From: a virus
Lineage: Duplodnaviria > Caudoviricetes
Direction: 5' to 3' (one strand)
Virus record (IMG/VR): IMGVR_UViG_2802429318_000001
Span: 12,530-76,529 of that record
DNA: 64,000 nucleotides
In this document: piece by piece, positions 1-64,000 of the stretch
How the letters are laid out: the number at the start of each line of letters is the position of its first letter
Numbering within the stretch: the first letter of the stretch is position 1
Notes under the pieces: generated by a model
The model's database searches: none
Seen by the model: only the letters and a program-made list of their open reading frames with translations
What the model was told of the DNA's origin: nothing
Position numbers and translations under genes: made by a program

Positions 1-677
1 AGACCAGCCAGCAGGAGACCGCCCTCCTCTCGACCGGCACCGTCCTCGCCGCCCACCGGCACAACGGCGACGGGCAGCACATCACCCGCCCCATGGACAC
101 CGTCACCTCGACCCACGAGAAGGCCGTCCTCCTCGCCGTCGCCAACTACCAGGGCGCCCCGCGCGGCACCGACCACCCGCTGCCGACCCAGGTCGGCTCG
201 GAGACCCTCGCCCTGGTGTCCTCCGGAGTAGTCCCGTTCCGAAAGAACACCCTGCCCGTCGCGCACAGCGAGGCGATGCCGACCGTCACCTCGGACCAGA
301 TCCCCGGACTGCTCACCGCCGCCGGCTGGTTCAAGCAGAACGGCAGCACCGGCAACGAGACCGCCCCGCACCCGCTCACCGACCCCCTCGGCACCCTCAC
401 CGTCCGCGACACCACCGCCCTCCTCATGGCCGACTGGCGGGCCGCGCTCGCCGAGATGCCCCTGGAGGACTGCCACTTCCGGATGATGGCCGCGCACGAG
501 GTCGGCCGCGGCTGCGGCTTCGACGTCACCTTCCCCGACCGCGCGGGCACGTTCATCGTCTGGGGCAGTAACCGCGACCAGGTCGACGGCTACGGCAACG
601 CCGTCTCCCCGGCGGTCGGAGCATGGATCGGGGCCCGCCTCCGCGCCGTACTCCACCAGGCGGAGGTGGCAGCCTGA
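1..677 (+). CDS. C5 DNA cytosine methyltransferase, C-terminal part (5' truncated)
   Basis: Ends in motif IX/X-like FRMMAAHEVGRGCGF...GSNRDQVDGYGNAVSP. Confidence 0.8.
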   Translation, partial: TSQQETALLSTGTVLAAHRHNGDGQHITRPMDTVTSTHEKAVLLAVANYQGAPRGTDHPLPTQVGSETLALVSSGVVPFRKNTLPVAHSEAMPTVTSDQIPGLLTAAGWFKQNGSTGNETAPHPLTDPLGTLTVRDTTALLMADWRAALAEMPLEDCHFRMMAAHEVGRGCGFDVTFPDRAGTFIVWGSNRDQVDGYGNAVSPAVGAWIGARLRAVLHQAEVAA

Positions 678-1252
678 TGCCCGCCAACGCCACCCGCGAG
701 CAGATCCTCGCCGCACTCCAGTTGGGCCACAGCGCCGCCCGCATCGCCCGCGACCTGGCCTGCGACAGGGGCCGCGTCCGCCGCATCCGCGACGAGGCCG
801 GCCTGCCCGTGTACGTCCGAGGATCCGAACAGCCCAGCCTCACCGACCGCTGGCGCCAGCACGCCGTCTCCACCACCAACGGCCACATGGAATGGACCGG
901 CGAACGCAGCACCAACAGCAACCGGCCCCTCATCTCCTTCCAGTACAGCCACCGCAGCGCCGCCGCCGTGGCCTTCTTCCTCCGCACCGGCCGGGACCCG
1001 ATCGGTAACGCCGTCGCCGACTGCGGCATGCGGCACTGCGTCGCCCCCGAGCACGTCCTCGACGCCGACGAACGGCGCCGCACGCGCGAGCAACTCCGCT
1101 ACCTGCAAGGGCGGCAACCGCTCCGGGAAACGTGCCAGGCCGGGCACCGTCAGGCCGAGCACGCCCGGATCGACGCCGCCGGGACCGCGTACTGCCACAC
1201 CTGCAAGTCGACGCGCCAGTCGCAGGCCCGGGCAGACAGGGGCGCGGCATGA
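677..1252 (+). CDS. HTH plus degenerate HNH/Zn-finger protein
   Basis: N-terminal HTH (SAARIARDLACDRGRVRRIR); GHMEWTG...HR...CGMRHCVAPEHV; C-terminal CQAGH/CHTC. Confidence 0.6.
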   Translation: MPANATREQILAALQLGHSAARIARDLACDRGRVRRIRDEAGLPVYVRGSEQPSLTDRWRQHAVSTTNGHMEWTGERSTNSNRPLISFQYSHRSAAAVAFFLRTGRDPIGNAVADCGMRHCVAPEHVLDADERRRTREQLRYLQGRQPLRETCQAGHRQAEHARIDAAGTAYCHTCKSTRQSQARADRGAA

Positions 1253-1578
1253 GCCACCACACCGGCTCCGTCCCGGGCCCCGGCCGTGACCCCGAGTGGC
1301 AAGACCGTGCCGCCTGCCAGGCACCCGGAATCGACAAGGAGATGTTCTTCCCCGAGCGCTCCCAGCTCACGGCGATCAGGGACTCCAAGACGATCTGCTG
1401 GACCTGCCCCGTGATCCAGAACTGCCTGGAACACGCCTTCCGCAACCACGAAGACCGCGGCACCTGGGGCGGACTCACCGAATGGGAACGCCGCGCCCGG
1501 CACGGCCGCAAGCCCAAGAACGCCGGCCGGAGCGGCGGGGTCAACGCTCCCGGCCGACGCAGCAGGAACGCCGCATGA
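1249..1578 (+). CDS. whiB: WhiB-family Fe-S transcription factor
   Basis: WQDRAAC...FFP...ICWTCPVIQNCLEHA...GTWGGLTE, four Cys. Confidence 0.93.
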   Translation: MSHHTGSVPGPGRDPEWQDRAACQAPGIDKEMFFPERSQLTAIRDSKTICWTCPVIQNCLEHAFRNHEDRGTWGGLTEWERRARHGRKPKNAGRSGGVNAPGRRSRNAA

Positions 1579-1745
1579 CCGCCGCCGAGCCGCAGCCCTG
1601 CGACACCCCCGACGGCGAGCACGACGGCCGCGTCCGCCTCTACCCGTGCGGCTGGCGCTGCTCCACCCACAGCCCGTGGGCCCTGGCCGGCATGCCGGAG
1701 CCGGGCACCGCAGCTGCGAAACCGGCCGACCCGTCGGCCACCTGA
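1575..1745 (+). CDS. small Cys/His phage protein
   Basis: ATGA-coupled to whiB; RLYPCGWRCSTHSPWA. Confidence 0.6.
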   Translation: MTAAEPQPCDTPDGEHDGRVRLYPCGWRCSTHSPWALAGMPEPGTAAAKPADPSAT

Positions 1746-1805
1746 CCGCCCGACAACAGCGCCCCGCCGGGCGGAATCCGGCGGGGCACCCCTAAGGAGA
1801 CCACG

Positions 1806-2219
1806 ATGACCGACAAGGTCACCATCACCGCGATCGACGGCACCGACGCCCTCGCGATGGTCATCATCCGCCCCGGCAAGACCGAAGGCGGCGTCGAGAT
1901 CGAGTCGGCAGCCGCAGGCATGGACAAGCCGGCCGCAGCTCATGTCCTGCGGCACGTCGCCAACCTGTGGGACGGCGGCAAGGCCGATCCGAGCGCCACC
2001 CTCACCGCCGTCAACACGCTCGCCGAACGCTGGGAGCGCATGGGCAAGAGCGCCCCGGAACTCGGTGACGAGCTGCTCATCGACGAGCCCACCGCCGCCG
2101 AACGCCACCAGCACGAGCGGGCCGCGACCTACCGAAGGGCCGCCGCCGATCTCCGCGAAGTCCTCGTCACCGGGCGGATCCCACACGACCTGATGACCGA
2201 CGCCGAGCTCGACGGCTGA
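1806..2219 (+). CDS. hypothetical protein
   Basis: AAGGAG RBS, GC3 bias. Confidence 0.7.
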   Translation: MTDKVTITAIDGTDALAMVIIRPGKTEGGVEIESAAAGMDKPAAAHVLRHVANLWDGGKADPSATLTAVNTLAERWERMGKSAPELGDELLIDEPTAAERHQHERAATYRRAAADLREVLVTGRIPHDLMTDAELDG

Positions 2220-2342
2220 GACCACCCTCCCGGCGGCCGGACCCCCAGCGCACATCCCCCCCAACGCGCCGCGGCCGCCACCCGGGCCCGCCCCCACCCC
2301 CACACGCGGGGCGGGCCCACCCCAAACGACACGGAGCAGCCC

Positions 2343-2516
2343 ATGGACACCAACGCCCGACACCCACCAAACCAGGTCACCGCCACCCCCGACTGGCCAC
2401 CCGTCCGGATCCCCGGGCGCCCCGGCTGGTGGCGGCACTGCATCAACGGCCAGCAAACAGACCTCCCGAGCCGAAACCCGCAGCACAGCAACCCGAAAGG
2501 CACCACCAGCACATGA
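2343..2516 (+). CDS. small hypothetical protein
   Basis: GGAG RBS; ATGA overlap with next gene; absent from ORF track. Confidence 0.5.
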   Translation: MDTNARHPPNQVTATPDWPPVRIPGRPGWWRHCINGQQTDLPSRNPQHSNPKGTTST

Positions 2517-2890
2517 GCGTCGACCACAACACCGGCGAGATCACCGACGAGCAGCCGCAGGCACCCGTCGCCGCATTCCTCGGCAGCCACCTCAACGGCC
2601 GCACCGACGAAGAGCTGAGCCGCGAGTTCCACCAGCTCCTCGACGCCGTCCGCGCCCACGGCAAGAAGGGCCAGATGGTCATCACGATCGTCGTCGACCC
2701 GCCCGCCAACGGGGTGGAAAGCGCACCCATGCCGATCGGCGTCGAGTCCACGGTCAAGGCCCCCAAGCCGACCCCCGTCAAGTCCCTCTACTTCCTGGAC
2801 GACGAGGGCAACCCCGTCCGCGAGGACCCCCGCCAGATGCAGATCGACTTCCGCACCGCCCCGACCACCGACACCTTCAAGGACGCCTGA
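2513..2890 (+). CDS. YfdP-like phage protein (usual partner of DUF2303)
   Basis: V..HGKKGQMVITI...LYFLDDEGNPVREDPRQ; lies upstream of DUF2303. Confidence 0.7.
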   Translation: MSVDHNTGEITDEQPQAPVAAFLGSHLNGRTDEELSREFHQLLDAVRAHGKKGQMVITIVVDPPANGVESAPMPIGVESTVKAPKPTPVKSLYFLDDEGNPVREDPRQMQIDFRTAPTTDTFKDA

Positions 2891-2892
2891 CC

Positions 2893-3696
2893 ATGACCGA
2901 CAACCTCCAGCCCGTCATCGACACCGCCCTCCGCTCCGCCGCACCCCACGACCTGGAGATCGGCAAGTACTACACCTTCGTCACCCCGGCCGGACTCCAG
3001 AAGGTCGACCTCACCGGCCCCGAGCACACCGGCATCCCCCCGCGGAAGGCCGGCACCACCACCGTCCGCGACGCCGCCTCCTGGATCGCCTACTACGACA
3101 AGCACCACGACGACTCATCCGAGGTCTACTCCGACAGCGAGCGCCTCACCGTCACCGCCGTCCTCGACGCCCACTCCGCCGACGAAGCAGCCTGGCAGCA
3201 GCACCGCCTCGTCCTCGCCCTGCGCACCACCGACGCGTGGAAGCAGTGGACCAAGAACGACGGCGAACTCCTCAAGCAGGAAGACTTCGCCGAGTTCATC
3301 GAGGACCACCTGCCCGAGCTCCTGGAGCCGTCCTCCGCCGACATGCTGGAGATCGCCCAGTCCATCCAGGCCGCGACCAAGGTCGACTTCCAGTCCGGCA
3401 TCCGACTCTCCACCGGACAGAGGCAGTTCCAGTACGTCGAGACCCAGTCCACGAAGGCCGGGCAGAAGGGACAGCTCACCGTCCCCGAGGTCTTCACCAT
3501 CGGCCTGGTGCCCTTCGAGGGCAGCGAGGGCTACCGGCTCACCGCCCGCCTCCGCTACCGCATCACCGACCGGGGCCTGCTCATGGGCTACAAGCTCGAG
3601 CGCCCGGCGGACACGCTCCGCACCGCGTTCGGCGACGTCGTCACCGCGGTCGGTGAGCAGATCACCGAGCCGGTCATGAACGGAACCCCGGCCTGA
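2893..3696 (+). CDS. DUF2303 / YfdQ family protein
   Basis: AVLD.H...WQQHR, QEDFAEFIEDH, LVPFEG...ARLRYR. Confidence 0.85.
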   Translation: MTDNLQPVIDTALRSAAPHDLEIGKYYTFVTPAGLQKVDLTGPEHTGIPPRKAGTTTVRDAASWIAYYDKHHDDSSEVYSDSERLTVTAVLDAHSADEAAWQQHRLVLALRTTDAWKQWTKNDGELLKQEDFAEFIEDHLPELLEPSSADMLEIAQSIQAATKVDFQSGIRLSTGQRQFQYVETQSTKAGQKGQLTVPEVFTIGLVPFEGSEGYRLTARLRYRITDRGLLMGYKLERPADTLRTAFGDVVTAVGEQITEPVMNGTPA

Positions 3697-4001
3697 TGAG
3701 CGGGGCCGGCCGCGGGCGGGGCGGCGCCGACTCCCGCTGCTCCGCCTGCGGCCAGCCCCTCCTCGTCCAGTGGGTCGGGGACACCGCGGCCCTCAAGGCC
3801 CGGGTCCCCCTCCCACCGGACACCGCCCGCCTCCCCTACCCGCAGGCCCTCGCCGACAGCACCCCCGACAACTTGGTCTGGTGCCTGCCCCGCCTCCCCC
3901 ACAGAGCACTGTGCCTGCGCTGGACCAGCCCCCGGCACCCGCCGGACTGCCCCCACCAGCACCTCACCAGCCACCAGTGCCCGCCGACCACGCTCTTCTG
4001 A
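3696..4001 (+). CDS. Cys/His hypothetical protein
   Basis: TGATG coupling; CSACG, HQC. Confidence 0.6.
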   Translation: MSGAGRGRGGADSRCSACGQPLLVQWVGDTAALKARVPLPPDTARLPYPQALADSTPDNLVWCLPRLPHRALCLRWTSPRHPPDCPHQHLTSHQCPPTTLF

Positions 4002-4012
4002 GGAGACCGCAC

Positions 4013-5884
4013 GTGACCAACGTCCGCCACATGCAGCGTGACGAACAGGCGGACCCGCACGGCTCCGAGCAGTACGACGCCGAGCGGTACGTCCTCGGCG
4101 GCTGCGTGCACTACCCCAAGCGGATCCCCGACATCCGCACCATCATCCAGCGCGGAGACTTCGCCCTCCCAGCCCACGAACTCATCTGGGACGTCCTCGG
4201 CCACCTCCACGACGAAGGCCAGCCCGTCGAGCCGCTCACCCTGCGCCTCGAACTCGAACGCCGCCAAGAGTTGCGCCGCGCGGGCGGCATCGCCTACGTC
4301 GCCTCCATCTCCGACCACGGCAACGACCCCGAGTACTACGCCCACGAAGTCCGCCGCGCTGCCGACCTCCGCGCCGAAGCCGACCTCGGCCGGCGCATCG
4401 TCCAGCAGGCCACCGCCCCCGACGCCGAACCCGGCACAGCGGTCACCTTCATCGACGAGTACCTGGCCCGGCAGAAGGAACGGGCCCTCGGCCGCTCCGG
4501 CGACCCCGCCGACGCGCTCCTCGCCGAGCTCCTGGACACCAGCGCCCTCGACGACATGCCGACCCTGGACCCACTGGTCGGCGACCTCCTCCATCTCGAC
4601 ACCCTCGCCCGGATCATCGGCCCGTCCGGGCACATGAAGAGCTTCGTCACCATCGACCTCGCCGCCCACGTCGGCACCGGCATGAAATGGCACGGCCAGT
4701 ACGTCCGCCAGGGCACCGTCGTCTACCTCGTCGCCGAGGGCGCCCGCGGCATCCGCCAGCGCGTCCGAGCCTGGGAGAAGCACTACGGGACGCGCATGGA
4801 CAACGTCCTCTTCCTGCCCCGGCCCGTCCAGGCCCGCGGCCCCGAGTGGGACGTCCTCATCGAGGCGATGCGCCGGCTGCGCCCGCAGCTCATCGTCATC
4901 GACACCCAGGCCCGCGTGTCCGTCGGCGTCGAGGAGAACTCCAACACCGAACTCGGCATCGTCATCGAGCGGATGGACGACCTGCGACGCGCGACCGAGG
5001 CGTGCGTGCTGCTGATCCACCACACCGGGCACGTCGGCGAACACGGCCGCGGCGCCTCCGCCGCCAAAGGCGCCCTGCAGTCGGAGATGCACGTCTCCAA
5101 GAAGGGCGACAACGCCTCCAACATCACGATCACGATGAAGGTCGGCAAGCAGAAGGACAACGAAGAGGGCGCCGACATCGAGTTCGGGCTGAAGGTCGTC
5201 ACTCTCGACGGGGAGACGAAGCCCGACGGCCGGCCGGTCACCTCCGTGGTCCTGGAGTCGCTGGACTCCCGGCCGAGGTCGCTGACAGAGGGAACGCCGG
5301 AGTGGCTCGTTGCGGTCCTGGACCGGGCGAAGGTGCCCGTCGGGTGGGGGAGCCCCCGGGTCATCAAGTGGTGCGCCGAATACAAGATCCAGATCCGGAA
5401 GGACCGGATCGAGGAGGCCGTCCGGATCCGCAAGCGCCGCGGCTCCCTGGATGAGGCGCAAAACGGGACGGGGGATGTCATTCCGGGCGCCAATATCGGG
5501 GCAGGGGATGACGAATCGGTCATGGCCTCTGAAGTTGCGTCCGATTCGCCCCGAAATACCTCCCCCCAAACCTCCCCCGCGATCTTGAACGGCCACCTCC
5601 CCCACGATCTTGGGGGGAGGCCGGGGGAGTTCGAGCAAAACCCCAGGTCAAACCTCCCCCCAAACCCCGGGGGAGGTCCGGGGGAGGCCCTTGCAGCACC
5701 TCCCTCCCCCCGCCCTCCCTCTAGGGAGGGGGGAGGTGCGGGGGAGACGAGTGAAAACACCACCCCCACCGGACCCCCATGCCGCATCTGCCACCACCCC
5801 ATGAACCCCGACTGGGCAAGCCGCGGATACGACACCCACCTCGGCTGCGACCCCGACACCGGCAGCCACCCACCCGCCGCCTGA
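4013..5884 (+). CDS. Replication protein: DnaB N-terminal-like domain plus RepA/AAA_25 helicase
   Basis: AERYVLG..DFALPAHELIW; Walker A variant GPSGHMKS; VVYLVAEG; LIVIDTQAR; LLIHHTG..RGASA. Confidence 0.88.
   Translation: MTNVRHMQRDEQADPHGSEQYDAERYVLGGCVHYPKRIPDIRTIIQRGDFALPAHELIWDVLGHLHDEGQPVEPLTLRLELERRQELRRAGGIAYVASISDHGNDPEYYAHEVRRAADLRAEADLGRRIVQQATAPDAEPGTAVTFIDEYLARQKERALGRSGDPADALLAELLDTSALDDMPTLDPLVGDLLHLDTLARIIGPSGHMKSFVTIDLAAHVGTGMKWHGQYVRQGTVVYLVAEGARGIRQRVRAWEKHYGTRMDNVLFLPRPVQARGPEWDVLIEAMRRLRPQLIVIDTQARVSVGVEENSNTELGIVIERMDDLRRATEACVLLIHHTGHVGEHGRGASAAKGALQSEMHVSKKGDNASNITITMKVGKQKDNEEGADIEFGLKVVTLDGETKPDGRPVTSVVLESLDSRPRSLTEGTPEWLVAVLDRAKVPVGWGSPRVIKWCAEYKIQIRKDRIEEAVRIRKRRGSLDEAQNGTGDVIPGANIGAGDDESVMASEVASDSPRNTSPQTSPAILNGHLPHDLGGRPGEFEQNPRSNLPPNPGGGPGEALAAPPSPRPPSREGGGAGETSENTTPTGPPCRICHHPMNPDWASRGYDTHLGCDPDTGSHPPAA
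5558..5746. repeat. Cluster of CCTCCCCC / GGGGGAG direct and inverted repeats; candidate replication origin
   Basis: About 11 copies in both orientations within the 3' part of the helicase gene. Confidence 0.65.
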
Positions 5885-5960
5885 CAGGCGCCCAGGGCGA
5901 GAACCCCAACGCCCCATACGACCAACCACCAACCCGTCACACACCCAGGAGGACCACCCC

Positions 5961-6308
5961 ATGACCACCCTCATCACCCCCGGCCGCGCCGCCGACATCC
6001 GCCGAGCAGCCCACCACCACGCCGCCGGAATGCTGATGGTCTCCCTCGGCGAGTGGGAGCCCCAGAAGTACAACCCCGAGTCGGCGAGCAACGACGCCGA
6101 AGAGGAGCTGCTCCGCGAAGAGGTCGAGCGGATCGCGGGCGAACTCCGCACGCGCGCCCTCGTCGGCACGCACGCCAACTGCGGCGCCTGCGACCGCCCC
6201 TACACGGTCAAGGGCGACGGCACCATCCGCCGCCACTTCGGACTCACCGCCGCCGGATTCTCCACCGGCAACCCATGCCCCGGCGCCGACAAGCCGGCCG
6301 CCGCCTGA
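5961..6308 (+). CDS. hypothetical protein with Zn-finger-like C-terminus
   Basis: AGGAGG RBS; CGAC...IRRH...CPG. Confidence 0.7.
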   Translation: MTTLITPGRAADIRRAAHHHAAGMLMVSLGEWEPQKYNPESASNDAEEELLREEVERIAGELRTRALVGTHANCGACDRPYTVKGDGTIRRHFGLTAAGFSTGNPCPGADKPAAA

Positions 6309-6352
6309 CCTCAGACCAACGCCCTCACCGCGCCAACAAGGAGCAGCACCCC

Positions 6353-7486
6353 ATGGCCACCACGAGCAAGATCGAATGGACCGACGCGACCTGGAACATC
6401 GTCACCGGCTGCGAGAAAGTCTCGCCCGGCTGCGACAACTGCTACGCCGAGACCTTCACCGAACGCTTCCGCGGCACCGCCGGACACCACTTCGAGACCG
6501 GCTTCGACCTGACGCTGCGGCCCGAGCGCCTGGCGCTGCCGCTGAGGTGGCGCAAGCCGAAGCGCGTGTTCGTCAACTCGATGTCCGACCTGTTCCACAA
6601 GGACATCCCCGACGACTACCTCACCCGAGCGTTCGCCGTCATGTCGCTCACCCCGCAGCACACGTACCAGGTGCTGACCAAGCGCCACGGGCGGATGCGG
6701 TCCCTCCTCAGCAGCCGGGAGTTCGTCGCCCAGGTCGACACCCAGCGAGAGGACATTCAGCCCGGCTGCGGCGACTTCACCTGGCCCCTCCCGAACGTGT
6801 GGCTCGGAGTCAGCGTCGAAGACCAGAAGCGCGCCGACCTCCGCATCCCGGCGCTGCTGGAGACCCCGGCCGCCGTCCGGTTCCTGTCCTGCGAACCGCT
6901 CCTCGGCCCCATCGACCTGTGCGGCCCCATCGTCCCCGGGCGCGGCCGGCCGAAGCTGACGTACTGGCTCGACGGGCGGCCCGGCTGGGGCCCCGACCAG
7001 ACCGACGACCGAGGCCGCGTGTTCCAGGAGATGGCGGTTGGGCCGCGGATCGACTGGGTGATCGTCGGCGGCGAGTCCGGCCCGAAGGCGCGGGCGATGC
7101 ACCCGGGATGGGCGCGCACGATCCGGGACCAGTGTGCGCACTCCGGGGTGCCGTTCTTCTTCAAGCAGTGGGGCGAGTGGGGACCCGCCCCTTTCCAGGT
7201 CCGCGTCTGCGACCCGGAGGTCGGCTGGCTCGGCACCGACGAGGAGCTGGTCGTCGCGAAGGCCGACAGCGAGGCCCGCGGCGCCACCCACGTTCACACC
7301 GGCAGCTGGTCCGACGAGGACGGCGAGCGCCGGTACTGGCTCCACGAGATCGGGCACAAGCCCTGGTCGCTGGAGCGATGCGGCCTCCCGAACGGGATGG
7401 CCGCGATCCGGCGCTGGGGCAAGGGGCGCGCCGGCCGCGAACTCGACGGCCAGGTCCACGACGCCTTCCCCATCCCAGCCGCTTAA
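6353..7486 (+). CDS. DUF5131 / Gp37-Gp68 family protein
   Basis: SKIEWTDATWN..TGCEKVSPGCDNCYA, FVNSMSDLFH, VIVGGESG, PFFFKQWG. Confidence 0.93.
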   Translation: MATTSKIEWTDATWNIVTGCEKVSPGCDNCYAETFTERFRGTAGHHFETGFDLTLRPERLALPLRWRKPKRVFVNSMSDLFHKDIPDDYLTRAFAVMSLTPQHTYQVLTKRHGRMRSLLSSREFVAQVDTQREDIQPGCGDFTWPLPNVWLGVSVEDQKRADLRIPALLETPAAVRFLSCEPLLGPIDLCGPIVPGRGRPKLTYWLDGRPGWGPDQTDDRGRVFQEMAVGPRIDWVIVGGESGPKARAMHPGWARTIRDQCAHSGVPFFFKQWGEWGPAPFQVRVCDPEVGWLGTDEELVVAKADSEARGATHVHTGSWSDEDGERRYWLHEIGHKPWSLERCGLPNGMAAIRRWGKGRAGRELDGQVHDAFPIPAA

Positions 7487-7531
7487 CCAGCCACCCGCCA
7501 TCTAGCCCGCTGATCAGACAAGGACCCACCG

Positions 7532-8500
7532 ATGACCGACCAGCCCCCGTACTACCGCGACCAGCAGGTGACCCTCCTCCTCGGCGACGCCCTCGACACC
7601 CTGCGCACCCTGCCCGATGGCGCGGTCGACTGCATTGTCACCAGCCCGCCCTACTTCGGGCTCCGCGACTACGGCACGCCCGGCCAGTACGGGCTGGAGG
7701 CGACGCCCGCGGCCTACGTCGAGACGATGCGCGTCCTGTTCGCCGAGGCGCGCCGGGTGCTCGCCGACGACGGGACGCTGTGGCTCAACCTCGGCGACAG
7801 CTACGCGTATCCGCCCGGCTCCACCCACAGGCAGGGCCAGACCGGGCAGCGGAAGGACTGCACCTTCACTGCCGAGACGATCCGTGGCACCACGGCGCTG
7901 CCCACCAAGAACCTGATCGGTATCCCGTGGCGCGCCGCGTTCGCCCTCCAGGACGACGGATGGATCCTGCGCAACGAGGTCATCTGGTACAAGCACAACG
8001 CCATGCCGGAGTCCGTCACGGACCGGCTGTCCTCACGGCACGAGCACCTGTTCCTGCTGACGAAGGCCTCGAGGTACAGCTTCGACCTCGACGCCATCCG
8101 CGAGCCCCACAGCATGCGACCGCAGCGCAGGCCTCGAGGTCACAAGGAGCGGCAGCGCCTCGGCGTGTTGCCGGCACAGACGCACTCCACCTCGCAGCGG
8201 GACGAGCCCGGAGTCGACGGGCACCCGCTCGGCCGAAACCCCGGAGACGTCTGGGACATCACCACGAAGCCGTACCCCGCAGCTCACTTCGCCGTGTTCC
8301 CCATCGAGCTTCCGCTCCGCTGCATCAAGGCCGGCTGCCGACCGGGCGGGACCGTCCTCGACCCGTTCTCCGGGTCCGGCACCACAGGCGCAGCAGCCCG
8401 GCAGCTCGGCCGCAAGTACATCGGCATCGACCTGAACCCGGACTACCACGACCTGGCCCGCGAGCGGTTCGCGCAGGGCGTGCTCGACCTGCCCGCATGA
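7532..8500 (+). CDS. N4C/N6A DNA methyltransferase (beta class)
   Basis: VTSPPY catalytic motif precedes [15 protein letters not shown]-binding motif. Confidence 0.95.
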
Positions 8501-8577
8501 CCACCAGCACGGCCGCCCCTGCTCGTAACAGGGGCGGCCGCACCCAGCACGATCCCACACCGATCAAGGAGCAGCAC

Positions 8578-8901
8578 ATGCCCACCGTCGAACTCACCAC
8601 TGCCACCGGCACCCTCACCGTCGAGGCCACCGAGCCCGTACCCGGCTTGCGTGTCTACGAGGTCCCTGCCGCACACGCCCCACTGCCGCAGTACCCGTGG
8701 GTCCTCGCTCACCACGAGGGCCGCACCCTCGGCCTGTTCACCACCGCCTACGACGCGAACGGTGCCGCAGCCGCGGTCGCGTCGATGGCCGACTGGACCC
8801 GCGGCGCGATGACAGCCGCGAACGAGATCTCGTTCGGCGGTCACGCCGAACGGTTCGGCCTGGCCCTCATCGCCCACGGCTGCGCCCCCACCTCCAAGTG
8901 A
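8578..8901 (+). CDS. hypothetical protein
   Basis: AAGGAG RBS, codon bias. Confidence 0.7.
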   Translation: MPTVELTTATGTLTVEATEPVPGLRVYEVPAAHAPLPQYPWVLAHHEGRTLGLFTTAYDANGAAAAVASMADWTRGAMTAANEISFGGHAERFGLALIAHGCAPTSK

Positions 8902-8918
8902 CCTGGAAGGACACGACC

Positions 8919-9545
8919 ATGACCGACCGCCTGTACACCGACGAAGACCTCCGCGACGAAGCCGCCCGCCAGCACGCCATGTCCACAGACGACCCGGACT
9001 TCATGGGCATCGGGGAGCGCATGGACCGCGCGTTCATCGACTCCACCGTCACCGACCGCGAAGTTGTCAACGGCACCACTTGGGGGATGCTCACCCCGCA
9101 CGACTTCAACGCGGCGCAGCGCGGCATCAACCGCCTCCTCACCAGCGCAGCTGACGTGTCCGCCTGGGCCGTCAACCTCGGCGCCGACGGCCTCGAGCCC
9201 AGCACCGAGGACGACATCACCCTCACCGCTGGTGAGAAGCCGATCGCCCGCATCCACTTCGCGTTCGACCCCGAGATGCCCGAGGACGCGCGCGCCCACC
9301 TCGTCGAAGGCGTCGCCGACGCCATCAACGACGCTGGCGTCGAGCGGGAGGACGACGTCGACGAGCACGGCGACTCCGACGCCGACGTCTTCGATCTGAT
9401 CTCCGAGATCGCCTCCAGCCTCCGCGACGCCACTGACAGCGGCGAGTACCACGCCGTCGGCCTGATCTACGACCTCGCCAACGGCCGGACCACGGTCGCC
9501 GAGGCGCGCGCCGAGCTGGCAGACATCGAGTTCGGCCACGTGTGA
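8919..9545 (+). CDS. acidic hypothetical protein
   Basis: AAGGA RBS, codon bias. Confidence 0.7.
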   Translation: MTDRLYTDEDLRDEAARQHAMSTDDPDFMGIGERMDRAFIDSTVTDREVVNGTTWGMLTPHDFNAAQRGINRLLTSAADVSAWAVNLGADGLEPSTEDDITLTAGEKPIARIHFAFDPEMPEDARAHLVEGVADAINDAGVEREDDVDEHGDSDADVFDLISEIASSLRDATDSGEYHAVGLIYDLANGRTTVAEARAELADIEFGHV

Positions 9546-9625
9546 CAGCACCGGCGCCCCGCAGTCGAAGTGCGGGGCGCCGGCCCGCCCATCATCCACC
9601 ACCCCGAGCACGAGGGAGCAGAACC

Positions 9626-9874
9626 GTGACCACCCGCCCGATCCGCACCAACCGAATGCTGTGCGGCCGGCAGCGCCGCTCCAAGAAGCGCACCCTGTAC
9701 GCCGCCCAGGACGGCCGCTGTGCCACCTGCGCCACGGCCCTCGAACCGGCCGCCCTGATCCTCAAGAACAAGATCCACCGCAAGGCCGGGGGCACCAACA
9801 CGCTCGCCAACCTCCACCTCATTTGCCACCACTGCAACACCCACGGCACCCGCAAGTCGGGGAGCGCCTCGTGA
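9626..9874 (+). CDS. HNH-fold protein, catalytic His apparently lost
   Basis: QDGRCATC...ILKNKIHRKAGGTNTLANLHLICHHCN. Confidence 0.65.
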   Translation: MTTRPIRTNRMLCGRQRRSKKRTLYAAQDGRCATCATALEPAALILKNKIHRKAGGTNTLANLHLICHHCNTHGTRKSGSAS

Positions 9875-10209
9875 ACCGGCACCAGCAGATGTGCCCGCAC
9901 TGCCGGGCCAAGGCCGCTGGCGCCGACACCGTGGACACGGTCGAGGCGCAGGAGCTTGAGCTCCCGGCGGAGCCGACCCCGATCCGCGTCCACAACGGGG
10001 ACATGCCGCCGTTCGACTGCACCCTCCACCCCGACGGCACGTTGACCGCGGTCCTCGGCGGGGAGCAGCGCCGCAACGCCCTGACGTTCGCGGAGATGCG
10101 CGAACGGAACTGGGCCACCGCGCACTTCGAGATCAAGCCCGGCCCGCTGCCCGAGCTGGTGGAGGCCGCGGTCGTCGTGCAGGACGCGATTCCACTCCCC
10201 ACGCCATGA
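9871..10209 (+). CDS. hypothetical protein
   Basis: GTGA overlap with previous gene. Confidence 0.55.
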   Translation: MNRHQQMCPHCRAKAAGADTVDTVEAQELELPAEPTPIRVHNGDMPPFDCTLHPDGTLTAVLGGEQRRNALTFAEMRERNWATAHFEIKPGPLPELVEAAVVVQDAIPLPTP

Positions 10210-10283
10210 ACCACAGCACGGCCGCCGCTGTTCGAGTCAGCGGCGGCCGGCACCCCACCCTCCCACGAACCACGGAGCACTCG

Positions 10284-10610
10284 ATGCCTGACCGCTCGAC
10301 CATCCGTATCACCGTCGACCTCCCCGCCGTCGACATCGACCCCACCGACGACGGAGGCCGCGACACCGACGGCGCGCCCAACGGCCTGCCCGACTGCCCC
10401 CACTGCCGCACCGAGTACGACGACCGCATGGCCCGCACCGCCGACGGCCTCGTCCACGAACGCTGCCTCAAGGCCTGGATCGGCCGCCGCGGCGAACGGA
10501 ACGCCTGGAAGATCCTCGCCGCCGAGATCGCCCGGCATCCGTCCCGCCAGTCCGCGGCCACCGTGCGCGCCGTGATCCACGCGCTCCTCAACATGCAGCC
10601 CACCGCCTGA
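10284..10610 (+). CDS. hypothetical protein (CPHC..HERC)
   Basis: GGAG RBS. Confidence 0.6.
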   Translation: MPDRSTIRITVDLPAVDIDPTDDGGRDTDGAPNGLPDCPHCRTEYDDRMARTADGLVHERCLKAWIGRRGERNAWKILAAEIARHPSRQSAATVRAVIHALLNMQPTA

Positions 10611-10668
10611 CCTGACCGCGCCCCGGGGCCGTCACGCCGACGGCCCCGGCCGACCCCCGGGAGCAGCA

Positions 10669-11160
10669 GTGTCCGGACCGCCCTGCGGCAACAACCCCCG
10701 CTACCAGCTCAGCCCCGGCGACCGCCAGGCCGTCGCCGAGTTCACGGCCTACCTCGCCGCCCGCAAACAGGAGCCCCGCATGACCGAGACCAACCCGGCC
10801 GCCGAAGCCGACCGCTGGAACGCCCGCTACCCCATCGGCACCCCCGTCACCGCCTACCCCGGCGTCCGGCCCGACGATGGCGACGGCGAACGTCTCGACA
10901 CCAAGACGCGCAGCGAAGCCGAAGTCCTTGGCGGCCACACCGCGGTCGTCTGGGTCGACGGGCACGACGCCTGCATCGCCCTCACCCACGTCGACCCCGT
11001 CCAGTCGGCCGACACGTACACGCCGCCCGCGCCGTACCGGCGTTCCGACGGAGCGCTCTGCTGCGCGCACGCCACGCCAGTTGGTCCCGGTTCGTGTGAG
11101 CACTGCTGGGACCTCGTGAAGTGGGACGCACTGGTCACCGACCCGAACGCCACCGACTGA
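10669..11160 (+). CDS. hypothetical protein (alternative start at 10780)
   Basis: WNARYPIGTPV.AYPG phage-type motif. Confidence 0.65.
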   Translation: MSGPPCGNNPRYQLSPGDRQAVAEFTAYLAARKQEPRMTETNPAAEADRWNARYPIGTPVTAYPGVRPDDGDGERLDTKTRSEAEVLGGHTAVVWVDGHDACIALTHVDPVQSADTYTPPAPYRRSDGALCCAHATPVGPGSCEHCWDLVKWDALVTDPNATD

Positions 11161-11219
11161 CCCATCGCCACCGGGGCCGTCCACCGCGGCGGCCCCACCC
11201 GACCTCGACCGGAGTGACC

Positions 11220-11714
11220 ATGACCGACCCGTCCCTGTACCTGCCCCGCATCCAGCAGGCCTGGGCCAACGCCGACGACGCCGCCGACCGCTTCGCCGCG
11301 AACGGCATGCCGTCCGACCGGCTCCGCAACATCATCGAAGGCAAGCAGCGGCCCAACACCCTCGACATGGCGTTGATTGCCGAGGCCTGCCAGGTGAGCG
11401 TCGACTGGCTGCTGTACGGCACCGAACCGCGCCCGGCGCGTATCCCAGACCACACGGTCAACGAGGAGCAGCCGGCCGACGATGAGCCCGCTGCGGCCCC
11501 GCCTACCGATCTCCTGACCGCCGCGGCCGACGCGATCCGCTCCGCCGTCTGCACGGGCGACGGCTGCGAGGACACAGAGGACGACTGCGCACGGAAGCGG
11601 GTCCAGCCCTGCGTGTGGGAGCACGGCGTCCTGACCGAAGTGCTCGGCACCCCGGAGGTGCTGGCCGCGGCCGCCCTGTCCGTGCTGCCCGCCGCCGACC
11701 CGGCCAGGACATGA
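11220..11714 (+). CDS. XRE-like HTH protein
   Basis: RLRNIIEGKQRPNTLDMALIAEACQVSVDWLLYG. Confidence 0.7.
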   Translation: MTDPSLYLPRIQQAWANADDAADRFAANGMPSDRLRNIIEGKQRPNTLDMALIAEACQVSVDWLLYGTEPRPARIPDHTVNEEQPADDEPAAAPPTDLLTAAADAIRSAVCTGDGCEDTEDDCARKRVQPCVWEHGVLTEVLGTPEVLAAAALSVLPAADPART

Positions 11715-11796
11715 CCGACCCGTACTTCCTCGCCGCGTTCGCCGCCGAAGACGCACACCGCGTCCTCGACCACGTGGCCGCGAAAGGAGCAGCGAC

Positions 11797-12075
11797 ATGA
11801 CCGCGGTCCTCCTCTTCGAAGCCATCGACACCGCGCTCGCCATCCTCAACGCCATCGTCGCCTGGATCGCCGTCCTGGCCTTCCTCGCCACCGTCGTGCT
11901 CTACACCCTGATCCTCACCGGCGCCTGGATCCGGCGAGGCGTCAGACGACGCCCGTCGTGGCGCCGCGGCCGACTCCGCGCCCGCCGCTACGCCCGAGCC
12001 ACGCACAAGCGGCCCAGCAGACGCACGGCCACCTGGAGGCACGCCCAGCCGCGCAGCTACGAGGAGGCCGCATGA
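11797..12075 (+). CDS. small membrane protein with Arg-rich tail
   Basis: Long hydrophobic N-terminus. Confidence 0.65.
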   Translation: MTAVLLFEAIDTALAILNAIVAWIAVLAFLATVVLYTLILTGAWIRRGVRRRPSWRRGRLRARRYARATHKRPSRRTATWRHAQPRSYEEAA

Positions 12076-12509
12076 CCCAGTACCGAATCCTCGTCACCGG
12101 CAGCCGCGATTGGGACGACCGGCGCACCGTCTGGCAGGCCATCGCCTCCACCGTCATGGCCAGCGCGCCCAGCACCGCCACGATCGTCGTCGTCCACGGC
12201 GACTGCCCCGACGGCGCCGACGCACACGCCGCGGCCTGGGCCGCCGCCGCACAAGGAGACAACCGGCGCCCCGTCATCGAGGAGGGCCACCCCGCGGACT
12301 GGCGCCCCGGCGGGGTCTTCGACCGGGCGGCCGGCTTCCGACGCAACGCCGAGATGGTCAACGCCGGGGCCGACGCCTGCCTCGCGTTCCTCGCACCGTG
12401 CAGCAAGCCGAGCTGCACGGAGCTCAAGCCGCACCCGAGCCACGGCACGGCCCACTGCGCAGAGCTCGCCGAGCAGGCCGGGATCCCCACCCGCAGGTAC
12501 ACCGCATGA
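12072..12509 (+). CDS. SLOG family (DUF2493/YspA-like) protein
   Basis: RILVTGSRDW, VVHGDCPDGAD, AGFRRNAEMV. Confidence 0.85.
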   Translation: MTQYRILVTGSRDWDDRRTVWQAIASTVMASAPSTATIVVVHGDCPDGADAHAAAWAAAAQGDNRRPVIEEGHPADWRPGGVFDRAAGFRRNAEMVNAGADACLAFLAPCSKPSCTELKPHPSHGTAHCAELAEQAGIPTRRYTA

Positions 12510-12739
12510 GCACCCACCAACTCGACGTCCCGGAACTCCACCTCCGCCTCGACATCAAGCGGCGAGCCGATGGCCTCACCTGGCGCCAGGTCGCCGCTCA
12601 ACTCGACCTGTCCGCCTCGACCCTGTCCCGCCTCGCCGACGGCCGCAGACCGGACGCCGATGCACTCGTGACCCTGCTCGTCTGGCTCGACCTTGACGAT
12701 GCAGCCTCCTTCGTGATCAAGCCCAAGGACCAGCCGTGA
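12506..12739 (+). CDS. XRE HTH DNA-binding protein
   Basis: LTWRQVAAQLDLSASTLSRLADGRRPD. Confidence 0.85.
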   Translation: MSTHQLDVPELHLRLDIKRRADGLTWRQVAAQLDLSASTLSRLADGRRPDADALVTLLVWLDLDDAASFVIKPKDQP

Positions 12740-12984
12740 CCAATCTCCCCGCCCGCGCCCGCATGGTGGCCCACCTTCAGCAAGCCGGCCTCAGCACCGC
12801 CCGAGCCGAAGCCAACCTCGACGCCTACGCCCACGAGCTCGCCGAGCAGCAGCGCGAGCACCTCCGCCAGGACGGCTACGAACCCGACTGCGTCTGCGAG
12901 GGGTGCAGTGCCTGCCTCGCCCGCGACTACATCGACCTCATCGACCCGAAAGTGCAGGACACCAGCCGTGACCACAGCAGTTGA
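12736..12984 (+). CDS. hypothetical protein, paralog of 24484-24726
   Basis: QAGLSTARAEANLDAYAHELAEQQR. Confidence 0.7.
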   Translation: MTNLPARARMVAHLQQAGLSTARAEANLDAYAHELAEQQREHLRQDGYEPDCVCEGCSACLARDYIDLIDPKVQDTSRDHSS

Positions 12985-13558
12985 CTTCGACGGCGTCATC
13001 CACACCTACGACCGAGGCTGGGCCGACGGCACCATCTACGGCGACTGGAAACCCGACGCCCTCGCCGGACTCCTCACCCTGCTGGAACGCGACGCCGTAT
13101 TCATCCACACCACCCGCAACCCCCACCAGGTCGCCCGCTGGATCGAGCGCACCTCCGGCCACAACATCGACTGCACCACCCGCCTGCCCCGCACCTGGTA
13201 CGGACGCCGCAAGCCCTTCTGGAACACGCGCGGCCTGCTGCTCGTCACCGACCGGAAACTGGCCGCCACGGTCTACATCGACGACCGGGCGCACCGGTTC
13301 GAGGACTGGGCATCGACGATGGTCGCCCTCGGCGAGCCGGCCGAGCACTGGCCCGCCGCCCGGCGCGGCCTGTGCGACGCCGAGTCCGTCGGAGGCGACA
13401 GGTGCGACCGGCCCACGGACCACCGGCAGCACTCCTTCGAGGCCAACGATCCGGTTCGTGCCGCGATCCGGAAAGCGCGCGGCGACGACTGGGCACCGCA
13501 GACGCCGATCAGGTTCGGGCCCTGCGGCGAGGACCCGGACGGAGACGAGCAGCCATGA
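12968..13558 (+). CDS. HAD-superfamily phosphatase-like protein
   Basis: AVDFDGVIH motif I, IHTTR, K..ATVYIDDRA. Confidence 0.8.
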   Translation: MTTAVDFDGVIHTYDRGWADGTIYGDWKPDALAGLLTLLERDAVFIHTTRNPHQVARWIERTSGHNIDCTTRLPRTWYGRRKPFWNTRGLLLVTDRKLAATVYIDDRAHRFEDWASTMVALGEPAEHWPAARRGLCDAESVGGDRCDRPTDHRQHSFEANDPVRAAIRKARGDDWAPQTPIRFGPCGEDPDGDEQP

Positions 13559-13710
13559 CTGCTGCTCCGCCCGGCGACCGCGACCCCAACTGGCGCGATG
13601 CCCCGGCCGCGCTCGAAGCCCTCTGCGATCGCGGAGCCGAACTCCTCCACAGAGCCACCAGCCCCGACCGCGACACCACCACGCTCGAACCGCCCGAGGA
13701 GTACCTGTGA
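13555..13710 (+). CDS. small hypothetical protein
   Basis: Coupled by 4-nt overlaps on both sides. Confidence 0.5.
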   Translation: MTAAPPGDRDPNWRDAPAALEALCDRGAELLHRATSPDRDTTTLEPPEEYL

Positions 13711-14090
13711 CCGACGCCCAGCTCAACCCCCGCCCCATGGTCGGCGTCGGCATGCCGGCCGCCCTCCACCTCGACGCGTTCGCCCGCGAGATCACCGACG
13801 CCTTCGACGCCGTCCCCTACCTCGTCGGATCGGCCGCCGTCGGCAAAAAGTGGCGGGACGTCGACGTCCGCCTGATCCTGGCCGACGACGAGTTCGACGC
13901 CCTGTTCCCGCCGGTCGCCCACGGCCAGCCCGACGGGCGCTGGGATCTGCTCTGTGCAGCCATCAGCGAACTCGCCCGGCAGCGCACCGGACTTCCCGTC
14001 GACTTTCAGATCCAGCGCCAGTCCTACGCCAACGACCGTTTCCCGGGGCCGCGTCACGCCCTCGGCCTGCACGACAGGAACGGCCAGTGA
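13707..14090 (+). CDS. minimal nucleotidyltransferase-like protein
   Basis: YLVGSA...WRDVDVRLIL...PVDFQ (GS, DxD, D). Confidence 0.7.
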   Translation: MTDAQLNPRPMVGVGMPAALHLDAFAREITDAFDAVPYLVGSAAVGKKWRDVDVRLILADDEFDALFPPVAHGQPDGRWDLLCAAISELARQRTGLPVDFQIQRQSYANDRFPGPRHALGLHDRNGQ

Positions 14091-14350
14091 CCGGCCCGTC
14101 GCCCAAGCCCCGCGCTCTCACCGTCCGGCAGCGCGAGATCCTCCTCCTCGCAGCCGCCGGCCACACCGGCAAACAGATCGCCCGCATCCTCGGCGTCCGC
14201 AGCAGCAGCACCATCACCTACCACCTGACCAACGCATACCGGGCTCTCGGCGCCAAGGACGCCGCGCACGCTGTCGCACTGGCCATCCACCACGGGCACA
14301 TCACTCTCGCCGAACTCGCCCGCATCGCAGGCATGGAGACCGCCGCATGA
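14087..14350 (+). CDS. LuxR-type HTH regulator
   Basis: LTVRQREILLLAAAGHTGKQIARILG...HLTNAYRALG. Confidence 0.85.
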   Translation: MTGPSPKPRALTVRQREILLLAAAGHTGKQIARILGVRSSSTITYHLTNAYRALGAKDAAHAVALAIHHGHITLAELARIAGMETAA

Positions 14351-14712
14351 CCGCACAGACCGAGCAGGACTTCGACGGCTGTCACAGCGCGTGCCGCGGC
14401 AAGGGCGCCCACACGCTCATCTGGGGCGGCTGCGAACACGCGGCCCGGCCGGAGCCCACCGTCAGCATGTCCGTCGTCTACCAGGACACCGACGGTCAGC
14501 CGTCGATCGGCTTCGACGAGTACACCGTCCGGCAGCTCGCCGACCTCATCGAGCCTGCTCTGCGCGCGGTCGCTATCCGGCTCGGCCCGAACGCGCTCGC
14601 CATGCTCCAACGCGGCGAACCCGTCGGCCTGTCCGGCGGCGAGTACGCCGACCTCGCCCGCCAGGCCGCGCACGCGATCGTCCACCGGAACGAGCAGGAG
14701 ACCCCCGCATGA
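14347..14712 (+). CDS. hypothetical protein
   Basis: ATGA coupling. Confidence 0.6.
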   Translation: MTAQTEQDFDGCHSACRGKGAHTLIWGGCEHAARPEPTVSMSVVYQDTDGQPSIGFDEYTVRQLADLIEPALRAVAIRLGPNALAMLQRGEPVGLSGGEYADLARQAAHAIVHRNEQETPA

Positions 14713-15158
14713 CCACAGCCCAATTCGCAGCCACCTACGCCGCTCTCACCGCAGCCCACGAGGTCGGCGACCACTGGATTCAGACGGACGAGCTCGCCGT
14801 CCACAAGGGCAGAGCCAACAGCAACGGCGCCAAGGCGTGCACCGAGCACGTCCTCACCTACACCGCCACCCAAGCCGCGGCCCTCTACGCCGTGCAGCGC
14901 GCCACCGGGATGCGCCTGTCCTGGCGCCGGGCCGCTCTCGCACTCGCTGTGTCCGCAGCCACCCACTACATCGCTGACCGACAGGGCGGCCACTGGCAGG
15001 ACGAGCACCCGCGAGGCATCGTCCGCGTCGCCGCCGCCACCGGACACGCAGGGTGGCTCCAACGCGACCCGCACGCCGGCTATCTCATGGACCAGGCCTG
15101 GCACAAGGGCTGGATCCTCATCGCAGCCCTGATCGCGGCAGGAGGTGAGCAGCGATGA
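14709..15158 (+). CDS. DUF3307-like membrane protein
   Basis: AHEVGDHWIQTD...HV..Y...THYIADR...DQAWH. Confidence 0.75.
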   Translation: MTTAQFAATYAALTAAHEVGDHWIQTDELAVHKGRANSNGAKACTEHVLTYTATQAAALYAVQRATGMRLSWRRAALALAVSAATHYIADRQGGHWQDEHPRGIVRVAAATGHAGWLQRDPHAGYLMDQAWHKGWILIAALIAAGGEQR

Positions 15159-15481
15159 CCGACATGATTCGCGCCCCGTGGACGCCCGAACAGGTCGCCG
15201 CGCTCAACGCCTTCCAGGCGCACAGCGGCATGCATCCGTTCACCTGCGGCAACGACCACGCCACACCGGACCTGCACCTCGTCGCCCACGAGGACGGTTG
15301 GCACTGCTGGCTCCCCAACTGTCACTACCGGCAAGACTGGGCCCACGCCTTCATGGCCGACCCGAACACCTGGCCTCAGCCCCTGTCTGCGGCCAGGCCG
15401 TGTCCAGCGTGCCGGCGCGCCGACCAAGCCGGACTCGCACCCAGCGAGCAGCACCCCGGCTGCGTAAATCCGAAGCATTGA
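15155..15481 (+). CDS. hypothetical protein
   Basis: APWTPEQVAALNAFQ...HPFTC. Confidence 0.7.
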   Translation: MTDMIRAPWTPEQVAALNAFQAHSGMHPFTCGNDHATPDLHLVAHEDGWHCWLPNCHYRQDWAHAFMADPNTWPQPLSAARPCPACRRADQAGLAPSEQHPGCVNPKH

Positions 15482-15760
15482 CCCCCGCGGCACCCGCACG
15501 GTGGCCCTGCCGCGCTCCACCTCCGCCCCGCCCTCACCGAGGTGCGGGGCGGCCGTGTGCTTGGAGGCTCGCGGCGCGCCTGGCACCGCCCGCCCCGAAT
15601 CGGCGGTGCAGCCGAAGCATCAAAATTCAGCCAGGGACCACGCCTGGCCGACCACCGACTTGCCCCTCAACGTGCCCCCGATACACTGGACAAAAATAGG
15701 CTCCACAATCTATACAGAGCCTTCTGAGCTGCAAAAACACAACACAAGTAGGGGACGCCG

Positions 15761-16939
15761 GTGCGGTCATACGAGGAGTCACACCCATGGATCAACTTCC
15801 TCCTAGACCTGAAGCAGCTTGACCACAAGTGCTGGATGCTCGTCGGCGAAGCCGTCTCCAAGCTCGACCACATCGCCGGCGTCCCCCTCCAGCCGTCAGT
15901 CGCCGCCGAGCTCAACCGGATCTACCTGACCAAAGGCGCCCACGCGACCACCCAGATCGAGGGCAACACCCTGTCCGAGAAGCAGGTGCGCCAGCGCGTC
16001 GACCACGAACTCGACCTCCCCCCGTCACAGGAATACCTGGGGCAGGAAGTTGACAACGTGATCAAGGGCTACAACCTGATCATTGACGACGTCCTGGAGA
16101 AGCGCTCCCTTCACCTGACGGTCGAGCGCATCCAAAAGTTCAACGAGATCGTCCTCGAAGGACTCACCGACACCGAAGGCCAAGCTGGCCAGATCCGGAC
16201 CACCAGCGTGGTCGTCGGGGCGCACTACCGCGGGGCCCCCGCTGAAGACTGCGCGTACCTGCTGGACCGCCTCTGCCACTGGCTCGAAGACCTGCGCACC
16301 GAGACGCTGGGCACCATCTATGAGAAGCCCGTCGCAGTCCTGTCAGCGATTCTGGCCCACCTCTACGTCGCCTGGATCCACCCCTTCGAGGACGGCAACG
16401 GCCGAACCGCCCGCCTCGTCGAATTCCAGCTACTGGTTCGCTCCGGTGCGCCGACGGTCGCTGCGCACGTGCTGGCCGACCACTACAACAAGACGCGCAG
16501 CGCCTACTACCGTGAGCTGCGACGTACGAGCGAGGTCACGCCGCACAACGTCAACGCTTTCATCGCATACGCCCTGCAGGGCCTGGTCGACGGGCTTCGT
16601 CAGCAGATCGAAGAGATCCAGGCACAGCAGCTCGGCGTGACGTGGGTCAACTTCGTCCATGCCGCCTTCCGGGACAAGCACACGCCCGCCTGCGCGCGTC
16701 AACGTCTGCTCGTGCTCAGCCTCCCGGTGGCTGAGTCGACGCCGAAAGCGTCCATTCGCGAGCTGACACCCCAGCTGGCCTTGGCCTACGCTGGCAAGCA
16801 GGACAAGGCTGTGACACGAGATGTGAACGCGCTGGAGGCGATGGGGCTTCTGGCCAAGGGCAAGCAGGGTGTCGTGACGACCGTTCGGCCCCGCGTTAAC
16901 CGGCTTCGGGCTTTCATGCCGCTCGTCGCGAACGACTAG
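15761..16939 (+). CDS. fic: Fic-family AMPylase (moron)
   Basis: HPFEDGNGRTAR motif; N-terminal TTQIEGN inhibitory motif; AT-richer upstream region. Confidence 0.93.
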   Translation: MRSYEESHPWINFLLDLKQLDHKCWMLVGEAVSKLDHIAGVPLQPSVAAELNRIYLTKGAHATTQIEGNTLSEKQVRQRVDHELDLPPSQEYLGQEVDNVIKGYNLIIDDVLEKRSLHLTVERIQKFNEIVLEGLTDTEGQAGQIRTTSVVVGAHYRGAPAEDCAYLLDRLCHWLEDLRTETLGTIYEKPVAVLSAILAHLYVAWIHPFEDGNGRTARLVEFQLLVRSGAPTVAAHVLADHYNKTRSAYYRELRRTSEVTPHNVNAFIAYALQGLVDGLRQQIEEIQAQQLGVTWVNFVHAAFRDKHTPACARQRLLVLSLPVAESTPKASIRELTPQLALAYAGKQDKAVTRDVNALEAMGLLAKGKQGVVTTVRPRVNRLRAFMPLVAND

Positions 16940-16980
16940 AAGGCCAGCGCCGTCGGGCGCACCGCTTGATCCCGCAGACG

Positions 16981-17017
16981 GAAGGTCCCTGCCGGCTTCC
17001 CAACGGCAGGGGCCTTC
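16981..17017. terminator. Probable bidirectional terminator
   Basis: GAAGGTCCCTGCCG...CGGCAGGGGCCTTC between convergent genes. Confidence 0.7.
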
Positions 17018-17028
17018 GCCTTGTCTGG

Positions 17029-17304
17029 CTACTCGGCGGGGTCCTCGGTCTCGTGCCGGACCGCCTTCTTCACGGCCATCTCGACGCTCATCCGGTTCTC
17101 CCCGGTTGCCTTCGCATGTGCGGTGATGGCGCCCTGCACTGCGGCGGATGCCTCCCGCCACCGCTTCCACTGCGCGTTGTGCTCGGCGTCGGCGAGCCCG
17201 GCCATCCGGGCGCGCGCTTCTTCAGCGTCGCGTTCGAGGTTGATCAGATCATCGGGGAGGTCCACGGCGATGATCTTAAGTGGGCGGCAGAGAGCCCCCA
17301 CCAC
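17029..17304 (-). CDS. hypothetical protein (true start probably near 17265)
   Basis: WKRWREASAAVQGAITAHA...VEMAVKKAVRH. Confidence 0.65.
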   Translation of the reverse strand: MVGALCRPLKIIAVDLPDDLINLERDAEEARARMAGLADAEHNAQWKRWREASAAVQGAITAHAKATGENRMSVEMAVKKAVRHETEDPAE

Positions 17305-17354
17305 GGCGCGCGGCAGGGGCTCGGGCGTGGGGTGTCAGCCCCAGGCGGCGTCAC

Positions 17355-17753
17355 TCACGGACGCCACTTCTCCCGGTAGCCGGGGCGGTCAGCGTAGGGC
17401 AGGGCGAGCAGGCGCAGCGTGGGGCATGGCGGTTCGTGCTCACAGTTCGAGCAGAACAGTTCACTGGCACCCTCGCTGTGCAGGGTGACCAACTGCCGCT
17501 TCGCTTCGATCTCGCGCACCACCCGAGCCGGATCGTGCTCGGCGATGTGGGCAGCAATGGCAAAGGGCACGCTTTCCTCCTCGCCGAGGAGTGCTTCGTT
17601 GGCCTCGGAGTGGAGGCTGCCGAGATTGTCCTCAAACGGTCCCTTCGCAACCCACCTCCCGTCCTTGCAGAACTCGGCGTCGCAGGCCTCCGTCACGAGC
17701 CGCTGGTCCTCGTCGAGCTGCTCGCCGAACCACTGCACGAGGTCATCCATCAT
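17355..17753 (-). CDS. DUF6221 family protein
   Basis: HIAEHDPARVVREIEAKR...TLRLLALPYADRPGYREKWRP. Confidence 0.85.
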   Translation of the reverse strand: MMDDLVQWFGEQLDEDQRLVTEACDAEFCKDGRWVAKGPFEDNLGSLHSEANEALLGEEESVPFAIAAHIAEHDPARVVREIEAKRQLVTLHSEGASELFCSNCEHEPPCPTLRLLALPYADRPGYREKWRP

Positions 17754-17961
17754 TGGCCTCCGTCATCGCCTGGTCCAGGCGGCCCCGGAGCCCGTTCACC
17801 GCGGCGGTGCCCAGGTCAGAGAGCAGCTGTGGGTCCAGCCCGAGTTCCGCCGTCCGACACCCCTCGACCACCCCCCGCATCACCTCGAAGGCCAAGTCGA
17901 GCCACTGCTTCTCGGTCAGGTAGTCGGGCTTGGTGACTGGCAGTTCTAACGTTCGCGACAT
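17743..17961 (-). CDS. hypothetical protein
   Basis: AAGGAG RBS; overlaps the DUF6221 gene start. Confidence 0.6.
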   Translation of the reverse strand: MSRTLELPVTKPDYLTEKQWLDLAFEVMRGVVEGCRTAELGLDPQLLSDLGTAAVNGLRGRLDQAMTEANDG

Positions 17962-18026
17962 GGCCGCTCCTTCGTCTCGTGAGGCGAGGTCGGTCCGCTT
18001 GCCCGGCTGCTGTTCGTAGGTAGGCA

Positions 18027-18632
18027 TCAGGACAGTGTGACGAAGTACCGGGTGCCCGACCCAACGCCCTGCCGTTCTACCCTGCCTGCGGAAGCCAGCC
18101 GTCGAAGTGCGCGATGCACCGTGTTGGTCGACACGCCGAAGCGGTTGACCAGCTCGGCGACACGGGGGAGTTGGTTGCCGCAGCGCAGTCGCCCAGCCGT
18201 CACGTCGGCCGTCAGGGTCTCAGCGACGGCTTGGTCCATGTTCCGCCAGGGGCGCCCCGGTGGGCGGAACCCGCCGCCGGTGGCCTCGTGGAAGCGCTGC
18301 ATGTTCACCATCGGACACGGCGTCTCCCCAGGCGCCTGTTCACGAAGAGGCGACGGCGCACCGCCCGAGTTGTACAACGGGGCTTGGGTGCGGATGACGC
18401 GCAGCTCGGCCGCCGCCGCAACGTCCCGCCCAGTGAGCCAGTCGACGCTGACGCGTGCCGCGCGCGGCCACCACGATGTCGCCGCGTACTGCCGATGCCG
18501 CGCCCACCGCGTCTTGGGATCGTCCGTAATGCCGACGTAGAGCAGCCGGTCCACGTCGTCGAAGAACTGATAGAGCGCCGTCTGTCCCGGCCGGGCGGCG
18601 GGGGCGGCGATGCGGTCGTTCGCTACGCTCAA
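18027..18632 (-). CDS. GIY-YIG domain fused to GntR-type winged HTH
   Basis: LYQFFD..LLYVGIT..RW..H...E..VI...PLYN; LPRVAELVNRFGVSTNTVHRAL. Confidence 0.8.
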   Translation of the reverse strand: MSVANDRIAAPAARPGQTALYQFFDDVDRLLYVGITDDPKTRWARHRQYAATSWWPRAARVSVDWLTGRDVAAAAELRVIRTQAPLYNSGGAPSPLREQAPGETPCPMVNMQRFHEATGGGFRPPGRPWRNMDQAVAETLTADVTAGRLRCGNQLPRVAELVNRFGVSTNTVHRALRRLASAGRVERQGVGSGTRYFVTLS

Positions 18633-18703
18633 GGGAGCGCCTCTCTCTTGCTTGGGTCTGGCTGCTTCGCGGCCGGGCGGTCTTTCACACCGCTCGGCCG
18701 TAT

Positions 18704-19012
18704 CTACTTCTCCGACGCGTCGTCAGTCTTCTTCGGCGGGCGCTTACTTCCGCGTAGCCCCTTGCCGATCTGCTGCGCACGCTCCGGCGTCACCTCGCCG
18801 ATGATGCTGGCGATCTCGGGCCACGTCTTCTGCTGCTCGTCTCGCAGCTCCCGCACGCTGGCCTGCCGAAGCTCACGCAGTCGCGCGTGATACGTGGGCC
18901 AGTCCTTCAGTGCCTGCGAGACAGCGGTGGTGCGCGCGGCCGGGTCTTCGATGGCTTCGAACGCCGCAAGAGCTTCCAACAGCCTCTTCACCTCCTCGGA
19001 TTGTTCCGTCAC
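18704..19012 (-). CDS. small HTH repressor
   Basis: KTWPEIASIIGEVTPERAQQI; AAAGGAG RBS. Confidence 0.75.
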   Translation of the reverse strand: MTEQSEEVKRLLEALAAFEAIEDPAARTTAVSQALKDWPTYHARLRELRQASVRELRDEQQKTWPEIASIIGEVTPERAQQIGKGLRGSKRPPKKTDDASEK

Positions 19013-19054
19013 GCCGGGCTCTCCTTTCCTGCCCGAGAGCACGACCGGACAACA

Positions 19055-19100
19055 CAAACCCTAGGGCTTGCGCTGCTCCCTGGGCAAGCCCTAGGGTTTG
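19055..19100. promoter_or_regulatory. Operator pair: perfect 17-bp inverted repeat, each arm with a CCCTAGGG core
   Basis: CAAACCCTAGGGCTTGC (19055) and GCAAGCCCTAGGGTTTG (19084) in a divergent intergenic region. Confidence 0.75.
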
Positions 19101-19212
19101 GCTCGTGAGGTCGGGCGCACTCCTCGATCTCGCACCAACAGAACGGCCCGGACAGGAGCAGCAACTCCTGTCCGGGCCGGCCGAATCCCCTGAGCTACCA
19201 GGAGAAACAGCC

Positions 19213-27813: not shown

Positions 27814-28296
27814 ATGACCGACACGCACGTCCGGCTCCCCGGCGCCACGGTCCAGGCCATCAGCGATCAACTCGAAGGACGCGGCTGGGATCCGGAGTAC
27901 GTCACCGACGTCGAGATCAAGATGACGTTCCCGGACCCAAGCACGGGTTTCGCGATGCAGTTCTCCGAGTTCTGGCTGTCTTGGCGGCTGGTCGACGGAC
28001 GGCTGGCATTCGGGGTGGGCGACGACTATGGAGCCCCCGAGCGCACGCGCCTGGACTGGCGTACCCGCCTTGACGTCGAAGCCGACACGTCTGCCCAAGC
28101 TGTGGCGCTGGCAGCGGACCGGGCGATGCACTGGCTGTGGCACTGTGACGAACGGGACGCCCTTCGGGAGTTGCACGACAAGATCAGGCTGCTCGGCGCC
28201 ATGGAGACGAGGATGAAGGAGCTGGGGCGCCGGCTGATGGTCACACCGGGGATGGTCCGGGACGCTCTCAAGCCGAGCGGGAGTTGGACGCCGTGA
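27814..28296 (+). CDS. hypothetical protein
   Basis: ORF coupled to next gene. Confidence 0.6.
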   Translation: MTDTHVRLPGATVQAISDQLEGRGWDPEYVTDVEIKMTFPDPSTGFAMQFSEFWLSWRLVDGRLAFGVGDDYGAPERTRLDWRTRLDVEADTSAQAVALAADRAMHWLWHCDERDALRELHDKIRLLGAMETRMKELGRRLMVTPGMVRDALKPSGSWTP

Positions 28297-28721
28297 CCGA
28301 TCTTGAGCGGATGGCGGTGTGGCTTCGGGATGTGATGGACGCTGCCGAGCTGGCCGCGCAGAAAGCAGCCGAGGTCTGTGGCTGCCACCCGCCCGCACCC
28401 TCGTGGTCCTTCCGCGACGGCGACGAACCGACCGACGGGCGGATCCTCGTCGTCGATGACCCGCACCCTCGCCCGAAGCGGAAGATCGGGCGACGCTGGA
28501 ACACCTCATACGAGGGCCTGTTCATGGCCCAGCACATCGTCCGCCACGACCCGGCCGCCGTGCTGCGCCGGATCGCCGCCGACCGGATGATGCTCGCCGA
28601 CCTGGAGCGCATCACCAAGGGCGACTACATCGACGACGGCGAACTGCCGCTCGCAGAGCACGTTATCCGCAGGCTCGCCGAGGGGTACGGCTGGCCCACC
28701 GCCACGGAGGTGTCGACGTGA
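28293..28721 (+). CDS. DUF6221 family protein (second copy)
   Basis: HIVRHDPAAVLRRIAADR...IRRLAEGY. Confidence 0.8.
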   Translation: MTDLERMAVWLRDVMDAAELAAQKAAEVCGCHPPAPSWSFRDGDEPTDGRILVVDDPHPRPKRKIGRRWNTSYEGLFMAQHIVRHDPAAVLRRIAADRMMLADLERITKGDYIDDGELPLAEHVIRRLAEGYGWPTATEVST

Positions 28722-29227
28722 CCAACGACCCCACCTCGCCGATCGATGACCTGCCGCAGCTCGCCGCGTCGAGCACAAGCCTTCGGTTGCAGCGCCTCGC
28801 CGAAGAGGGGGGCGTGCTGGGCCGGCTGATCGCCTGGGATCCGTTCGGAGTAGCGAAGGCCGCTGCGGCGCGCCACGTCGAAGGCCTCCGCGATCAAGCC
28901 GCCCTCGCCGAGTATGGGCTCCTGGCGGGCGCTCTCGGAGCCACCCGGGAGACGTCGTACAAGATCCTGCGCATGGCGCAGCACGACGTCGCTCTCACGT
29001 ACGGCTACCGAGAAGCCGGACAGTCACCCACGATCCTCGAGATCGAGCACGCCACCGAGCTGCTCCGGGGCTTGATGTCGGGTATCGGGGTCCCCATGAC
29101 TGTCCGTGAGGTCGAGGCCCGGAGGCGTAGCCAGTTGGAGCGGCTGTCGGCCCGCGTCACCGTGACCCTGGCGCGCGTACGGCCGCCTCGCTGTGGCTGC
29201 CCGAGACGGGAAGCGCCAGACGTGTAA
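28718..29227 (+). CDS. hypothetical protein
   Basis: GTGA coupling. Confidence 0.5.
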   Translation: MTNDPTSPIDDLPQLAASSTSLRLQRLAEEGGVLGRLIAWDPFGVAKAAAARHVEGLRDQAALAEYGLLAGALGATRETSYKILRMAQHDVALTYGYREAGQSPTILEIEHATELLRGLMSGIGVPMTVREVEARRRSQLERLSARVTVTLARVRPPRCGCPRREAPDV

Positions 29228-29311
29228 CTGACTGTCCATTCAGTCAGTAGGTGGAGCAGGTGACGGTGCACAATTGGGCTCAACACCCTCACGCACCACG
29301 GGAGGCCCGCC

Positions 29312-30022
29312 ATGCCCACTCCCTGTCCTGGCTCGTGCAACAACGCCTGGCGCCGTGCCGGGAACGAACTCGCCACCACCGACACCCTGCACGACATCCC
29401 CGCCACCTGGGGCCAGCCCGTCCACTGCGAACGCTGCACCACCCGAACCCGCGCGCAACTCGCCGAGCTCCCCGAGCTCGTCGCCGCAATCAGCCTCGAA
29501 GCCCTCTACGGCACCGCCCCGAAGACCACCGGCACCATCGGCCGCGCTACCGTCGCCACCTGGCCCGGCCAAGCCGCCCGCATCCTCACCGACCACATCG
29601 CCGGCGGACTCCTCGCCCTCGAAGACGACATCCGCGAACTCCGCCGTTTCCGGCACCGCCCCGGCCGCGGCACTGAGGGCCACGGGGTCACAGGCTCAAC
29701 CCGGTTCCTGGCCTCGCACCTGACGTGGGCTCTGACGGAACACCCGCTCGCCCATGAGACCCACGACAGGTTGTCCGGGAACCCGGCCTCCCAGATCCAG
29801 GGCTGGCACCGCGCGGCCGAGCGATTCACCCGGCGCGATCCCCGGCTGGAACACCATCGGGTGCCGTGTCCGCGCTGCGATCTGCTGACCCTGTACCGGG
29901 CCGACGGCGACGATTACATCGAATGCCGAAACATCAACTGCGCGCTGCTTCTGACGCCTTCGGAGTTTCACGGGCACGTCAAGGAAGTGGCCTCTGAATG
30001 CCAGGTTGTGGGAGTGGGTTGA
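29312..30022 (+). CDS. Zn-binding putative late-gene regulator
   Basis: CERC...LAELPEL...PCPRC...IECRNINC; lies just before the late operon. Confidence 0.6.
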   Translation: MPTPCPGSCNNAWRRAGNELATTDTLHDIPATWGQPVHCERCTTRTRAQLAELPELVAAISLEALYGTAPKTTGTIGRATVATWPGQAARILTDHIAGGLLALEDDIRELRRFRHRPGRGTEGHGVTGSTRFLASHLTWALTEHPLAHETHDRLSGNPASQIQGWHRAAERFTRRDPRLEHHRVPCPRCDLLTLYRADGDDYIECRNINCALLLTPSEFHGHVKEVASECQVVGVG

Positions 30023-30048
30023 CCATGGAGTCGCGTTACGCGTAACTT
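30019..30048 (+). promoter_or_regulatory. Candidate late promoter TTGACC-18-TAACTT with palindrome GTTACGCGTAAC
   Basis: Sigma70-like boxes; 12-bp palindrome at 30035-30046. Confidence 0.45.
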
Positions 30049-30135
30049 CAGTTCCGGACAGGTATGTCCGTTGATCCTCGGCCCCGGAGTCCTCGACTTC
30101 GGGGCTTTCGCGTATGTCCCCTACGGGAGGCTGCT

Positions 30136-30360
30136 GTGGTCGACTTCGACGGCGATCTCCAGGCGACGCTCTGGACGACGGCCGAGGCCGCTGAGGCGGC
30201 GGGTGTCGAGCCGGGCGTGATCCGGATCTGGGCGCACCGGGGGCACCTCCGGCGGGCGAACTCGGAGAAGTGCCGGACGCCGAAGTACCGCGCGATCGAC
30301 GTGGTGAAGGCGGAGCAGGCGACGAGGTCGAGGGCCCGGCGGTCGTACGCGACCGTCTGA
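30136..30360 (+). CDS. MerR/Xis-like HTH protein
   Basis: WTTAEAAEAAGVEPGVIRIWAHRGHL. Confidence 0.8.
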   Translation: MVDFDGDLQATLWTTAEAAEAAGVEPGVIRIWAHRGHLRRANSEKCRTPKYRAIDVVKAEQATRSRARRSYATV

Positions 30361-30493
30361 GCAGCCGCAGCTGAACTTCCGCCGCCGGTCGGGCTGTGAG
30401 GGTTCCGGCCGACGGCGGATCACCACCGCCCCCACTGGCCGGGCCCTGGCTTCGCCGACCTGAACGGCAGAGCCAGGGCCCAACCCCGGTCAA

Positions 30494-30649
30494 CTACCCC
30501 ATGGCCGCGCCGATCGCGTACCCGACCAGGCTCACCGCCACCACGGACAGACCCAGCGCGGCCCCCTGCTGCTTAGCGACCTTGCCCAGGTACGCCTGGC
30601 CCGCCATCGCCGCCACCATCACGATGATGGCCTTCTGCTTCTTCGACAT
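30494..30649 (-). CDS. 51-aa cationic hydrophobic peptide
   Basis: MSKKQKAIIVMVAAMAGQAYLGKVAKQQGAALGLSVVAVSLVGYAIGAAMG; RBS AAAGGAGGTGA. Confidence 0.7.
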   Translation of the reverse strand: MSKKQKAIIVMVAAMAGQAYLGKVAKQQGAALGLSVVAVSLVGYAIGAAMG

Positions 30650-30733
30650 GCTCACTCACCTCCTTTCAGTTGGAGCTGAGGCGAGCGTCGCACACGCCAC
30701 TGACAACGGCCTCGATGAGCGGGGAGGCACCGC

Positions 30734-30925
30734 ATGGCAGATCTCCCTCCCACACCCGCACCGGCCGGGCCTCTCACCGCGGACACGGCGCTCGGCCACG
30801 CGGCCCGGCTCCTGCTGAACGCGGAACTGATCACCGATCAGGCGCTCATGCAGCGCTACGAGAGCCTCGCCGACAGCTGGATCGCGATCGCCCGCACGCT
30901 CGACGTCCGCCAGGAGGGGCCGTGA
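30734..30925 (+). CDS. hypothetical protein
   Basis: GGAGG RBS. Confidence 0.65.
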   Translation: MADLPPTPAPAGPLTADTALGHAARLLLNAELITDQALMQRYESLADSWIAIARTLDVRQEGP

Positions 30926-31140
30926 CCGAGCCGCGCGCGAAGGCCTCCCACCGGGCTGCCGAGACCGAACTCGTCATCACCCGCGCCGACGGCACCGTCA
31001 TCCCCCTCGGCCGCGGCGCCTACTGGCACCGCAACCCCCTCCGCCGCCTGTGGTGGCGCCTGTGGGGTCAGCCCCGCTTCAACCGCCGCGCCCGAGCGGC
31101 CAACCGCGCGGCACGGGCCGCCGACACTCAGGAGAGGTAG
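30922..31140 (+). CDS. hypothetical protein
   Basis: GGAGG RBS, GTGA overlap. Confidence 0.6.
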   Translation: MTEPRAKASHRAAETELVITRADGTVIPLGRGAYWHRNPLRRLWWRLWGQPRFNRRARAANRAARAADTQER

Positions 31141-31142
31141 CC

Positions 31143-31781
31143 ATGGCCACCACGGTCGCATTCACCAGCAAGGGCCGCGAGATCGTGGCCGGCCGTCTCA
31201 TCGGCACCAGCCCGACCCAGGCCGAGCCGAAGAACCTTGGTTGGGGCACGGGCGCCGGCACAGCCGCCGCGACGGACGTGGCCGCTTTCACGGAGGCCGC
31301 CGAGTCCCGGGTGGCGGGCACCAGTTCGCAGGTGACGACGACGTCCTCGAACGACACCTACCAGGTGGCTGGCACGATGACGTCGGCGTCCGGGCAGACG
31401 ATCACGGAGACGTTCCTGTCGGACTCCGCGTCGAAGCCCGCGGCGACGACCGCGAACGGCGCGATCTCCTCGACGTCCTCGACCTCGATCACCGTCGCCT
31501 CGGCGTCAGGATTCCCGGGGTCCGGGAACTACAACATCCAGATCGACTCCGAGGTTCTGCTCGTCACCGGCGGCCAGGGCACCACGACGTGGACGGTCAC
31601 CCGCGGCGTCAACGGCTCGACGGCTGCCACGCACTCCAACGGCGCCGTCATCACCGGCGGGAACGCCCCCGGTTCGAGCGCGGTGACGAACGGGTCGCTG
31701 CTGATCCACGCGTCTTTCACGGGACTGGCGCTGAACACGGGCGACTCCTTGACGGCCACGACGAAGCTCAGCTTCTCCTGA
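31143..31781 (+). CDS. virion fibre/collar-like protein
   Basis: TSKGREIVA...LGWGTG...D...E..ESRV...ITE..L resembles tail-fibre N-terminal adaptor; Thr/Ser-rich. Confidence 0.6.
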   Translation: MATTVAFTSKGREIVAGRLIGTSPTQAEPKNLGWGTGAGTAAATDVAAFTEAAESRVAGTSSQVTTTSSNDTYQVAGTMTSASGQTITETFLSDSASKPAATTANGAISSTSSTSITVASASGFPGSGNYNIQIDSEVLLVTGGQGTTTWTVTRGVNGSTAATHSNGAVITGGNAPGSSAVTNGSLLIHASFTGLALNTGDSLTATTKLSFS

Positions 31782-31813
31782 CCCGCTGACAGCACCTGCG
31801 GGAGGAGAACGCA

Positions 31814-34396
31814 GTGTCGATCTCCGCCGTGGGCACGTTGCAAGCCAACCGCGGGACGGGCGTCACCACGCTGACCGTGTCGAGCCCCACCGTCGGCAAC
31901 GCCTGGCTGCTCGCGGTCCGCGTCGCCTCCAGCTCGATCACGGTGTCCTCCGTGTCCGGCGGCGGCCCGTCCACCTGGACCCGCATCGCCTCGGTGTCGC
32001 AGGCCGTCGTCAACGGCACCCTGGAGATCTGGCTCGGCACGATCGCCGCAACCACCCCGACGACGATCACGGTGACGTTCAGCGGGTCCGTCGCCGCCAT
32101 CAGTACCGAGCTGTGCGCCGAACAGTTCTCCAGCAGCCTCGCCAACACCGTGTGGGCAGCCGACGGCACCGGCGGCAACACCAGCGGCTCAGCCACAACG
32201 GCGATCACCTTCCCATCGCTGACCCCGAGCGCAGGCGCGCGCCTCTACTACGGGTACGCCTACGTCACGAACACCACCGTGGCGGGCTCGACTTCCGGTT
32301 TCACGTACACGGTCACCGCCGCAGGCAACGCCGTTCTCTGGAATCCCGGCGTGACCGCAGCGTCCGCCCCCACCTGCACGCAGACCCCGGCCGGCAACGT
32401 GGCCACGCTCGGCGTCCTCGTCCGAGCGAGCGGGGCCGTGAGCCTCGCCGGAGCGTCGACGGGCGGCAGCAGCATCGGCCGACAGGCCTGGCTCGCGCAA
32501 GCGGCGACCGGGACCGGCAACTCGCAGCTCGTCCGCACGGCAGCGGCACCACGGAGCGCTTCCGCAACGGCTGCAGCGAGCCTCTCGCGTACGGTCGGCC
32601 GGCCTCTGGCCGCAGCGGTCAGCACGGCGAGATCCCTCGCCGTGACGGCGGCCCGGGCGCTACTCCTGGTGGCAGCGGTTGTCGGCTCGGGCACCGTCCG
32701 GCGCGCAGTGGGCCAGAGCGCGGGCGCCGTGTCTCTCAGCGCGGCAACCGTGCGACGCGGCATCGGCCAGGCAGCCCCAGGTGCGGCGACGGGCGGCACC
32801 ACGGTGAGGCGCGGTCTCGCGACAACGGCGGCGGCGAACCGGACGGCCGCGGCGGTGCTCATCCGAGGCCCGCAGGTCGCACTGACGCAGAGCGTGCACG
32901 GGACAGGGCTGCTGGCACGGATGGCCGGCGTCCGGGTGACGGCTGCCGGACTCGGCGTCGGACAGGCCCGGAACGGGGTCGGCCGTACGCTGGCAACGTC
33001 GACTACCGGCGCCACTGCTCTGGCCCGTGGAACTGCTGCGGTGGCCGCTGTCGCTGCCACGGCTGCGGCGACCGTGCGGCGGGCGGCCGCTCGCGCCTAT
33101 GCCGGGGCGGCTGGAGCAACGGCGGTCAGCATCGGGCAGGCGGCGCTCGGCCGGACGTACGCCGCCATCGCGAGCTCGGCTCCGGCGCTGAGCGTCGGGG
33201 CAGCCCTCTCCCGCTCGTACGCCGCCACGGCGACTGCGGTCGGCGCGGTGACACGGTCCGTCGCCCGCAGCGTCACGGTGGCCGCGACGGCCACTGCCAC
33301 AGTCCTCGTCGGCTCCGTCCACCTCCTGATCCTGGCCGTGGCCAGCACGGCCGGGGCGGCGCTGATGCTCGGCCGGGCCGCGTTCCTCACGGCCCTCGCC
33401 ACAACCACCGGCGCCGGTGCCCTCCGACGGACCCTCGCTCGCCCCGTCACCACCACGACGTCGGCCACGGGCAACCTCACACGCTCGGCCGCGACCGGCC
33501 TGACCGCAGGCTCGACGAGCACCAGCTCCCTCCGACGTGGCCTCGCCCGAGCCCAAGCCGCCTCGGCCACCGGCACGGCCAGCGTGCTGGTTGGTGCAGC
33601 GCTGTCGCTGATCCTCGCGGCCGCAGCGACCGCCGCCCGTACGGTCACGATCGCCAGGGCCACGTTCCTTGCCCTTGCCACCAACGGCCTGGGCAGTGGC
33701 AGTCTCACCCGCGGGGCCCACGCCGGACTTGCTGGATCGAGTACGAGCACCAGTGGCGTCACTCGGCGTGCCGGCCTGGTCGTCTCGGCCACTGCGACGG
33801 TGTCCGGAGCACTCGGCCGGGCCCTCGCGCAGGCCATGAACACGGTCGCAGGCAGCTCGCGCGCCGTGGCCCGCAGCGTGGGTCGGCCGCTTGCGGCCGG
33901 AGCGGTCGCCGTCACCGGCATCGAGCTGATGCGGTCCACGCTCATCCTCATCCTGGAGACGTCCGCGACCGGCGCGGTGTCCATGCTCCGGCGCGCTGCC
34001 CTCACCCGCGCGACAGCCGCGAACTCGACGGCTGGCCTCACCCGGGCCGCCACGCTCACCGCCCGGGCAGACGTCCTCACCGCGAGCGTGCTGCGGCGCG
34101 CCACGGGCCGCACCGTGGCCACATCGGCGACCACGGCAACCTCGGCGAGCGTGGCCCGCGGCTATGCAGCGGTCCTGGCCGCTACCGCCGTCACCGCGGT
34201 GGAGACCGTCGTCCAGACCGTCCGCGCGCTCCGGGACCTCACCATCACGGTCACCGCCGGGCTCGCCCGCTGGTCAGTCCAAGACCTCCGGGCCCGTTGG
34301 ACCGCCGAACAGGCGGGCCCGCGCTGGTCGATCCGGGAGCCGGCCGCGCGCTGGCGGGCATGGCTGAGTGGCGGCCGCTGGCGAACGTGGTTCTAG
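31814..34396 (+). CDS. long repetitive Ala/Thr/Arg fibre-like protein
   Basis: About 200-aa beta-rich head, long roughly 22-aa periodic repeats, RW-repeat tail. Confidence 0.65.
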   Translation: MSISAVGTLQANRGTGVTTLTVSSPTVGNAWLLAVRVASSSITVSSVSGGGPSTWTRIASVSQAVVNGTLEIWLGTIAATTPTTITVTFSGSVAAISTELCAEQFSSSLANTVWAADGTGGNTSGSATTAITFPSLTPSAGARLYYGYAYVTNTTVAGSTSGFTYTVTAAGNAVLWNPGVTAASAPTCTQTPAGNVATLGVLVRASGAVSLAGASTGGSSIGRQAWLAQAATGTGNSQLVRTAAAPRSASATAAASLSRTVGRPLAAAVSTARSLAVTAARALLLVAAVVGSGTVRRAVGQSAGAVSLSAATVRRGIGQAAPGAATGGTTVRRGLATTAAANRTAAAVLIRGPQVALTQSVHGTGLLARMAGVRVTAAGLGVGQARNGVGRTLATSTTGATALARGTAAVAAVAATAAATVRRAAARAYAGAAGATAVSIGQAALGRTYAAIASSAPALSVGAALSRSYAATATAVGAVTRSVARSVTVAATATATVLVGSVHLLILAVASTAGAALMLGRAAFLTALATTTGAGALRRTLARPVTTTTSATGNLTRSAATGLTAGSTSTSSLRRGLARAQAASATGTASVLVGAALSLILAAAATAARTVTIARATFLALATNGLGSGSLTRGAHAGLAGSSTSTSGVTRRAGLVVSATATVSGALGRALAQAMNTVAGSSRAVARSVGRPLAAGAVAVTGIELMRSTLILILETSATGAVSMLRRAALTRATAANSTAGLTRAATLTARADVLTASVLRRATGRTVATSATTATSASVARGYAAVLAATAVTAVETVVQTVRALRDLTITVTAGLARWSVQDLRARWTAEQAGPRWSIREPAARWRAWLSGGRWRTWF

Positions 34397-34409
34397 GGGA
34401 GGGGCACGG

Positions 34410-34727
34410 GTGCAAACGATCTCTGTTCAGTCCCTGGAGTACGTGCAGGCACAGGTGACCGCCACCGTGGCAGGAGCCCCCTACAACCCGACGGTGGACG
34501 CGGTTGAGTTCGCGTTCACCAGCGGCAGCGCCCAACCCACCCAGTGGTACACGGGCAGTTGGGACACCAGCCAGCCCAACCCCGGGACGAGCGCCTACTG
34601 CGCGCAGATCCTCGTCGGCCCCAGCGGAACGGTCGAGCTGCCAGCAGGCCGCTACACCTACTGGATCAAGATCCACGACAACCCCGAGACGCCCGTTCTG
34701 CCCGTCGGACAGCTCGCGATCACCTAG
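34410..34727 (+). CDS. BppU-like Ig-fold adaptor
   Basis: LVGPSG...LPAGRYTYWIKIHDNPETPV. Confidence 0.55.
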   Translation: MQTISVQSLEYVQAQVTATVAGAPYNPTVDAVEFAFTSGSAQPTQWYTGSWDTSQPNPGTSAYCAQILVGPSGTVELPAGRYTYWIKIHDNPETPVLPVGQLAIT

Positions 34728-34737
34728 GAGGCCTGGC

Positions 34738-35175
34738 GTGGACGCCCTCACCCAATCCCCAGCCCCCCAACTCGCCACCCCGCCAGCGGCCGCCGCACCT
34801 GAGGGCCCGGTGTGCACGGCCTGCGGGGACGCGGCGGTCGTGCAGTGGCAGCGCCGGCCGACCGACGCCGAGGTCGCCGAGACCGTCCGTGCGGAGCAGG
34901 AGCGCCGCGACCAGGTCGTCCTCCTCTCCGATCCGCAACTCCCGGAGCCTGTGTTCGGGCCGCTGCCGTCGGCGGACGGCATGACGCGCGCCGTGTACGG
35001 GTGCGCCGCGCATGCCGTCACTCTGGACCTCGCGGCACGCGTGCACGCCAGCACGTGCACGGCCCCGGCCGAAGGCGATCTCCCGGGGTGCGGCTGCAAG
35101 CCCGAACCCGCCCCGACCGCGCCCCTGGAAGAGGCGCCCCTGCTGCCGGACCACTGGGTGACGGGCGGCAACTGA
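34738..35175 (+). CDS. Cys-rich hypothetical protein
   Basis: CTACG...GCAAH...CGC. Confidence 0.65.
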   Translation: MDALTQSPAPQLATPPAAAAPEGPVCTACGDAAVVQWQRRPTDAEVAETVRAEQERRDQVVLLSDPQLPEPVFGPLPSADGMTRAVYGCAAHAVTLDLAARVHASTCTAPAEGDLPGCGCKPEPAPTAPLEEAPLLPDHWVTGGN

Positions 35176-35846
35176 TGCCGAAGCAGGGGCATGGACGTGA
35201 GCTGCCCGAAGGGTTCGAGGAGTTCCGGGCGGACGGCAACCGCCGCTGCTGGAGCCGCAGCAAGAAGAGCAACGGGGAGCAGTGCGGTGCCCCAGCCATG
35301 CTCGGCCAGAACATCTGCCACCACCACGGCGGGTCCGCGCCGCAGAGCATCAGAGCGGCCAAGGAGCGGCTGTCCGAAGAGAGGGCGCGGAAGCTCGTGG
35401 CAACCTACGGCCGGAAGATCGAGACCACCGCCACGGAGGCGCTCCTCGACGAGGTGCAGTGGACGGCCGGACACGTCGCCTGGCTGCGGGAACGCGTCCA
35501 GGAGATCGAAGAGGGCGCGGTCGCGGACGGGACGGACGGCGCGCATCCGTTGGTATGGGGCGTCACCCGCGAGAAGACCGGCGGCGAAGACCATGGGGTC
35601 ACCTCCGAGGCCTCCCCGAACGTCTGGTTGAAGCTGTACCAGCAGGAGCGCACGCACCTGGTGAAGGTGTGCGAGGCGGCTATCCGCGCGGGCATCGAGG
35701 AGCGGCGGGTCCGGCTGGCGGAGGAGCAGGGCGCCCTCGTGGCACAGGTGATCAGGCTGATCCTGGCCGACCTCGACCTGACGGCGGAGCAGCGGCAGCG
35801 AGTACCGGAGATCGTGCCGCGCCATCTGCGCGCGCTGGGATCCTGA
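35175..35846 (+). CDS. terS: terminase small subunit (HGG-type)
   Basis: C..RSKKSNGEQC...ICHHHGGSAPQ; lies upstream of terL. Confidence 0.75.
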   Translation: MPKQGHGRELPEGFEEFRADGNRRCWSRSKKSNGEQCGAPAMLGQNICHHHGGSAPQSIRAAKERLSEERARKLVATYGRKIETTATEALLDEVQWTAGHVAWLRERVQEIEEGAVADGTDGAHPLVWGVTREKTGGEDHGVTSEASPNVWLKLYQQERTHLVKVCEAAIRAGIEERRVRLAEEQGALVAQVIRLILADLDLTAEQRQRVPEIVPRHLRALGS

Positions 35847-35861
35847 CCGGGGAGGCGGCCG

Positions 35862-37391
35862 ATGACCGCCACCATGGACTGGTCCGAGTTTGCGGCGAAG
35901 GCGTTCGAGGGCCGCGACGTGTTCGGGCTCCTTGGCTACGTGCCGACTCCGAAGCAGCGCGAATTCCATGCCGCGACCGAGTTCGACGTCCTGTACGGCG
36001 GCGCGGCCGGGGGCGGGAAGACGCGGGCGCTCCTCATGGACGCGATCCGGGACTGCGATCAGTACCCGGGACTCCGTGTCGGCGCGTTCCGGCGGACGTA
36101 CGGCGAGCTGAAAGAGTCGCTGATCGCCGAGCTGGCGCAGGTCGAGTTCGCGCAGGCGTTGGGGGCGCGCTGGAACGGTACGGAGTTCGAGCTGAAGTTC
36201 GCTAACGGCAGCTTGATCATGTTCCGGTACGCCGAGAGCGTTCAGGACGCCACCAGGCGCCAGGGCGGGCAGTACCAGAAGCTGCTGTTCGACGAGCGCA
36301 CCCTGACACCGCCCGACGTCGTCAGCTTCCTGGAGACCCGGCTGCGGTCCGGCCGCCGCGACATCCCCGTCCTCGGCATCCGCTCGGGCACGAACCCTGG
36401 CGGGGCCGGACACGGAGCGGTAAAAACCCGCTACATCAAGCCGACGAACTACGGCAAGAAGGTCATCACCGACGCCCGCAACCGCACCGTCCGCTTCATC
36501 CCCTCGAAGCTGTCGGACAACCCGCACGTCAACCCCGAGTACGCCGGCGACCTCCAGGCCCTCGACGGCAAGCTCCGCAGCGCCTTTCTGGACGGTGACT
36601 GGGACGTGTTCGCCGGCCAGATGTTCCCCGAGCTCAAGCGCGACCGGCACGTCGTCCAACCGATCACCCTGCCCGCCTCGTGGAAGCGGTACAACGGCGT
36701 CGACTGGGGCTTCAGCGCCCCATGGGCCGTGCTCTGGGCGGCAGTCGACGAAGACGGCCGCGTCTGGGTCTACCGCGAGATCTACCAGCGCGGTGTTGGC
36801 GAAGCTGATCAGGCCAAGCAGATCCTCGCCGCCGAGACGGCCGACGAGCACGTCGCTGTCCGGTTCGCCGACGACGCGATGTGGGCCACCCGCGGCGACG
36901 CGAAAGCAATCTCCGACGTCTACGCAGAGAACGGCGTCCACCTCACCCAGGCAGGGAAGGGCGACGGCAGCCGTGTGACGGGCTGGCAACGCGTCCGCTC
37001 CTACCTCAAAGAAGGCCCGGCGTGCCCGCACCACCGGGCGCAGGGCTGGACCACCTGCCCGATGATCCACCTCTTCAACACGGTCACCGAGCTCTACCGC
37101 GAGCTCACCGACCTGCCACATGCCACCAAGGGCAACCCGGAAGACGCCGACACGACGGCCGACGACCACGCCTCGGACGGCCTCCGCTACCTGCTGACGA
37201 ACCTCGGCGCGGGCCCGGAAATGGTGATCCTCGACGAGGCGCCGACCGAGCCGATCGCCGACGCCTTGCAGCCGCTGGGAATGACGATGGCCGTGCGCCC
37301 GGACTCCGGGGCTGCGCCGGATGACGCCTGGTGGGCTGACGATGACGACACGCCGCGTGCGGGGAGGACGGTGGAATCCCCGTGGGGCTGA
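35862..37391 (+). CDS. terL: terminase large subunit
   Basis: YGGAAGGGKT, LLFDE, TNPGG.GH, GVDWG, DDHASDGLRY. Confidence 0.95.
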   Translation: MTATMDWSEFAAKAFEGRDVFGLLGYVPTPKQREFHAATEFDVLYGGAAGGGKTRALLMDAIRDCDQYPGLRVGAFRRTYGELKESLIAELAQVEFAQALGARWNGTEFELKFANGSLIMFRYAESVQDATRRQGGQYQKLLFDERTLTPPDVVSFLETRLRSGRRDIPVLGIRSGTNPGGAGHGAVKTRYIKPTNYGKKVITDARNRTVRFIPSKLSDNPHVNPEYAGDLQALDGKLRSAFLDGDWDVFAGQMFPELKRDRHVVQPITLPASWKRYNGVDWGFSAPWAVLWAAVDEDGRVWVYREIYQRGVGEADQAKQILAAETADEHVAVRFADDAMWATRGDAKAISDVYAENGVHLTQAGKGDGSRVTGWQRVRSYLKEGPACPHHRAQGWTTCPMIHLFNTVTELYRELTDLPHATKGNPEDADTTADDHASDGLRYLLTNLGAGPEMVILDEAPTEPIADALQPLGMTMAVRPDSGAAPDDAWWADDDDTPRAGRTVESPWG

Positions 37392-38953
37392 AGAGTTGGT
37401 GGCAGGGCCTGCGCGCCGAACCGGAAGTGCTGGAGCGGGCGCCCGCGCAGGGCAAGCTGCCGGAGCGCACCGGCTACGAGTTCGGGATCGGCCCGGGCGG
37501 CCTGACCGAGAGCAACCAGGGCCTCGGCGCGGGCACGCAGACGGACCGCCGGTCGACGCTCGACCAGCTCTACCAGGCGTACTTGGCCTGCCCGTGGGCC
37601 TGGGCGTCCGTGAACGCGATCGCCCGCACGATCACAGCGGGCGGCCTGGTCACGGACTGGGACAACGACGACGGCGAGGGCGACCAGGAGACGCCGGACA
37701 AGCCGGCCGAGGTGAAGCTCCTCGAAGGCATGCTGGCGTACTGCAACCCGCGGGAGAACATCCGGCAGATCCTCCGCTCGGTGGTCGTCGACCTGCTGGT
37801 GTTCGGCGACGCGTACATCGAGGTCGTGTGGATCGGCTCCCAGCCGGTCGCGCTGTACTCGCTGGACTGCCCGAGCATGATGCCGATCGCCGACGAGCAC
37901 GGCAACGTCACCTCGTACGTGCAGGTGACGGAGATGGGGCAGCGCGCCACGTTCGAGCCGCGCGAGGTCATCCACATCTCGCTGGACTCGCCTCGCAGTT
38001 CGGTGTTCGGTGTGTCGCCGACGCAGGCCGCGTTGCTGCCGATCACGGGGTGGCTGTTCGCTGCGGCGACGACGAAGGAGATCTTCCGGAAGGGCGCTCC
38101 TCCACAGCTGTGGATCGACCACGCGTCGAGCACGTCGGCGGCGGAGATCAACCGGTGGAACGCCCAGTACCAGGCACGGAACGTCGGCCCGAGGAACATC
38201 GGCAACCCGATCAACACCAAGGGCGGCGCCAAGGTCGAAGAACTGGCGCAGTCCCGGACGATGGACTACCTCAAGTACCTGGAGCAGAAGCGGGACGAGA
38301 TCATCGCCTCGTACGGTGTGCCTCCGGCGAAGGTCGGGATCATCGAGTCCGGGAACCTGGGTGGCGGTACGGGGGAGTCCCAGGACCGCACCTTCATGAT
38401 CAACACTTGTCAGCCCATCGCCGAACTCGTCCTCGAAGCCCTCAACTTCGCCCTGGCCAAGGCCGGATTCGGAGTGACCGGCTGGCGCCTGAAATTCCGC
38501 GACATCGACATGCGGGACAGCAAGACCGTCGAGGAAATCCGCGACCAGCGACTCCGCAACGGAGCCTGGACCCTCAACCGGTACAGGGCCGACATCGGCG
38601 AACCCGCCGTGGACGGCGGCGACCAGCCGATCCTCATTGACCACGAGAACCTCGTCAGCTGGGCCGACATGGACGCGGCGTCCAAGGCGTCGATCGCCTC
38701 CAAGCTGAAGGGCACCGCACTGGATCCGGCCGAGCCGGTCCAGGGCGAGCCGATCGGCGTGGAGAAGCCGGAACCGGCCCCCACGCCGCCGCAGTTGGTG
38801 CCGTTCGCGGGCGGCGCGCCGCCGGAATCGGACGACGACAGCGCCCCGGACGACGACCTGCCCGAGGAATCGGCCCGGGACGTGTACCGGCGTCGGCTCC
38901 GCGAGGCGCTGGCCGCGCTCCCTGGAGGGATCGATGAGCGAGCAGCCGCCTGA
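37382..38953 (+). CDS. portal protein
   Basis: DLLVFGDAYIEV, EVIHI, FGVSP, IIASYGVPP, WTLNRYR. Confidence 0.93.
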   Translation: MGLKSWWQGLRAEPEVLERAPAQGKLPERTGYEFGIGPGGLTESNQGLGAGTQTDRRSTLDQLYQAYLACPWAWASVNAIARTITAGGLVTDWDNDDGEGDQETPDKPAEVKLLEGMLAYCNPRENIRQILRSVVVDLLVFGDAYIEVVWIGSQPVALYSLDCPSMMPIADEHGNVTSYVQVTEMGQRATFEPREVIHISLDSPRSSVFGVSPTQAALLPITGWLFAAATTKEIFRKGAPPQLWIDHASSTSAAEINRWNAQYQARNVGPRNIGNPINTKGGAKVEELAQSRTMDYLKYLEQKRDEIIASYGVPPAKVGIIESGNLGGGTGESQDRTFMINTCQPIAELVLEALNFALAKAGFGVTGWRLKFRDIDMRDSKTVEEIRDQRLRNGAWTLNRYRADIGEPAVDGGDQPILIDHENLVSWADMDAASKASIASKLKGTALDPAEPVQGEPIGVEKPEPAPTPPQLVPFAGGAPPESDDDSAPDDDLPEESARDVYRRRLREALAALPGGIDERAAA

Positions 38954-39043
38954 CCCGCCGCCGCAGCCCGTCCAGCCCCCGGATCCGCCCGGGCATCCGC
39001 TCCGGGCGAAGGACGTGACCGCGCTGATCAAGAAGAGGGTCGG

Positions 39044-39244
39044 ATGATCGACATCCAGGATCTGAAGAAGATCGAGATCCAGCCGGGCGACGCCTTCGTC
39101 GTCCAGTCCGACCAGGGCATTACTGCGGCCGAGGCGCAGCGCCTGAAGGACGCCTGGGCCAAGTTCTTCGGTGACGTCCCGCTCTTCATCCTCTCCCAAG
39201 CCAAGCTGGTCCAGCTCAGACCCGTCAGCACCACGGACGGCTGA
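39044..39244 (+). CDS. hypothetical protein
   Basis: IEIQPGDAFVV; located in head operon. Confidence 0.6.
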   Translation: MIDIQDLKKIEIQPGDAFVVQSDQGITAAEAQRLKDAWAKFFGDVPLFILSQAKLVQLRPVSTTDG

Positions 39245-39260
39245 CCCGCAGGGGGTGACC

Positions 39261-40709
39261 GTGGCGTCTCCGGACTACTCCGACGGCTGCATGATCGCCC
39301 TCTACCCCCCACCCGAACTCGCGCAGGCGCTCGCAGTCGACGACGGTCTCCCGGCAGAGGAAATGCACGTCACTGTCGCCTACCTCGGTGACGCCGCCGA
39401 CGTCGACGGTGACGCGCTCCGCGAGATCGTCGCAGCTCTCGCCGAGCGCCAGCCGTTCACAGCCCAGCTCGCCGGACACGCCCGGTTCACGGGCGGCGAC
39501 AAGGACGTCATCGTCGCCCTCGTCGACTCGCCTGACCTCGAAGACCTCCGCCGAGACACTCTCGACGCCCTCCAGGAACGCGGAATCCAACCACCGCGCG
39601 ACCACGGGTTCACAGCCCACCTCACGATCACCTATCTCGACCCCGACGACGAGGCCCCCCTCGACCGACTCGGCGCGCAGCAGGTCGAGTTCACGGCCAT
39701 TGCCGCCGTCCACGGCACCGACCGCACAGACCACACGCTGGAGCATCCGATCACCGGGCCCGCGCGCGAAGCCTTCGCCGCCGGCTGGGCACTGTCCGGC
39801 GGCCCGATGACCGAGCGGGTGAAGGCAGCCAGCACCGCCGCCGTCCAGACCGCGATCGAGCGCGCGAACGACCCGCACATCCTCGAAGTCACCATCGACC
39901 TCGGCCGCCTGGAAGGCATGTGGGCCAAGCTGTTCGGCCGCCGCGAGGAGAAACAGGCCGAGCACACCAGGCTCGTCACCGACGCCTGGCGGGACCTCAT
40001 CAACCGCGACGCCGTGACGGTCATGGTCGACCGGTTCCGCAGCCAGGCCAACCTCACCGAAGGCGTCCGGGACTTCCTCAGCGACGCGCTCGCCGCCGCC
40101 CGCAGCATGCTTGGCGCGCTCGCCGACCTCACCGGCTGGACCAAGGTGCGCCAGACGATCCGCGACGCCATCGCCGCCGGGAACGCCGAGGGCATGGTCA
40201 ACGCGGTGGCCATCGCCGCCGAACGTGCAGCCCTCCTCGGCCTGGACTGGAACCTCGCCTTCAGCGACGCCTACGAATCCCTCGCCCGCCTCGACGAACT
40301 GTGGGGCAACGCGGACGGCTGGCTCGGCCGGACAGTCGACCGCGCGGCCGACGACCTCGGCAAGGCCCTCTCCCAGGCGGCAGAGGACGGAGCCTCCCGC
40401 GACGAGATGATCGACGCCGCCATGGACATCCTCGCCTCCGAGGACGTCGACGCGGTCGCCTTCGTCGTCGACTGGGCGATGACCGCCGCCGCCGACGACG
40501 GCGCGCTGCGCCTCTACCGCTCCGAGGGCGTTCAGCAGATCGACGTCATCACCGCAGGCGACGGCCGCGTCTGCGAGAGCTGCATCGACTACGAGGCCGG
40601 AAGCCCCTGGCCGACGCTCGACGTGCCCCGACTGCCCACCCATCCCGTCTGCCGCTGCTGCTACGCCGCGGCCATGTCCCTGTCGAATTTCGCGAGCTGG
40701 TTCGCATGA
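39261..40709 (+). CDS. 2H phosphoesterase fused to MuF/gp7 head morphogenesis domain
   Basis: MHVTVAYLG and AHLTITY (2x HxT); C-terminal TAGDGRVCESC...PTHPVCRC. Confidence 0.85.
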   Translation: MASPDYSDGCMIALYPPPELAQALAVDDGLPAEEMHVTVAYLGDAADVDGDALREIVAALAERQPFTAQLAGHARFTGGDKDVIVALVDSPDLEDLRRDTLDALQERGIQPPRDHGFTAHLTITYLDPDDEAPLDRLGAQQVEFTAIAAVHGTDRTDHTLEHPITGPAREAFAAGWALSGGPMTERVKAASTAAVQTAIERANDPHILEVTIDLGRLEGMWAKLFGRREEKQAEHTRLVTDAWRDLINRDAVTVMVDRFRSQANLTEGVRDFLSDALAAARSMLGALADLTGWTKVRQTIRDAIAAGNAEGMVNAVAIAAERAALLGLDWNLAFSDAYESLARLDELWGNADGWLGRTVDRAADDLGKALSQAAEDGASRDEMIDAAMDILASEDVDAVAFVVDWAMTAAADDGALRLYRSEGVQQIDVITAGDGRVCESCIDYEAGSPWPTLDVPRLPTHPVCRCCYAAAMSLSNFASWFA

Positions 40710-40719
40710 GGAGGCTGCC

Positions 40720-41121
40720 GTGAGCGGCGCGCACTACCCTTCCGCCCGCACGCTGTGGACCCTCGCGGGCAACGGCGTGAGTACCACGCTGAGCGGCGCC
40801 GGATCGGCGAACAGCGGCTCCATCAACATCACCGACGTCGCGGACCTGTGGCTCGCCGTCTACGTCGCAGGGACCTCGACGGGCACCACCCCCACCCTCG
40901 ACGTTCAGATCGACGTCCAGGACCCAGCCGGGAACTGGTTCGCCCAGGTCGCCAAGACCGTGCAGCTCACGAGCAGCCCGAACTTCACCAACACGTCCTG
41001 CGGCCTGCACATCGGCGGCCTCGGCTCGATGGTGCTGCCGAACATCTGCCGCGTCGTGTGGACGGTCGGCGGCACCAACCCGGTCTTCCCGCAGGCCGCG
41101 ATCTCGCTGATCGGGAGGTGA
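40720..41121 (+). CDS. beta-rich virion protein
   Basis: GTTPTLDVQID...RVVWTVGGTNP.F. Confidence 0.65.
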   Translation: MSGAHYPSARTLWTLAGNGVSTTLSGAGSANSGSINITDVADLWLAVYVAGTSTGTTPTLDVQIDVQDPAGNWFAQVAKTVQLTSSPNFTNTSCGLHIGGLGSMVLPNICRVVWTVGGTNPVFPQAAISLIGR

Positions 41122-41123
41122 CC

Positions 41124-42872
41124 ATGGCTGCTCGCATCGGCACGATCTCCGGCATCGCCCTCGTCCCCGGCGTCTCCCGCAACGGGCGCCTCTACTCCGC
41201 CGAGAGCATCGGCCGGGCCTGCACCCGGGCCACTGCGCGCATCGACGAGAGCGGCGCACCGCTGACGATGCTCACCCACCACGCGGCCGACGACGACTCC
41301 ACCCAGATCGTCGGCCGGCTGACCTCGCTCGTGCAGCTCGACGACGGGCGCGCCCGCTACACGGCCGACCTCGCCGACACCGAAGAGGCGCGCACGATCG
41401 CCAACCTCGTGGACGACACCGACGGGCCGCCCTACCTCGACGGTGTTTCGATCCGCGGCGCCTGGGTCGGCAAGGTACGGCGGCAACCGGGCCCGGACGG
41501 GGTGCAGGTGGAGACGGCCGACGACCTGGAGATCGACGGTCTCGACTTCACTCGGAAGCCCGGCGTGATCGGCGCGCGGGTCGAAGGCTTCACCCGCGAG
41601 GGCACCAGCGCCCCGGCGGAGAACGCGCCCGAGGGACGGGTGCTCATCACCGAGTCAGTACAGGAGGCGCTGGTGCAGACCACCATCGACGAGGCCGACG
41701 CTGGGACGGGCGACGCGCCGCCGTCCGGCGACGGGCCGTACGCCGATCCCGGCTACCAGTCGGACAAGAAGAAGCGGTACGACCTCTCGACCAAGGCAAA
41801 GGCCAAGGCCGCTTGGTCGTACATCGGCCAGGCGGACAACGCCCGCCTCTACTCGTCCGCCCAGCTCAAGCGCATCAAGCAGCGCATCACCAAGGCACTC
41901 AAGGCCTTCGGCGTCACGGTCGCCACGCAGGAGGGCTGGCTGATCGAGCCCGCCTCCGCGGTGAGCGAGACGCTCGCCGAGTGCTGGGGCATGGACTCCA
42001 AGGACGCCGGCAACCTGTACGTCAGCCTCACCAACGGGCCGACGACGGTCACCGTCTCCTCGTACTCGCTCGACCCCCACGATCTGGACGCCGTCGGCCG
42101 TGCAGCCATGGCGGGCGCCGTGCAGGCCATCATCGCCATCGACCCTGACCTCGACGCCGACGTGGACGTCCCCGGGCAGCCCGGCGACGACACCCCGGCG
42201 GCGAGCGCGGCCGGCGCGGTGTGCCCGTGCGGCTGCGGATGCGCGGTCCCGGACACCCCCGGCGGCTGCCCGTGCAAGTGCGCCGCCGGTGACTGCCAGC
42301 ACTGCATGGGCGAAGACGACGGCGACGCGACGGAGTCCGCCCCCACACAGACCTCGGCGCCGGAGACACCGGCCGCCGACAACCCCACCCGAGAAGAAGA
42401 GGAGGGGCCCGCCATGGCGGAGTCCACCACCCAGGCGGCCGAGACCGCTGCCGTCCCCGCCGCTGGTGGGGTCCACCTGTCCGACGCGCAGTTCGCGCAG
42501 CTCCTCGACCGCATCGCACCGCCTCCGGTGGCGCCCGCGGCTGCGACAGAGTCCGCGCCGGCCGAGCAGGTCGCCGAGACTCAGGTCGCGGCCACCGAGG
42601 TCACTGAGACCGAGGACCAGCGCATCGCTCGCCTGGTCGCAGAGGGCGTCGCCGCAGCGCTGCCTAAGGCGATCCAGGAGCACGTCGCCACCACCGGCGG
42701 CCCGGCCCGCAAGGGCCTCGTCCCGCAGGTCTCCGAGACCGCCGGGGGCGCGGCCGACGCGCAGACCCTGCCCGAGGGCGCGCCCGACAAGCCGCTCCAC
42801 GAGTACACGCCGGAGGAGTGGAGCAAGCACATCGCCCCCGTGACCACCGGCGCGATCTTCCAGGGCCGCTGA
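41124..42872 (+). CDS. prohead protease/scaffold with DUF6582-like insert
   Basis: PGVSRNGRLYS, LTHH, GVSIRG, GLDFTRKPG; YADPGYQ.D.KKRY...AAWSYI; acidic C-terminus. Confidence 0.8.
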   Translation: MAARIGTISGIALVPGVSRNGRLYSAESIGRACTRATARIDESGAPLTMLTHHAADDDSTQIVGRLTSLVQLDDGRARYTADLADTEEARTIANLVDDTDGPPYLDGVSIRGAWVGKVRRQPGPDGVQVETADDLEIDGLDFTRKPGVIGARVEGFTREGTSAPAENAPEGRVLITESVQEALVQTTIDEADAGTGDAPPSGDGPYADPGYQSDKKKRYDLSTKAKAKAAWSYIGQADNARLYSSAQLKRIKQRITKALKAFGVTVATQEGWLIEPASAVSETLAECWGMDSKDAGNLYVSLTNGPTTVTVSSYSLDPHDLDAVGRAAMAGAVQAIIAIDPDLDADVDVPGQPGDDTPAASAAGAVCPCGCGCAVPDTPGGCPCKCAAGDCQHCMGEDDGDATESAPTQTSAPETPAADNPTREEEEGPAMAESTTQAAETAAVPAAGGVHLSDAQFAQLLDRIAPPPVAPAAATESAPAEQVAETQVAATEVTETEDQRIARLVAEGVAAALPKAIQEHVATTGGPARKGLVPQVSETAGGAADAQTLPEGAPDKPLHEYTPEEWSKHIAPVTTGAIFQGR

Positions 42873-43019
42873 CCTCCGACGCCCCAGGCGTCCCCTGAAC
42901 CACCCTGACCGCCAGCAGTCTGCTGGTGCCGACACGGCAGTGATGGTCGCCCAGCCCCGCCGCACCCCCTTCGTGCGCGGGGCTTCGCCATGTCCCCACC
43001 AGCCCAAAGAGGCATCAGC

Positions 43020-44390
43020 ATGAGCACAAACGAACTCCGCGAGGCGCTGACCGCCTCCGGCGCATCCCCGCTTGTCCCCACGATCGTCGACCCGATGCTG
43101 CTGGAGTACCAGCGGCGCTACTCCCCGCTGGTCCGGTCGATCCCGACCACCAAGTGGGACTCGACGGTCTACTACTTCAACCAGCGGACCGCCCGCGCGG
43201 CCGGCGGGTTCGTCACGGACGGCGGCGCCCGCCCGGTCTCCAACTCCACGTACGTGCAGAACTCGTACACCATCCGCAACATGCAGGCCGTGGGCGCCGT
43301 CACCGGCTACGCCCAGGCCGTCACCAAGGGCCTCATCGGCGACCTGAAGCAGCAGGAAGTCGAAGGCGCCATCCAGGGCCTGTACTGGGACATCGAGACC
43401 GCCATCCTCTGGGGCAACCAGGGATCCACCTCGCTCGGCGCCTACCCGCAGTTCGACGGCCTCGACACCCTCGCGTCCACGTTCTCCGGCAACAGCCAGA
43501 ACGCGATCGACATCAACGCCGCGATGTCGCTGGGCACCCTGGACCGCCTCATCGACATGGTCGAGCAGCAGTCCGCGATGGGCGTCTACGACTCCCAGTG
43601 GATGCTCGTCATGAGCTCCACCGCAGCCTCCAAGGTGTCCCAGCTGCTTCAGGCTCAGCAGCGCTTCCAGGGACAGATCCAGGTCGCGGCCGGCCTGAAC
43701 GTGCCGTCCTACCGGGACATCCCGATCATCAAGACGTCGTTCCTGTCCGCCCGGTCCTACGGCATGGGCACCGTCACCACGGGAACCGCCACCACCGGCG
43801 GCACCCTCGCCGCGGCCACGTACTACTACCAGATCGTCCCGGTCATCGCCCGCCAGGGCGAGATCCTCCCCTCCACCGAGGTCTCCCAGGCCACCACCGG
43901 CAGCACCAGCACGGTCACGCTGTCGTTCTCGACGCCGACCGGCCTCGACGGCTCCCAGCCCAACCTCTACAAGGTCTACCGCAGCACCAGCACGGGTGCG
44001 GAGACCCTCCTCGGCTACGTCGACGCCTGCGTCGGCCTCGCCGCCGACGGCGTCACCCCGGTGCTCACCACGAGCATCGTCGACGACGGCACCAAGCTCA
44101 CCCCGAAGAACGGCTCCACCGTCCCCGCCCAGGGTCCGGCCGCCTACGTCGGTACCAACTCGTCGGCGAAGCCGTCCGCCACGGGCCAGGAGTCCATCTA
44201 CCTGATGGCCCGCGACAAGAACTTCGTCACCCGCCCCTACGTGCGCGAGCTGTCCCCGCTGGACGTCTACCCGACCACGTCGGGCCCCGACCAGCTGCCG
44301 TTCGCGATCGCCTCGGACACCTGCCTCGCCGTCCGGGCCCCGAAGTTCCTGGGCCGCGCGGCCCGCGTCACCACCACCCTGTCCAGCTGA
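43020..44390 (+). CDS. major capsid protein with FN3-like insertion
   Basis: Follows protease; DIETAILWGN...QFDGL; insert TLAAATYYY...YKVYRST. Confidence 0.85.
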   Translation: MSTNELREALTASGASPLVPTIVDPMLLEYQRRYSPLVRSIPTTKWDSTVYYFNQRTARAAGGFVTDGGARPVSNSTYVQNSYTIRNMQAVGAVTGYAQAVTKGLIGDLKQQEVEGAIQGLYWDIETAILWGNQGSTSLGAYPQFDGLDTLASTFSGNSQNAIDINAAMSLGTLDRLIDMVEQQSAMGVYDSQWMLVMSSTAASKVSQLLQAQQRFQGQIQVAAGLNVPSYRDIPIIKTSFLSARSYGMGTVTTGTATTGGTLAAATYYYQIVPVIARQGEILPSTEVSQATTGSTSTVTLSFSTPTGLDGSQPNLYKVYRSTSTGAETLLGYVDACVGLAADGVTPVLTTSIVDDGTKLTPKNGSTVPAQGPAAYVGTNSSAKPSATGQESIYLMARDKNFVTRPYVRELSPLDVYPTTSGPDQLPFAIASDTCLAVRAPKFLGRAARVTTTLSS

Positions 44391-44456
44391 CCCCTGTGCG
44401 GCGCGCCACCCCGTCCGGGTGGCGCGCCCGCACCCCTACCGTGAGGAGTGCAGAGC

Positions 44457-44768
44457 ATGGCTCTCATTCGAAAGGCCGCGGCCGGCTCCGACTCGTACGG
44501 CCACGCCTGGCCTGAGGACGGCGCCGTCATCGAGATCGACGACCCCGAGCAGATCGCCTCCCTGATGGCGATCCCCGACGGCGGCTTCAGCGAGGTCACC
44601 CCGGCCGACAGCGAGGACGACGACCCGCCGCAGGTGCCCGAGGACGACCCGGACCCCAAGAAGGAGCTCTCCGAGGTCGACCCGAACGCGCCCGCCGACG
44701 AGCCCGTCTCCAAGCCGCCGGCGAAGAAGGCCGCAGCCCGCAAGCCCGCCGCGTCGGTCCAGGAGTAG
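44457..44768 (+). CDS. small acidic head-associated protein
   Basis: Directly after capsid gene; GAGGAG RBS. Confidence 0.65.
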   Translation: MALIRKAAAGSDSYGHAWPEDGAVIEIDDPEQIASLMAIPDGGFSEVTPADSEDDDPPQVPEDDPDPKKELSEVDPNAPADEPVSKPPAKKAAARKPAASVQE

Positions 44769-44771
44769 CCC

Positions 44772-45440
44772 GTGGCCGCGGACTCACCCATCCCGCTCGC
44801 CACCAGTGCGGACATGCAGGGCGGGCAGTTCGCGGACCTCGTGCGCGACTACGCCGCCCCGGAACTCGACCAGCTCATGGTCGAATCCACCCGCGTCTGC
44901 GAGGGCATCGCCGGCCGCCGCCTGGCGCCGTTCACCGGCGTCCCGGAGACGCACCGGGCGACGGGCATCGACCCGGACGAGTACACCGACGCCGCGAGCA
45001 TGCCGCTCGACCTCCAGGGCACACTGGGCCGTTCCTACTCGGATGCCCTCGGCCCCGGGGACCAGGTGCGGCACTGCTGGCTCAACGAATTCGCCCCTCG
45101 CTACCCGGAGATGTGGACGTACGCCAACCTCCAGGTGACGATCCTCCGCTCCTACGGCGGGACATCGGACCTGGCCCCGGCGAGCATCCTCGGCGCCGAG
45201 CCCGACAGCGGGCACATCTGGTTCACGCTCGGTACGTTCCTGCCGCTCGGCTCCTTGATCCGCCTGACCTACGACGGCGGCTACACCACCACACCGGCTG
45301 ACCTGGGCCGTGCCTGCAAGCTGCAGGCAGCAGTCCTCGTGCTCGCTGAAATCGACCCCGGCGGCAACCAGTTCGGCCACGACCCGGGAGCCCTGTCCGC
45401 CCAGGCCGAGAAGATCCTCTGCCGCTACCAGCCGAGCTGA
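44772..45440 (+). CDS. head-tail adaptor
   Basis: Position; IRLTYDGGY...PADLGRAC...ILCRY. Confidence 0.75.
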   Translation: MAADSPIPLATSADMQGGQFADLVRDYAAPELDQLMVESTRVCEGIAGRRLAPFTGVPETHRATGIDPDEYTDAASMPLDLQGTLGRSYSDALGPGDQVRHCWLNEFAPRYPEMWTYANLQVTILRSYGGTSDLAPASILGAEPDSGHIWFTLGTFLPLGSLIRLTYDGGYTTTPADLGRACKLQAAVLVLAEIDPGGNQFGHDPGALSAQAEKILCRYQPS

Positions 45441-45452
45441 CGGGAGGTCGCG

Positions 45453-45944
45453 GTGAGCTCAGCGGACGCAGTGTCTCGCGAGACGGCCTGGCTGCAGGCC
45501 TACGACGTGAACGACGGACTGCCCGGCCTGCTCAAGACCAACGGCGGCCCGTTCGACGTGGTGCAGGCATACGTGCCGAGGACCGGCGCGCAGCGGCAGT
45601 CGCGGCTGTACGTCACGCGGCCCAACCTGCGGGTGGAGTCCTTCGGCTTCAACCGCAAGATCGACCACCACATGTTCCTGCTCCGCCTGTACTGGCCGCA
45701 GTCCTCCTCGTCGGGCCAAGCCGAGTCCGTGCAGCAGGACTTCGACGACGCAGTCGCCCTGGTCGTGCAGCGCATCTCCGGTCTCTTCGGCGACAAGACC
45801 CACGGCGCGAGATTCCTCAGCGTCGCCGAAGACCCCAGCTCGATCGACGTGCAGTTCGCCGACCCGGAACAGTCCATGCAGGCCCGCTCCGAACTCACGG
45901 CGACCATCACCTACCGCGCGGACGACAAGGACTACACCTCCTGA
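45453..45944 (+). CDS. tail terminator-like protein
   Basis: Position and size. Confidence 0.55.
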   Translation: MSSADAVSRETAWLQAYDVNDGLPGLLKTNGGPFDVVQAYVPRTGAQRQSRLYVTRPNLRVESFGFNRKIDHHMFLLRLYWPQSSSSGQAESVQQDFDDAVALVVQRISGLFGDKTHGARFLSVAEDPSSIDVQFADPEQSMQARSELTATITYRADDKDYTS

Positions 45945-46024
45945 CCCGCCGCCCTTGCGCTTCCCCTTCTCCGGCCCCGGCAGCGGGGCCTTTCTCATTC
46001 CCCGCCCCGCCGCAGGAGTTCACC

Positions 46025-46285
46025 GTGCCCCAGGAATCCACCGCACCGCCGCCCGTCCGGCAGCGCAACACCACCCCCTACCCCTACAGCGTCGCCGAGA
46101 CCGAGGCCCACCCGGCCTACGCCGTACTGCCGGGCGACGTCGCCGAGTTCCCCGCACTCCTCGACGGCTGGACCGCCGTCGGTGACGAGCCCGAGCCGGC
46201 CGCCGACGACGCCGCGGCCAAGCCCCCCAGGAAGCGCGCCGCCGCGGCGGACACCGACACGAAGGACGGAGGTGACCCGCGGTGA
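46025..46285 (+). CDS. hypothetical protein
   Basis: AGGAG RBS; coupled to major tail gene. Confidence 0.6.
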   Translation: MPQESTAPPPVRQRNTTPYPYSVAETEAHPAYAVLPGDVAEFPALLDGWTAVGDEPEPAADDAAAKPPRKRAAAADTDTKDGGDPR

Positions 46286-47445
46286 CGCTGCTGTCCCGGC
46301 TCGGATACGTGGGCCTCGCCAAGGAGGTCACCCAGGGCACCTGGGTGACGCCCTCGTACTACCTGGCCTGCACGAAGATGGACTTCGAGGTCTCCTACGA
46401 CCAGCTGCGCGACGAGTCCTACCGCAACAACGACTCGAACCTCCAGGGCCTCTACCAGGGCGCTGGCGACAGCTCGGTGGACCTGGAGTTCAACGGCTAC
46501 CCGGACGCGCTGGGCTACGCACTGCGGATCATCGGCCCGGACACCGTCTCCGCAGGTGTGTCGACCACGCTCTCTTCGTCGACCACGGCGGGCGCGACGT
46601 CGATCAGCGTGGCGGCCACGATCCCCGCAGGCTCCACGATCATGATCGATACCGGGTCCAAGGTCGAGTTCGCGACCACGGGCACCCCCACCGGTTCGGG
46701 CCCGTACACGATCCCGATCAGCGCCCCCGCGACCGGCCTCACCTACGCCCACAACTCCGCTGTCGCCGTCGTGTCGCAGACCACGCACACCTTCAAGCAG
46801 AGCGCGACCGCAGCGAAGCCGACGTACTCGCTGACCCAGTCGAACGTGCTCGAGGCGTGGGGCTACCCCGGGCAGATGCTGTCCGACGTACAGCTCAAGG
46901 TCGACCCGAAGGGCATCGTCACCTGCGGCGCCAAGTACATCGGCTGGATCCCCGCCATCCAGGCGGGCCCGTTCACCCCGGCGTTCGCGCAGCCGGCGCC
47001 GCTGCTGGGATGGCAGTTCGCCATGACCAACGCTGGCGCCTCGTCGACCCGTGGCCTGTCCTACGACATCACGCTGAAGCGGCCGGTCGAGGCGATCCAC
47101 GCGTCGAACGGGACCCAGCAGCCGCGCGAGGTGTTCTCCGGCGTCCTCGACGCGGACATCACCTACAAGGCGATCTACGAGAACGACACCGACTACAACC
47201 TGTACCTGCAGGCCCTGCAGAACAACCCGACGTCGATGTCCCTCGTGCAGCCCGTCGGCGCCGGCGTCGACGCGGCCGGATCCGCGCTCTCCATCACCAC
47301 GACCCAGGGCGGCTGGTCCAAGGGCAAGCCCGAGGTCGGCGGCACCTACGTCACCGCCGACTTCAGCATCTCCGGCATCTACAACGCCACCGACAGCGGC
47401 AGCGTCCAGGCCGTCCTGAAGAACTTCGTCAGCACCGCGTACTGA
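46282..47445 (+). CDS. major tail tube protein
   Basis: YVGLAKEVTQGTWVTP, THTFKQ; precedes chaperone and tape measure. Confidence 0.85.
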   Translation: MTLLSRLGYVGLAKEVTQGTWVTPSYYLACTKMDFEVSYDQLRDESYRNNDSNLQGLYQGAGDSSVDLEFNGYPDALGYALRIIGPDTVSAGVSTTLSSSTTAGATSISVAATIPAGSTIMIDTGSKVEFATTGTPTGSGPYTIPISAPATGLTYAHNSAVAVVSQTTHTFKQSATAAKPTYSLTQSNVLEAWGYPGQMLSDVQLKVDPKGIVTCGAKYIGWIPAIQAGPFTPAFAQPAPLLGWQFAMTNAGASSTRGLSYDITLKRPVEAIHASNGTQQPREVFSGVLDADITYKAIYENDTDYNLYLQALQNNPTSMSLVQPVGAGVDAAGSALSITTTQGGWSKGKPEVGGTYVTADFSISGIYNATDSGSVQAVLKNFVSTAY

Positions 47446-47541
47446 CGACTCATCTCCCCGGCCGTGCCCGTGCGTGAGGGCGTCACGCGCGCGGCCGGGG
47501 TCTCACGCCCTCAACGCCCTTATCGCGCAAGGAGAACCCTC

Positions 47542-47946
47542 GTGTCCGGTTACACCAATCCGTACGTCCTGCTCACCTTCCCGGAACTCGGGGAAGACGT
47601 CAGCGTGCTGATGAAGAACCCGCAGCTACTGCCGCCGTCCGAGATCCAGCCGGAGGATGTGCCCACGGACGAGGACGGGCAGCCCAAGGATCCGCAGGAA
47701 GCTCAGATGGCGATGTACCGGGTGATGGCCCGGCTGATCGTCGCCTGGAAGGTGTACGAAGCGTTCAACTCGGAAGTGCCCGTCGAGGTCGATCCCGAGG
47801 CCGATCCGGCCGAGCTGTTCGAGACCCTCGGCGCCGGAGAACAGCAGCGCCTCGGCAAGGTCACAGCGGACAACGTCGGCCGTCTCCCGCTGGCCATCAT
47901 CAACCGCATCGGTGAGGAGGTCGGCCGCGTTGCGGACCCTCGGTAG
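47542..47946 (+). CDS. tail assembly chaperone (G)
   Basis: Acidic; follows tail tube; ends ADPR*. Confidence 0.75.
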   Translation: MSGYTNPYVLLTFPELGEDVSVLMKNPQLLPPSEIQPEDVPTDEDGQPKDPQEAQMAMYRVMARLIVAWKVYEAFNSEVPVEVDPEADPAELFETLGAGEQQRLGKVTADNVGRLPLAIINRIGEEVGRVADPR

Positions 47947-48206
47947 GCCCGGGCTCCCCGTACTACGAGGAAGTCCTCCTCCCGGTCGAGTCCATCATCG
48001 AGGGCACGTGGGGCAGCGACAGTAGTCCGGCAGAGTGGGCCGACTTCGTCCTCATGCGCCGTATGCACTGGTCGTGGGAGCAGCTCCAGCAAACACCCGC
48101 CTACGTGCGGCGCTACACCCTCGACTTCCTCGGCATGATCGCCACCCACGAGGAGCAAGAGGCCGAACGCGAGCGATTCAAGGCGGAACGCCAGGCCCGG
48201 GGGTGA
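47940..48206 (+). CDS. tail assembly chaperone extension (T), -1 frame
   Basis: Open -1 frame SVGPGSPYYEEV...LMRRMHWSWEQLQQTPAYVRRY; absent from ORF track. Confidence 0.7.
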   Translation, partial: SVGPGSPYYEEVLLPVESIIEGTWGSDSSPAEWADFVLMRRMHWSWEQLQQTPAYVRRYTLDFLGMIATHEEQEAERERFKAERQARG

Positions 48207-48210
48207 CGCC

Positions 48211-48669
48211 ATGCCAGAGCTGCGTCCCGGGAGCTTCACCGCGGTCTTCGCGCGCCTCGACGAGCACGGCCGCGTCCGGGGCCGCATCGCCCTCGAACCG
48301 GTCGCCCTCGCGATCGAACGGCAGGCGAAGATCAACGCCTCCGTCGGCGCCCACCGGCCGCGAACACCGACACCGGCCCGCCCAGGCACCGGCCCCGCCG
48401 TGATCTCAGGCACCCTGCGGCGCTCCATCACCCACAGCCCGATCATCCAGACCGGCACCGGCTGGACCACCCGCGTCGGCACCGGGGTCGGCTTCACCCC
48501 GCCCTATGGCAAGACCCCCGCCAACAAGTACGGGCTCTACCTGGAAACCGGCCTCAAAAACGGGGCCACCTACCCCTTCCTAGCGCCCGCCTACCGCTTC
48601 GTCATCCACACCGTGGCCCCGCAGATCTACCGCGCCGCCTACGGAACCGGCTGGAAGCACGTCATCTGA
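48211..48669 (+). CDS. HK97 gp10-like neck protein
   Basis: PAVISGTLRRSI...YGLYLETG...YPFLAPA. Confidence 0.75.
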   Translation: MPELRPGSFTAVFARLDEHGRVRGRIALEPVALAIERQAKINASVGAHRPRTPTPARPGTGPAVISGTLRRSITHSPIIQTGTGWTTRVGTGVGFTPPYGKTPANKYGLYLETGLKNGATYPFLAPAYRFVIHTVAPQIYRAAYGTGWKHVI

Positions 48670-48710
48670 CCAGCCAACACCCCGCCTGATCAACGCAATG
48701 GAGGTGGGGC

Positions 48711-51700
48711 ATGGCAGAGGTCGCCGACCTGTGGGTCACCCTGCGCGCCGAGACCGCACCCTTCACCCGCGGCATGCGCCGGGCCTCGGAGGAAGGCGAA
48801 TCCTTCACAAGCCGCATGGGCGGCGCCTCGGCGATGCTCAAGAAGCTCGGCGCCGCCACCACCCTGGTCGGCGTCGGCTTCGTCGCCTACGGCGTGAAGG
48901 CCGCCGGCGACTTCCAGCAGAAAATGAACCTGCTGGTCACCGCCTGCGGCGAGTCGACGAAGAACCTCAAGAAGGTCTCCGACGGCGTCCTGTCCCTCGC
49001 CCGGGAGACGGGCACGTCGACCGACGAACTGTCCGACGGCATGTATCAGGTCGAGAAGGCCGGCTACCGAGCCGGGGACGGCCTGAAGGTCTTGAAGGCC
49101 GCGTCGCAAGGTGCACGCGAGGAGGGCGCGAGCCTCAAGGACGTCACCAACGCCATGACGAGCGTCATGGCGAGCTATCACCTCAAGGCGAGCGACAGCA
49201 CGAGGGTGATGAATGCCCTCAAGACGGCCGCCGGTGAGGGCAAGATGACCATGGAGGAGTTCTCGGGCAGCCTGTCCACGGTCATCCCGATCGCCTCCGC
49301 CAACAAGATCTCGTTCGGTGAGGTCGGCGGCGCGATCGCCACCCTGACTCAGCACGGCACCTCCGCGCGCGAGGCGACGCAGGAACTCTCCTCCACGATC
49401 CGCCAGTTGGCGGCGCCGAACGCAGTCGCCGTGCAGGAGATGCAGCGCCTCGGCCTGTCCTCCACGGACGTGTCCACGAAGCTGGGCAAGCGCGGCCTCA
49501 CGGGGACGCTGGACCTGCTGTCCCAGACGGTGCTCAGCAAGATGGGCAAGTCCGGCACGCTCCTGCTCTCCACCTTCAACCAGACCAAGCAGGCGTCGGC
49601 CGACCTCAAGACCATGCTCGGCTCGATGCCGAAGTCCGTTCAGGGCATGGCCACGAGCCTGTCCAAGGGCGCCATGTCCGTCGGCGACTACAAGAAGGCG
49701 ATCAAGAGCCTCCCGGCCGACCAGAACGCGATGGGCGCCCAGTTCCTCGCCCTCTACCAGCGCTCGCACGGCTTCAACGACGCACTCAAGAGGGGCGGCC
49801 CGGCAGCCCAGACGTACACCGAGGCCATCAAAAAGATGACGGGTGGCGCCATCGGTCTCAACACGACGCTGCAGCTCACAGGCGAGTCCTCCGCCGGGTT
49901 CAAGGACCGCGTGGACAAGGTCTCCGAGTCCTTCAACCACGCCTCGAAGGACGTTGAGGGCTGGAAGATCACCCAGCAGTCCTTCAACGTCCAGATGGGC
50001 CGCCTCAAGGAAGCCGTCACCACGGCCGCCATCACCGTCGGCACCAAGCTGATCCCGGTCATCCTCAAGGTCGTCACCTTCTTCGAGAAGCACAAGGCGG
50101 CCGCAATCGCGCTCGCCGCGGTCATCGGCGGAGTGCTGACGGCAGCCGTGATCAGCTTCGCGACCGGAGCGGTGATCGGCGCGGTCAAAGGCATCGGCGA
50201 CCTCGGCAAGGGCCTCATGGCCGCATCGAAGGCCGTGAAGGCCTTCGCTCTGTCCGAGAAGGTCGCTGCCGCAGCCTCGAAGATCTTCGCTGCCGGTCAG
50301 GCACTGGTGAACGCCGTCATGGACGCGAACCCGATCGTCTTGGTCGTGATCGCGCTCGTCGCTCTCACTGCTGGACTGATCTACGCCTACAACCACTGCG
50401 CACGCTTCCGGCAGATCGTGCAGTCGGCGTTCGCCGGGGTGAGGACCGCCGCTGTCGCGGTTTGGCACGCGCTGCAGGCAGTGTGGACCGGCATCGTCGG
50501 CGGAGTCACCTCGCTGTGGCACGGCATCGTCGGCGTCTGGCAGCGCATCGCGGCAATCACCAGCGTCGTGTGGGGCGCGATCGCAGGGTTCTTCAAGAAG
50601 TGGTGGCCATTGCTCTTGGTCATCTTCGCCTTGCCGATCGCCATCCTGGTCGCCATCTGGAACCACTGGCACACCCAGATCACGAGCGCCTGCCAGACCG
50701 CCTGGAATGCCATCCTCGGCTTCCTCAAGGGCTGCTGGGACGTGATCAAGGGCGCCGCATCCGTCGTCTGGGCCGTCATCGCCACGGTGATCATCGAGCC
50801 GATGATGGGCGTCTGGCACATGCTCCAGTCGGTCTGGCACACCATCTCCGGCTGGCTCAGCTCCGCCTGGGGCGCCATCCGAAGCGCCGCCGCATCCGTC
50901 TGGGGCCGGATCTCGTCGGCCATGAGCGGACCGGTGAAGTCGGCCTGGCGCACCATCTCCTCGACGATGGGCCAGGTCAAGGACGTCATCGGCAACAAGC
51001 TCAACCAGGCCTGGAGCGCAGCGAAGAACTGGGGCAGCAAGTTCCTGTCGATCGGCAAGAGCATCGTCATGGGCATGGTCCACGGCGTAGCGAACGCCGC
51101 CGGCGCGCTGTTCGGCGCGCTGAAGCATCTGGCCAGTAGCGCGCTCGACAAAGCCAAGTCGTTCCTCGGCATCAACTCGCCGTCCAAGCTGTTCGCCGAC
51201 CACGTGGGCAGCTCCATCCCCGAGGGCATGGCCAAGGGCGTCACGGACCATGCCCACCTCGCGCACGCGGCCATCCGCGGCACCGCGAACGGGATGGTCT
51301 CCGAGGCCCAGAAGACCCTCGGCATCGCCAGCCCCTCGAAGGTCTTCCGCAACATCGGGATCTACCTCAACGAGGGCCTGATCGAGGGTCTGACCGGGAG
51401 CACGGCCAAGGTCAAGGCAGCGACGAAGCGGATCGAGACGCTGCTCATCCAGACCTTCAACAAGGTCTCCGACCTGCGCGGCAACAAGAAGACCCGCCAC
51501 TGGGCGATGACGCACGAGTCGACGCTCAAGCACCTCGAGAAGTATGCGAAGAAGGAGGACACGCTCCTGCGCCGCCTGGCGACGAGGAGAGACCAGGTCG
51601 CCGTCAAGCTGAAGGCCGCGCAGAAGGCGCTCACCGCAGTCCAGAAGCAGTGGAACGACGAGGTCAAGAGCGTCTCGCAGGGGGTCATGCAGGGCTTCTC

Positions 51701-52445
51701 CATCGTGACGGAGGCGCCGCAGGAGGGGTTCGCCCTGTCCGCGCAGGACGTCGTCAACAAGATGCGCGACCAGATGTCCAAGGCCGTGAACTTCGCGGAC
51801 CAGCTCCGCGCCCTGCAGAAGAAGGGCCTGAGCAGCGACCTGGTCGCGCAGATCGCGGCGGCTGGCGTCGACCAGGGCGGGGCCACGGCGGCCGCACTGG
51901 CCGGGGCGTCGAAGGGGCAGATCGACCAGATCAACGCGCTCCAGAAGACGACGAAGGGTGCCGCTGACAGCGCGGGCAAGGCTGTTGCGGACTCGATGTA
52001 CGGGGCCGGGCTCCGGTCGGCTCAGGGCCTGGTGAAGGGCTTGCAGTCGCAGGAGAAGGCGATCGAGAAGCAGATGATGAAGATCGCCAAATCCATGCAG
52101 CGTGCCATCAAGCACGCTCTCGGGATCAAGAGCCCCTCGACGGTGTTCGCGGCCATCGGCCAGTGGATCCCCCGCGGACTCGCGGCCGGCGTCAAGGACC
52201 ACACCCATCACGCCACCAACGCCGTGCACAAGCTGGCGAACTCGGTGGCGAGCGCAGGGGCGGGCGCGGGGCGCGGACTGGCGCTGGCGGGAGGAGGCGG
52301 GGGCGGCCAGGTGGTGCACCAGCACTTCACGTTCCACGTCGAGGGCAACATCCGCACGATCGACTCGCTGGCCAAGGACATGGAGGCGGCGTTCCTGCGC
52401 CGCGGCGCCCGTAACCCGCTCACCTACACCCAGTACAGGCGCTGA
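48711..52445 (+). CDS. tape measure protein
   Basis: 1244 aa helical protein, TP901-like core, Trp repeats, GI.SPS motifs. Confidence 0.95.
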   Translation: MAEVADLWVTLRAETAPFTRGMRRASEEGESFTSRMGGASAMLKKLGAATTLVGVGFVAYGVKAAGDFQQKMNLLVTACGESTKNLKKVSDGVLSLARETGTSTDELSDGMYQVEKAGYRAGDGLKVLKAASQGAREEGASLKDVTNAMTSVMASYHLKASDSTRVMNALKTAAGEGKMTMEEFSGSLSTVIPIASANKISFGEVGGAIATLTQHGTSAREATQELSSTIRQLAAPNAVAVQEMQRLGLSSTDVSTKLGKRGLTGTLDLLSQTVLSKMGKSGTLLLSTFNQTKQASADLKTMLGSMPKSVQGMATSLSKGAMSVGDYKKAIKSLPADQNAMGAQFLALYQRSHGFNDALKRGGPAAQTYTEAIKKMTGGAIGLNTTLQLTGESSAGFKDRVDKVSESFNHASKDVEGWKITQQSFNVQMGRLKEAVTTAAITVGTKLIPVILKVVTFFEKHKAAAIALAAVIGGVLTAAVISFATGAVIGAVKGIGDLGKGLMAASKAVKAFALSEKVAAAASKIFAAGQALVNAVMDANPIVLVVIALVALTAGLIYAYNHCARFRQIVQSAFAGVRTAAVAVWHALQAVWTGIVGGVTSLWHGIVGVWQRIAAITSVVWGAIAGFFKKWWPLLLVIFALPIAILVAIWNHWHTQITSACQTAWNAILGFLKGCWDVIKGAASVVWAVIATVIIEPMMGVWHMLQSVWHTISGWLSSAWGAIRSAAASVWGRISSAMSGPVKSAWRTISSTMGQVKDVIGNKLNQAWSAAKNWGSKFLSIGKSIVMGMVHGVANAAGALFGALKHLASSALDKAKSFLGINSPSKLFADHVGSSIPEGMAKGVTDHAHLAHAAIRGTANGMVSEAQKTLGIASPSKVFRNIGIYLNEGLIEGLTGSTAKVKAATKRIETLLIQTFNKVSDLRGNKKTRHWAMTHESTLKHLEKYAKKEDTLLRRLATRRDQVAVKLKAAQKALTAVQKQWNDEVKSVSQGVMQGFSIVTEAPQEGFALSAQDVVNKMRDQMSKAVNFADQLRALQKKGLSSDLVAQIAAAGVDQGGATAAALAGASKGQIDQINALQKTTKGAADSAGKAVADSMYGAGLRSAQGLVKGLQSQEKAIEKQMMKIAKSMQRAIKHALGIKSPSTVFAAIGQWIPRGLAAGVKDHTHHATNAVHKLANSVASAGAGAGRGLALAGGGGGGQVVHQHFTFHVEGNIRTIDSLAKDMEAAFLRRGARNPLTYTQYRR

Positions 52446-52495
52446 CCCCAACCCCACGATGAGGGCGCCACCGGGCGCCAGATAGGCGGCACCCG

Positions 52496-55400
52496 GTGGC
52501 GAACCCCAAACTCAGCCTGCTCACCGACGCGTTCACCACGGCCGCGATCAACACCGGCCTGTGGAACAACATCACCGCCGGATCCGCAACGCTCGACACC
52601 GTCAACGATGTCGTCGCCCTGGCCATCCCCACAGCGTTGGGCGGCATCAACGTCTTCGGCACCACCAGCCTCTACGACGCCACCAACTCCAGCCTGTCCG
52701 CACAGATCGGCGTCGCCCCGAACGGCAACGGCGGCACCAAGAGCATCATGCGCGTGCGCCTGGACTCCAACAACGCCGTGACGATGAGGGTCGAGAGCGG
52801 CGTCTTCAAGCAGACCATGCAGATCGGCGGCACGCTCACCTCGGTCACCCTGCCGACCTACGACCCCCACCAGCACCGCTGGTGGAGGATCCGCGAGTCC
52901 GGAGGGTCGTTCTACGCCGACACGTCCCCGGACGGCCTGAACTGGACGAACCAGTCCAGCATGGCCTACTCCTGGTCGGCGGCCGCGCTCACCGTGCAGT
53001 TCGAGTCGCAGGCCTCCGTGACCGAGGTCTCCGGCAACGCCACCGCGATCAGCAACATCAACACCCGGCTCGGCGGCCAGTTCAACCCCAACTGGCCCCT
53101 GATCGAGGACGCCTGGGGCCCGTACTGGAACAGCAACGGCGGCGATTCGCCGAGCGACCGCTTCGTGGAGATCACTGACCGGACCCGCGACAGTGTCACG
53201 GTCAGCCGCGGCCGCCAGTACGAACTCGACCAGGTCCGCTCGGGTGAGGCAGGGCTCACGCTGGCGAACACGGACGCCGCCCTGGACCCGCTGAACGCGT
53301 CCGGACCGTGGTTCGGGCGAATTTCTCCGTACCAGCCTTACCGTCGACGTGCCCAGTGGCCGCCGACGCGGAACTTGTTGGACCAGGTGATGGCTACCGC
53401 CGGAGACCTCGGCGGGTACAGCCTGGGCGTCATCCCCGCGGGCACGTCCGGCAGCGACATGACCTTCAGCGACCCAAATGCCAGCTTCGTAGCCTCCAGC
53501 TCGGCGTGGCAGGGCGGAACCGTCATCCAGAACTCCGTCACCTCTGGACTCACCGCCACAACGCGCCTGGTGCACACCCCACGCTGGTCCGCGATTCCCG
53601 GGCAGACGTACACCCTTACGATCCGGGTCAGGAACGTCACCGCCGCCACGTCGCTGTCCGTTCAGGCGTTCATCGGCTGGTACACGGCCACCAGCGTCCC
53701 CACCACCCCCAGCAGCTTCAACTACGGCAGCGCCACCGCCCTGACCGGCTCGACGACCGCAGGGTGGACCACCCTCACCGTCACAGCGACCGCCCCCGCG
53801 ACCGCCGCCGGAATGGACGTGGGAGTCGCGCTCGCCTCCACCGCAGCCGCGACCGCGAGCATGCAGATCGACGGCTGGCAGGCGGAGAAGGGCTCGGTCG
53901 CCACGCCGTGGACGTGCCCCGGCGTCTGGTTCCCGATCTACGCCGGGTTCCTCGAGCGCTGGCCGTCGTCCTGGAACATGTCCGGTACCTACGGCCTGGT
54001 TCAGCCGACCGCCGTTGACGCGTTCTCCCTGCTGTCGCAGAAGCAGCTGTCCGACCCGCTCACCCAGGAGATCAACTCCAACAGCCCGCGGTTCGTGTAC
54101 CGCCTCGACGACCCGGCCGGCAGCACGAGCGTCGCCGACTGGACCGGCAACTGCCCACCCGCGCAGCTCGCCATCAGCAAATACGGCGCAGGCAGCCTGA
54201 CATTCGGCAACGCGATCACATCCACCGACGCGACCGGCACGTACACCGGCTCTGGCGGCGGCACCGTCGCCACGATCAACAACGCCAACCCGGGGGCCGC
54301 GCTCACCGGGAACGCGACCTTCATCAAACTCACCTCGGCAGGCATCGTCGGACCGACGGACCCGACCGCCTGGACGCGCGTCCTGGCGTTCCGCTACACG
54401 GGTCCGGCGATTACGTCCGGCGCCTATCTGTGGACCTGCATGGACAACCAGCGCTCCGGCGGCGTCCCTTCCGGCAGCCATATTTACGTTCTTCTGGACA
54501 CCACCGGAAAGCCTCTGGTGTGGGTGCAGGGCCCCTCCGGCGCCGGAACATCGACGTATTTCGGTGGCGCCACGAACTGCGTGGACGGCAACTGGCATCT
54601 GCTGATTTTCGGCTACAACCAGGCCACTCAGCAGATCCTTGCCAGCCAGGACGGTTCGCCCGCCGCCTACCTCGGCAGCATCCCCACCAACAACACCCCG
54701 ACCGGGCTGGTCAGCGACAATCTCGGCGCATTCGTTGACGTCACCGTCGGCAACGGCACAGCCTTCAATTTCAAGGGCGACATTTCCTTTGCCGCTGAAT
54801 TCCCGGCCATGCTCACATCCGGAGCAGCGATCACCAACCTCTACACGGCCTGGAAATCGGCCTGCGCAGGAGAATCCACCAACGCCCGCTACGCTCGAAT
54901 TCTCCGCTACGCCGGATACACCGGCCCGTCCACGCTTCAGACCGGCCTGACCACCAGCATGGGCCCGGCCAACCTTGACGGCCAGGATGCGGTCAGCGCC
55001 CTCCAGGCGGTCGCGGACACCGAAGGCGGCGAGCACTTCGTCGACAAGGCGGGCAGCGTCCAATTCAAGGCCCGCAGCGCCCGCTACAACGCCACCACCC
55101 CGGTCTACACGTTCGGGGAAAACACGGGCGCGGGGGAGTGGCCCTACGAGGACATCACCCTCGACTACGACTCCACCCACCTGTCCAATCAGGTCACCGT
55201 CACACAGGAATCCGGCGGGCAGAACTTCTACGCCCAAGACGCCACCTCCGCGTCGAACTTCTTCCCCCGGACGATGAGCCGCACCATCAACTCCTCGTCC
55301 AGCCTGGAATGCCAGGACGCCGCGAACTACCTCCTCAGCAGGTACAAAAACCCGGCAACCCGCGTCTCCTCCATCAAACTGCACCCCTCCGCAAATCCCG

Positions 55401-55927
55401 CAATGTGGCCCGTATGCCTGGCCCTCGAACTCGGCATGCGAATCCGAGTCATGCGCCGGGCCCCCAACGTGCCTGCGACTCAGGTGGAGTGCTTCCTCGA
55501 AAACCTCAGCTGGGACTTCGGCGACAACGGCGACGCAACGCTCACCCTGCAATGCAGCCCGGCGGACCTCACCCCGTACGGCATCGTCACCGCCTGGCAC
55601 ACCACCCTCCACACCACGATCGCCTCAGGCGTCACCAGCATCAGCATCGACGCCAGCGCCGACAACGTGAACCCGCTCGCCGCCCAGCTCGCGGCCGGCG
55701 ACCAGATCGTCCTCGGCCAGAACACCGCCAACCAGGAGACCGTCACCGTCTCCGCCGTCGGCGCCACCTCGTCCGGCTGGACCACGGCCACGATCACCTT
55801 GACCGCGGCCACCACCAAGGCGCATACGGCGGGCGACATCGTCTGCGACGTCCTCCCGGCCGGCACGACGGACCCCACGACGTGGGACGCCGTCGGCCGA
55901 TTCGACTCGGTCGCCTTCTCCTACTGA
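52496..55927 (+). CDS. large tail-tip/host-recognition protein (carbohydrate-binding and LamG-like domains)
   Basis: RGRQYELDQVRSG, YRLDDPAG, DGNWHL; follows tape measure. Confidence 0.85.
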   Translation: MANPKLSLLTDAFTTAAINTGLWNNITAGSATLDTVNDVVALAIPTALGGINVFGTTSLYDATNSSLSAQIGVAPNGNGGTKSIMRVRLDSNNAVTMRVESGVFKQTMQIGGTLTSVTLPTYDPHQHRWWRIRESGGSFYADTSPDGLNWTNQSSMAYSWSAAALTVQFESQASVTEVSGNATAISNINTRLGGQFNPNWPLIEDAWGPYWNSNGGDSPSDRFVEITDRTRDSVTVSRGRQYELDQVRSGEAGLTLANTDAALDPLNASGPWFGRISPYQPYRRRAQWPPTRNLLDQVMATAGDLGGYSLGVIPAGTSGSDMTFSDPNASFVASSSAWQGGTVIQNSVTSGLTATTRLVHTPRWSAIPGQTYTLTIRVRNVTAATSLSVQAFIGWYTATSVPTTPSSFNYGSATALTGSTTAGWTTLTVTATAPATAAGMDVGVALASTAAATASMQIDGWQAEKGSVATPWTCPGVWFPIYAGFLERWPSSWNMSGTYGLVQPTAVDAFSLLSQKQLSDPLTQEINSNSPRFVYRLDDPAGSTSVADWTGNCPPAQLAISKYGAGSLTFGNAITSTDATGTYTGSGGGTVATINNANPGAALTGNATFIKLTSAGIVGPTDPTAWTRVLAFRYTGPAITSGAYLWTCMDNQRSGGVPSGSHIYVLLDTTGKPLVWVQGPSGAGTSTYFGGATNCVDGNWHLLIFGYNQATQQILASQDGSPAAYLGSIPTNNTPTGLVSDNLGAFVDVTVGNGTAFNFKGDISFAAEFPAMLTSGAAITNLYTAWKSACAGESTNARYARILRYAGYTGPSTLQTGLTTSMGPANLDGQDAVSALQAVADTEGGEHFVDKAGSVQFKARSARYNATTPVYTFGENTGAGEWPYEDITLDYDSTHLSNQVTVTQESGGQNFYAQDATSASNFFPRTMSRTINSSSSLECQDAANYLLSRYKNPATRVSSIKLHPSANPAMWPVCLALELGMRIRVMRRAPNVPATQVECFLENLSWDFGDNGDATLTLQCSPADLTPYGIVTAWHTTLHTTIASGVTSISIDASADNVNPLAAQLAAGDQIVLGQNTANQETVTVSAVGATSSGWTTATITLTAATTKAHTAGDIVCDVLPAGTTDPTTWDAVGRFDSVAFSY

Positions 55928-55973
55928 CCCGTTCCGGGCCCGCGCGGGCCCTCTTCCCGTCTGGAGGTCCCGC

Positions 55974-56522
55974 GTGGCCCGTACCGTGCCTGTCGTCGCC
56001 ACCGAAGTGCCCGGCAACTTCATCAGCGCCGCCCTGTGGACGGCCCAGGTCTCCGCGACCATGAACTTCCTGATGGGCACCGGCACCAACGGCGTGCCGC
56101 GCTTCCGCGGCTACCAGACGTCCGTCCAGTCCCTGGCCGACAACACGTGGACCTCGCTCACGCTGGACACCGAAGCGTTCGACAGCGACAACGGGCACAG
56201 CACCTCGACGAACACCAGCCGGTACGTGGTCCAGGTCGCCGGAACCTACGCCGTCACGGGCGTCGCCGCGTTCGCAGCGAACGCCACCGGCAACCGCGCC
56301 GCCCGCATCGCCGTCAACGGCACGTCGATCGCCGGCTCCTTCGTGAAGACCCTGGCCGCCACCGCCTCCCACTCATCAGGCGTGGCCACCCACGCCCAAG
56401 TCGCCTGCGCCGTCGGCGACTACATCGAGGTCATGGGCCTGCAGACATCCGGCGCCGCACTGAACACGTCTGCCGCCAGCGACGTCGCGTGCGCCATGGG
56501 CGTCTGGTGGATCTCCGGCTGA
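55974..56522 (+). CDS. minor tail/receptor-binding protein (C1q/TNF-like)
   Basis: DTEAFDSDNGH...SRY...AGTY...GDYIEV. Confidence 0.75.
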   Translation: MARTVPVVATEVPGNFISAALWTAQVSATMNFLMGTGTNGVPRFRGYQTSVQSLADNTWTSLTLDTEAFDSDNGHSTSTNTSRYVVQVAGTYAVTGVAAFAANATGNRAARIAVNGTSIAGSFVKTLAATASHSSGVATHAQVACAVGDYIEVMGLQTSGAALNTSAASDVACAMGVWWISG

Positions 56523-56587
56523 CGGCCCCCTCTCATCTGTCCGCACATCGTGCGGCTCCAGTCCCCGCCCTCGCGAAAGGCGCCCTC

Positions 56588-56854
56588 GTGGACCAACCCG
56601 ACGGCCGGCACCCGGCCACTACACACCTGCTCCGCTACTTCGAGTACGGCCATCTGCCCGAGAGGCTCCAGCAGTTCAGCGCACCGTTCGCCGCCCTCGC
56701 GCACGATGTTGGCGCGTCGCTGCCCGATGGGCCCGAGCTGACGGCCGGGCTCCGCAAGCTCCTTGAAGCGAAGGACTGCATCGTCCGCGCCGCCGTCGAC
56801 CAGTTGCTCGCCGAGGCCTCCCCCTCCGACACGGCGGGGGAGGGCACACGATGA
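56588..56854 (+). CDS. small helical-hairpin phage protein
   Basis: YFEYGHLPERLQ..S.PF..LA...LPDGPELTAGLRKLLEAKDC.VRA. Confidence 0.75.
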   Translation: MDQPDGRHPATTHLLRYFEYGHLPERLQQFSAPFAALAHDVGASLPDGPELTAGLRKLLEAKDCIVRAAVDQLLAEASPSDTAGEGTR

Positions 56855-57771
56855 CCGCACCGAAGTACGGACGCCGGGCACCGAAGCAGGCCCGCGCCCT
56901 CTCGCTGTCCCGGATCCTCACGGGCACCGTTCCGGCCCACCCGGCGGCCGCCGACTACCTCGCGCGGCTCGCCGCCTGGCAGATGCTCGGCAACGACGCC
57001 GCGGGGGACTGCGTCGCCGTGACGTGGGCCAACGTCCGCCGCCTCGTCTCCTCGATCGCCGGTGCCGAGCGGTACCCGACCCAGGACGAGGTGTGGGCGC
57101 TCTATCGCACCCAGAACCCCGGCTTCGACCCGAACGGCACCGCTGACACGAACGGCCCCGGCTCGGACCACGACCAAGGCATGGTCATCCAGACCCTGCT
57201 GGAGTACCTCGTCAAGCACGGTGGCCCCGACGGCGTGAAGGCCCTGGCCTTCGCCAAGGTCGACCCGTCCAGCCCCGACGAGGTCAAGGCCGCGATCTCG
57301 ATCTTCGGGTTCGTGTGGACGGGCGTCGTCGTCCAGAACGCCAACATGGACGACTTCAACTCCCGCCGCCCGTGGGACTACCACCGCTCCAGCCCGGACG
57401 ACGGCGGCCACTCCGTCATCACCGGCGGCTACGGCGCCGGCGGGGCGGGGCCGCTGGGAGGCGACGAGCGCTTCATCACCTGGGCCGAGGAGACGTCGTT
57501 CACCGACGCCTACTGGCGGCGGAAAACGGAAGAGGCATGGGTCGTCATCTGGCCCGAGCACCTCGAGCACCCCGCATTCCAGGAGGGCGTCGACCTGGCC
57601 GCGCTCGCCGCCGACTACACGGCCCTGACCGGAAAGCCGTTCCCCGGTGTCGTCCCCAGCCCGACCCCTCCTCCGACGCCCACTCCTTCTCCGACTCCTG
57701 ACCTGGATCCTCGGCTGGTTCAGGCGTGGCAGTCGATGAAGGCGTGGGCCAAGGACAACAACGTCGGCTGA
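56851..57771 (+). CDS. papain-like cysteine peptidase
   Basis: GNDAAGDCV, GGHSV..GGY, FITWA; PT-rich linker. Confidence 0.7.
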   Translation: MTAPKYGRRAPKQARALSLSRILTGTVPAHPAAADYLARLAAWQMLGNDAAGDCVAVTWANVRRLVSSIAGAERYPTQDEVWALYRTQNPGFDPNGTADTNGPGSDHDQGMVIQTLLEYLVKHGGPDGVKALAFAKVDPSSPDEVKAAISIFGFVWTGVVVQNANMDDFNSRRPWDYHRSSPDDGGHSVITGGYGAGGAGPLGGDERFITWAEETSFTDAYWRRKTEEAWVVIWPEHLEHPAFQEGVDLAALAADYTALTGKPFPGVVPSPTPPPTPTPSPTPDLDPRLVQAWQSMKAWAKDNNVG

Positions 57772-57785
57772 CCAGCCACACCCTC

Positions 57786-57811
57786 AAGCCCCCACGACGC
57801 TGGGGGCTTTC
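57786..57811 (+). terminator. intrinsic terminator-like hairpin
   Basis: AAGCCCCCA...TGGGGGCTTT. Confidence 0.6.
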
Positions 57812-57829
57812 GCATGCCCGGGAGGGCTC

Positions 57830-58687
57830 ATGACGACAGCGAATCCCGACTGGCGGCGCCTCGTCGACCACGTCCAGACCATCCCCGAGAAGATCTACGA
57901 GACCTGGAACACCCGCGACGGCTGGGACAACCACACCCCGTTCGGCGTCGAATACGGCTGGGACGGCGTCGCCTGGTGCATGGAATTCGACTGGTGCATG
58001 TTCCACGACGTCGGCCTCGACGCCATCGTGCCGAAGACGGCATCCGTCGCCGTCATGACGGACTACGCCAAGAAGCACGGCGCCTGGAGCGAATACCCCT
58101 CGATCGGCGCCCTGGTCAATTTCTCGCAGTCCGGGCACACCGAGATCTGCGTCGGCTTCGACAAGGACACCGTCTACACCAAGGGCGGCAACAGCCTCCA
58201 GGTCGGCGCCGAGGACCACGGCCAAGGCAACGGAGTCTGGAGCCACGCGACGCCCCGCCGCGCGGCGAAGGTGGTCGGATACTTCGCGCCCGCGTTCCCG
58301 GACGGTGTCTGTCCGCCCACCGCGGATCCTGCCGACCCGCGTGGCGGGAAGCCCGTCGAGTCCTGGCGCTGGGCGCCGCCTCCAGTCGTCGAGCCGCCCA
58401 AGAAGCCCGCGCCGGCCCCGGTCCTTCCGGCGTTCCCTGGCCGGGACAAGTTCGTCCTCGGTGCCCACAACGACCACGCGTTCCAGTTGCAGAAGTGGCT
58501 CGACAAGGGCGACTGGGGCCCGAAGTACCAGGTCGGGCCGTCTCGGACGATGACCGCCGTCGACCTGCAGAAGGTGGCGGCGCTCCAACGGCACTACCTG
58601 TCGGAGCTCGGCCCGGCCGACGGCAAGTGCGGCCCCCTCACCTGGCGTTACGCGTTCGAGGTCGCCCACGGCCTCCGCAAGAAGTAG
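57830..58687 (+). CDS. endolysin (CHAP-like plus peptidoglycan-binding domain)
   Basis: VAWCMEF, GHTEI, TKGGNS; ADGKCGPLTW. Confidence 0.85.
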   Translation: MTTANPDWRRLVDHVQTIPEKIYETWNTRDGWDNHTPFGVEYGWDGVAWCMEFDWCMFHDVGLDAIVPKTASVAVMTDYAKKHGAWSEYPSIGALVNFSQSGHTEICVGFDKDTVYTKGGNSLQVGAEDHGQGNGVWSHATPRRAAKVVGYFAPAFPDGVCPPTADPADPRGGKPVESWRWAPPPVVEPPKKPAPAPVLPAFPGRDKFVLGAHNDHAFQLQKWLDKGDWGPKYQVGPSRTMTAVDLQKVAALQRHYLSELGPADGKCGPLTWRYAFEVAHGLRKK

Positions 58688-58719
58688 CCCACACCCCCAC
58701 CCCCAGAATCGAGACCACC

Positions 58720-59091
58720 ATGCGGATCTTCGGAAGAGAACCCATCTACTTCCTGGCGCTCATCGCCGTGACGCTGAAGCTCGTCGCCGCCTACGGTGCG
58801 GGCGTCTCCGTGGAGGAGCAAGGCGCCATCATGGCCGTCCTCTCCCTCATCGTCGCCGTCGTCAACGCGATCGTCCTCAAGACCGGCGCCGTCGCCGCCG
58901 CCATCGTGAACTTGGCACAGGGCGTGCTCAGCCTGTTCCTCGCCTTCGGCCTGCACATGGCCGCCCATACACAGGCCCTGTGGATGCTCGCCGTCGAGTC
59001 CGCCGTCGCCCTCCTCATCCACAACCAAGTCACCGCCCCCGTGCCGCCGCTGCCGGTCGAACAGCGCAGCCCCCTCGACCGGGCGGCCTGA
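58720..59091 (+). CDS. holin
   Basis: MRIFGREP, multi-TM, directly after endolysin. Confidence 0.8.
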   Translation: MRIFGREPIYFLALIAVTLKLVAAYGAGVSVEEQGAIMAVLSLIVAVVNAIVLKTGAVAAAIVNLAQGVLSLFLAFGLHMAAHTQALWMLAVESAVALLIHNQVTAPVPPLPVEQRSPLDRAA

Positions 59092-59615
59092 TGGTCAGCC
59101 TGGCGCGGTGCGCGTCGCGCCGGCTGGGCTACCGGGGCGCCGCACTCCTCATCTGCGGCGCGGGCTGGATCAACTGGGGCCTCAGCCTCACGATGGACCC
59201 GCGCTACGGCACAGCCCGCGGAGCATCGGCGCTGACCGCCATCCCCGGCGCGTCGATGACCGTCTGGGGGTGGATCTGGATCACCTCCGGTGTGGTGTGC
59301 TGCGCCGCGGCCGTGTTCCCCGCACGCAGGGACTGGTGGGGGTGGGCTGCCGCAGTCGGGATGCCCGTGGTGTGGGCCGCCGCCTACACCTCGGCCCGGG
59401 CGCTCGGCCAGTTCCCCCAGGGGCTGTCATCGGGGCTGACCTGGCTGGTGTCACCGGGCCTGGCAACCGTCGTGGCCGTGTCGACGCGCCGGCTGGTGTA
59501 CCAGCGACGGGAGTGCAAGGGGCTGATCTGGGAGAACAGCGAGCTGCGGCGGGAGGTGGCCAGCCTGCGGCGTGCCGTCGACCCGCCCGAACGAGGGGCA
59601 GGCATCCATGAGTAG
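59091..59615 (+). CDS. lysis-module membrane protein
   Basis: 4 TM plus coiled coil. Confidence 0.7.
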   Translation: MVSLARCASRRLGYRGAALLICGAGWINWGLSLTMDPRYGTARGASALTAIPGASMTVWGWIWITSGVVCCAAAVFPARRDWWGWAAAVGMPVVWAAAYTSARALGQFPQGLSSGLTWLVSPGLATVVAVSTRRLVYQRRECKGLIWENSELRREVASLRRAVDPPERGAGIHE

Positions 59616-59976
59616 CGGCACGTTGTCGGGGCTGGCCTCTCTGATCATCGGTGGTCTGGTGTCGATCGCCGTGGCATGGATCTCCAGGCCGAAGGCACCG
59701 CCCGGGCCGCCGGTACAGGAGCGGGTTCAGGACCGAGCGTTGGAGGGCGCAGATCTGACGACGGTCCCGGGCCTGGCTGCTGTGCTGGTGGAGCAGCACA
59801 CGCGGATCTCGGAGCTCGAGGACCGCGAGGAACAGGCGCGCGAGCACGCGTCGATGCAGGACCGGGTGATCGCAGCGCTGCGCCGGTATGTGCTGGTGTT
59901 GCAGGAGACGGTACGGCGAGCCGGGACGGAGGTTCCGGAGCCGGCCGACGAGGACGCCCGACTGATTCAAGGCTGA
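59608..59976 (+). CDS. TM plus coiled-coil lysis-module protein
   Basis: N-terminal TM; ALRRYVLVL...EVPEP. Confidence 0.7.
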   Translation: MSSGTLSGLASLIIGGLVSIAVAWISRPKAPPGPPVQERVQDRALEGADLTTVPGLAAVLVEQHTRISELEDREEQAREHASMQDRVIAALRRYVLVLQETVRRAGTEVPEPADEDARLIQG

Positions 59977-59979
59977 TCC

Positions 59980-60013
59980 GGCCCCCGCTGCCCATGGGCA
60001 GCGGGGGCCATTT
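59980..60013 (+). terminator. late operon terminator
   Basis: GGCCCCCGCTGCCC-AT-GGGCAGCGGGGGCC then ATTT. Confidence 0.75.
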
Positions 60014-60185
60014 CGTGCGTTACCTCATCAGAGTTTCTTCCGTTCTAACCCCTGACTGGCGCCCGTGCAGCCGCTACCGTTCCTGCATTCGGACCAGGGC
60101 TGAGGGGCACAGATAGCGTGTGGGATGCTCGCATGGCTGGTAGGGGCTTCAATTTGACGTATGAGCGCTCGAAAGGGGGTGAATC

Positions 60186-60800
60186 ATGAGCTTCCCGGTT
60201 GATCTCACAGCAGCACTTACAGGCGCATCCGTAGCGCAGCTGCACAACTGGAGACGAACAGATCTCCTCGTACCAGAGGTACAGGACAATCCCGTCCGGT
60301 ACTCCTTCCGAGACGTCGTCGCACTCAGGACCTTCGTGTACCTGCGCAGCAAGCTGCCACTCCAGCGCATCCGCAAGGCCATGGACCAGCTGCGCAAGTG
60401 GGACCTGACCGAGCACCCCGCCGCCTACGTCCTGGTTACAGAAGGCGACTCCGTCTTCCTCGTGCAGGAAGAGCGCACCGTTGACCTCGTCCGCCACCCC
60501 GGCCAGGAAACGATCTTCAGCCTCGCCAACGTCTTTGCCCCCTTCGAGAACATGCAGGGCCGGAACGTCGCAGACTTCCGACGCCCCCGCCCCAACCTCG
60601 AGGTTAAGGAAAACCGACTCGGCGGCTGGCCAACCATCCAGGGAACGCGCGTGCCCTACGATGCCGTGGCCAAGCTGGTCGCAGGCGGCGTGGAACCGGC
60701 AGAGGTGAAGCGCTTCTACCCCAGCGTCGAGGTACCTGGCGCCGCTGATGCCGCCGACTTCCATCGGGAAGTCGTGCAGATCGGAGGCCGCGCTGCATGA
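60186..60800 (+). CDS. MerR-HTH plus DUF433 antitoxin (VapB45-like)
   Basis: YSFRDVVALR; RLGGWPTIQGTRVP. Confidence 0.85.
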   Translation: MSFPVDLTAALTGASVAQLHNWRRTDLLVPEVQDNPVRYSFRDVVALRTFVYLRSKLPLQRIRKAMDQLRKWDLTEHPAAYVLVTEGDSVFLVQEERTVDLVRHPGQETIFSLANVFAPFENMQGRNVADFRRPRPNLEVKENRLGGWPTIQGTRVPYDAVAKLVAGGVEPAEVKRFYPSVEVPGAADAADFHREVVQIGGRAA

Positions 60801-61216
60801 GGTTCTTCCTGGACGAGAACGAGACGCCGGCCATCCTCCCGCCGCTGAGAGCAGTGTTCTTCCATCACGAATTCGTGACCGCCCTCGACGAGGGCCTGTC
60901 AGGAGTCCTGGACAGAGAACTGATCCAAGAGGTCAGCGCACGCGGCTTCGACGCGATCATGACCCAGGACCGCAACCAGCTCTCCATCAGGGAAGAGCGG
61001 GACGCGCTGATAGAGACCGGGCTCCACTGGATCGGTCATCGCCAGCCCGATGCCGATGGCCTGCTCTACATCGTCAACTCGACCGCGGCCTACCTGGCAG
61101 CCATGCCCCATGTTCTGGAAGAGATGAGCAGCGTCACGGGCGCCCACGCCTTTCACGTCCGCAACCTGCCCCTCCAGAAGGGGCAACGTGTCACGGTCAG
61201 TCGACTGAAGTTCTAG
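60797..61216 (+). CDS. PIN-domain toxin (VapC45-like)
   Basis: MRFFLDEN...GVLDRELI...IMTQD; ATGA overlap. Confidence 0.85.
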   Translation: MRFFLDENETPAILPPLRAVFFHHEFVTALDEGLSGVLDRELIQEVSARGFDAIMTQDRNQLSIREERDALIETGLHWIGHRQPDADGLLYIVNSTAAYLAAMPHVLEEMSSVTGAHAFHVRNLPLQKGQRVTVSRLKF

Positions 61217-61237
61217 TCCGGCCCCGACACGTACGAA

Positions 61238-61273
61238 GCCCCTGCCTTCCTCCGAGAAGGCAGGGGCCATTTT
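61238..61273. terminator. terminator between convergent genes
   Basis: GCCCCTGCCTTC...GAAGGCAGGGGC then CATTTT. Confidence 0.7.
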
Positions 61274-61288
61274 CGCGTGCGCAGAGGC

Positions 61289-61468
61289 TCAGGCGGCTTC
61301 GTGCACCTCGCCATGCACGGCGGCCGCCCAAGCGACGACCAACTGCTCATACTCGGCTCGCTGCTCGGTGTTCAGCGATCCGCCAGCACGTAGCCATAGG
61401 GCGCGGATCAGCTTGTTGAGCTCGGCGGCAGACCGCACGGAACCAGGGGCGGGGTCGGCTGGGGACAT
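61289..61468 (-). CDS. small hypothetical protein
   Basis: RSAAELNKLIRALW...RAEYEQLVVAWAAA; absent from ORF track. Confidence 0.65.
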   Translation of the reverse strand: MSPADPAPGSVRSAAELNKLIRALWLRAGGSLNTEQRAEYEQLVVAWAAAVHGEVHEAA

Positions 61469-61493
61469 GACCCCATTTTACGGGCCACCACTG

Positions 61494-62345
61494 TCAGCGA
61501 GGCCGGACCGCACGCTGGGCGCGCGTGATCACGGCCTGGGCATCCGCGCCGTAGACGGCGGACTCCCGAAGCGTCCGCCAGGTCCGCAGATACGTGGCCA
61601 CCGTGTCGGCATCGTCCAGCCACAACTCGGCATGCCAGTCCTCGGCGATGACGAGCCGCTCGTCTATGACCCAAAACCCGTTGGCCGCCGGGATCTTCAG
61701 CGACGCAGCCAGGGGAATGACGCCGAGCCGGACCGTGTCCATCCCGATCATCCCGCCCAACCGATCGAGCTGACTCGCAAGCACCGACGGCGAGCAGATC
61801 AGAGCGTGGAGCGCAGGCTCCCACATCAGGGCGTGGAACTCGCGGCCGCTCGTGTACAGCCACTCCTGGCGCCGCATCCGCGCGCGGACCGCCTCGTCGG
61901 TGTCCTGCTTCGTCCCGTACAGCTCGGCGTAGCGCAGAAACACGGCGCGCGCGTAGTCGGCGGTCTGGAGCATGCCAGGGATGACGGCCTCCTCCCACGC
62001 CAGGATGGTCCGGGCCCGGTCGACCTCGATGTTCCAGGCGTCCTGCACTGGCCGGTGGCCTGCCGCGAGTTGGCGGCGCCAGGACCGGATGTGCGACTCG
62101 AAGCCCTTGAGGCGGGCGTCGAGTTCATCGAACGTCTCGGGCTCGCCGACGGCATCGGCCCAGGCGCGGAGGTCGGCGCTGGTGGCGGTCTGCCGGCCGC
62201 CCTCCAGCTTGTAGACCTTGGAGTGCGGCCAGCCGAGACGCTGGGCGAGCTGGGGGCCGGTGAGCTTTCCTCCTGCGGCTGCGAACCGGAGCTCACGCAA
62301 TCGGGCTCCGAGGGCCTCGCGTGCCTGCTGGAAATCTGTGCTCAC
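61494..62345 (-). CDS. XRE HTH plus DUF5753 regulator
   Basis: LGARLRELR...SKVYKLEGG; IPGMLQTADYARA. Confidence 0.9.
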   Translation of the reverse strand: MSTDFQQAREALGARLRELRFAAAGGKLTGPQLAQRLGWPHSKVYKLEGGRQTATSADLRAWADAVGEPETFDELDARLKGFESHIRSWRRQLAAGHRPVQDAWNIEVDRARTILAWEEAVIPGMLQTADYARAVFLRYAELYGTKQDTDEAVRARMRRQEWLYTSGREFHALMWEPALHALICSPSVLASQLDRLGGMIGMDTVRLGVIPLAASLKIPAANGFWVIDERLVIAEDWHAELWLDDADTVATYLRTWRTLRESAVYGADAQAVITRAQRAVRPR

Positions 62346-62358
62346 CGACCCTCCGTCG

Positions 62359-63111
62359 CTATCGAGACTTGCGCAGCTGCGCGGCGAACTCTTCGCAGCC
62401 CAGGGCGTCGTGGCTCGCGACGTCGCGGAGCTGGCAGTACCGGAGCACCTCGGCGGGCTCGGTGATGATCTCGACGTCGTGGAAGACGTCCTGGTCGTCG
62501 AAGTTCAGCCGGGCGACCATGCGACTGTCGAAGATCCAGAAGTCCTCGAGGGGGAGCAGCCGTGCGTCGGCTTCGCTCCGGGGGAGGCACCGGATGTCCT
62601 CGCCGGCCGCGATGCCGCGGGGCGAGTCGGCGAGGAGGAACAGCTGGCCCTCGGTCGGCGGCTCGTCGACGATCCGGACCCGGCCGACCGTCTTTCCGGC
62701 GAGCACCTGCGCGCGGATGTTCCGGGACCACTCGTCGTCGTAGTCCAGGGTGATGGCGCCCGTCTCGACGAACTCGGCGTAGGTCTCGTCCTCGCGGTCG
62801 GAGGCGTAGCCGCGGCGCGTCTCCAGCCGCCAGGCGGTGTGCTCGAACGTCTCGAAGAGCCGGCCGAACTCCTCCAGGTCGATGATCTTCGGCACGCGGT
62901 GCAGCTCCTTAGGGGCGTGGTTGACGAGGAGCTCGCGCGGTACTACCACGGCCGCGTCGTCCGGGCCGAGGTGCCGGAGCCGCGCGAGGTCCGCGGGGTC
63001 GGTGAGCGGCGGTCCCTGGACGATCACGTCGCCGGTGTCCGTGTCGGTGTGCAGGGCGGGGCATCCGCCGTTCTTGCTGTCCGTTCCAGTGAAGATGAGC
63101 CGTCGCGCCAC
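62359..63111 (-). CDS. DUF6879 family protein
   Basis: FEHTAWRLETRRGY, RVRIVDEPPT, DFWIFDS. Confidence 0.85.
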   Translation of the reverse strand: MARRLIFTGTDSKNGGCPALHTDTDTGDVIVQGPPLTDPADLARLRHLGPDDAAVVVPRELLVNHAPKELHRVPKIIDLEEFGRLFETFEHTAWRLETRRGYASDREDETYAEFVETGAITLDYDDEWSRNIRAQVLAGKTVGRVRIVDEPPTEGQLFLLADSPRGIAAGEDIRCLPRSEADARLLPLEDFWIFDSRMVARLNFDDQDVFHDVEIITEPAEVLRYCQLRDVASHDALGCEEFAAQLRKSR

Positions 63112-63202
63112 GGTGTCCTCCTTGTACGGGGGTTGTCGCCACCAGCATCACCAGCGGATGGGCTCCGCTCTACAGCCTGCCGCGCCCGCCGTGAGACCAC
63201 AC

Positions 63203-63241
63203 GAGAACATCCGGCCAAGCTGGGAGAACATTCGAGAACAT
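63203..63241. promoter_or_regulatory. three GAGAACAT direct repeats
   Basis: At 63203, 63224 and 63234 in a divergent intergenic region. Confidence 0.6.
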
Positions 63242-63282
63242 CGCCTCGCCCACGTCAAGAGCAGCCGCCTACGGTCCTGGTC

Positions 63283-63495
63283 ATGGCCTCAGGACACGAG
63301 CTCCAAGACGTCGTCGGCGTCGACCCGTTCACTGCTATGGAGTCGCTCCGCGCGGCACTCGACCGCGCAGGCATCGTTCTGCCGTCCCTCGCGGTGGACC
63401 CGGCGACCCCCACTCTCGCGCTCGTCGACCTCGGCCGGGTTCGGGCCGACGTGGCCATGCGACTGGCCGACGCACTGCGAGGAGCAGCAGCATGA
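63283..63495 (+). CDS. hypothetical protein
   Basis: LRAALDRAGIVLPSL.VD...LVDLGRVRADVA. Confidence 0.75.
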   Translation: MASGHELQDVVGVDPFTAMESLRAALDRAGIVLPSLAVDPATPTLALVDLGRVRADVAMRLADALRGAAA

Positions 63496-63836
63496 CGACA
63501 ACCACCACAGACATTCCGTCGGCGGTCCTCGCAGCCTTAGCACTTCCCCCTCTGGCCGGGCTCGACGAGCCGCGCGCGAGCGGGCGGGCGTGCGTGTGGG
63601 AACGGGAGCGGCTGACCATCGAGACCGCGGTCGACCTCGGCGAGCAGCTGGCGCCGGCCGACTCGGCCAGCACCATCGGGCAGAGGTGGTTTCCCCGCTC
63701 CTGCCACAAGCACCTGGCGCAGCGCGCGCACGACGCGCTCTTCACGCACTCCCGGCAGTGCGACGACTGCAAGGTGCCTGACAAGTGCGACGTCGGCCGC
63801 TGGATGTACCGCCTGATGCGAGAGCACCGCCGATGA
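63492..63836 (+). CDS. Cys/His protein with an in-frame TTA codon
   Basis: GRACVW, WFPRSC, CDDC; TTA at 63537. Confidence 0.7.
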   Translation: MTTTTTDIPSAVLAALALPPLAGLDEPRASGRACVWERERLTIETAVDLGEQLAPADSASTIGQRWFPRSCHKHLAQRAHDALFTHSRQCDDCKVPDKCDVGRWMYRLMREHRR

Positions 63837-64000
63837 TCTGCGCATCTTGTGACCAGCCGATCAGCAAGGGCGAGGGCGTCACCAAGCCGATTGACGGGGC
63901 ATCTGGGCCCGGCGGCACGGTGACGGTCCACAGAGAACCGTGTCGCCGCGTGGACCAGCCGACAGTGCAGCAGGGGCGCGGCGTGCGCCGCCGCTGGTAG
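63833..64000 (+). CDS. small Zn-finger-like protein
   Basis: MICASCDQPI...GASGPG...VH..PC. Confidence 0.65.
   Translation: MICASCDQPISKGEGVTKPIDGASGPGGTVTVHREPCRRVDQPTVQQGRGVRRRW

Follow-up and report, generated by a model that had tools for sequence, protein, structure and literature searches.

An optional N-terminal cassette with a LigT-like 2H phosphoesterase in a MuF-type minor head protein of a Streptomyces-type prophage

The window analysed here is a stretch of 64,000 nucleotides of viral DNA (positions 12,530 to 76,529 of IMG/VR record IMGVR_UViG_2802429318_000001), whose source is a Streptomyces-type prophage. It contains a complete head module with the gene order terminase, portal, fusion gene, scaffold/protease, capsid, tail and lysin. 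Judged from its sequence, the product of the fusion gene is a MuF/SPP1-gp7-type minor head protein with an optional, LigT-like 2H phosphoesterase at its N-terminus, the catalytic motifs of which are intact. The features are, in window coordinates:

35862..37391, plus strand: terminase large subunit (phrog_979, E 5.6e-36; PF03237, E 6.8e-7)
37382..38953, plus strand: portal protein gene, the upstream neighbour (PF04860, E 3e-33; phrog_12, E 3.9e-53)
39044..39244, plus strand: 66-aa open reading frame in the gap between portal and fusion genes (GC3 0.90, GC2 0.36; AGAGGG before its ATG)
39261..40709, plus strand: whole 2H phosphoesterase–MuF fusion gene (translation of 482 residues plus stop)
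39261..39752, plus strand: 2H phosphoesterase domain (residues 1-164)
39366..39374, plus strand: catalytic motif 1, H36-V-T38 (both H36 and T38 unchanged across 26 sequences)
39618..39626, plus strand: catalytic motif 2, H120-L-T122 (H120 invariant in 26 sequences)
39753..40706, plus strand: core of the MuF-type minor head protein (residues 165-482), where natural relatives lacking the 2H domain start
40362..40667, plus strand: segment matching the SPP1 gp7 model TIGR01641 (residues 368-469; model positions 3-106 of 109)
40572..40658, plus strand: CxxC...HPxCRC Cys/His motif (C438, C441, H461, C464, C466; invariant in 26 sequences)
40720..41121, plus strand: 133-aa open reading frame downstream of the fusion gene (GGAGG before its GTG)
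41124..42872, plus strand: putative prohead protease/scaffold protein of 582 aa (phrog_207, DUF6582; ATG at 41124 after GGGAGG)
42990..44390, plus strand: major capsid protein (phrog_752, E 6.1e-46; PF17236, E 8.4e-8)

Translation of the fusion gene begins at the GTG at 39261, with an AGGGGG Shine–Dalgarno-like run 5 nt upstream (39250-39255). This start is preferred over that of the longest open reading frame, at 39171, because the homologues share the N-terminus MASPDYSDGC. A separate MuF protein translated from the internal M183 was rejected, its ATG having no preceding Shine–Dalgarno-like run. One cluster representative is identical to the fusion protein over all 482 residues, and more than 100 relatives have lengths of about 480-490 aa.

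The original prediction described a 2H enzyme N-terminal to MuF, encoded between portal and protease genes. The architecture is borne out, as is the position between the portal and other head genes. The portal itself is confirmed, whereas the protease label on the far side derives only from a match of the 582-aa protein to phrog_207, ‘head maturation protease’ (E 0.001), Pfam giving DUF6582 (E 1.5e-10) instead. Neither of the two small open reading frames that flank the fusion gene has a family match. In 10 related loci, tblastn finds no counterpart of the 66-aa frame; a homologue of the 133-aa frame is found in seven of them (4 of the 6 with a 2H domain, 3 of the 4 without one). The idea that the 133-aa product confers immunity to the cargo was rejected because its presence does not track the 2H domain. 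Among the 60 open reading frames of the window that were scanned, none belongs to the RNA ligase, kinase-phosphatase or RtcB families.

The N-terminal domain has the bilobed 2H fold in a confidently predicted model. It matches PF13563 over residues 26-132 (E 8.7e-14; 52.3 bits against a cut-off of 27) and LigT_PEase, PF02834 (E 2.3e-6; 28.1 bits against 23.3). The LigT/ThpR equivalog model TIGR02258 gives 43.3 bits, under its cut-off of 65.7 (E 3.4e-11), and the Acb1 model PF23474 gives 18.1 bits, under its cut-off of 27 (E 0.0023); a few family members have a precomputed PF23474 match. The two intact HxT motifs expected near the N-terminus are present and conserved in relatives, position 122 being T or S among 26 aligned sequences. 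By regular expression, motif 1 reads HxT in 100 of the 101 2H-bearing cluster representatives (HVP in the remaining one) and motif 2 reads Hx[T/S] in 94 (HLP or HCI in two, with five missed by the expression).

Fold comparison favours the LigT/CPDase enzymes for this domain, a ranking that is partly an effect of domain size (the alignment covers 158 residues, that with Acb1 129). In hhalign comparisons, T4 Acb1 aligns over 111 columns that span both HxT motifs (E 0.0026), and E. coli ThpR over 38 columns only (E 0.022). These weak sequence signals lean slightly towards Acb1, whereas the fold favours LigT/CPDase. In the structural comparison with Acb1 and LigT that had been suggested for this protein, the 2H domain is LigT/CPDase-like in its predicted fold and its Pfam score. 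It falls short of the Acb1 family threshold, though its chemistry may still be Acb1-like.

The C-terminal part carries the MuF-type Cys/His motif named in the original prediction, with C438, C441, H461, C464, R465 and C466 invariant in 26 relatives. The equivalents of C441, H461, C464 and C466 are also invariant across 83 more distant relatives, and the motif aligns with that of gp17 of Arthrobacter phage Salgado, a PF04233-positive protein. The hhalign match to the same protein covers the 38 columns of the motif only (E 1.2e-4). The motif may bind metal.

Direct family searches with the MuF core return faint matches. TIGR01641 is matched with E 0.0015 by the whole protein and 6e-4 by its C-terminal part, at 20.2 bits, under the curated cut-off of 39.65, and phrog_4728, ‘head morphogenesis’, with E 7.7e-6. 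PF04233 gives no match to the C-terminal part of the protein itself, even at E up to 10. It is matched at E up to 0.01 by 37 of the 83 family members scanned, a set made up of this C-terminal part and 82 relatives (best E 9.1e-8). These relatives were drawn from the top 150 matches (E 5.5e-137 to 3.7e-45) to a family profile of 485 positions, effectively the full length, and the matches were re-split by N- and C-domain HMMs. The predicted model of the core is of high quality (AF2 pLDDT 91.3), and 53 fold matches are found for it in BFVD at E up to 0.001, with modest TM-scores of 0.3-0.5; among the best of these (E 3e-6 to 1e-3), most of the named ones listed are a ‘minor capsid protein’ or ‘head morphogenesis’ protein. 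Among solved structures, the MuF-core profile found only chance-level integrase matches (E 0.018 or worse) and the single sequence nothing below E 0.17, and hhalign of the family profile against gp4 of mycobacteriophage Angel, the MuF4 seed of Jamet et al., aligned 19 columns (E 0.038), giving no support. Since PF04233 does not match and TIGR01641 stays under its cut-off, the assignment to MuF goes through intermediate sequences and fold comparison. Both domains are genuine and intact.

The 2H domain is absent from 19 of 121 listed relatives, and these 19 proteins start precisely where the MuF core does. Portal and MuF genes are direct neighbours in 4 of 10 syntenic genome loci, with no 2H-coding DNA within 4 kb. 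A tree of 119 MuF cores requires 17 changes in the 2H trait, at least nine of which are forced by well-supported branches. The comparisons of these sequences identify the 2H domain as an optional cassette: it is dispensable, has been lost or gained repeatedly, and is missing from close relatives that keep the portal–MuF synteny. Where a representative has both domains, the 2H domain precedes MuF (43 of 44), so that the expectation that effector domains fused to MuF are usually C-terminal does not hold in this family, where the N-terminal position is the rule.

The nearest relatives of the 2H domain also occur as fusions, with portal, prohead protease, MuF or zeta toxin as the partner. They include a portal-2H-MuF protein with a canonical PF04233 match (P0217), two portal-2H proteins (P0239 and P0245), a Peptidase_S78-2H protein (P0260), gp18 of phage Salgado (2H plus Peptidase_S78_2) and a giant of 3693 aa with the order 2H-MuF-...ART-NUDIX (P0141). 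P0245 and P0260 pass the Acb1 Pfam cut-off, with 31.1 bits each. Phages Cantare and Chidiebere have stand-alone 2H genes directly after the portal gene. The arrangement in the window is that of the polyvalent or head-packaged effector proteins, in which an enzymatic effector domain is joined to an anchor (MuF or portal) and encoded among late genes. A tblastn search of 50,697 phage records matched 30 of them, 26 through the 2H part only and four through the C-terminal motif only; none of the records covered ≥80% of the fusion protein.

The most likely role of the fusion protein is that of a capsid-loaded enzyme acting on nucleotide signals or RNA ends. Taken in full, the proposal of a MuF minor head protein that carries an N-terminal 2H domain as capsid-loaded enzyme cargo, to serve as a conditionally useful counter-defence, seems to us evenly balanced. 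Such a cargo fits because the cassette is dispensable and its closest 2H kin likewise have portal, prohead protease or MuF as fusion partners. During procapsid assembly, the MuF core would bind the portal, and through this binding a few copies of the fusion would end up inside the capsid, so that, on arrival of the genome in the next host, the enzyme would be present as pre-made protein, or would be released there. Metal-independent HxT/HxT cleavage may then act on a substrate that forms or bears a 2',3'-cyclic phosphate, candidates being immune signals made of cyclic or 2'-5'-linked oligonucleotides, or RNA ends produced by host ribonucleases; with either class, the result would be a counter-defence of conditional use. 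Portal binding, packaging, ejection, substrate and benefit are all steps that we infer.

Precedents for parts of this scheme exist. Passages of PMC6316719 describe how the portal targets few copies of SPP1 gp7 to the procapsid interior, and put forward MuF fusions as deliverers of cargo. In the sections that Iyer et al. devote to them in 2017 (PMC5512222) and 2022 (PMC9503650), 2H-MuF and 2H-portal fusions are considered to be probably packaged, injected and aimed at nucleotide signals; the design and the counter-defence hypothesis are already in print there, as predictions. Our literature search found no experimental work on any 2H-MuF protein. In 2006, Vinga et al. reportedly saw no co-ejection of SPP1 gp7 with the DNA in vitro, and if this is general, MuF cargo may stay in the capsid. 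Possible targets occur in the genus: of 150 other genomes searched, 17 have a CD-NTase (SMODS). The genome that carries the prophage, 100% complete, has no SMODS/CD-NTase match, and the lysogen itself thus gives no hint of the target. A more specific version, in which the pre-loaded 2H enzyme enters with the DNA and destroys cyclic or 2'-5' oligonucleotide alarm signals of CBASS, type III CRISPR or similar systems, or heals nuclease-cut RNA, before phage expression, is rather unlikely in our estimate.

An enzyme directed at RNA is a possibility, if a somewhat unlikely one. The domain would then be a LigT-type 2',3'-cyclic phosphodiesterase or a Usb1-like RNase, which heals or trims ends cut by host anticodon or HEPN-type nucleases, or attacks host RNA, and immune nucleotides would not be its substrate. 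The fold ranking points in this direction, tempered by the contribution of domain size to it. Against this reading stand the TIGR02258 score under the cut-off, the lack of RNA ligase, kinase-phosphatase and RtcB families among the frames scanned, and the near relatives P0245 and P0260, which pass the Acb1 threshold.

An undelivered enzyme, which we consider unlikely, would work late in the cytoplasm of the producing cell, at the stage of head protein synthesis, when these proteins can set off signalling defences. The fusion to MuF would have arisen by loss of a stop codon between neighbours, and the copies locked in the capsid would be irrelevant. The stand-alone 2H genes of Cantare and Chidiebere, in the same post-portal slot, agree with this, as does the observation that the fusion partner is whichever neighbour is at hand (portal, MuF or protease). 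In T4, Acb1 (57B) is made as a free protein, its gene lying beside ipI among late or structural genes, and the SPP1 gp7 behaviour reported above fits as well. On the other side, a structural partner of low copy number would restrict the pool of free enzyme. Furthermore, three different capsid-interior proteins have independently become fusion partners of the same 2H clade, which also occurs with ART and NUDIX in the polyvalent protein of 3693 aa, a pattern that looks like selection for co-packaging and not like accident. Adjacent genes can fuse without functional meaning, a general point that counts against cargo roles.

A true Acb1 orthologue tethered to MuF, that is, an anti-CBASS nuclease for 3'3'-cGAMP, cAAA and cAAG, is very doubtful. 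The sub-threshold Pfam match, the hhalign preference for T4 Acb1 over ThpR, the precomputed PF23474 matches in a few family members and the CD-NTases of the genus speak for it; the fold ranking, partly an effect of domain size, favours LigT/CPDase. A non-catalytic structural or assembly module, such as a nucleic-acid-binding or scaffold-like MuF appendage, is highly improbable: MuF proteins do bind DNA and the head module does without the 2H domain, but the almost universal retention of the catalytic histidines and threonines would be unexpected for a purely structural role.

If the enzyme of the preferred reading does travel in the capsid, phages could disarm nucleotide-based immunity or repair RNA with a pre-made protein, free of the lag of expression. 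Virion-delivered counter-defence of this class has been predicted since 2017 and never demonstrated; should the pre-loaded enzyme prove to be injected and to act in this way, it would be the first demonstrated virion-delivered anti-signalling enzyme, and the repeated loss and gain of the cassette among Streptomyces prophages would follow the distribution of such defences in their hosts. The discovery value of the present locus is small, as architecture and hypothesis are already in print. The Streptomyces prophage family lends itself well to tests: some natural members have the cassette and others lack it, while their head modules are otherwise syntenic.

Among known 2H enzymes, E. coli LigT (5ldm), T. 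thermophilus TT0787 (1iuh) and D. radiodurans CPDase (5h7e) share only 17-21% identity with the domain and are stand-alone cellular enzymes. Acb1 (T4 gp57B, Erwinia phage FBB1) shares the 2H fold, the HxT/HxT tetrad and a phage-encoded position near structural genes, with weak sequence similarity. As characterised in the pertinent parts of Hobbs et al. 2022 (PMC9117128), it is untethered, is about 150 aa long and has a lid at its C-terminus that closes over the cyclic nucleotide, and it cleaves 3'3'-cGAMP, cAAA and cAAG. The 2H domain of the fusion is larger, LigT-like in predicted fold, under the Acb1 Pfam cut-off and covalently tied to a head protein; after its last strand the chain runs on into MuF.

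On the side of the carrier, SPP1 gp7 and Mu gpF (PF04233, TIGR01641) have the post-portal position, the C-terminal Cys/His motif and the helical core in common with the fusion protein, which is too divergent for a direct PF04233 match and bears an N-terminal enzyme. The MuF polymorphic toxins of Jamet et al. 2017 (PMC5576092) likewise use MuF as the carrier of a variable enzymatic domain in prophages. In the toxins treated in the corresponding sections of that paper, MuF is N-terminal, the toxin C-terminal and an immunity gene lies downstream, whereas the cargo here is N-terminal and not an obvious toxin, and the 133-aa frame occurs with and without 2H alike. We do not count the fusion protein among them.

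Related 2H domains (28-35% identity) are found in Salgado gp18, Gordonia phage Chidiebere gp25 and Brevibacterium phage Cantare gp9, annotated as ‘RNA ligase’, whose genes directly follow portal or MuF in the head module. That of Salgado gp18 is fused to one of prohead-protease type, and none of the three is fused to the MuF core described here. The closest precedent is the 2H-MuF/portal group of Iyer et al. (PMC5512222, PMC9503650), with the same two domains, head-module context and proposed logic: as set out in the passages on this group, the proteins would be packaged in the head, injected and act on nucleotide signals or as RNases, with no linked RNA ligase, as is the case here. The present work concerns one specific Streptomyces-type prophage family with 2H N-terminal to MuF, and adds to that account evidence, at the level of family sequences, for repeated loss and gain of the cassette.

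At about 70% GC, the window belongs to a high-GC actinomycete and holds a tailed prophage; relatives of the fusion protein are nearly all named Streptomyces. The features relevant here are as follows.

15761-16939, + strand: Fic/DOC protein (E 1.6e-13), cargo-like
31814-34396, + strand: putative 860-aa ORF, immediately upstream of the packaging genes
35130-35846: phrog_3678 protein
35862-37391: large terminase
37382-38953: portal
39044-39244, + strand: 66-aa ORF, well backed by coding statistics and preceded by a Shine-Dalgarno-like run
39261-40709, + strand: 2H-MuF fusion gene
40720-41121: 133-aa ORF
41124-42872: 582-aa protein, DUF6582, weak match to phrog_207 'head maturation protease' (E 0.001)
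42990-44390: major capsid protein
then adaptor, tail tube and tape measure (48711-52445)
57830-58687: endolysin
60797-61216, + strand: PIN_10 domain protein, cargo-like
61494-63111, - strand: HTH_31+DUF5753 regulator beside a DUF6879 protein, cargo-like

The fusion gene had been placed between portal and protease. The portal does lie upstream, while the downstream 'protease' is the weak phrog_207 match. The intervening 66-aa ORF has no family match and no counterpart in ten related loci. On translation, 39261-40709 is a stop-free frame of 482 residues. The N-terminus MASPDYSDGC... is common to homologues, an AGGGGG run (39250-39255) precedes the GTG codon at 39261, and the longest-ORF start, 39171, runs into the 66-aa ORF; the predicted coordinates are therefore correct. 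Early-region genes include WhiB, a DnaB-like helicase, DUF5131, a DNA methylase and Fic, and the cargo-like genes sit inside or next to the prophage. The 860-aa ORF has no PHROG match; its last ~650 residues are repetitive and Ala/Thr/Arg/Ser-rich, and long ORFs in other frames overlap it.

In Pfam, the N-terminal part matches PF13563 (2'-5' RNA ligase / 2H superfamily; residues 26-132, E 8.7e-14), LigT_PEase (E 2.3e-6) and 2H-SAK (E 0.013). The Acb1 model scores 18.1 bits (E 0.0023), below the 27-bit cut-off for membership of that family. Both expected HxT motifs are present, as H36-V-T38 and H120-L-T122: in 26 relatives with identities down to 50%, H36, T38 and H120 are unchanged and T or S stands at position 122. 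A regular-expression census of 101 2H-bearing cluster representatives found HxT at motif 1 in 100 (HVP in one) and Hx(T/S) at motif 2 in 94, with HLP or HCI in two and five missed by the expression.

The AlphaFold2 model of residues 1-173 (mean pLDDT 90.4) has the standard 2H fold. Structural comparison with Acb1 and LigT, proposed in the original prediction, leaned toward LigT/CPDase: in the lower places of the ranking, Usb1 (14.6), the rotavirus VP3 2'-5' phosphodiesterase (14.1) and AKAP18 (13.8) stand above the Acb1-type chains (9q2g, 12.3; 7t26, 11.8; penguinpox cGAMP phosphodiesterase, 10.2), a ranking partly driven by size, with 158 residues aligned to the D. radiodurans CPDase structure 5h7e versus 129 to Acb1. 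Sequence signals lean weakly the opposite way, towards Acb1. The family profile aligns with T4 Acb1 over 111 columns (hhalign, E 0.0026) and with E. coli ThpR over 38 columns (E 0.022), and in Pfam a pair of close relatives score above the Acb1 cut-off. By predicted fold and sequence, we class the domain as a 2H enzyme of generic type and LigT-like size, which may have Acb1-like chemistry.

One of the two main rival explanations has this enzyme directed at RNA ends instead of signals; RNA ligase, polynucleotide kinase and RtcB are all absent from the 60 window ORFs scanned. A CBASS target is plausible but not indicated, since a sample of 150 other genomes from the genus contained 17 with CD-NTase (SMODS) genes and a search of the lysogen's own genome returned none. 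The fusion itself is real and well formed, and its architecture and role have already been predicted in print. Iyer et al. 2017 (PMC5512222) describe 2H domains fused to MuF or portal, as proposed RNases or degraders of nucleotides from nucleotide-activated defences. Iyer et al. 2022 (PMC9503650) take such fusions to suggest head packaging and injection, with SMODS, cyclic-mononucleotide and CRISPR signalling as proposed targets. The literature searched, largely outside subscription journals, yielded no experimental test of the 2H-MuF architecture.

The C-terminal part does not match PF04233 (MuF) even at E 10; TIGR01641 (SPP1 gp7 domain) matches at E 6e-4 over positions 3-106 of 109, under its cut-off, and phrog_4728 'head morphogenesis' at E 7.7e-6. 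A family profile searched against 1.84 billion representatives gave 6930 matches at E ≤ 0.001. When the window's own C-terminal part and 82 MuF-core relatives from the best 150 of these were scanned singly, 37 of the 83 sequences matched PF04233 (best E 9.1e-8). The model of residues 166-482 (pLDDT 91.3) retrieved 53 BFVD entries at E ≤ 0.001, with TM-scores of just 0.3-0.5; the named matches listed are mostly 'minor capsid protein', 'head morphogenesis' or MuF-effector fusions. Nothing useful came of a comparison with Angel gp4, the 'MuF4' seed of Jamet et al. The MuF-type Cys/His C-terminus seen originally was borne out: the CxxC...HPxCRC motif (C438, C441, H461, C464, C466) is unchanged across aligned relatives and aligns with its equivalent in PF04233-positive gp17 of Arthrobacter phage Salgado. 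On good indirect evidence, from the relatives' PF04233 matches, the fold matches and this motif, we accept the C-terminal part, whose direct family matches are weak, as a divergent MuF.

Inteins (Hint / Intein_splicing matches) split the MuF core of the cluster representatives P0122, P0129, P0136, P0137, P0140, P0168, P0169, P0212 and P0216. They occupy two sites, near the CxxC and near the CRC motif; the core HMM is broken at about 278 of 322 in P0129 and P0136 and at about 303-305 in P0140. Inteins usually sit at essential, conserved positions, and their insertion here argues for functional importance of the Cys/His motif.

The 2H domain is present in 102 and absent in 19 of 121 proteins analysed (the window's protein and 120 relatives among the matches listed). 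The 2H-less forms (about 300-336 aa, up to 82% identity to the window's MuF core) start precisely at the domain boundary, 'HPI..AREAFAAGWA', although three short forms begin at an internal Met and are possibly mis-called. Of ten syntenic loci, six read portal-2H-MuF; in the other four, portal directly adjoins MuF and 2H-coding DNA is absent within 4 kb either side. When 119 MuF cores (duplicate P0002 and truncated P0103 left out) were placed on a rapid maximum-likelihood tree from a short search, 17 presence/absence changes were required, at least nine of them forced by branches with SH-aLRT ≥ 95, and the trait clusters no better than shuffled labels (mean 18 changes). Judging from these comparisons, head assembly does not need the 2H domain, which is frequently gained and lost. 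Such behaviour fits an accessory role that pays off under certain conditions, and does not fit a structural part.

The other main rival is a late cytoplasmic 2H enzyme joined to the neighbouring gene by chance. The same 2H clade, however, is recurrently fused to capsid-interior proteins. When local HMMs of the N and C domains were used to re-split the 150 best of the 6930 representatives, 98 had MuF alone, 43 were 2H-MuF, one was MuF-2H and eight had 2H without such a MuF core. The reversed protein, P0243 (516 aa; MuF core 5-309, 2H 356-507), indicates that both orders can exist. Pfam further identifies portal-2H-MuF with a canonical PF04233 match (P0217, 1288 aa), portal-2H (P0239, P0245), prohead protease S78-2H (P0260), 2H-zeta toxin (P0244), 2H-MuF-kinase-like (P0143), MuF-ART (P0160, P0192) and a polyvalent protein beginning with the 2H-MuF pair, 2H-MuF-SAP-HeH-ART-Rho_N-NUDIX (P0141, 3693 aa). 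In the genus sample, the 2H part alone was matched in 11 of 150 other genomes (36-44% identity), once in a 294-aa frame and ten times within large frames of 720-1299 aa; these large frames probably encode further 2H fusions, for example portal-2H.

Among isolated phage records, none spans 80% or more of the fusion-protein query. Isolated actinophages carry a related 2H gene, annotated 'RNA ligase', directly after portal; examples come from Brevibacterium phage Cantare, as gp9, and from Gordonia phage Chidiebere, as gp25, where it neighbours a VIP2-like ADP-ribosyltransferase. In Salgado, the deposited annotation appears shifted (4051-5643 and 5830-6951): gp17, labelled 'head maturation protease', matches Phage_Mu_F (E 1.7e-11), and gp18, labelled 'RNA ligase', fuses a related 2H domain to Peptidase_S78_2 (E 1.9e-14) and is thus likely the protease. 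In phage T4 (3592-4411), the Acb1 gene 57B, annotated 'RNA ligase', directly adjoins ipI, whose internal head protein product is packaged and injected; this is an adjacency only.

Most likely, the MuF core would anchor active 2H enzyme, in a few copies, within the capsid, ready for use when the next infection begins. We infer portal binding, packaging and release of the fusion protein, as well as its substrate and benefit. Counting against ejection, Vinga et al. reportedly could not detect co-ejection of SPP1 gp7 with DNA in vitro in 2006. The proposed loading resembles that of SPP1 gp7, a few copies of which, according to PMC6316719, enter the procapsid through portal binding; MuF fusions are proposed to load cargo via this gp7-type route (see also Jamet et al. 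2017, PMC5576092).
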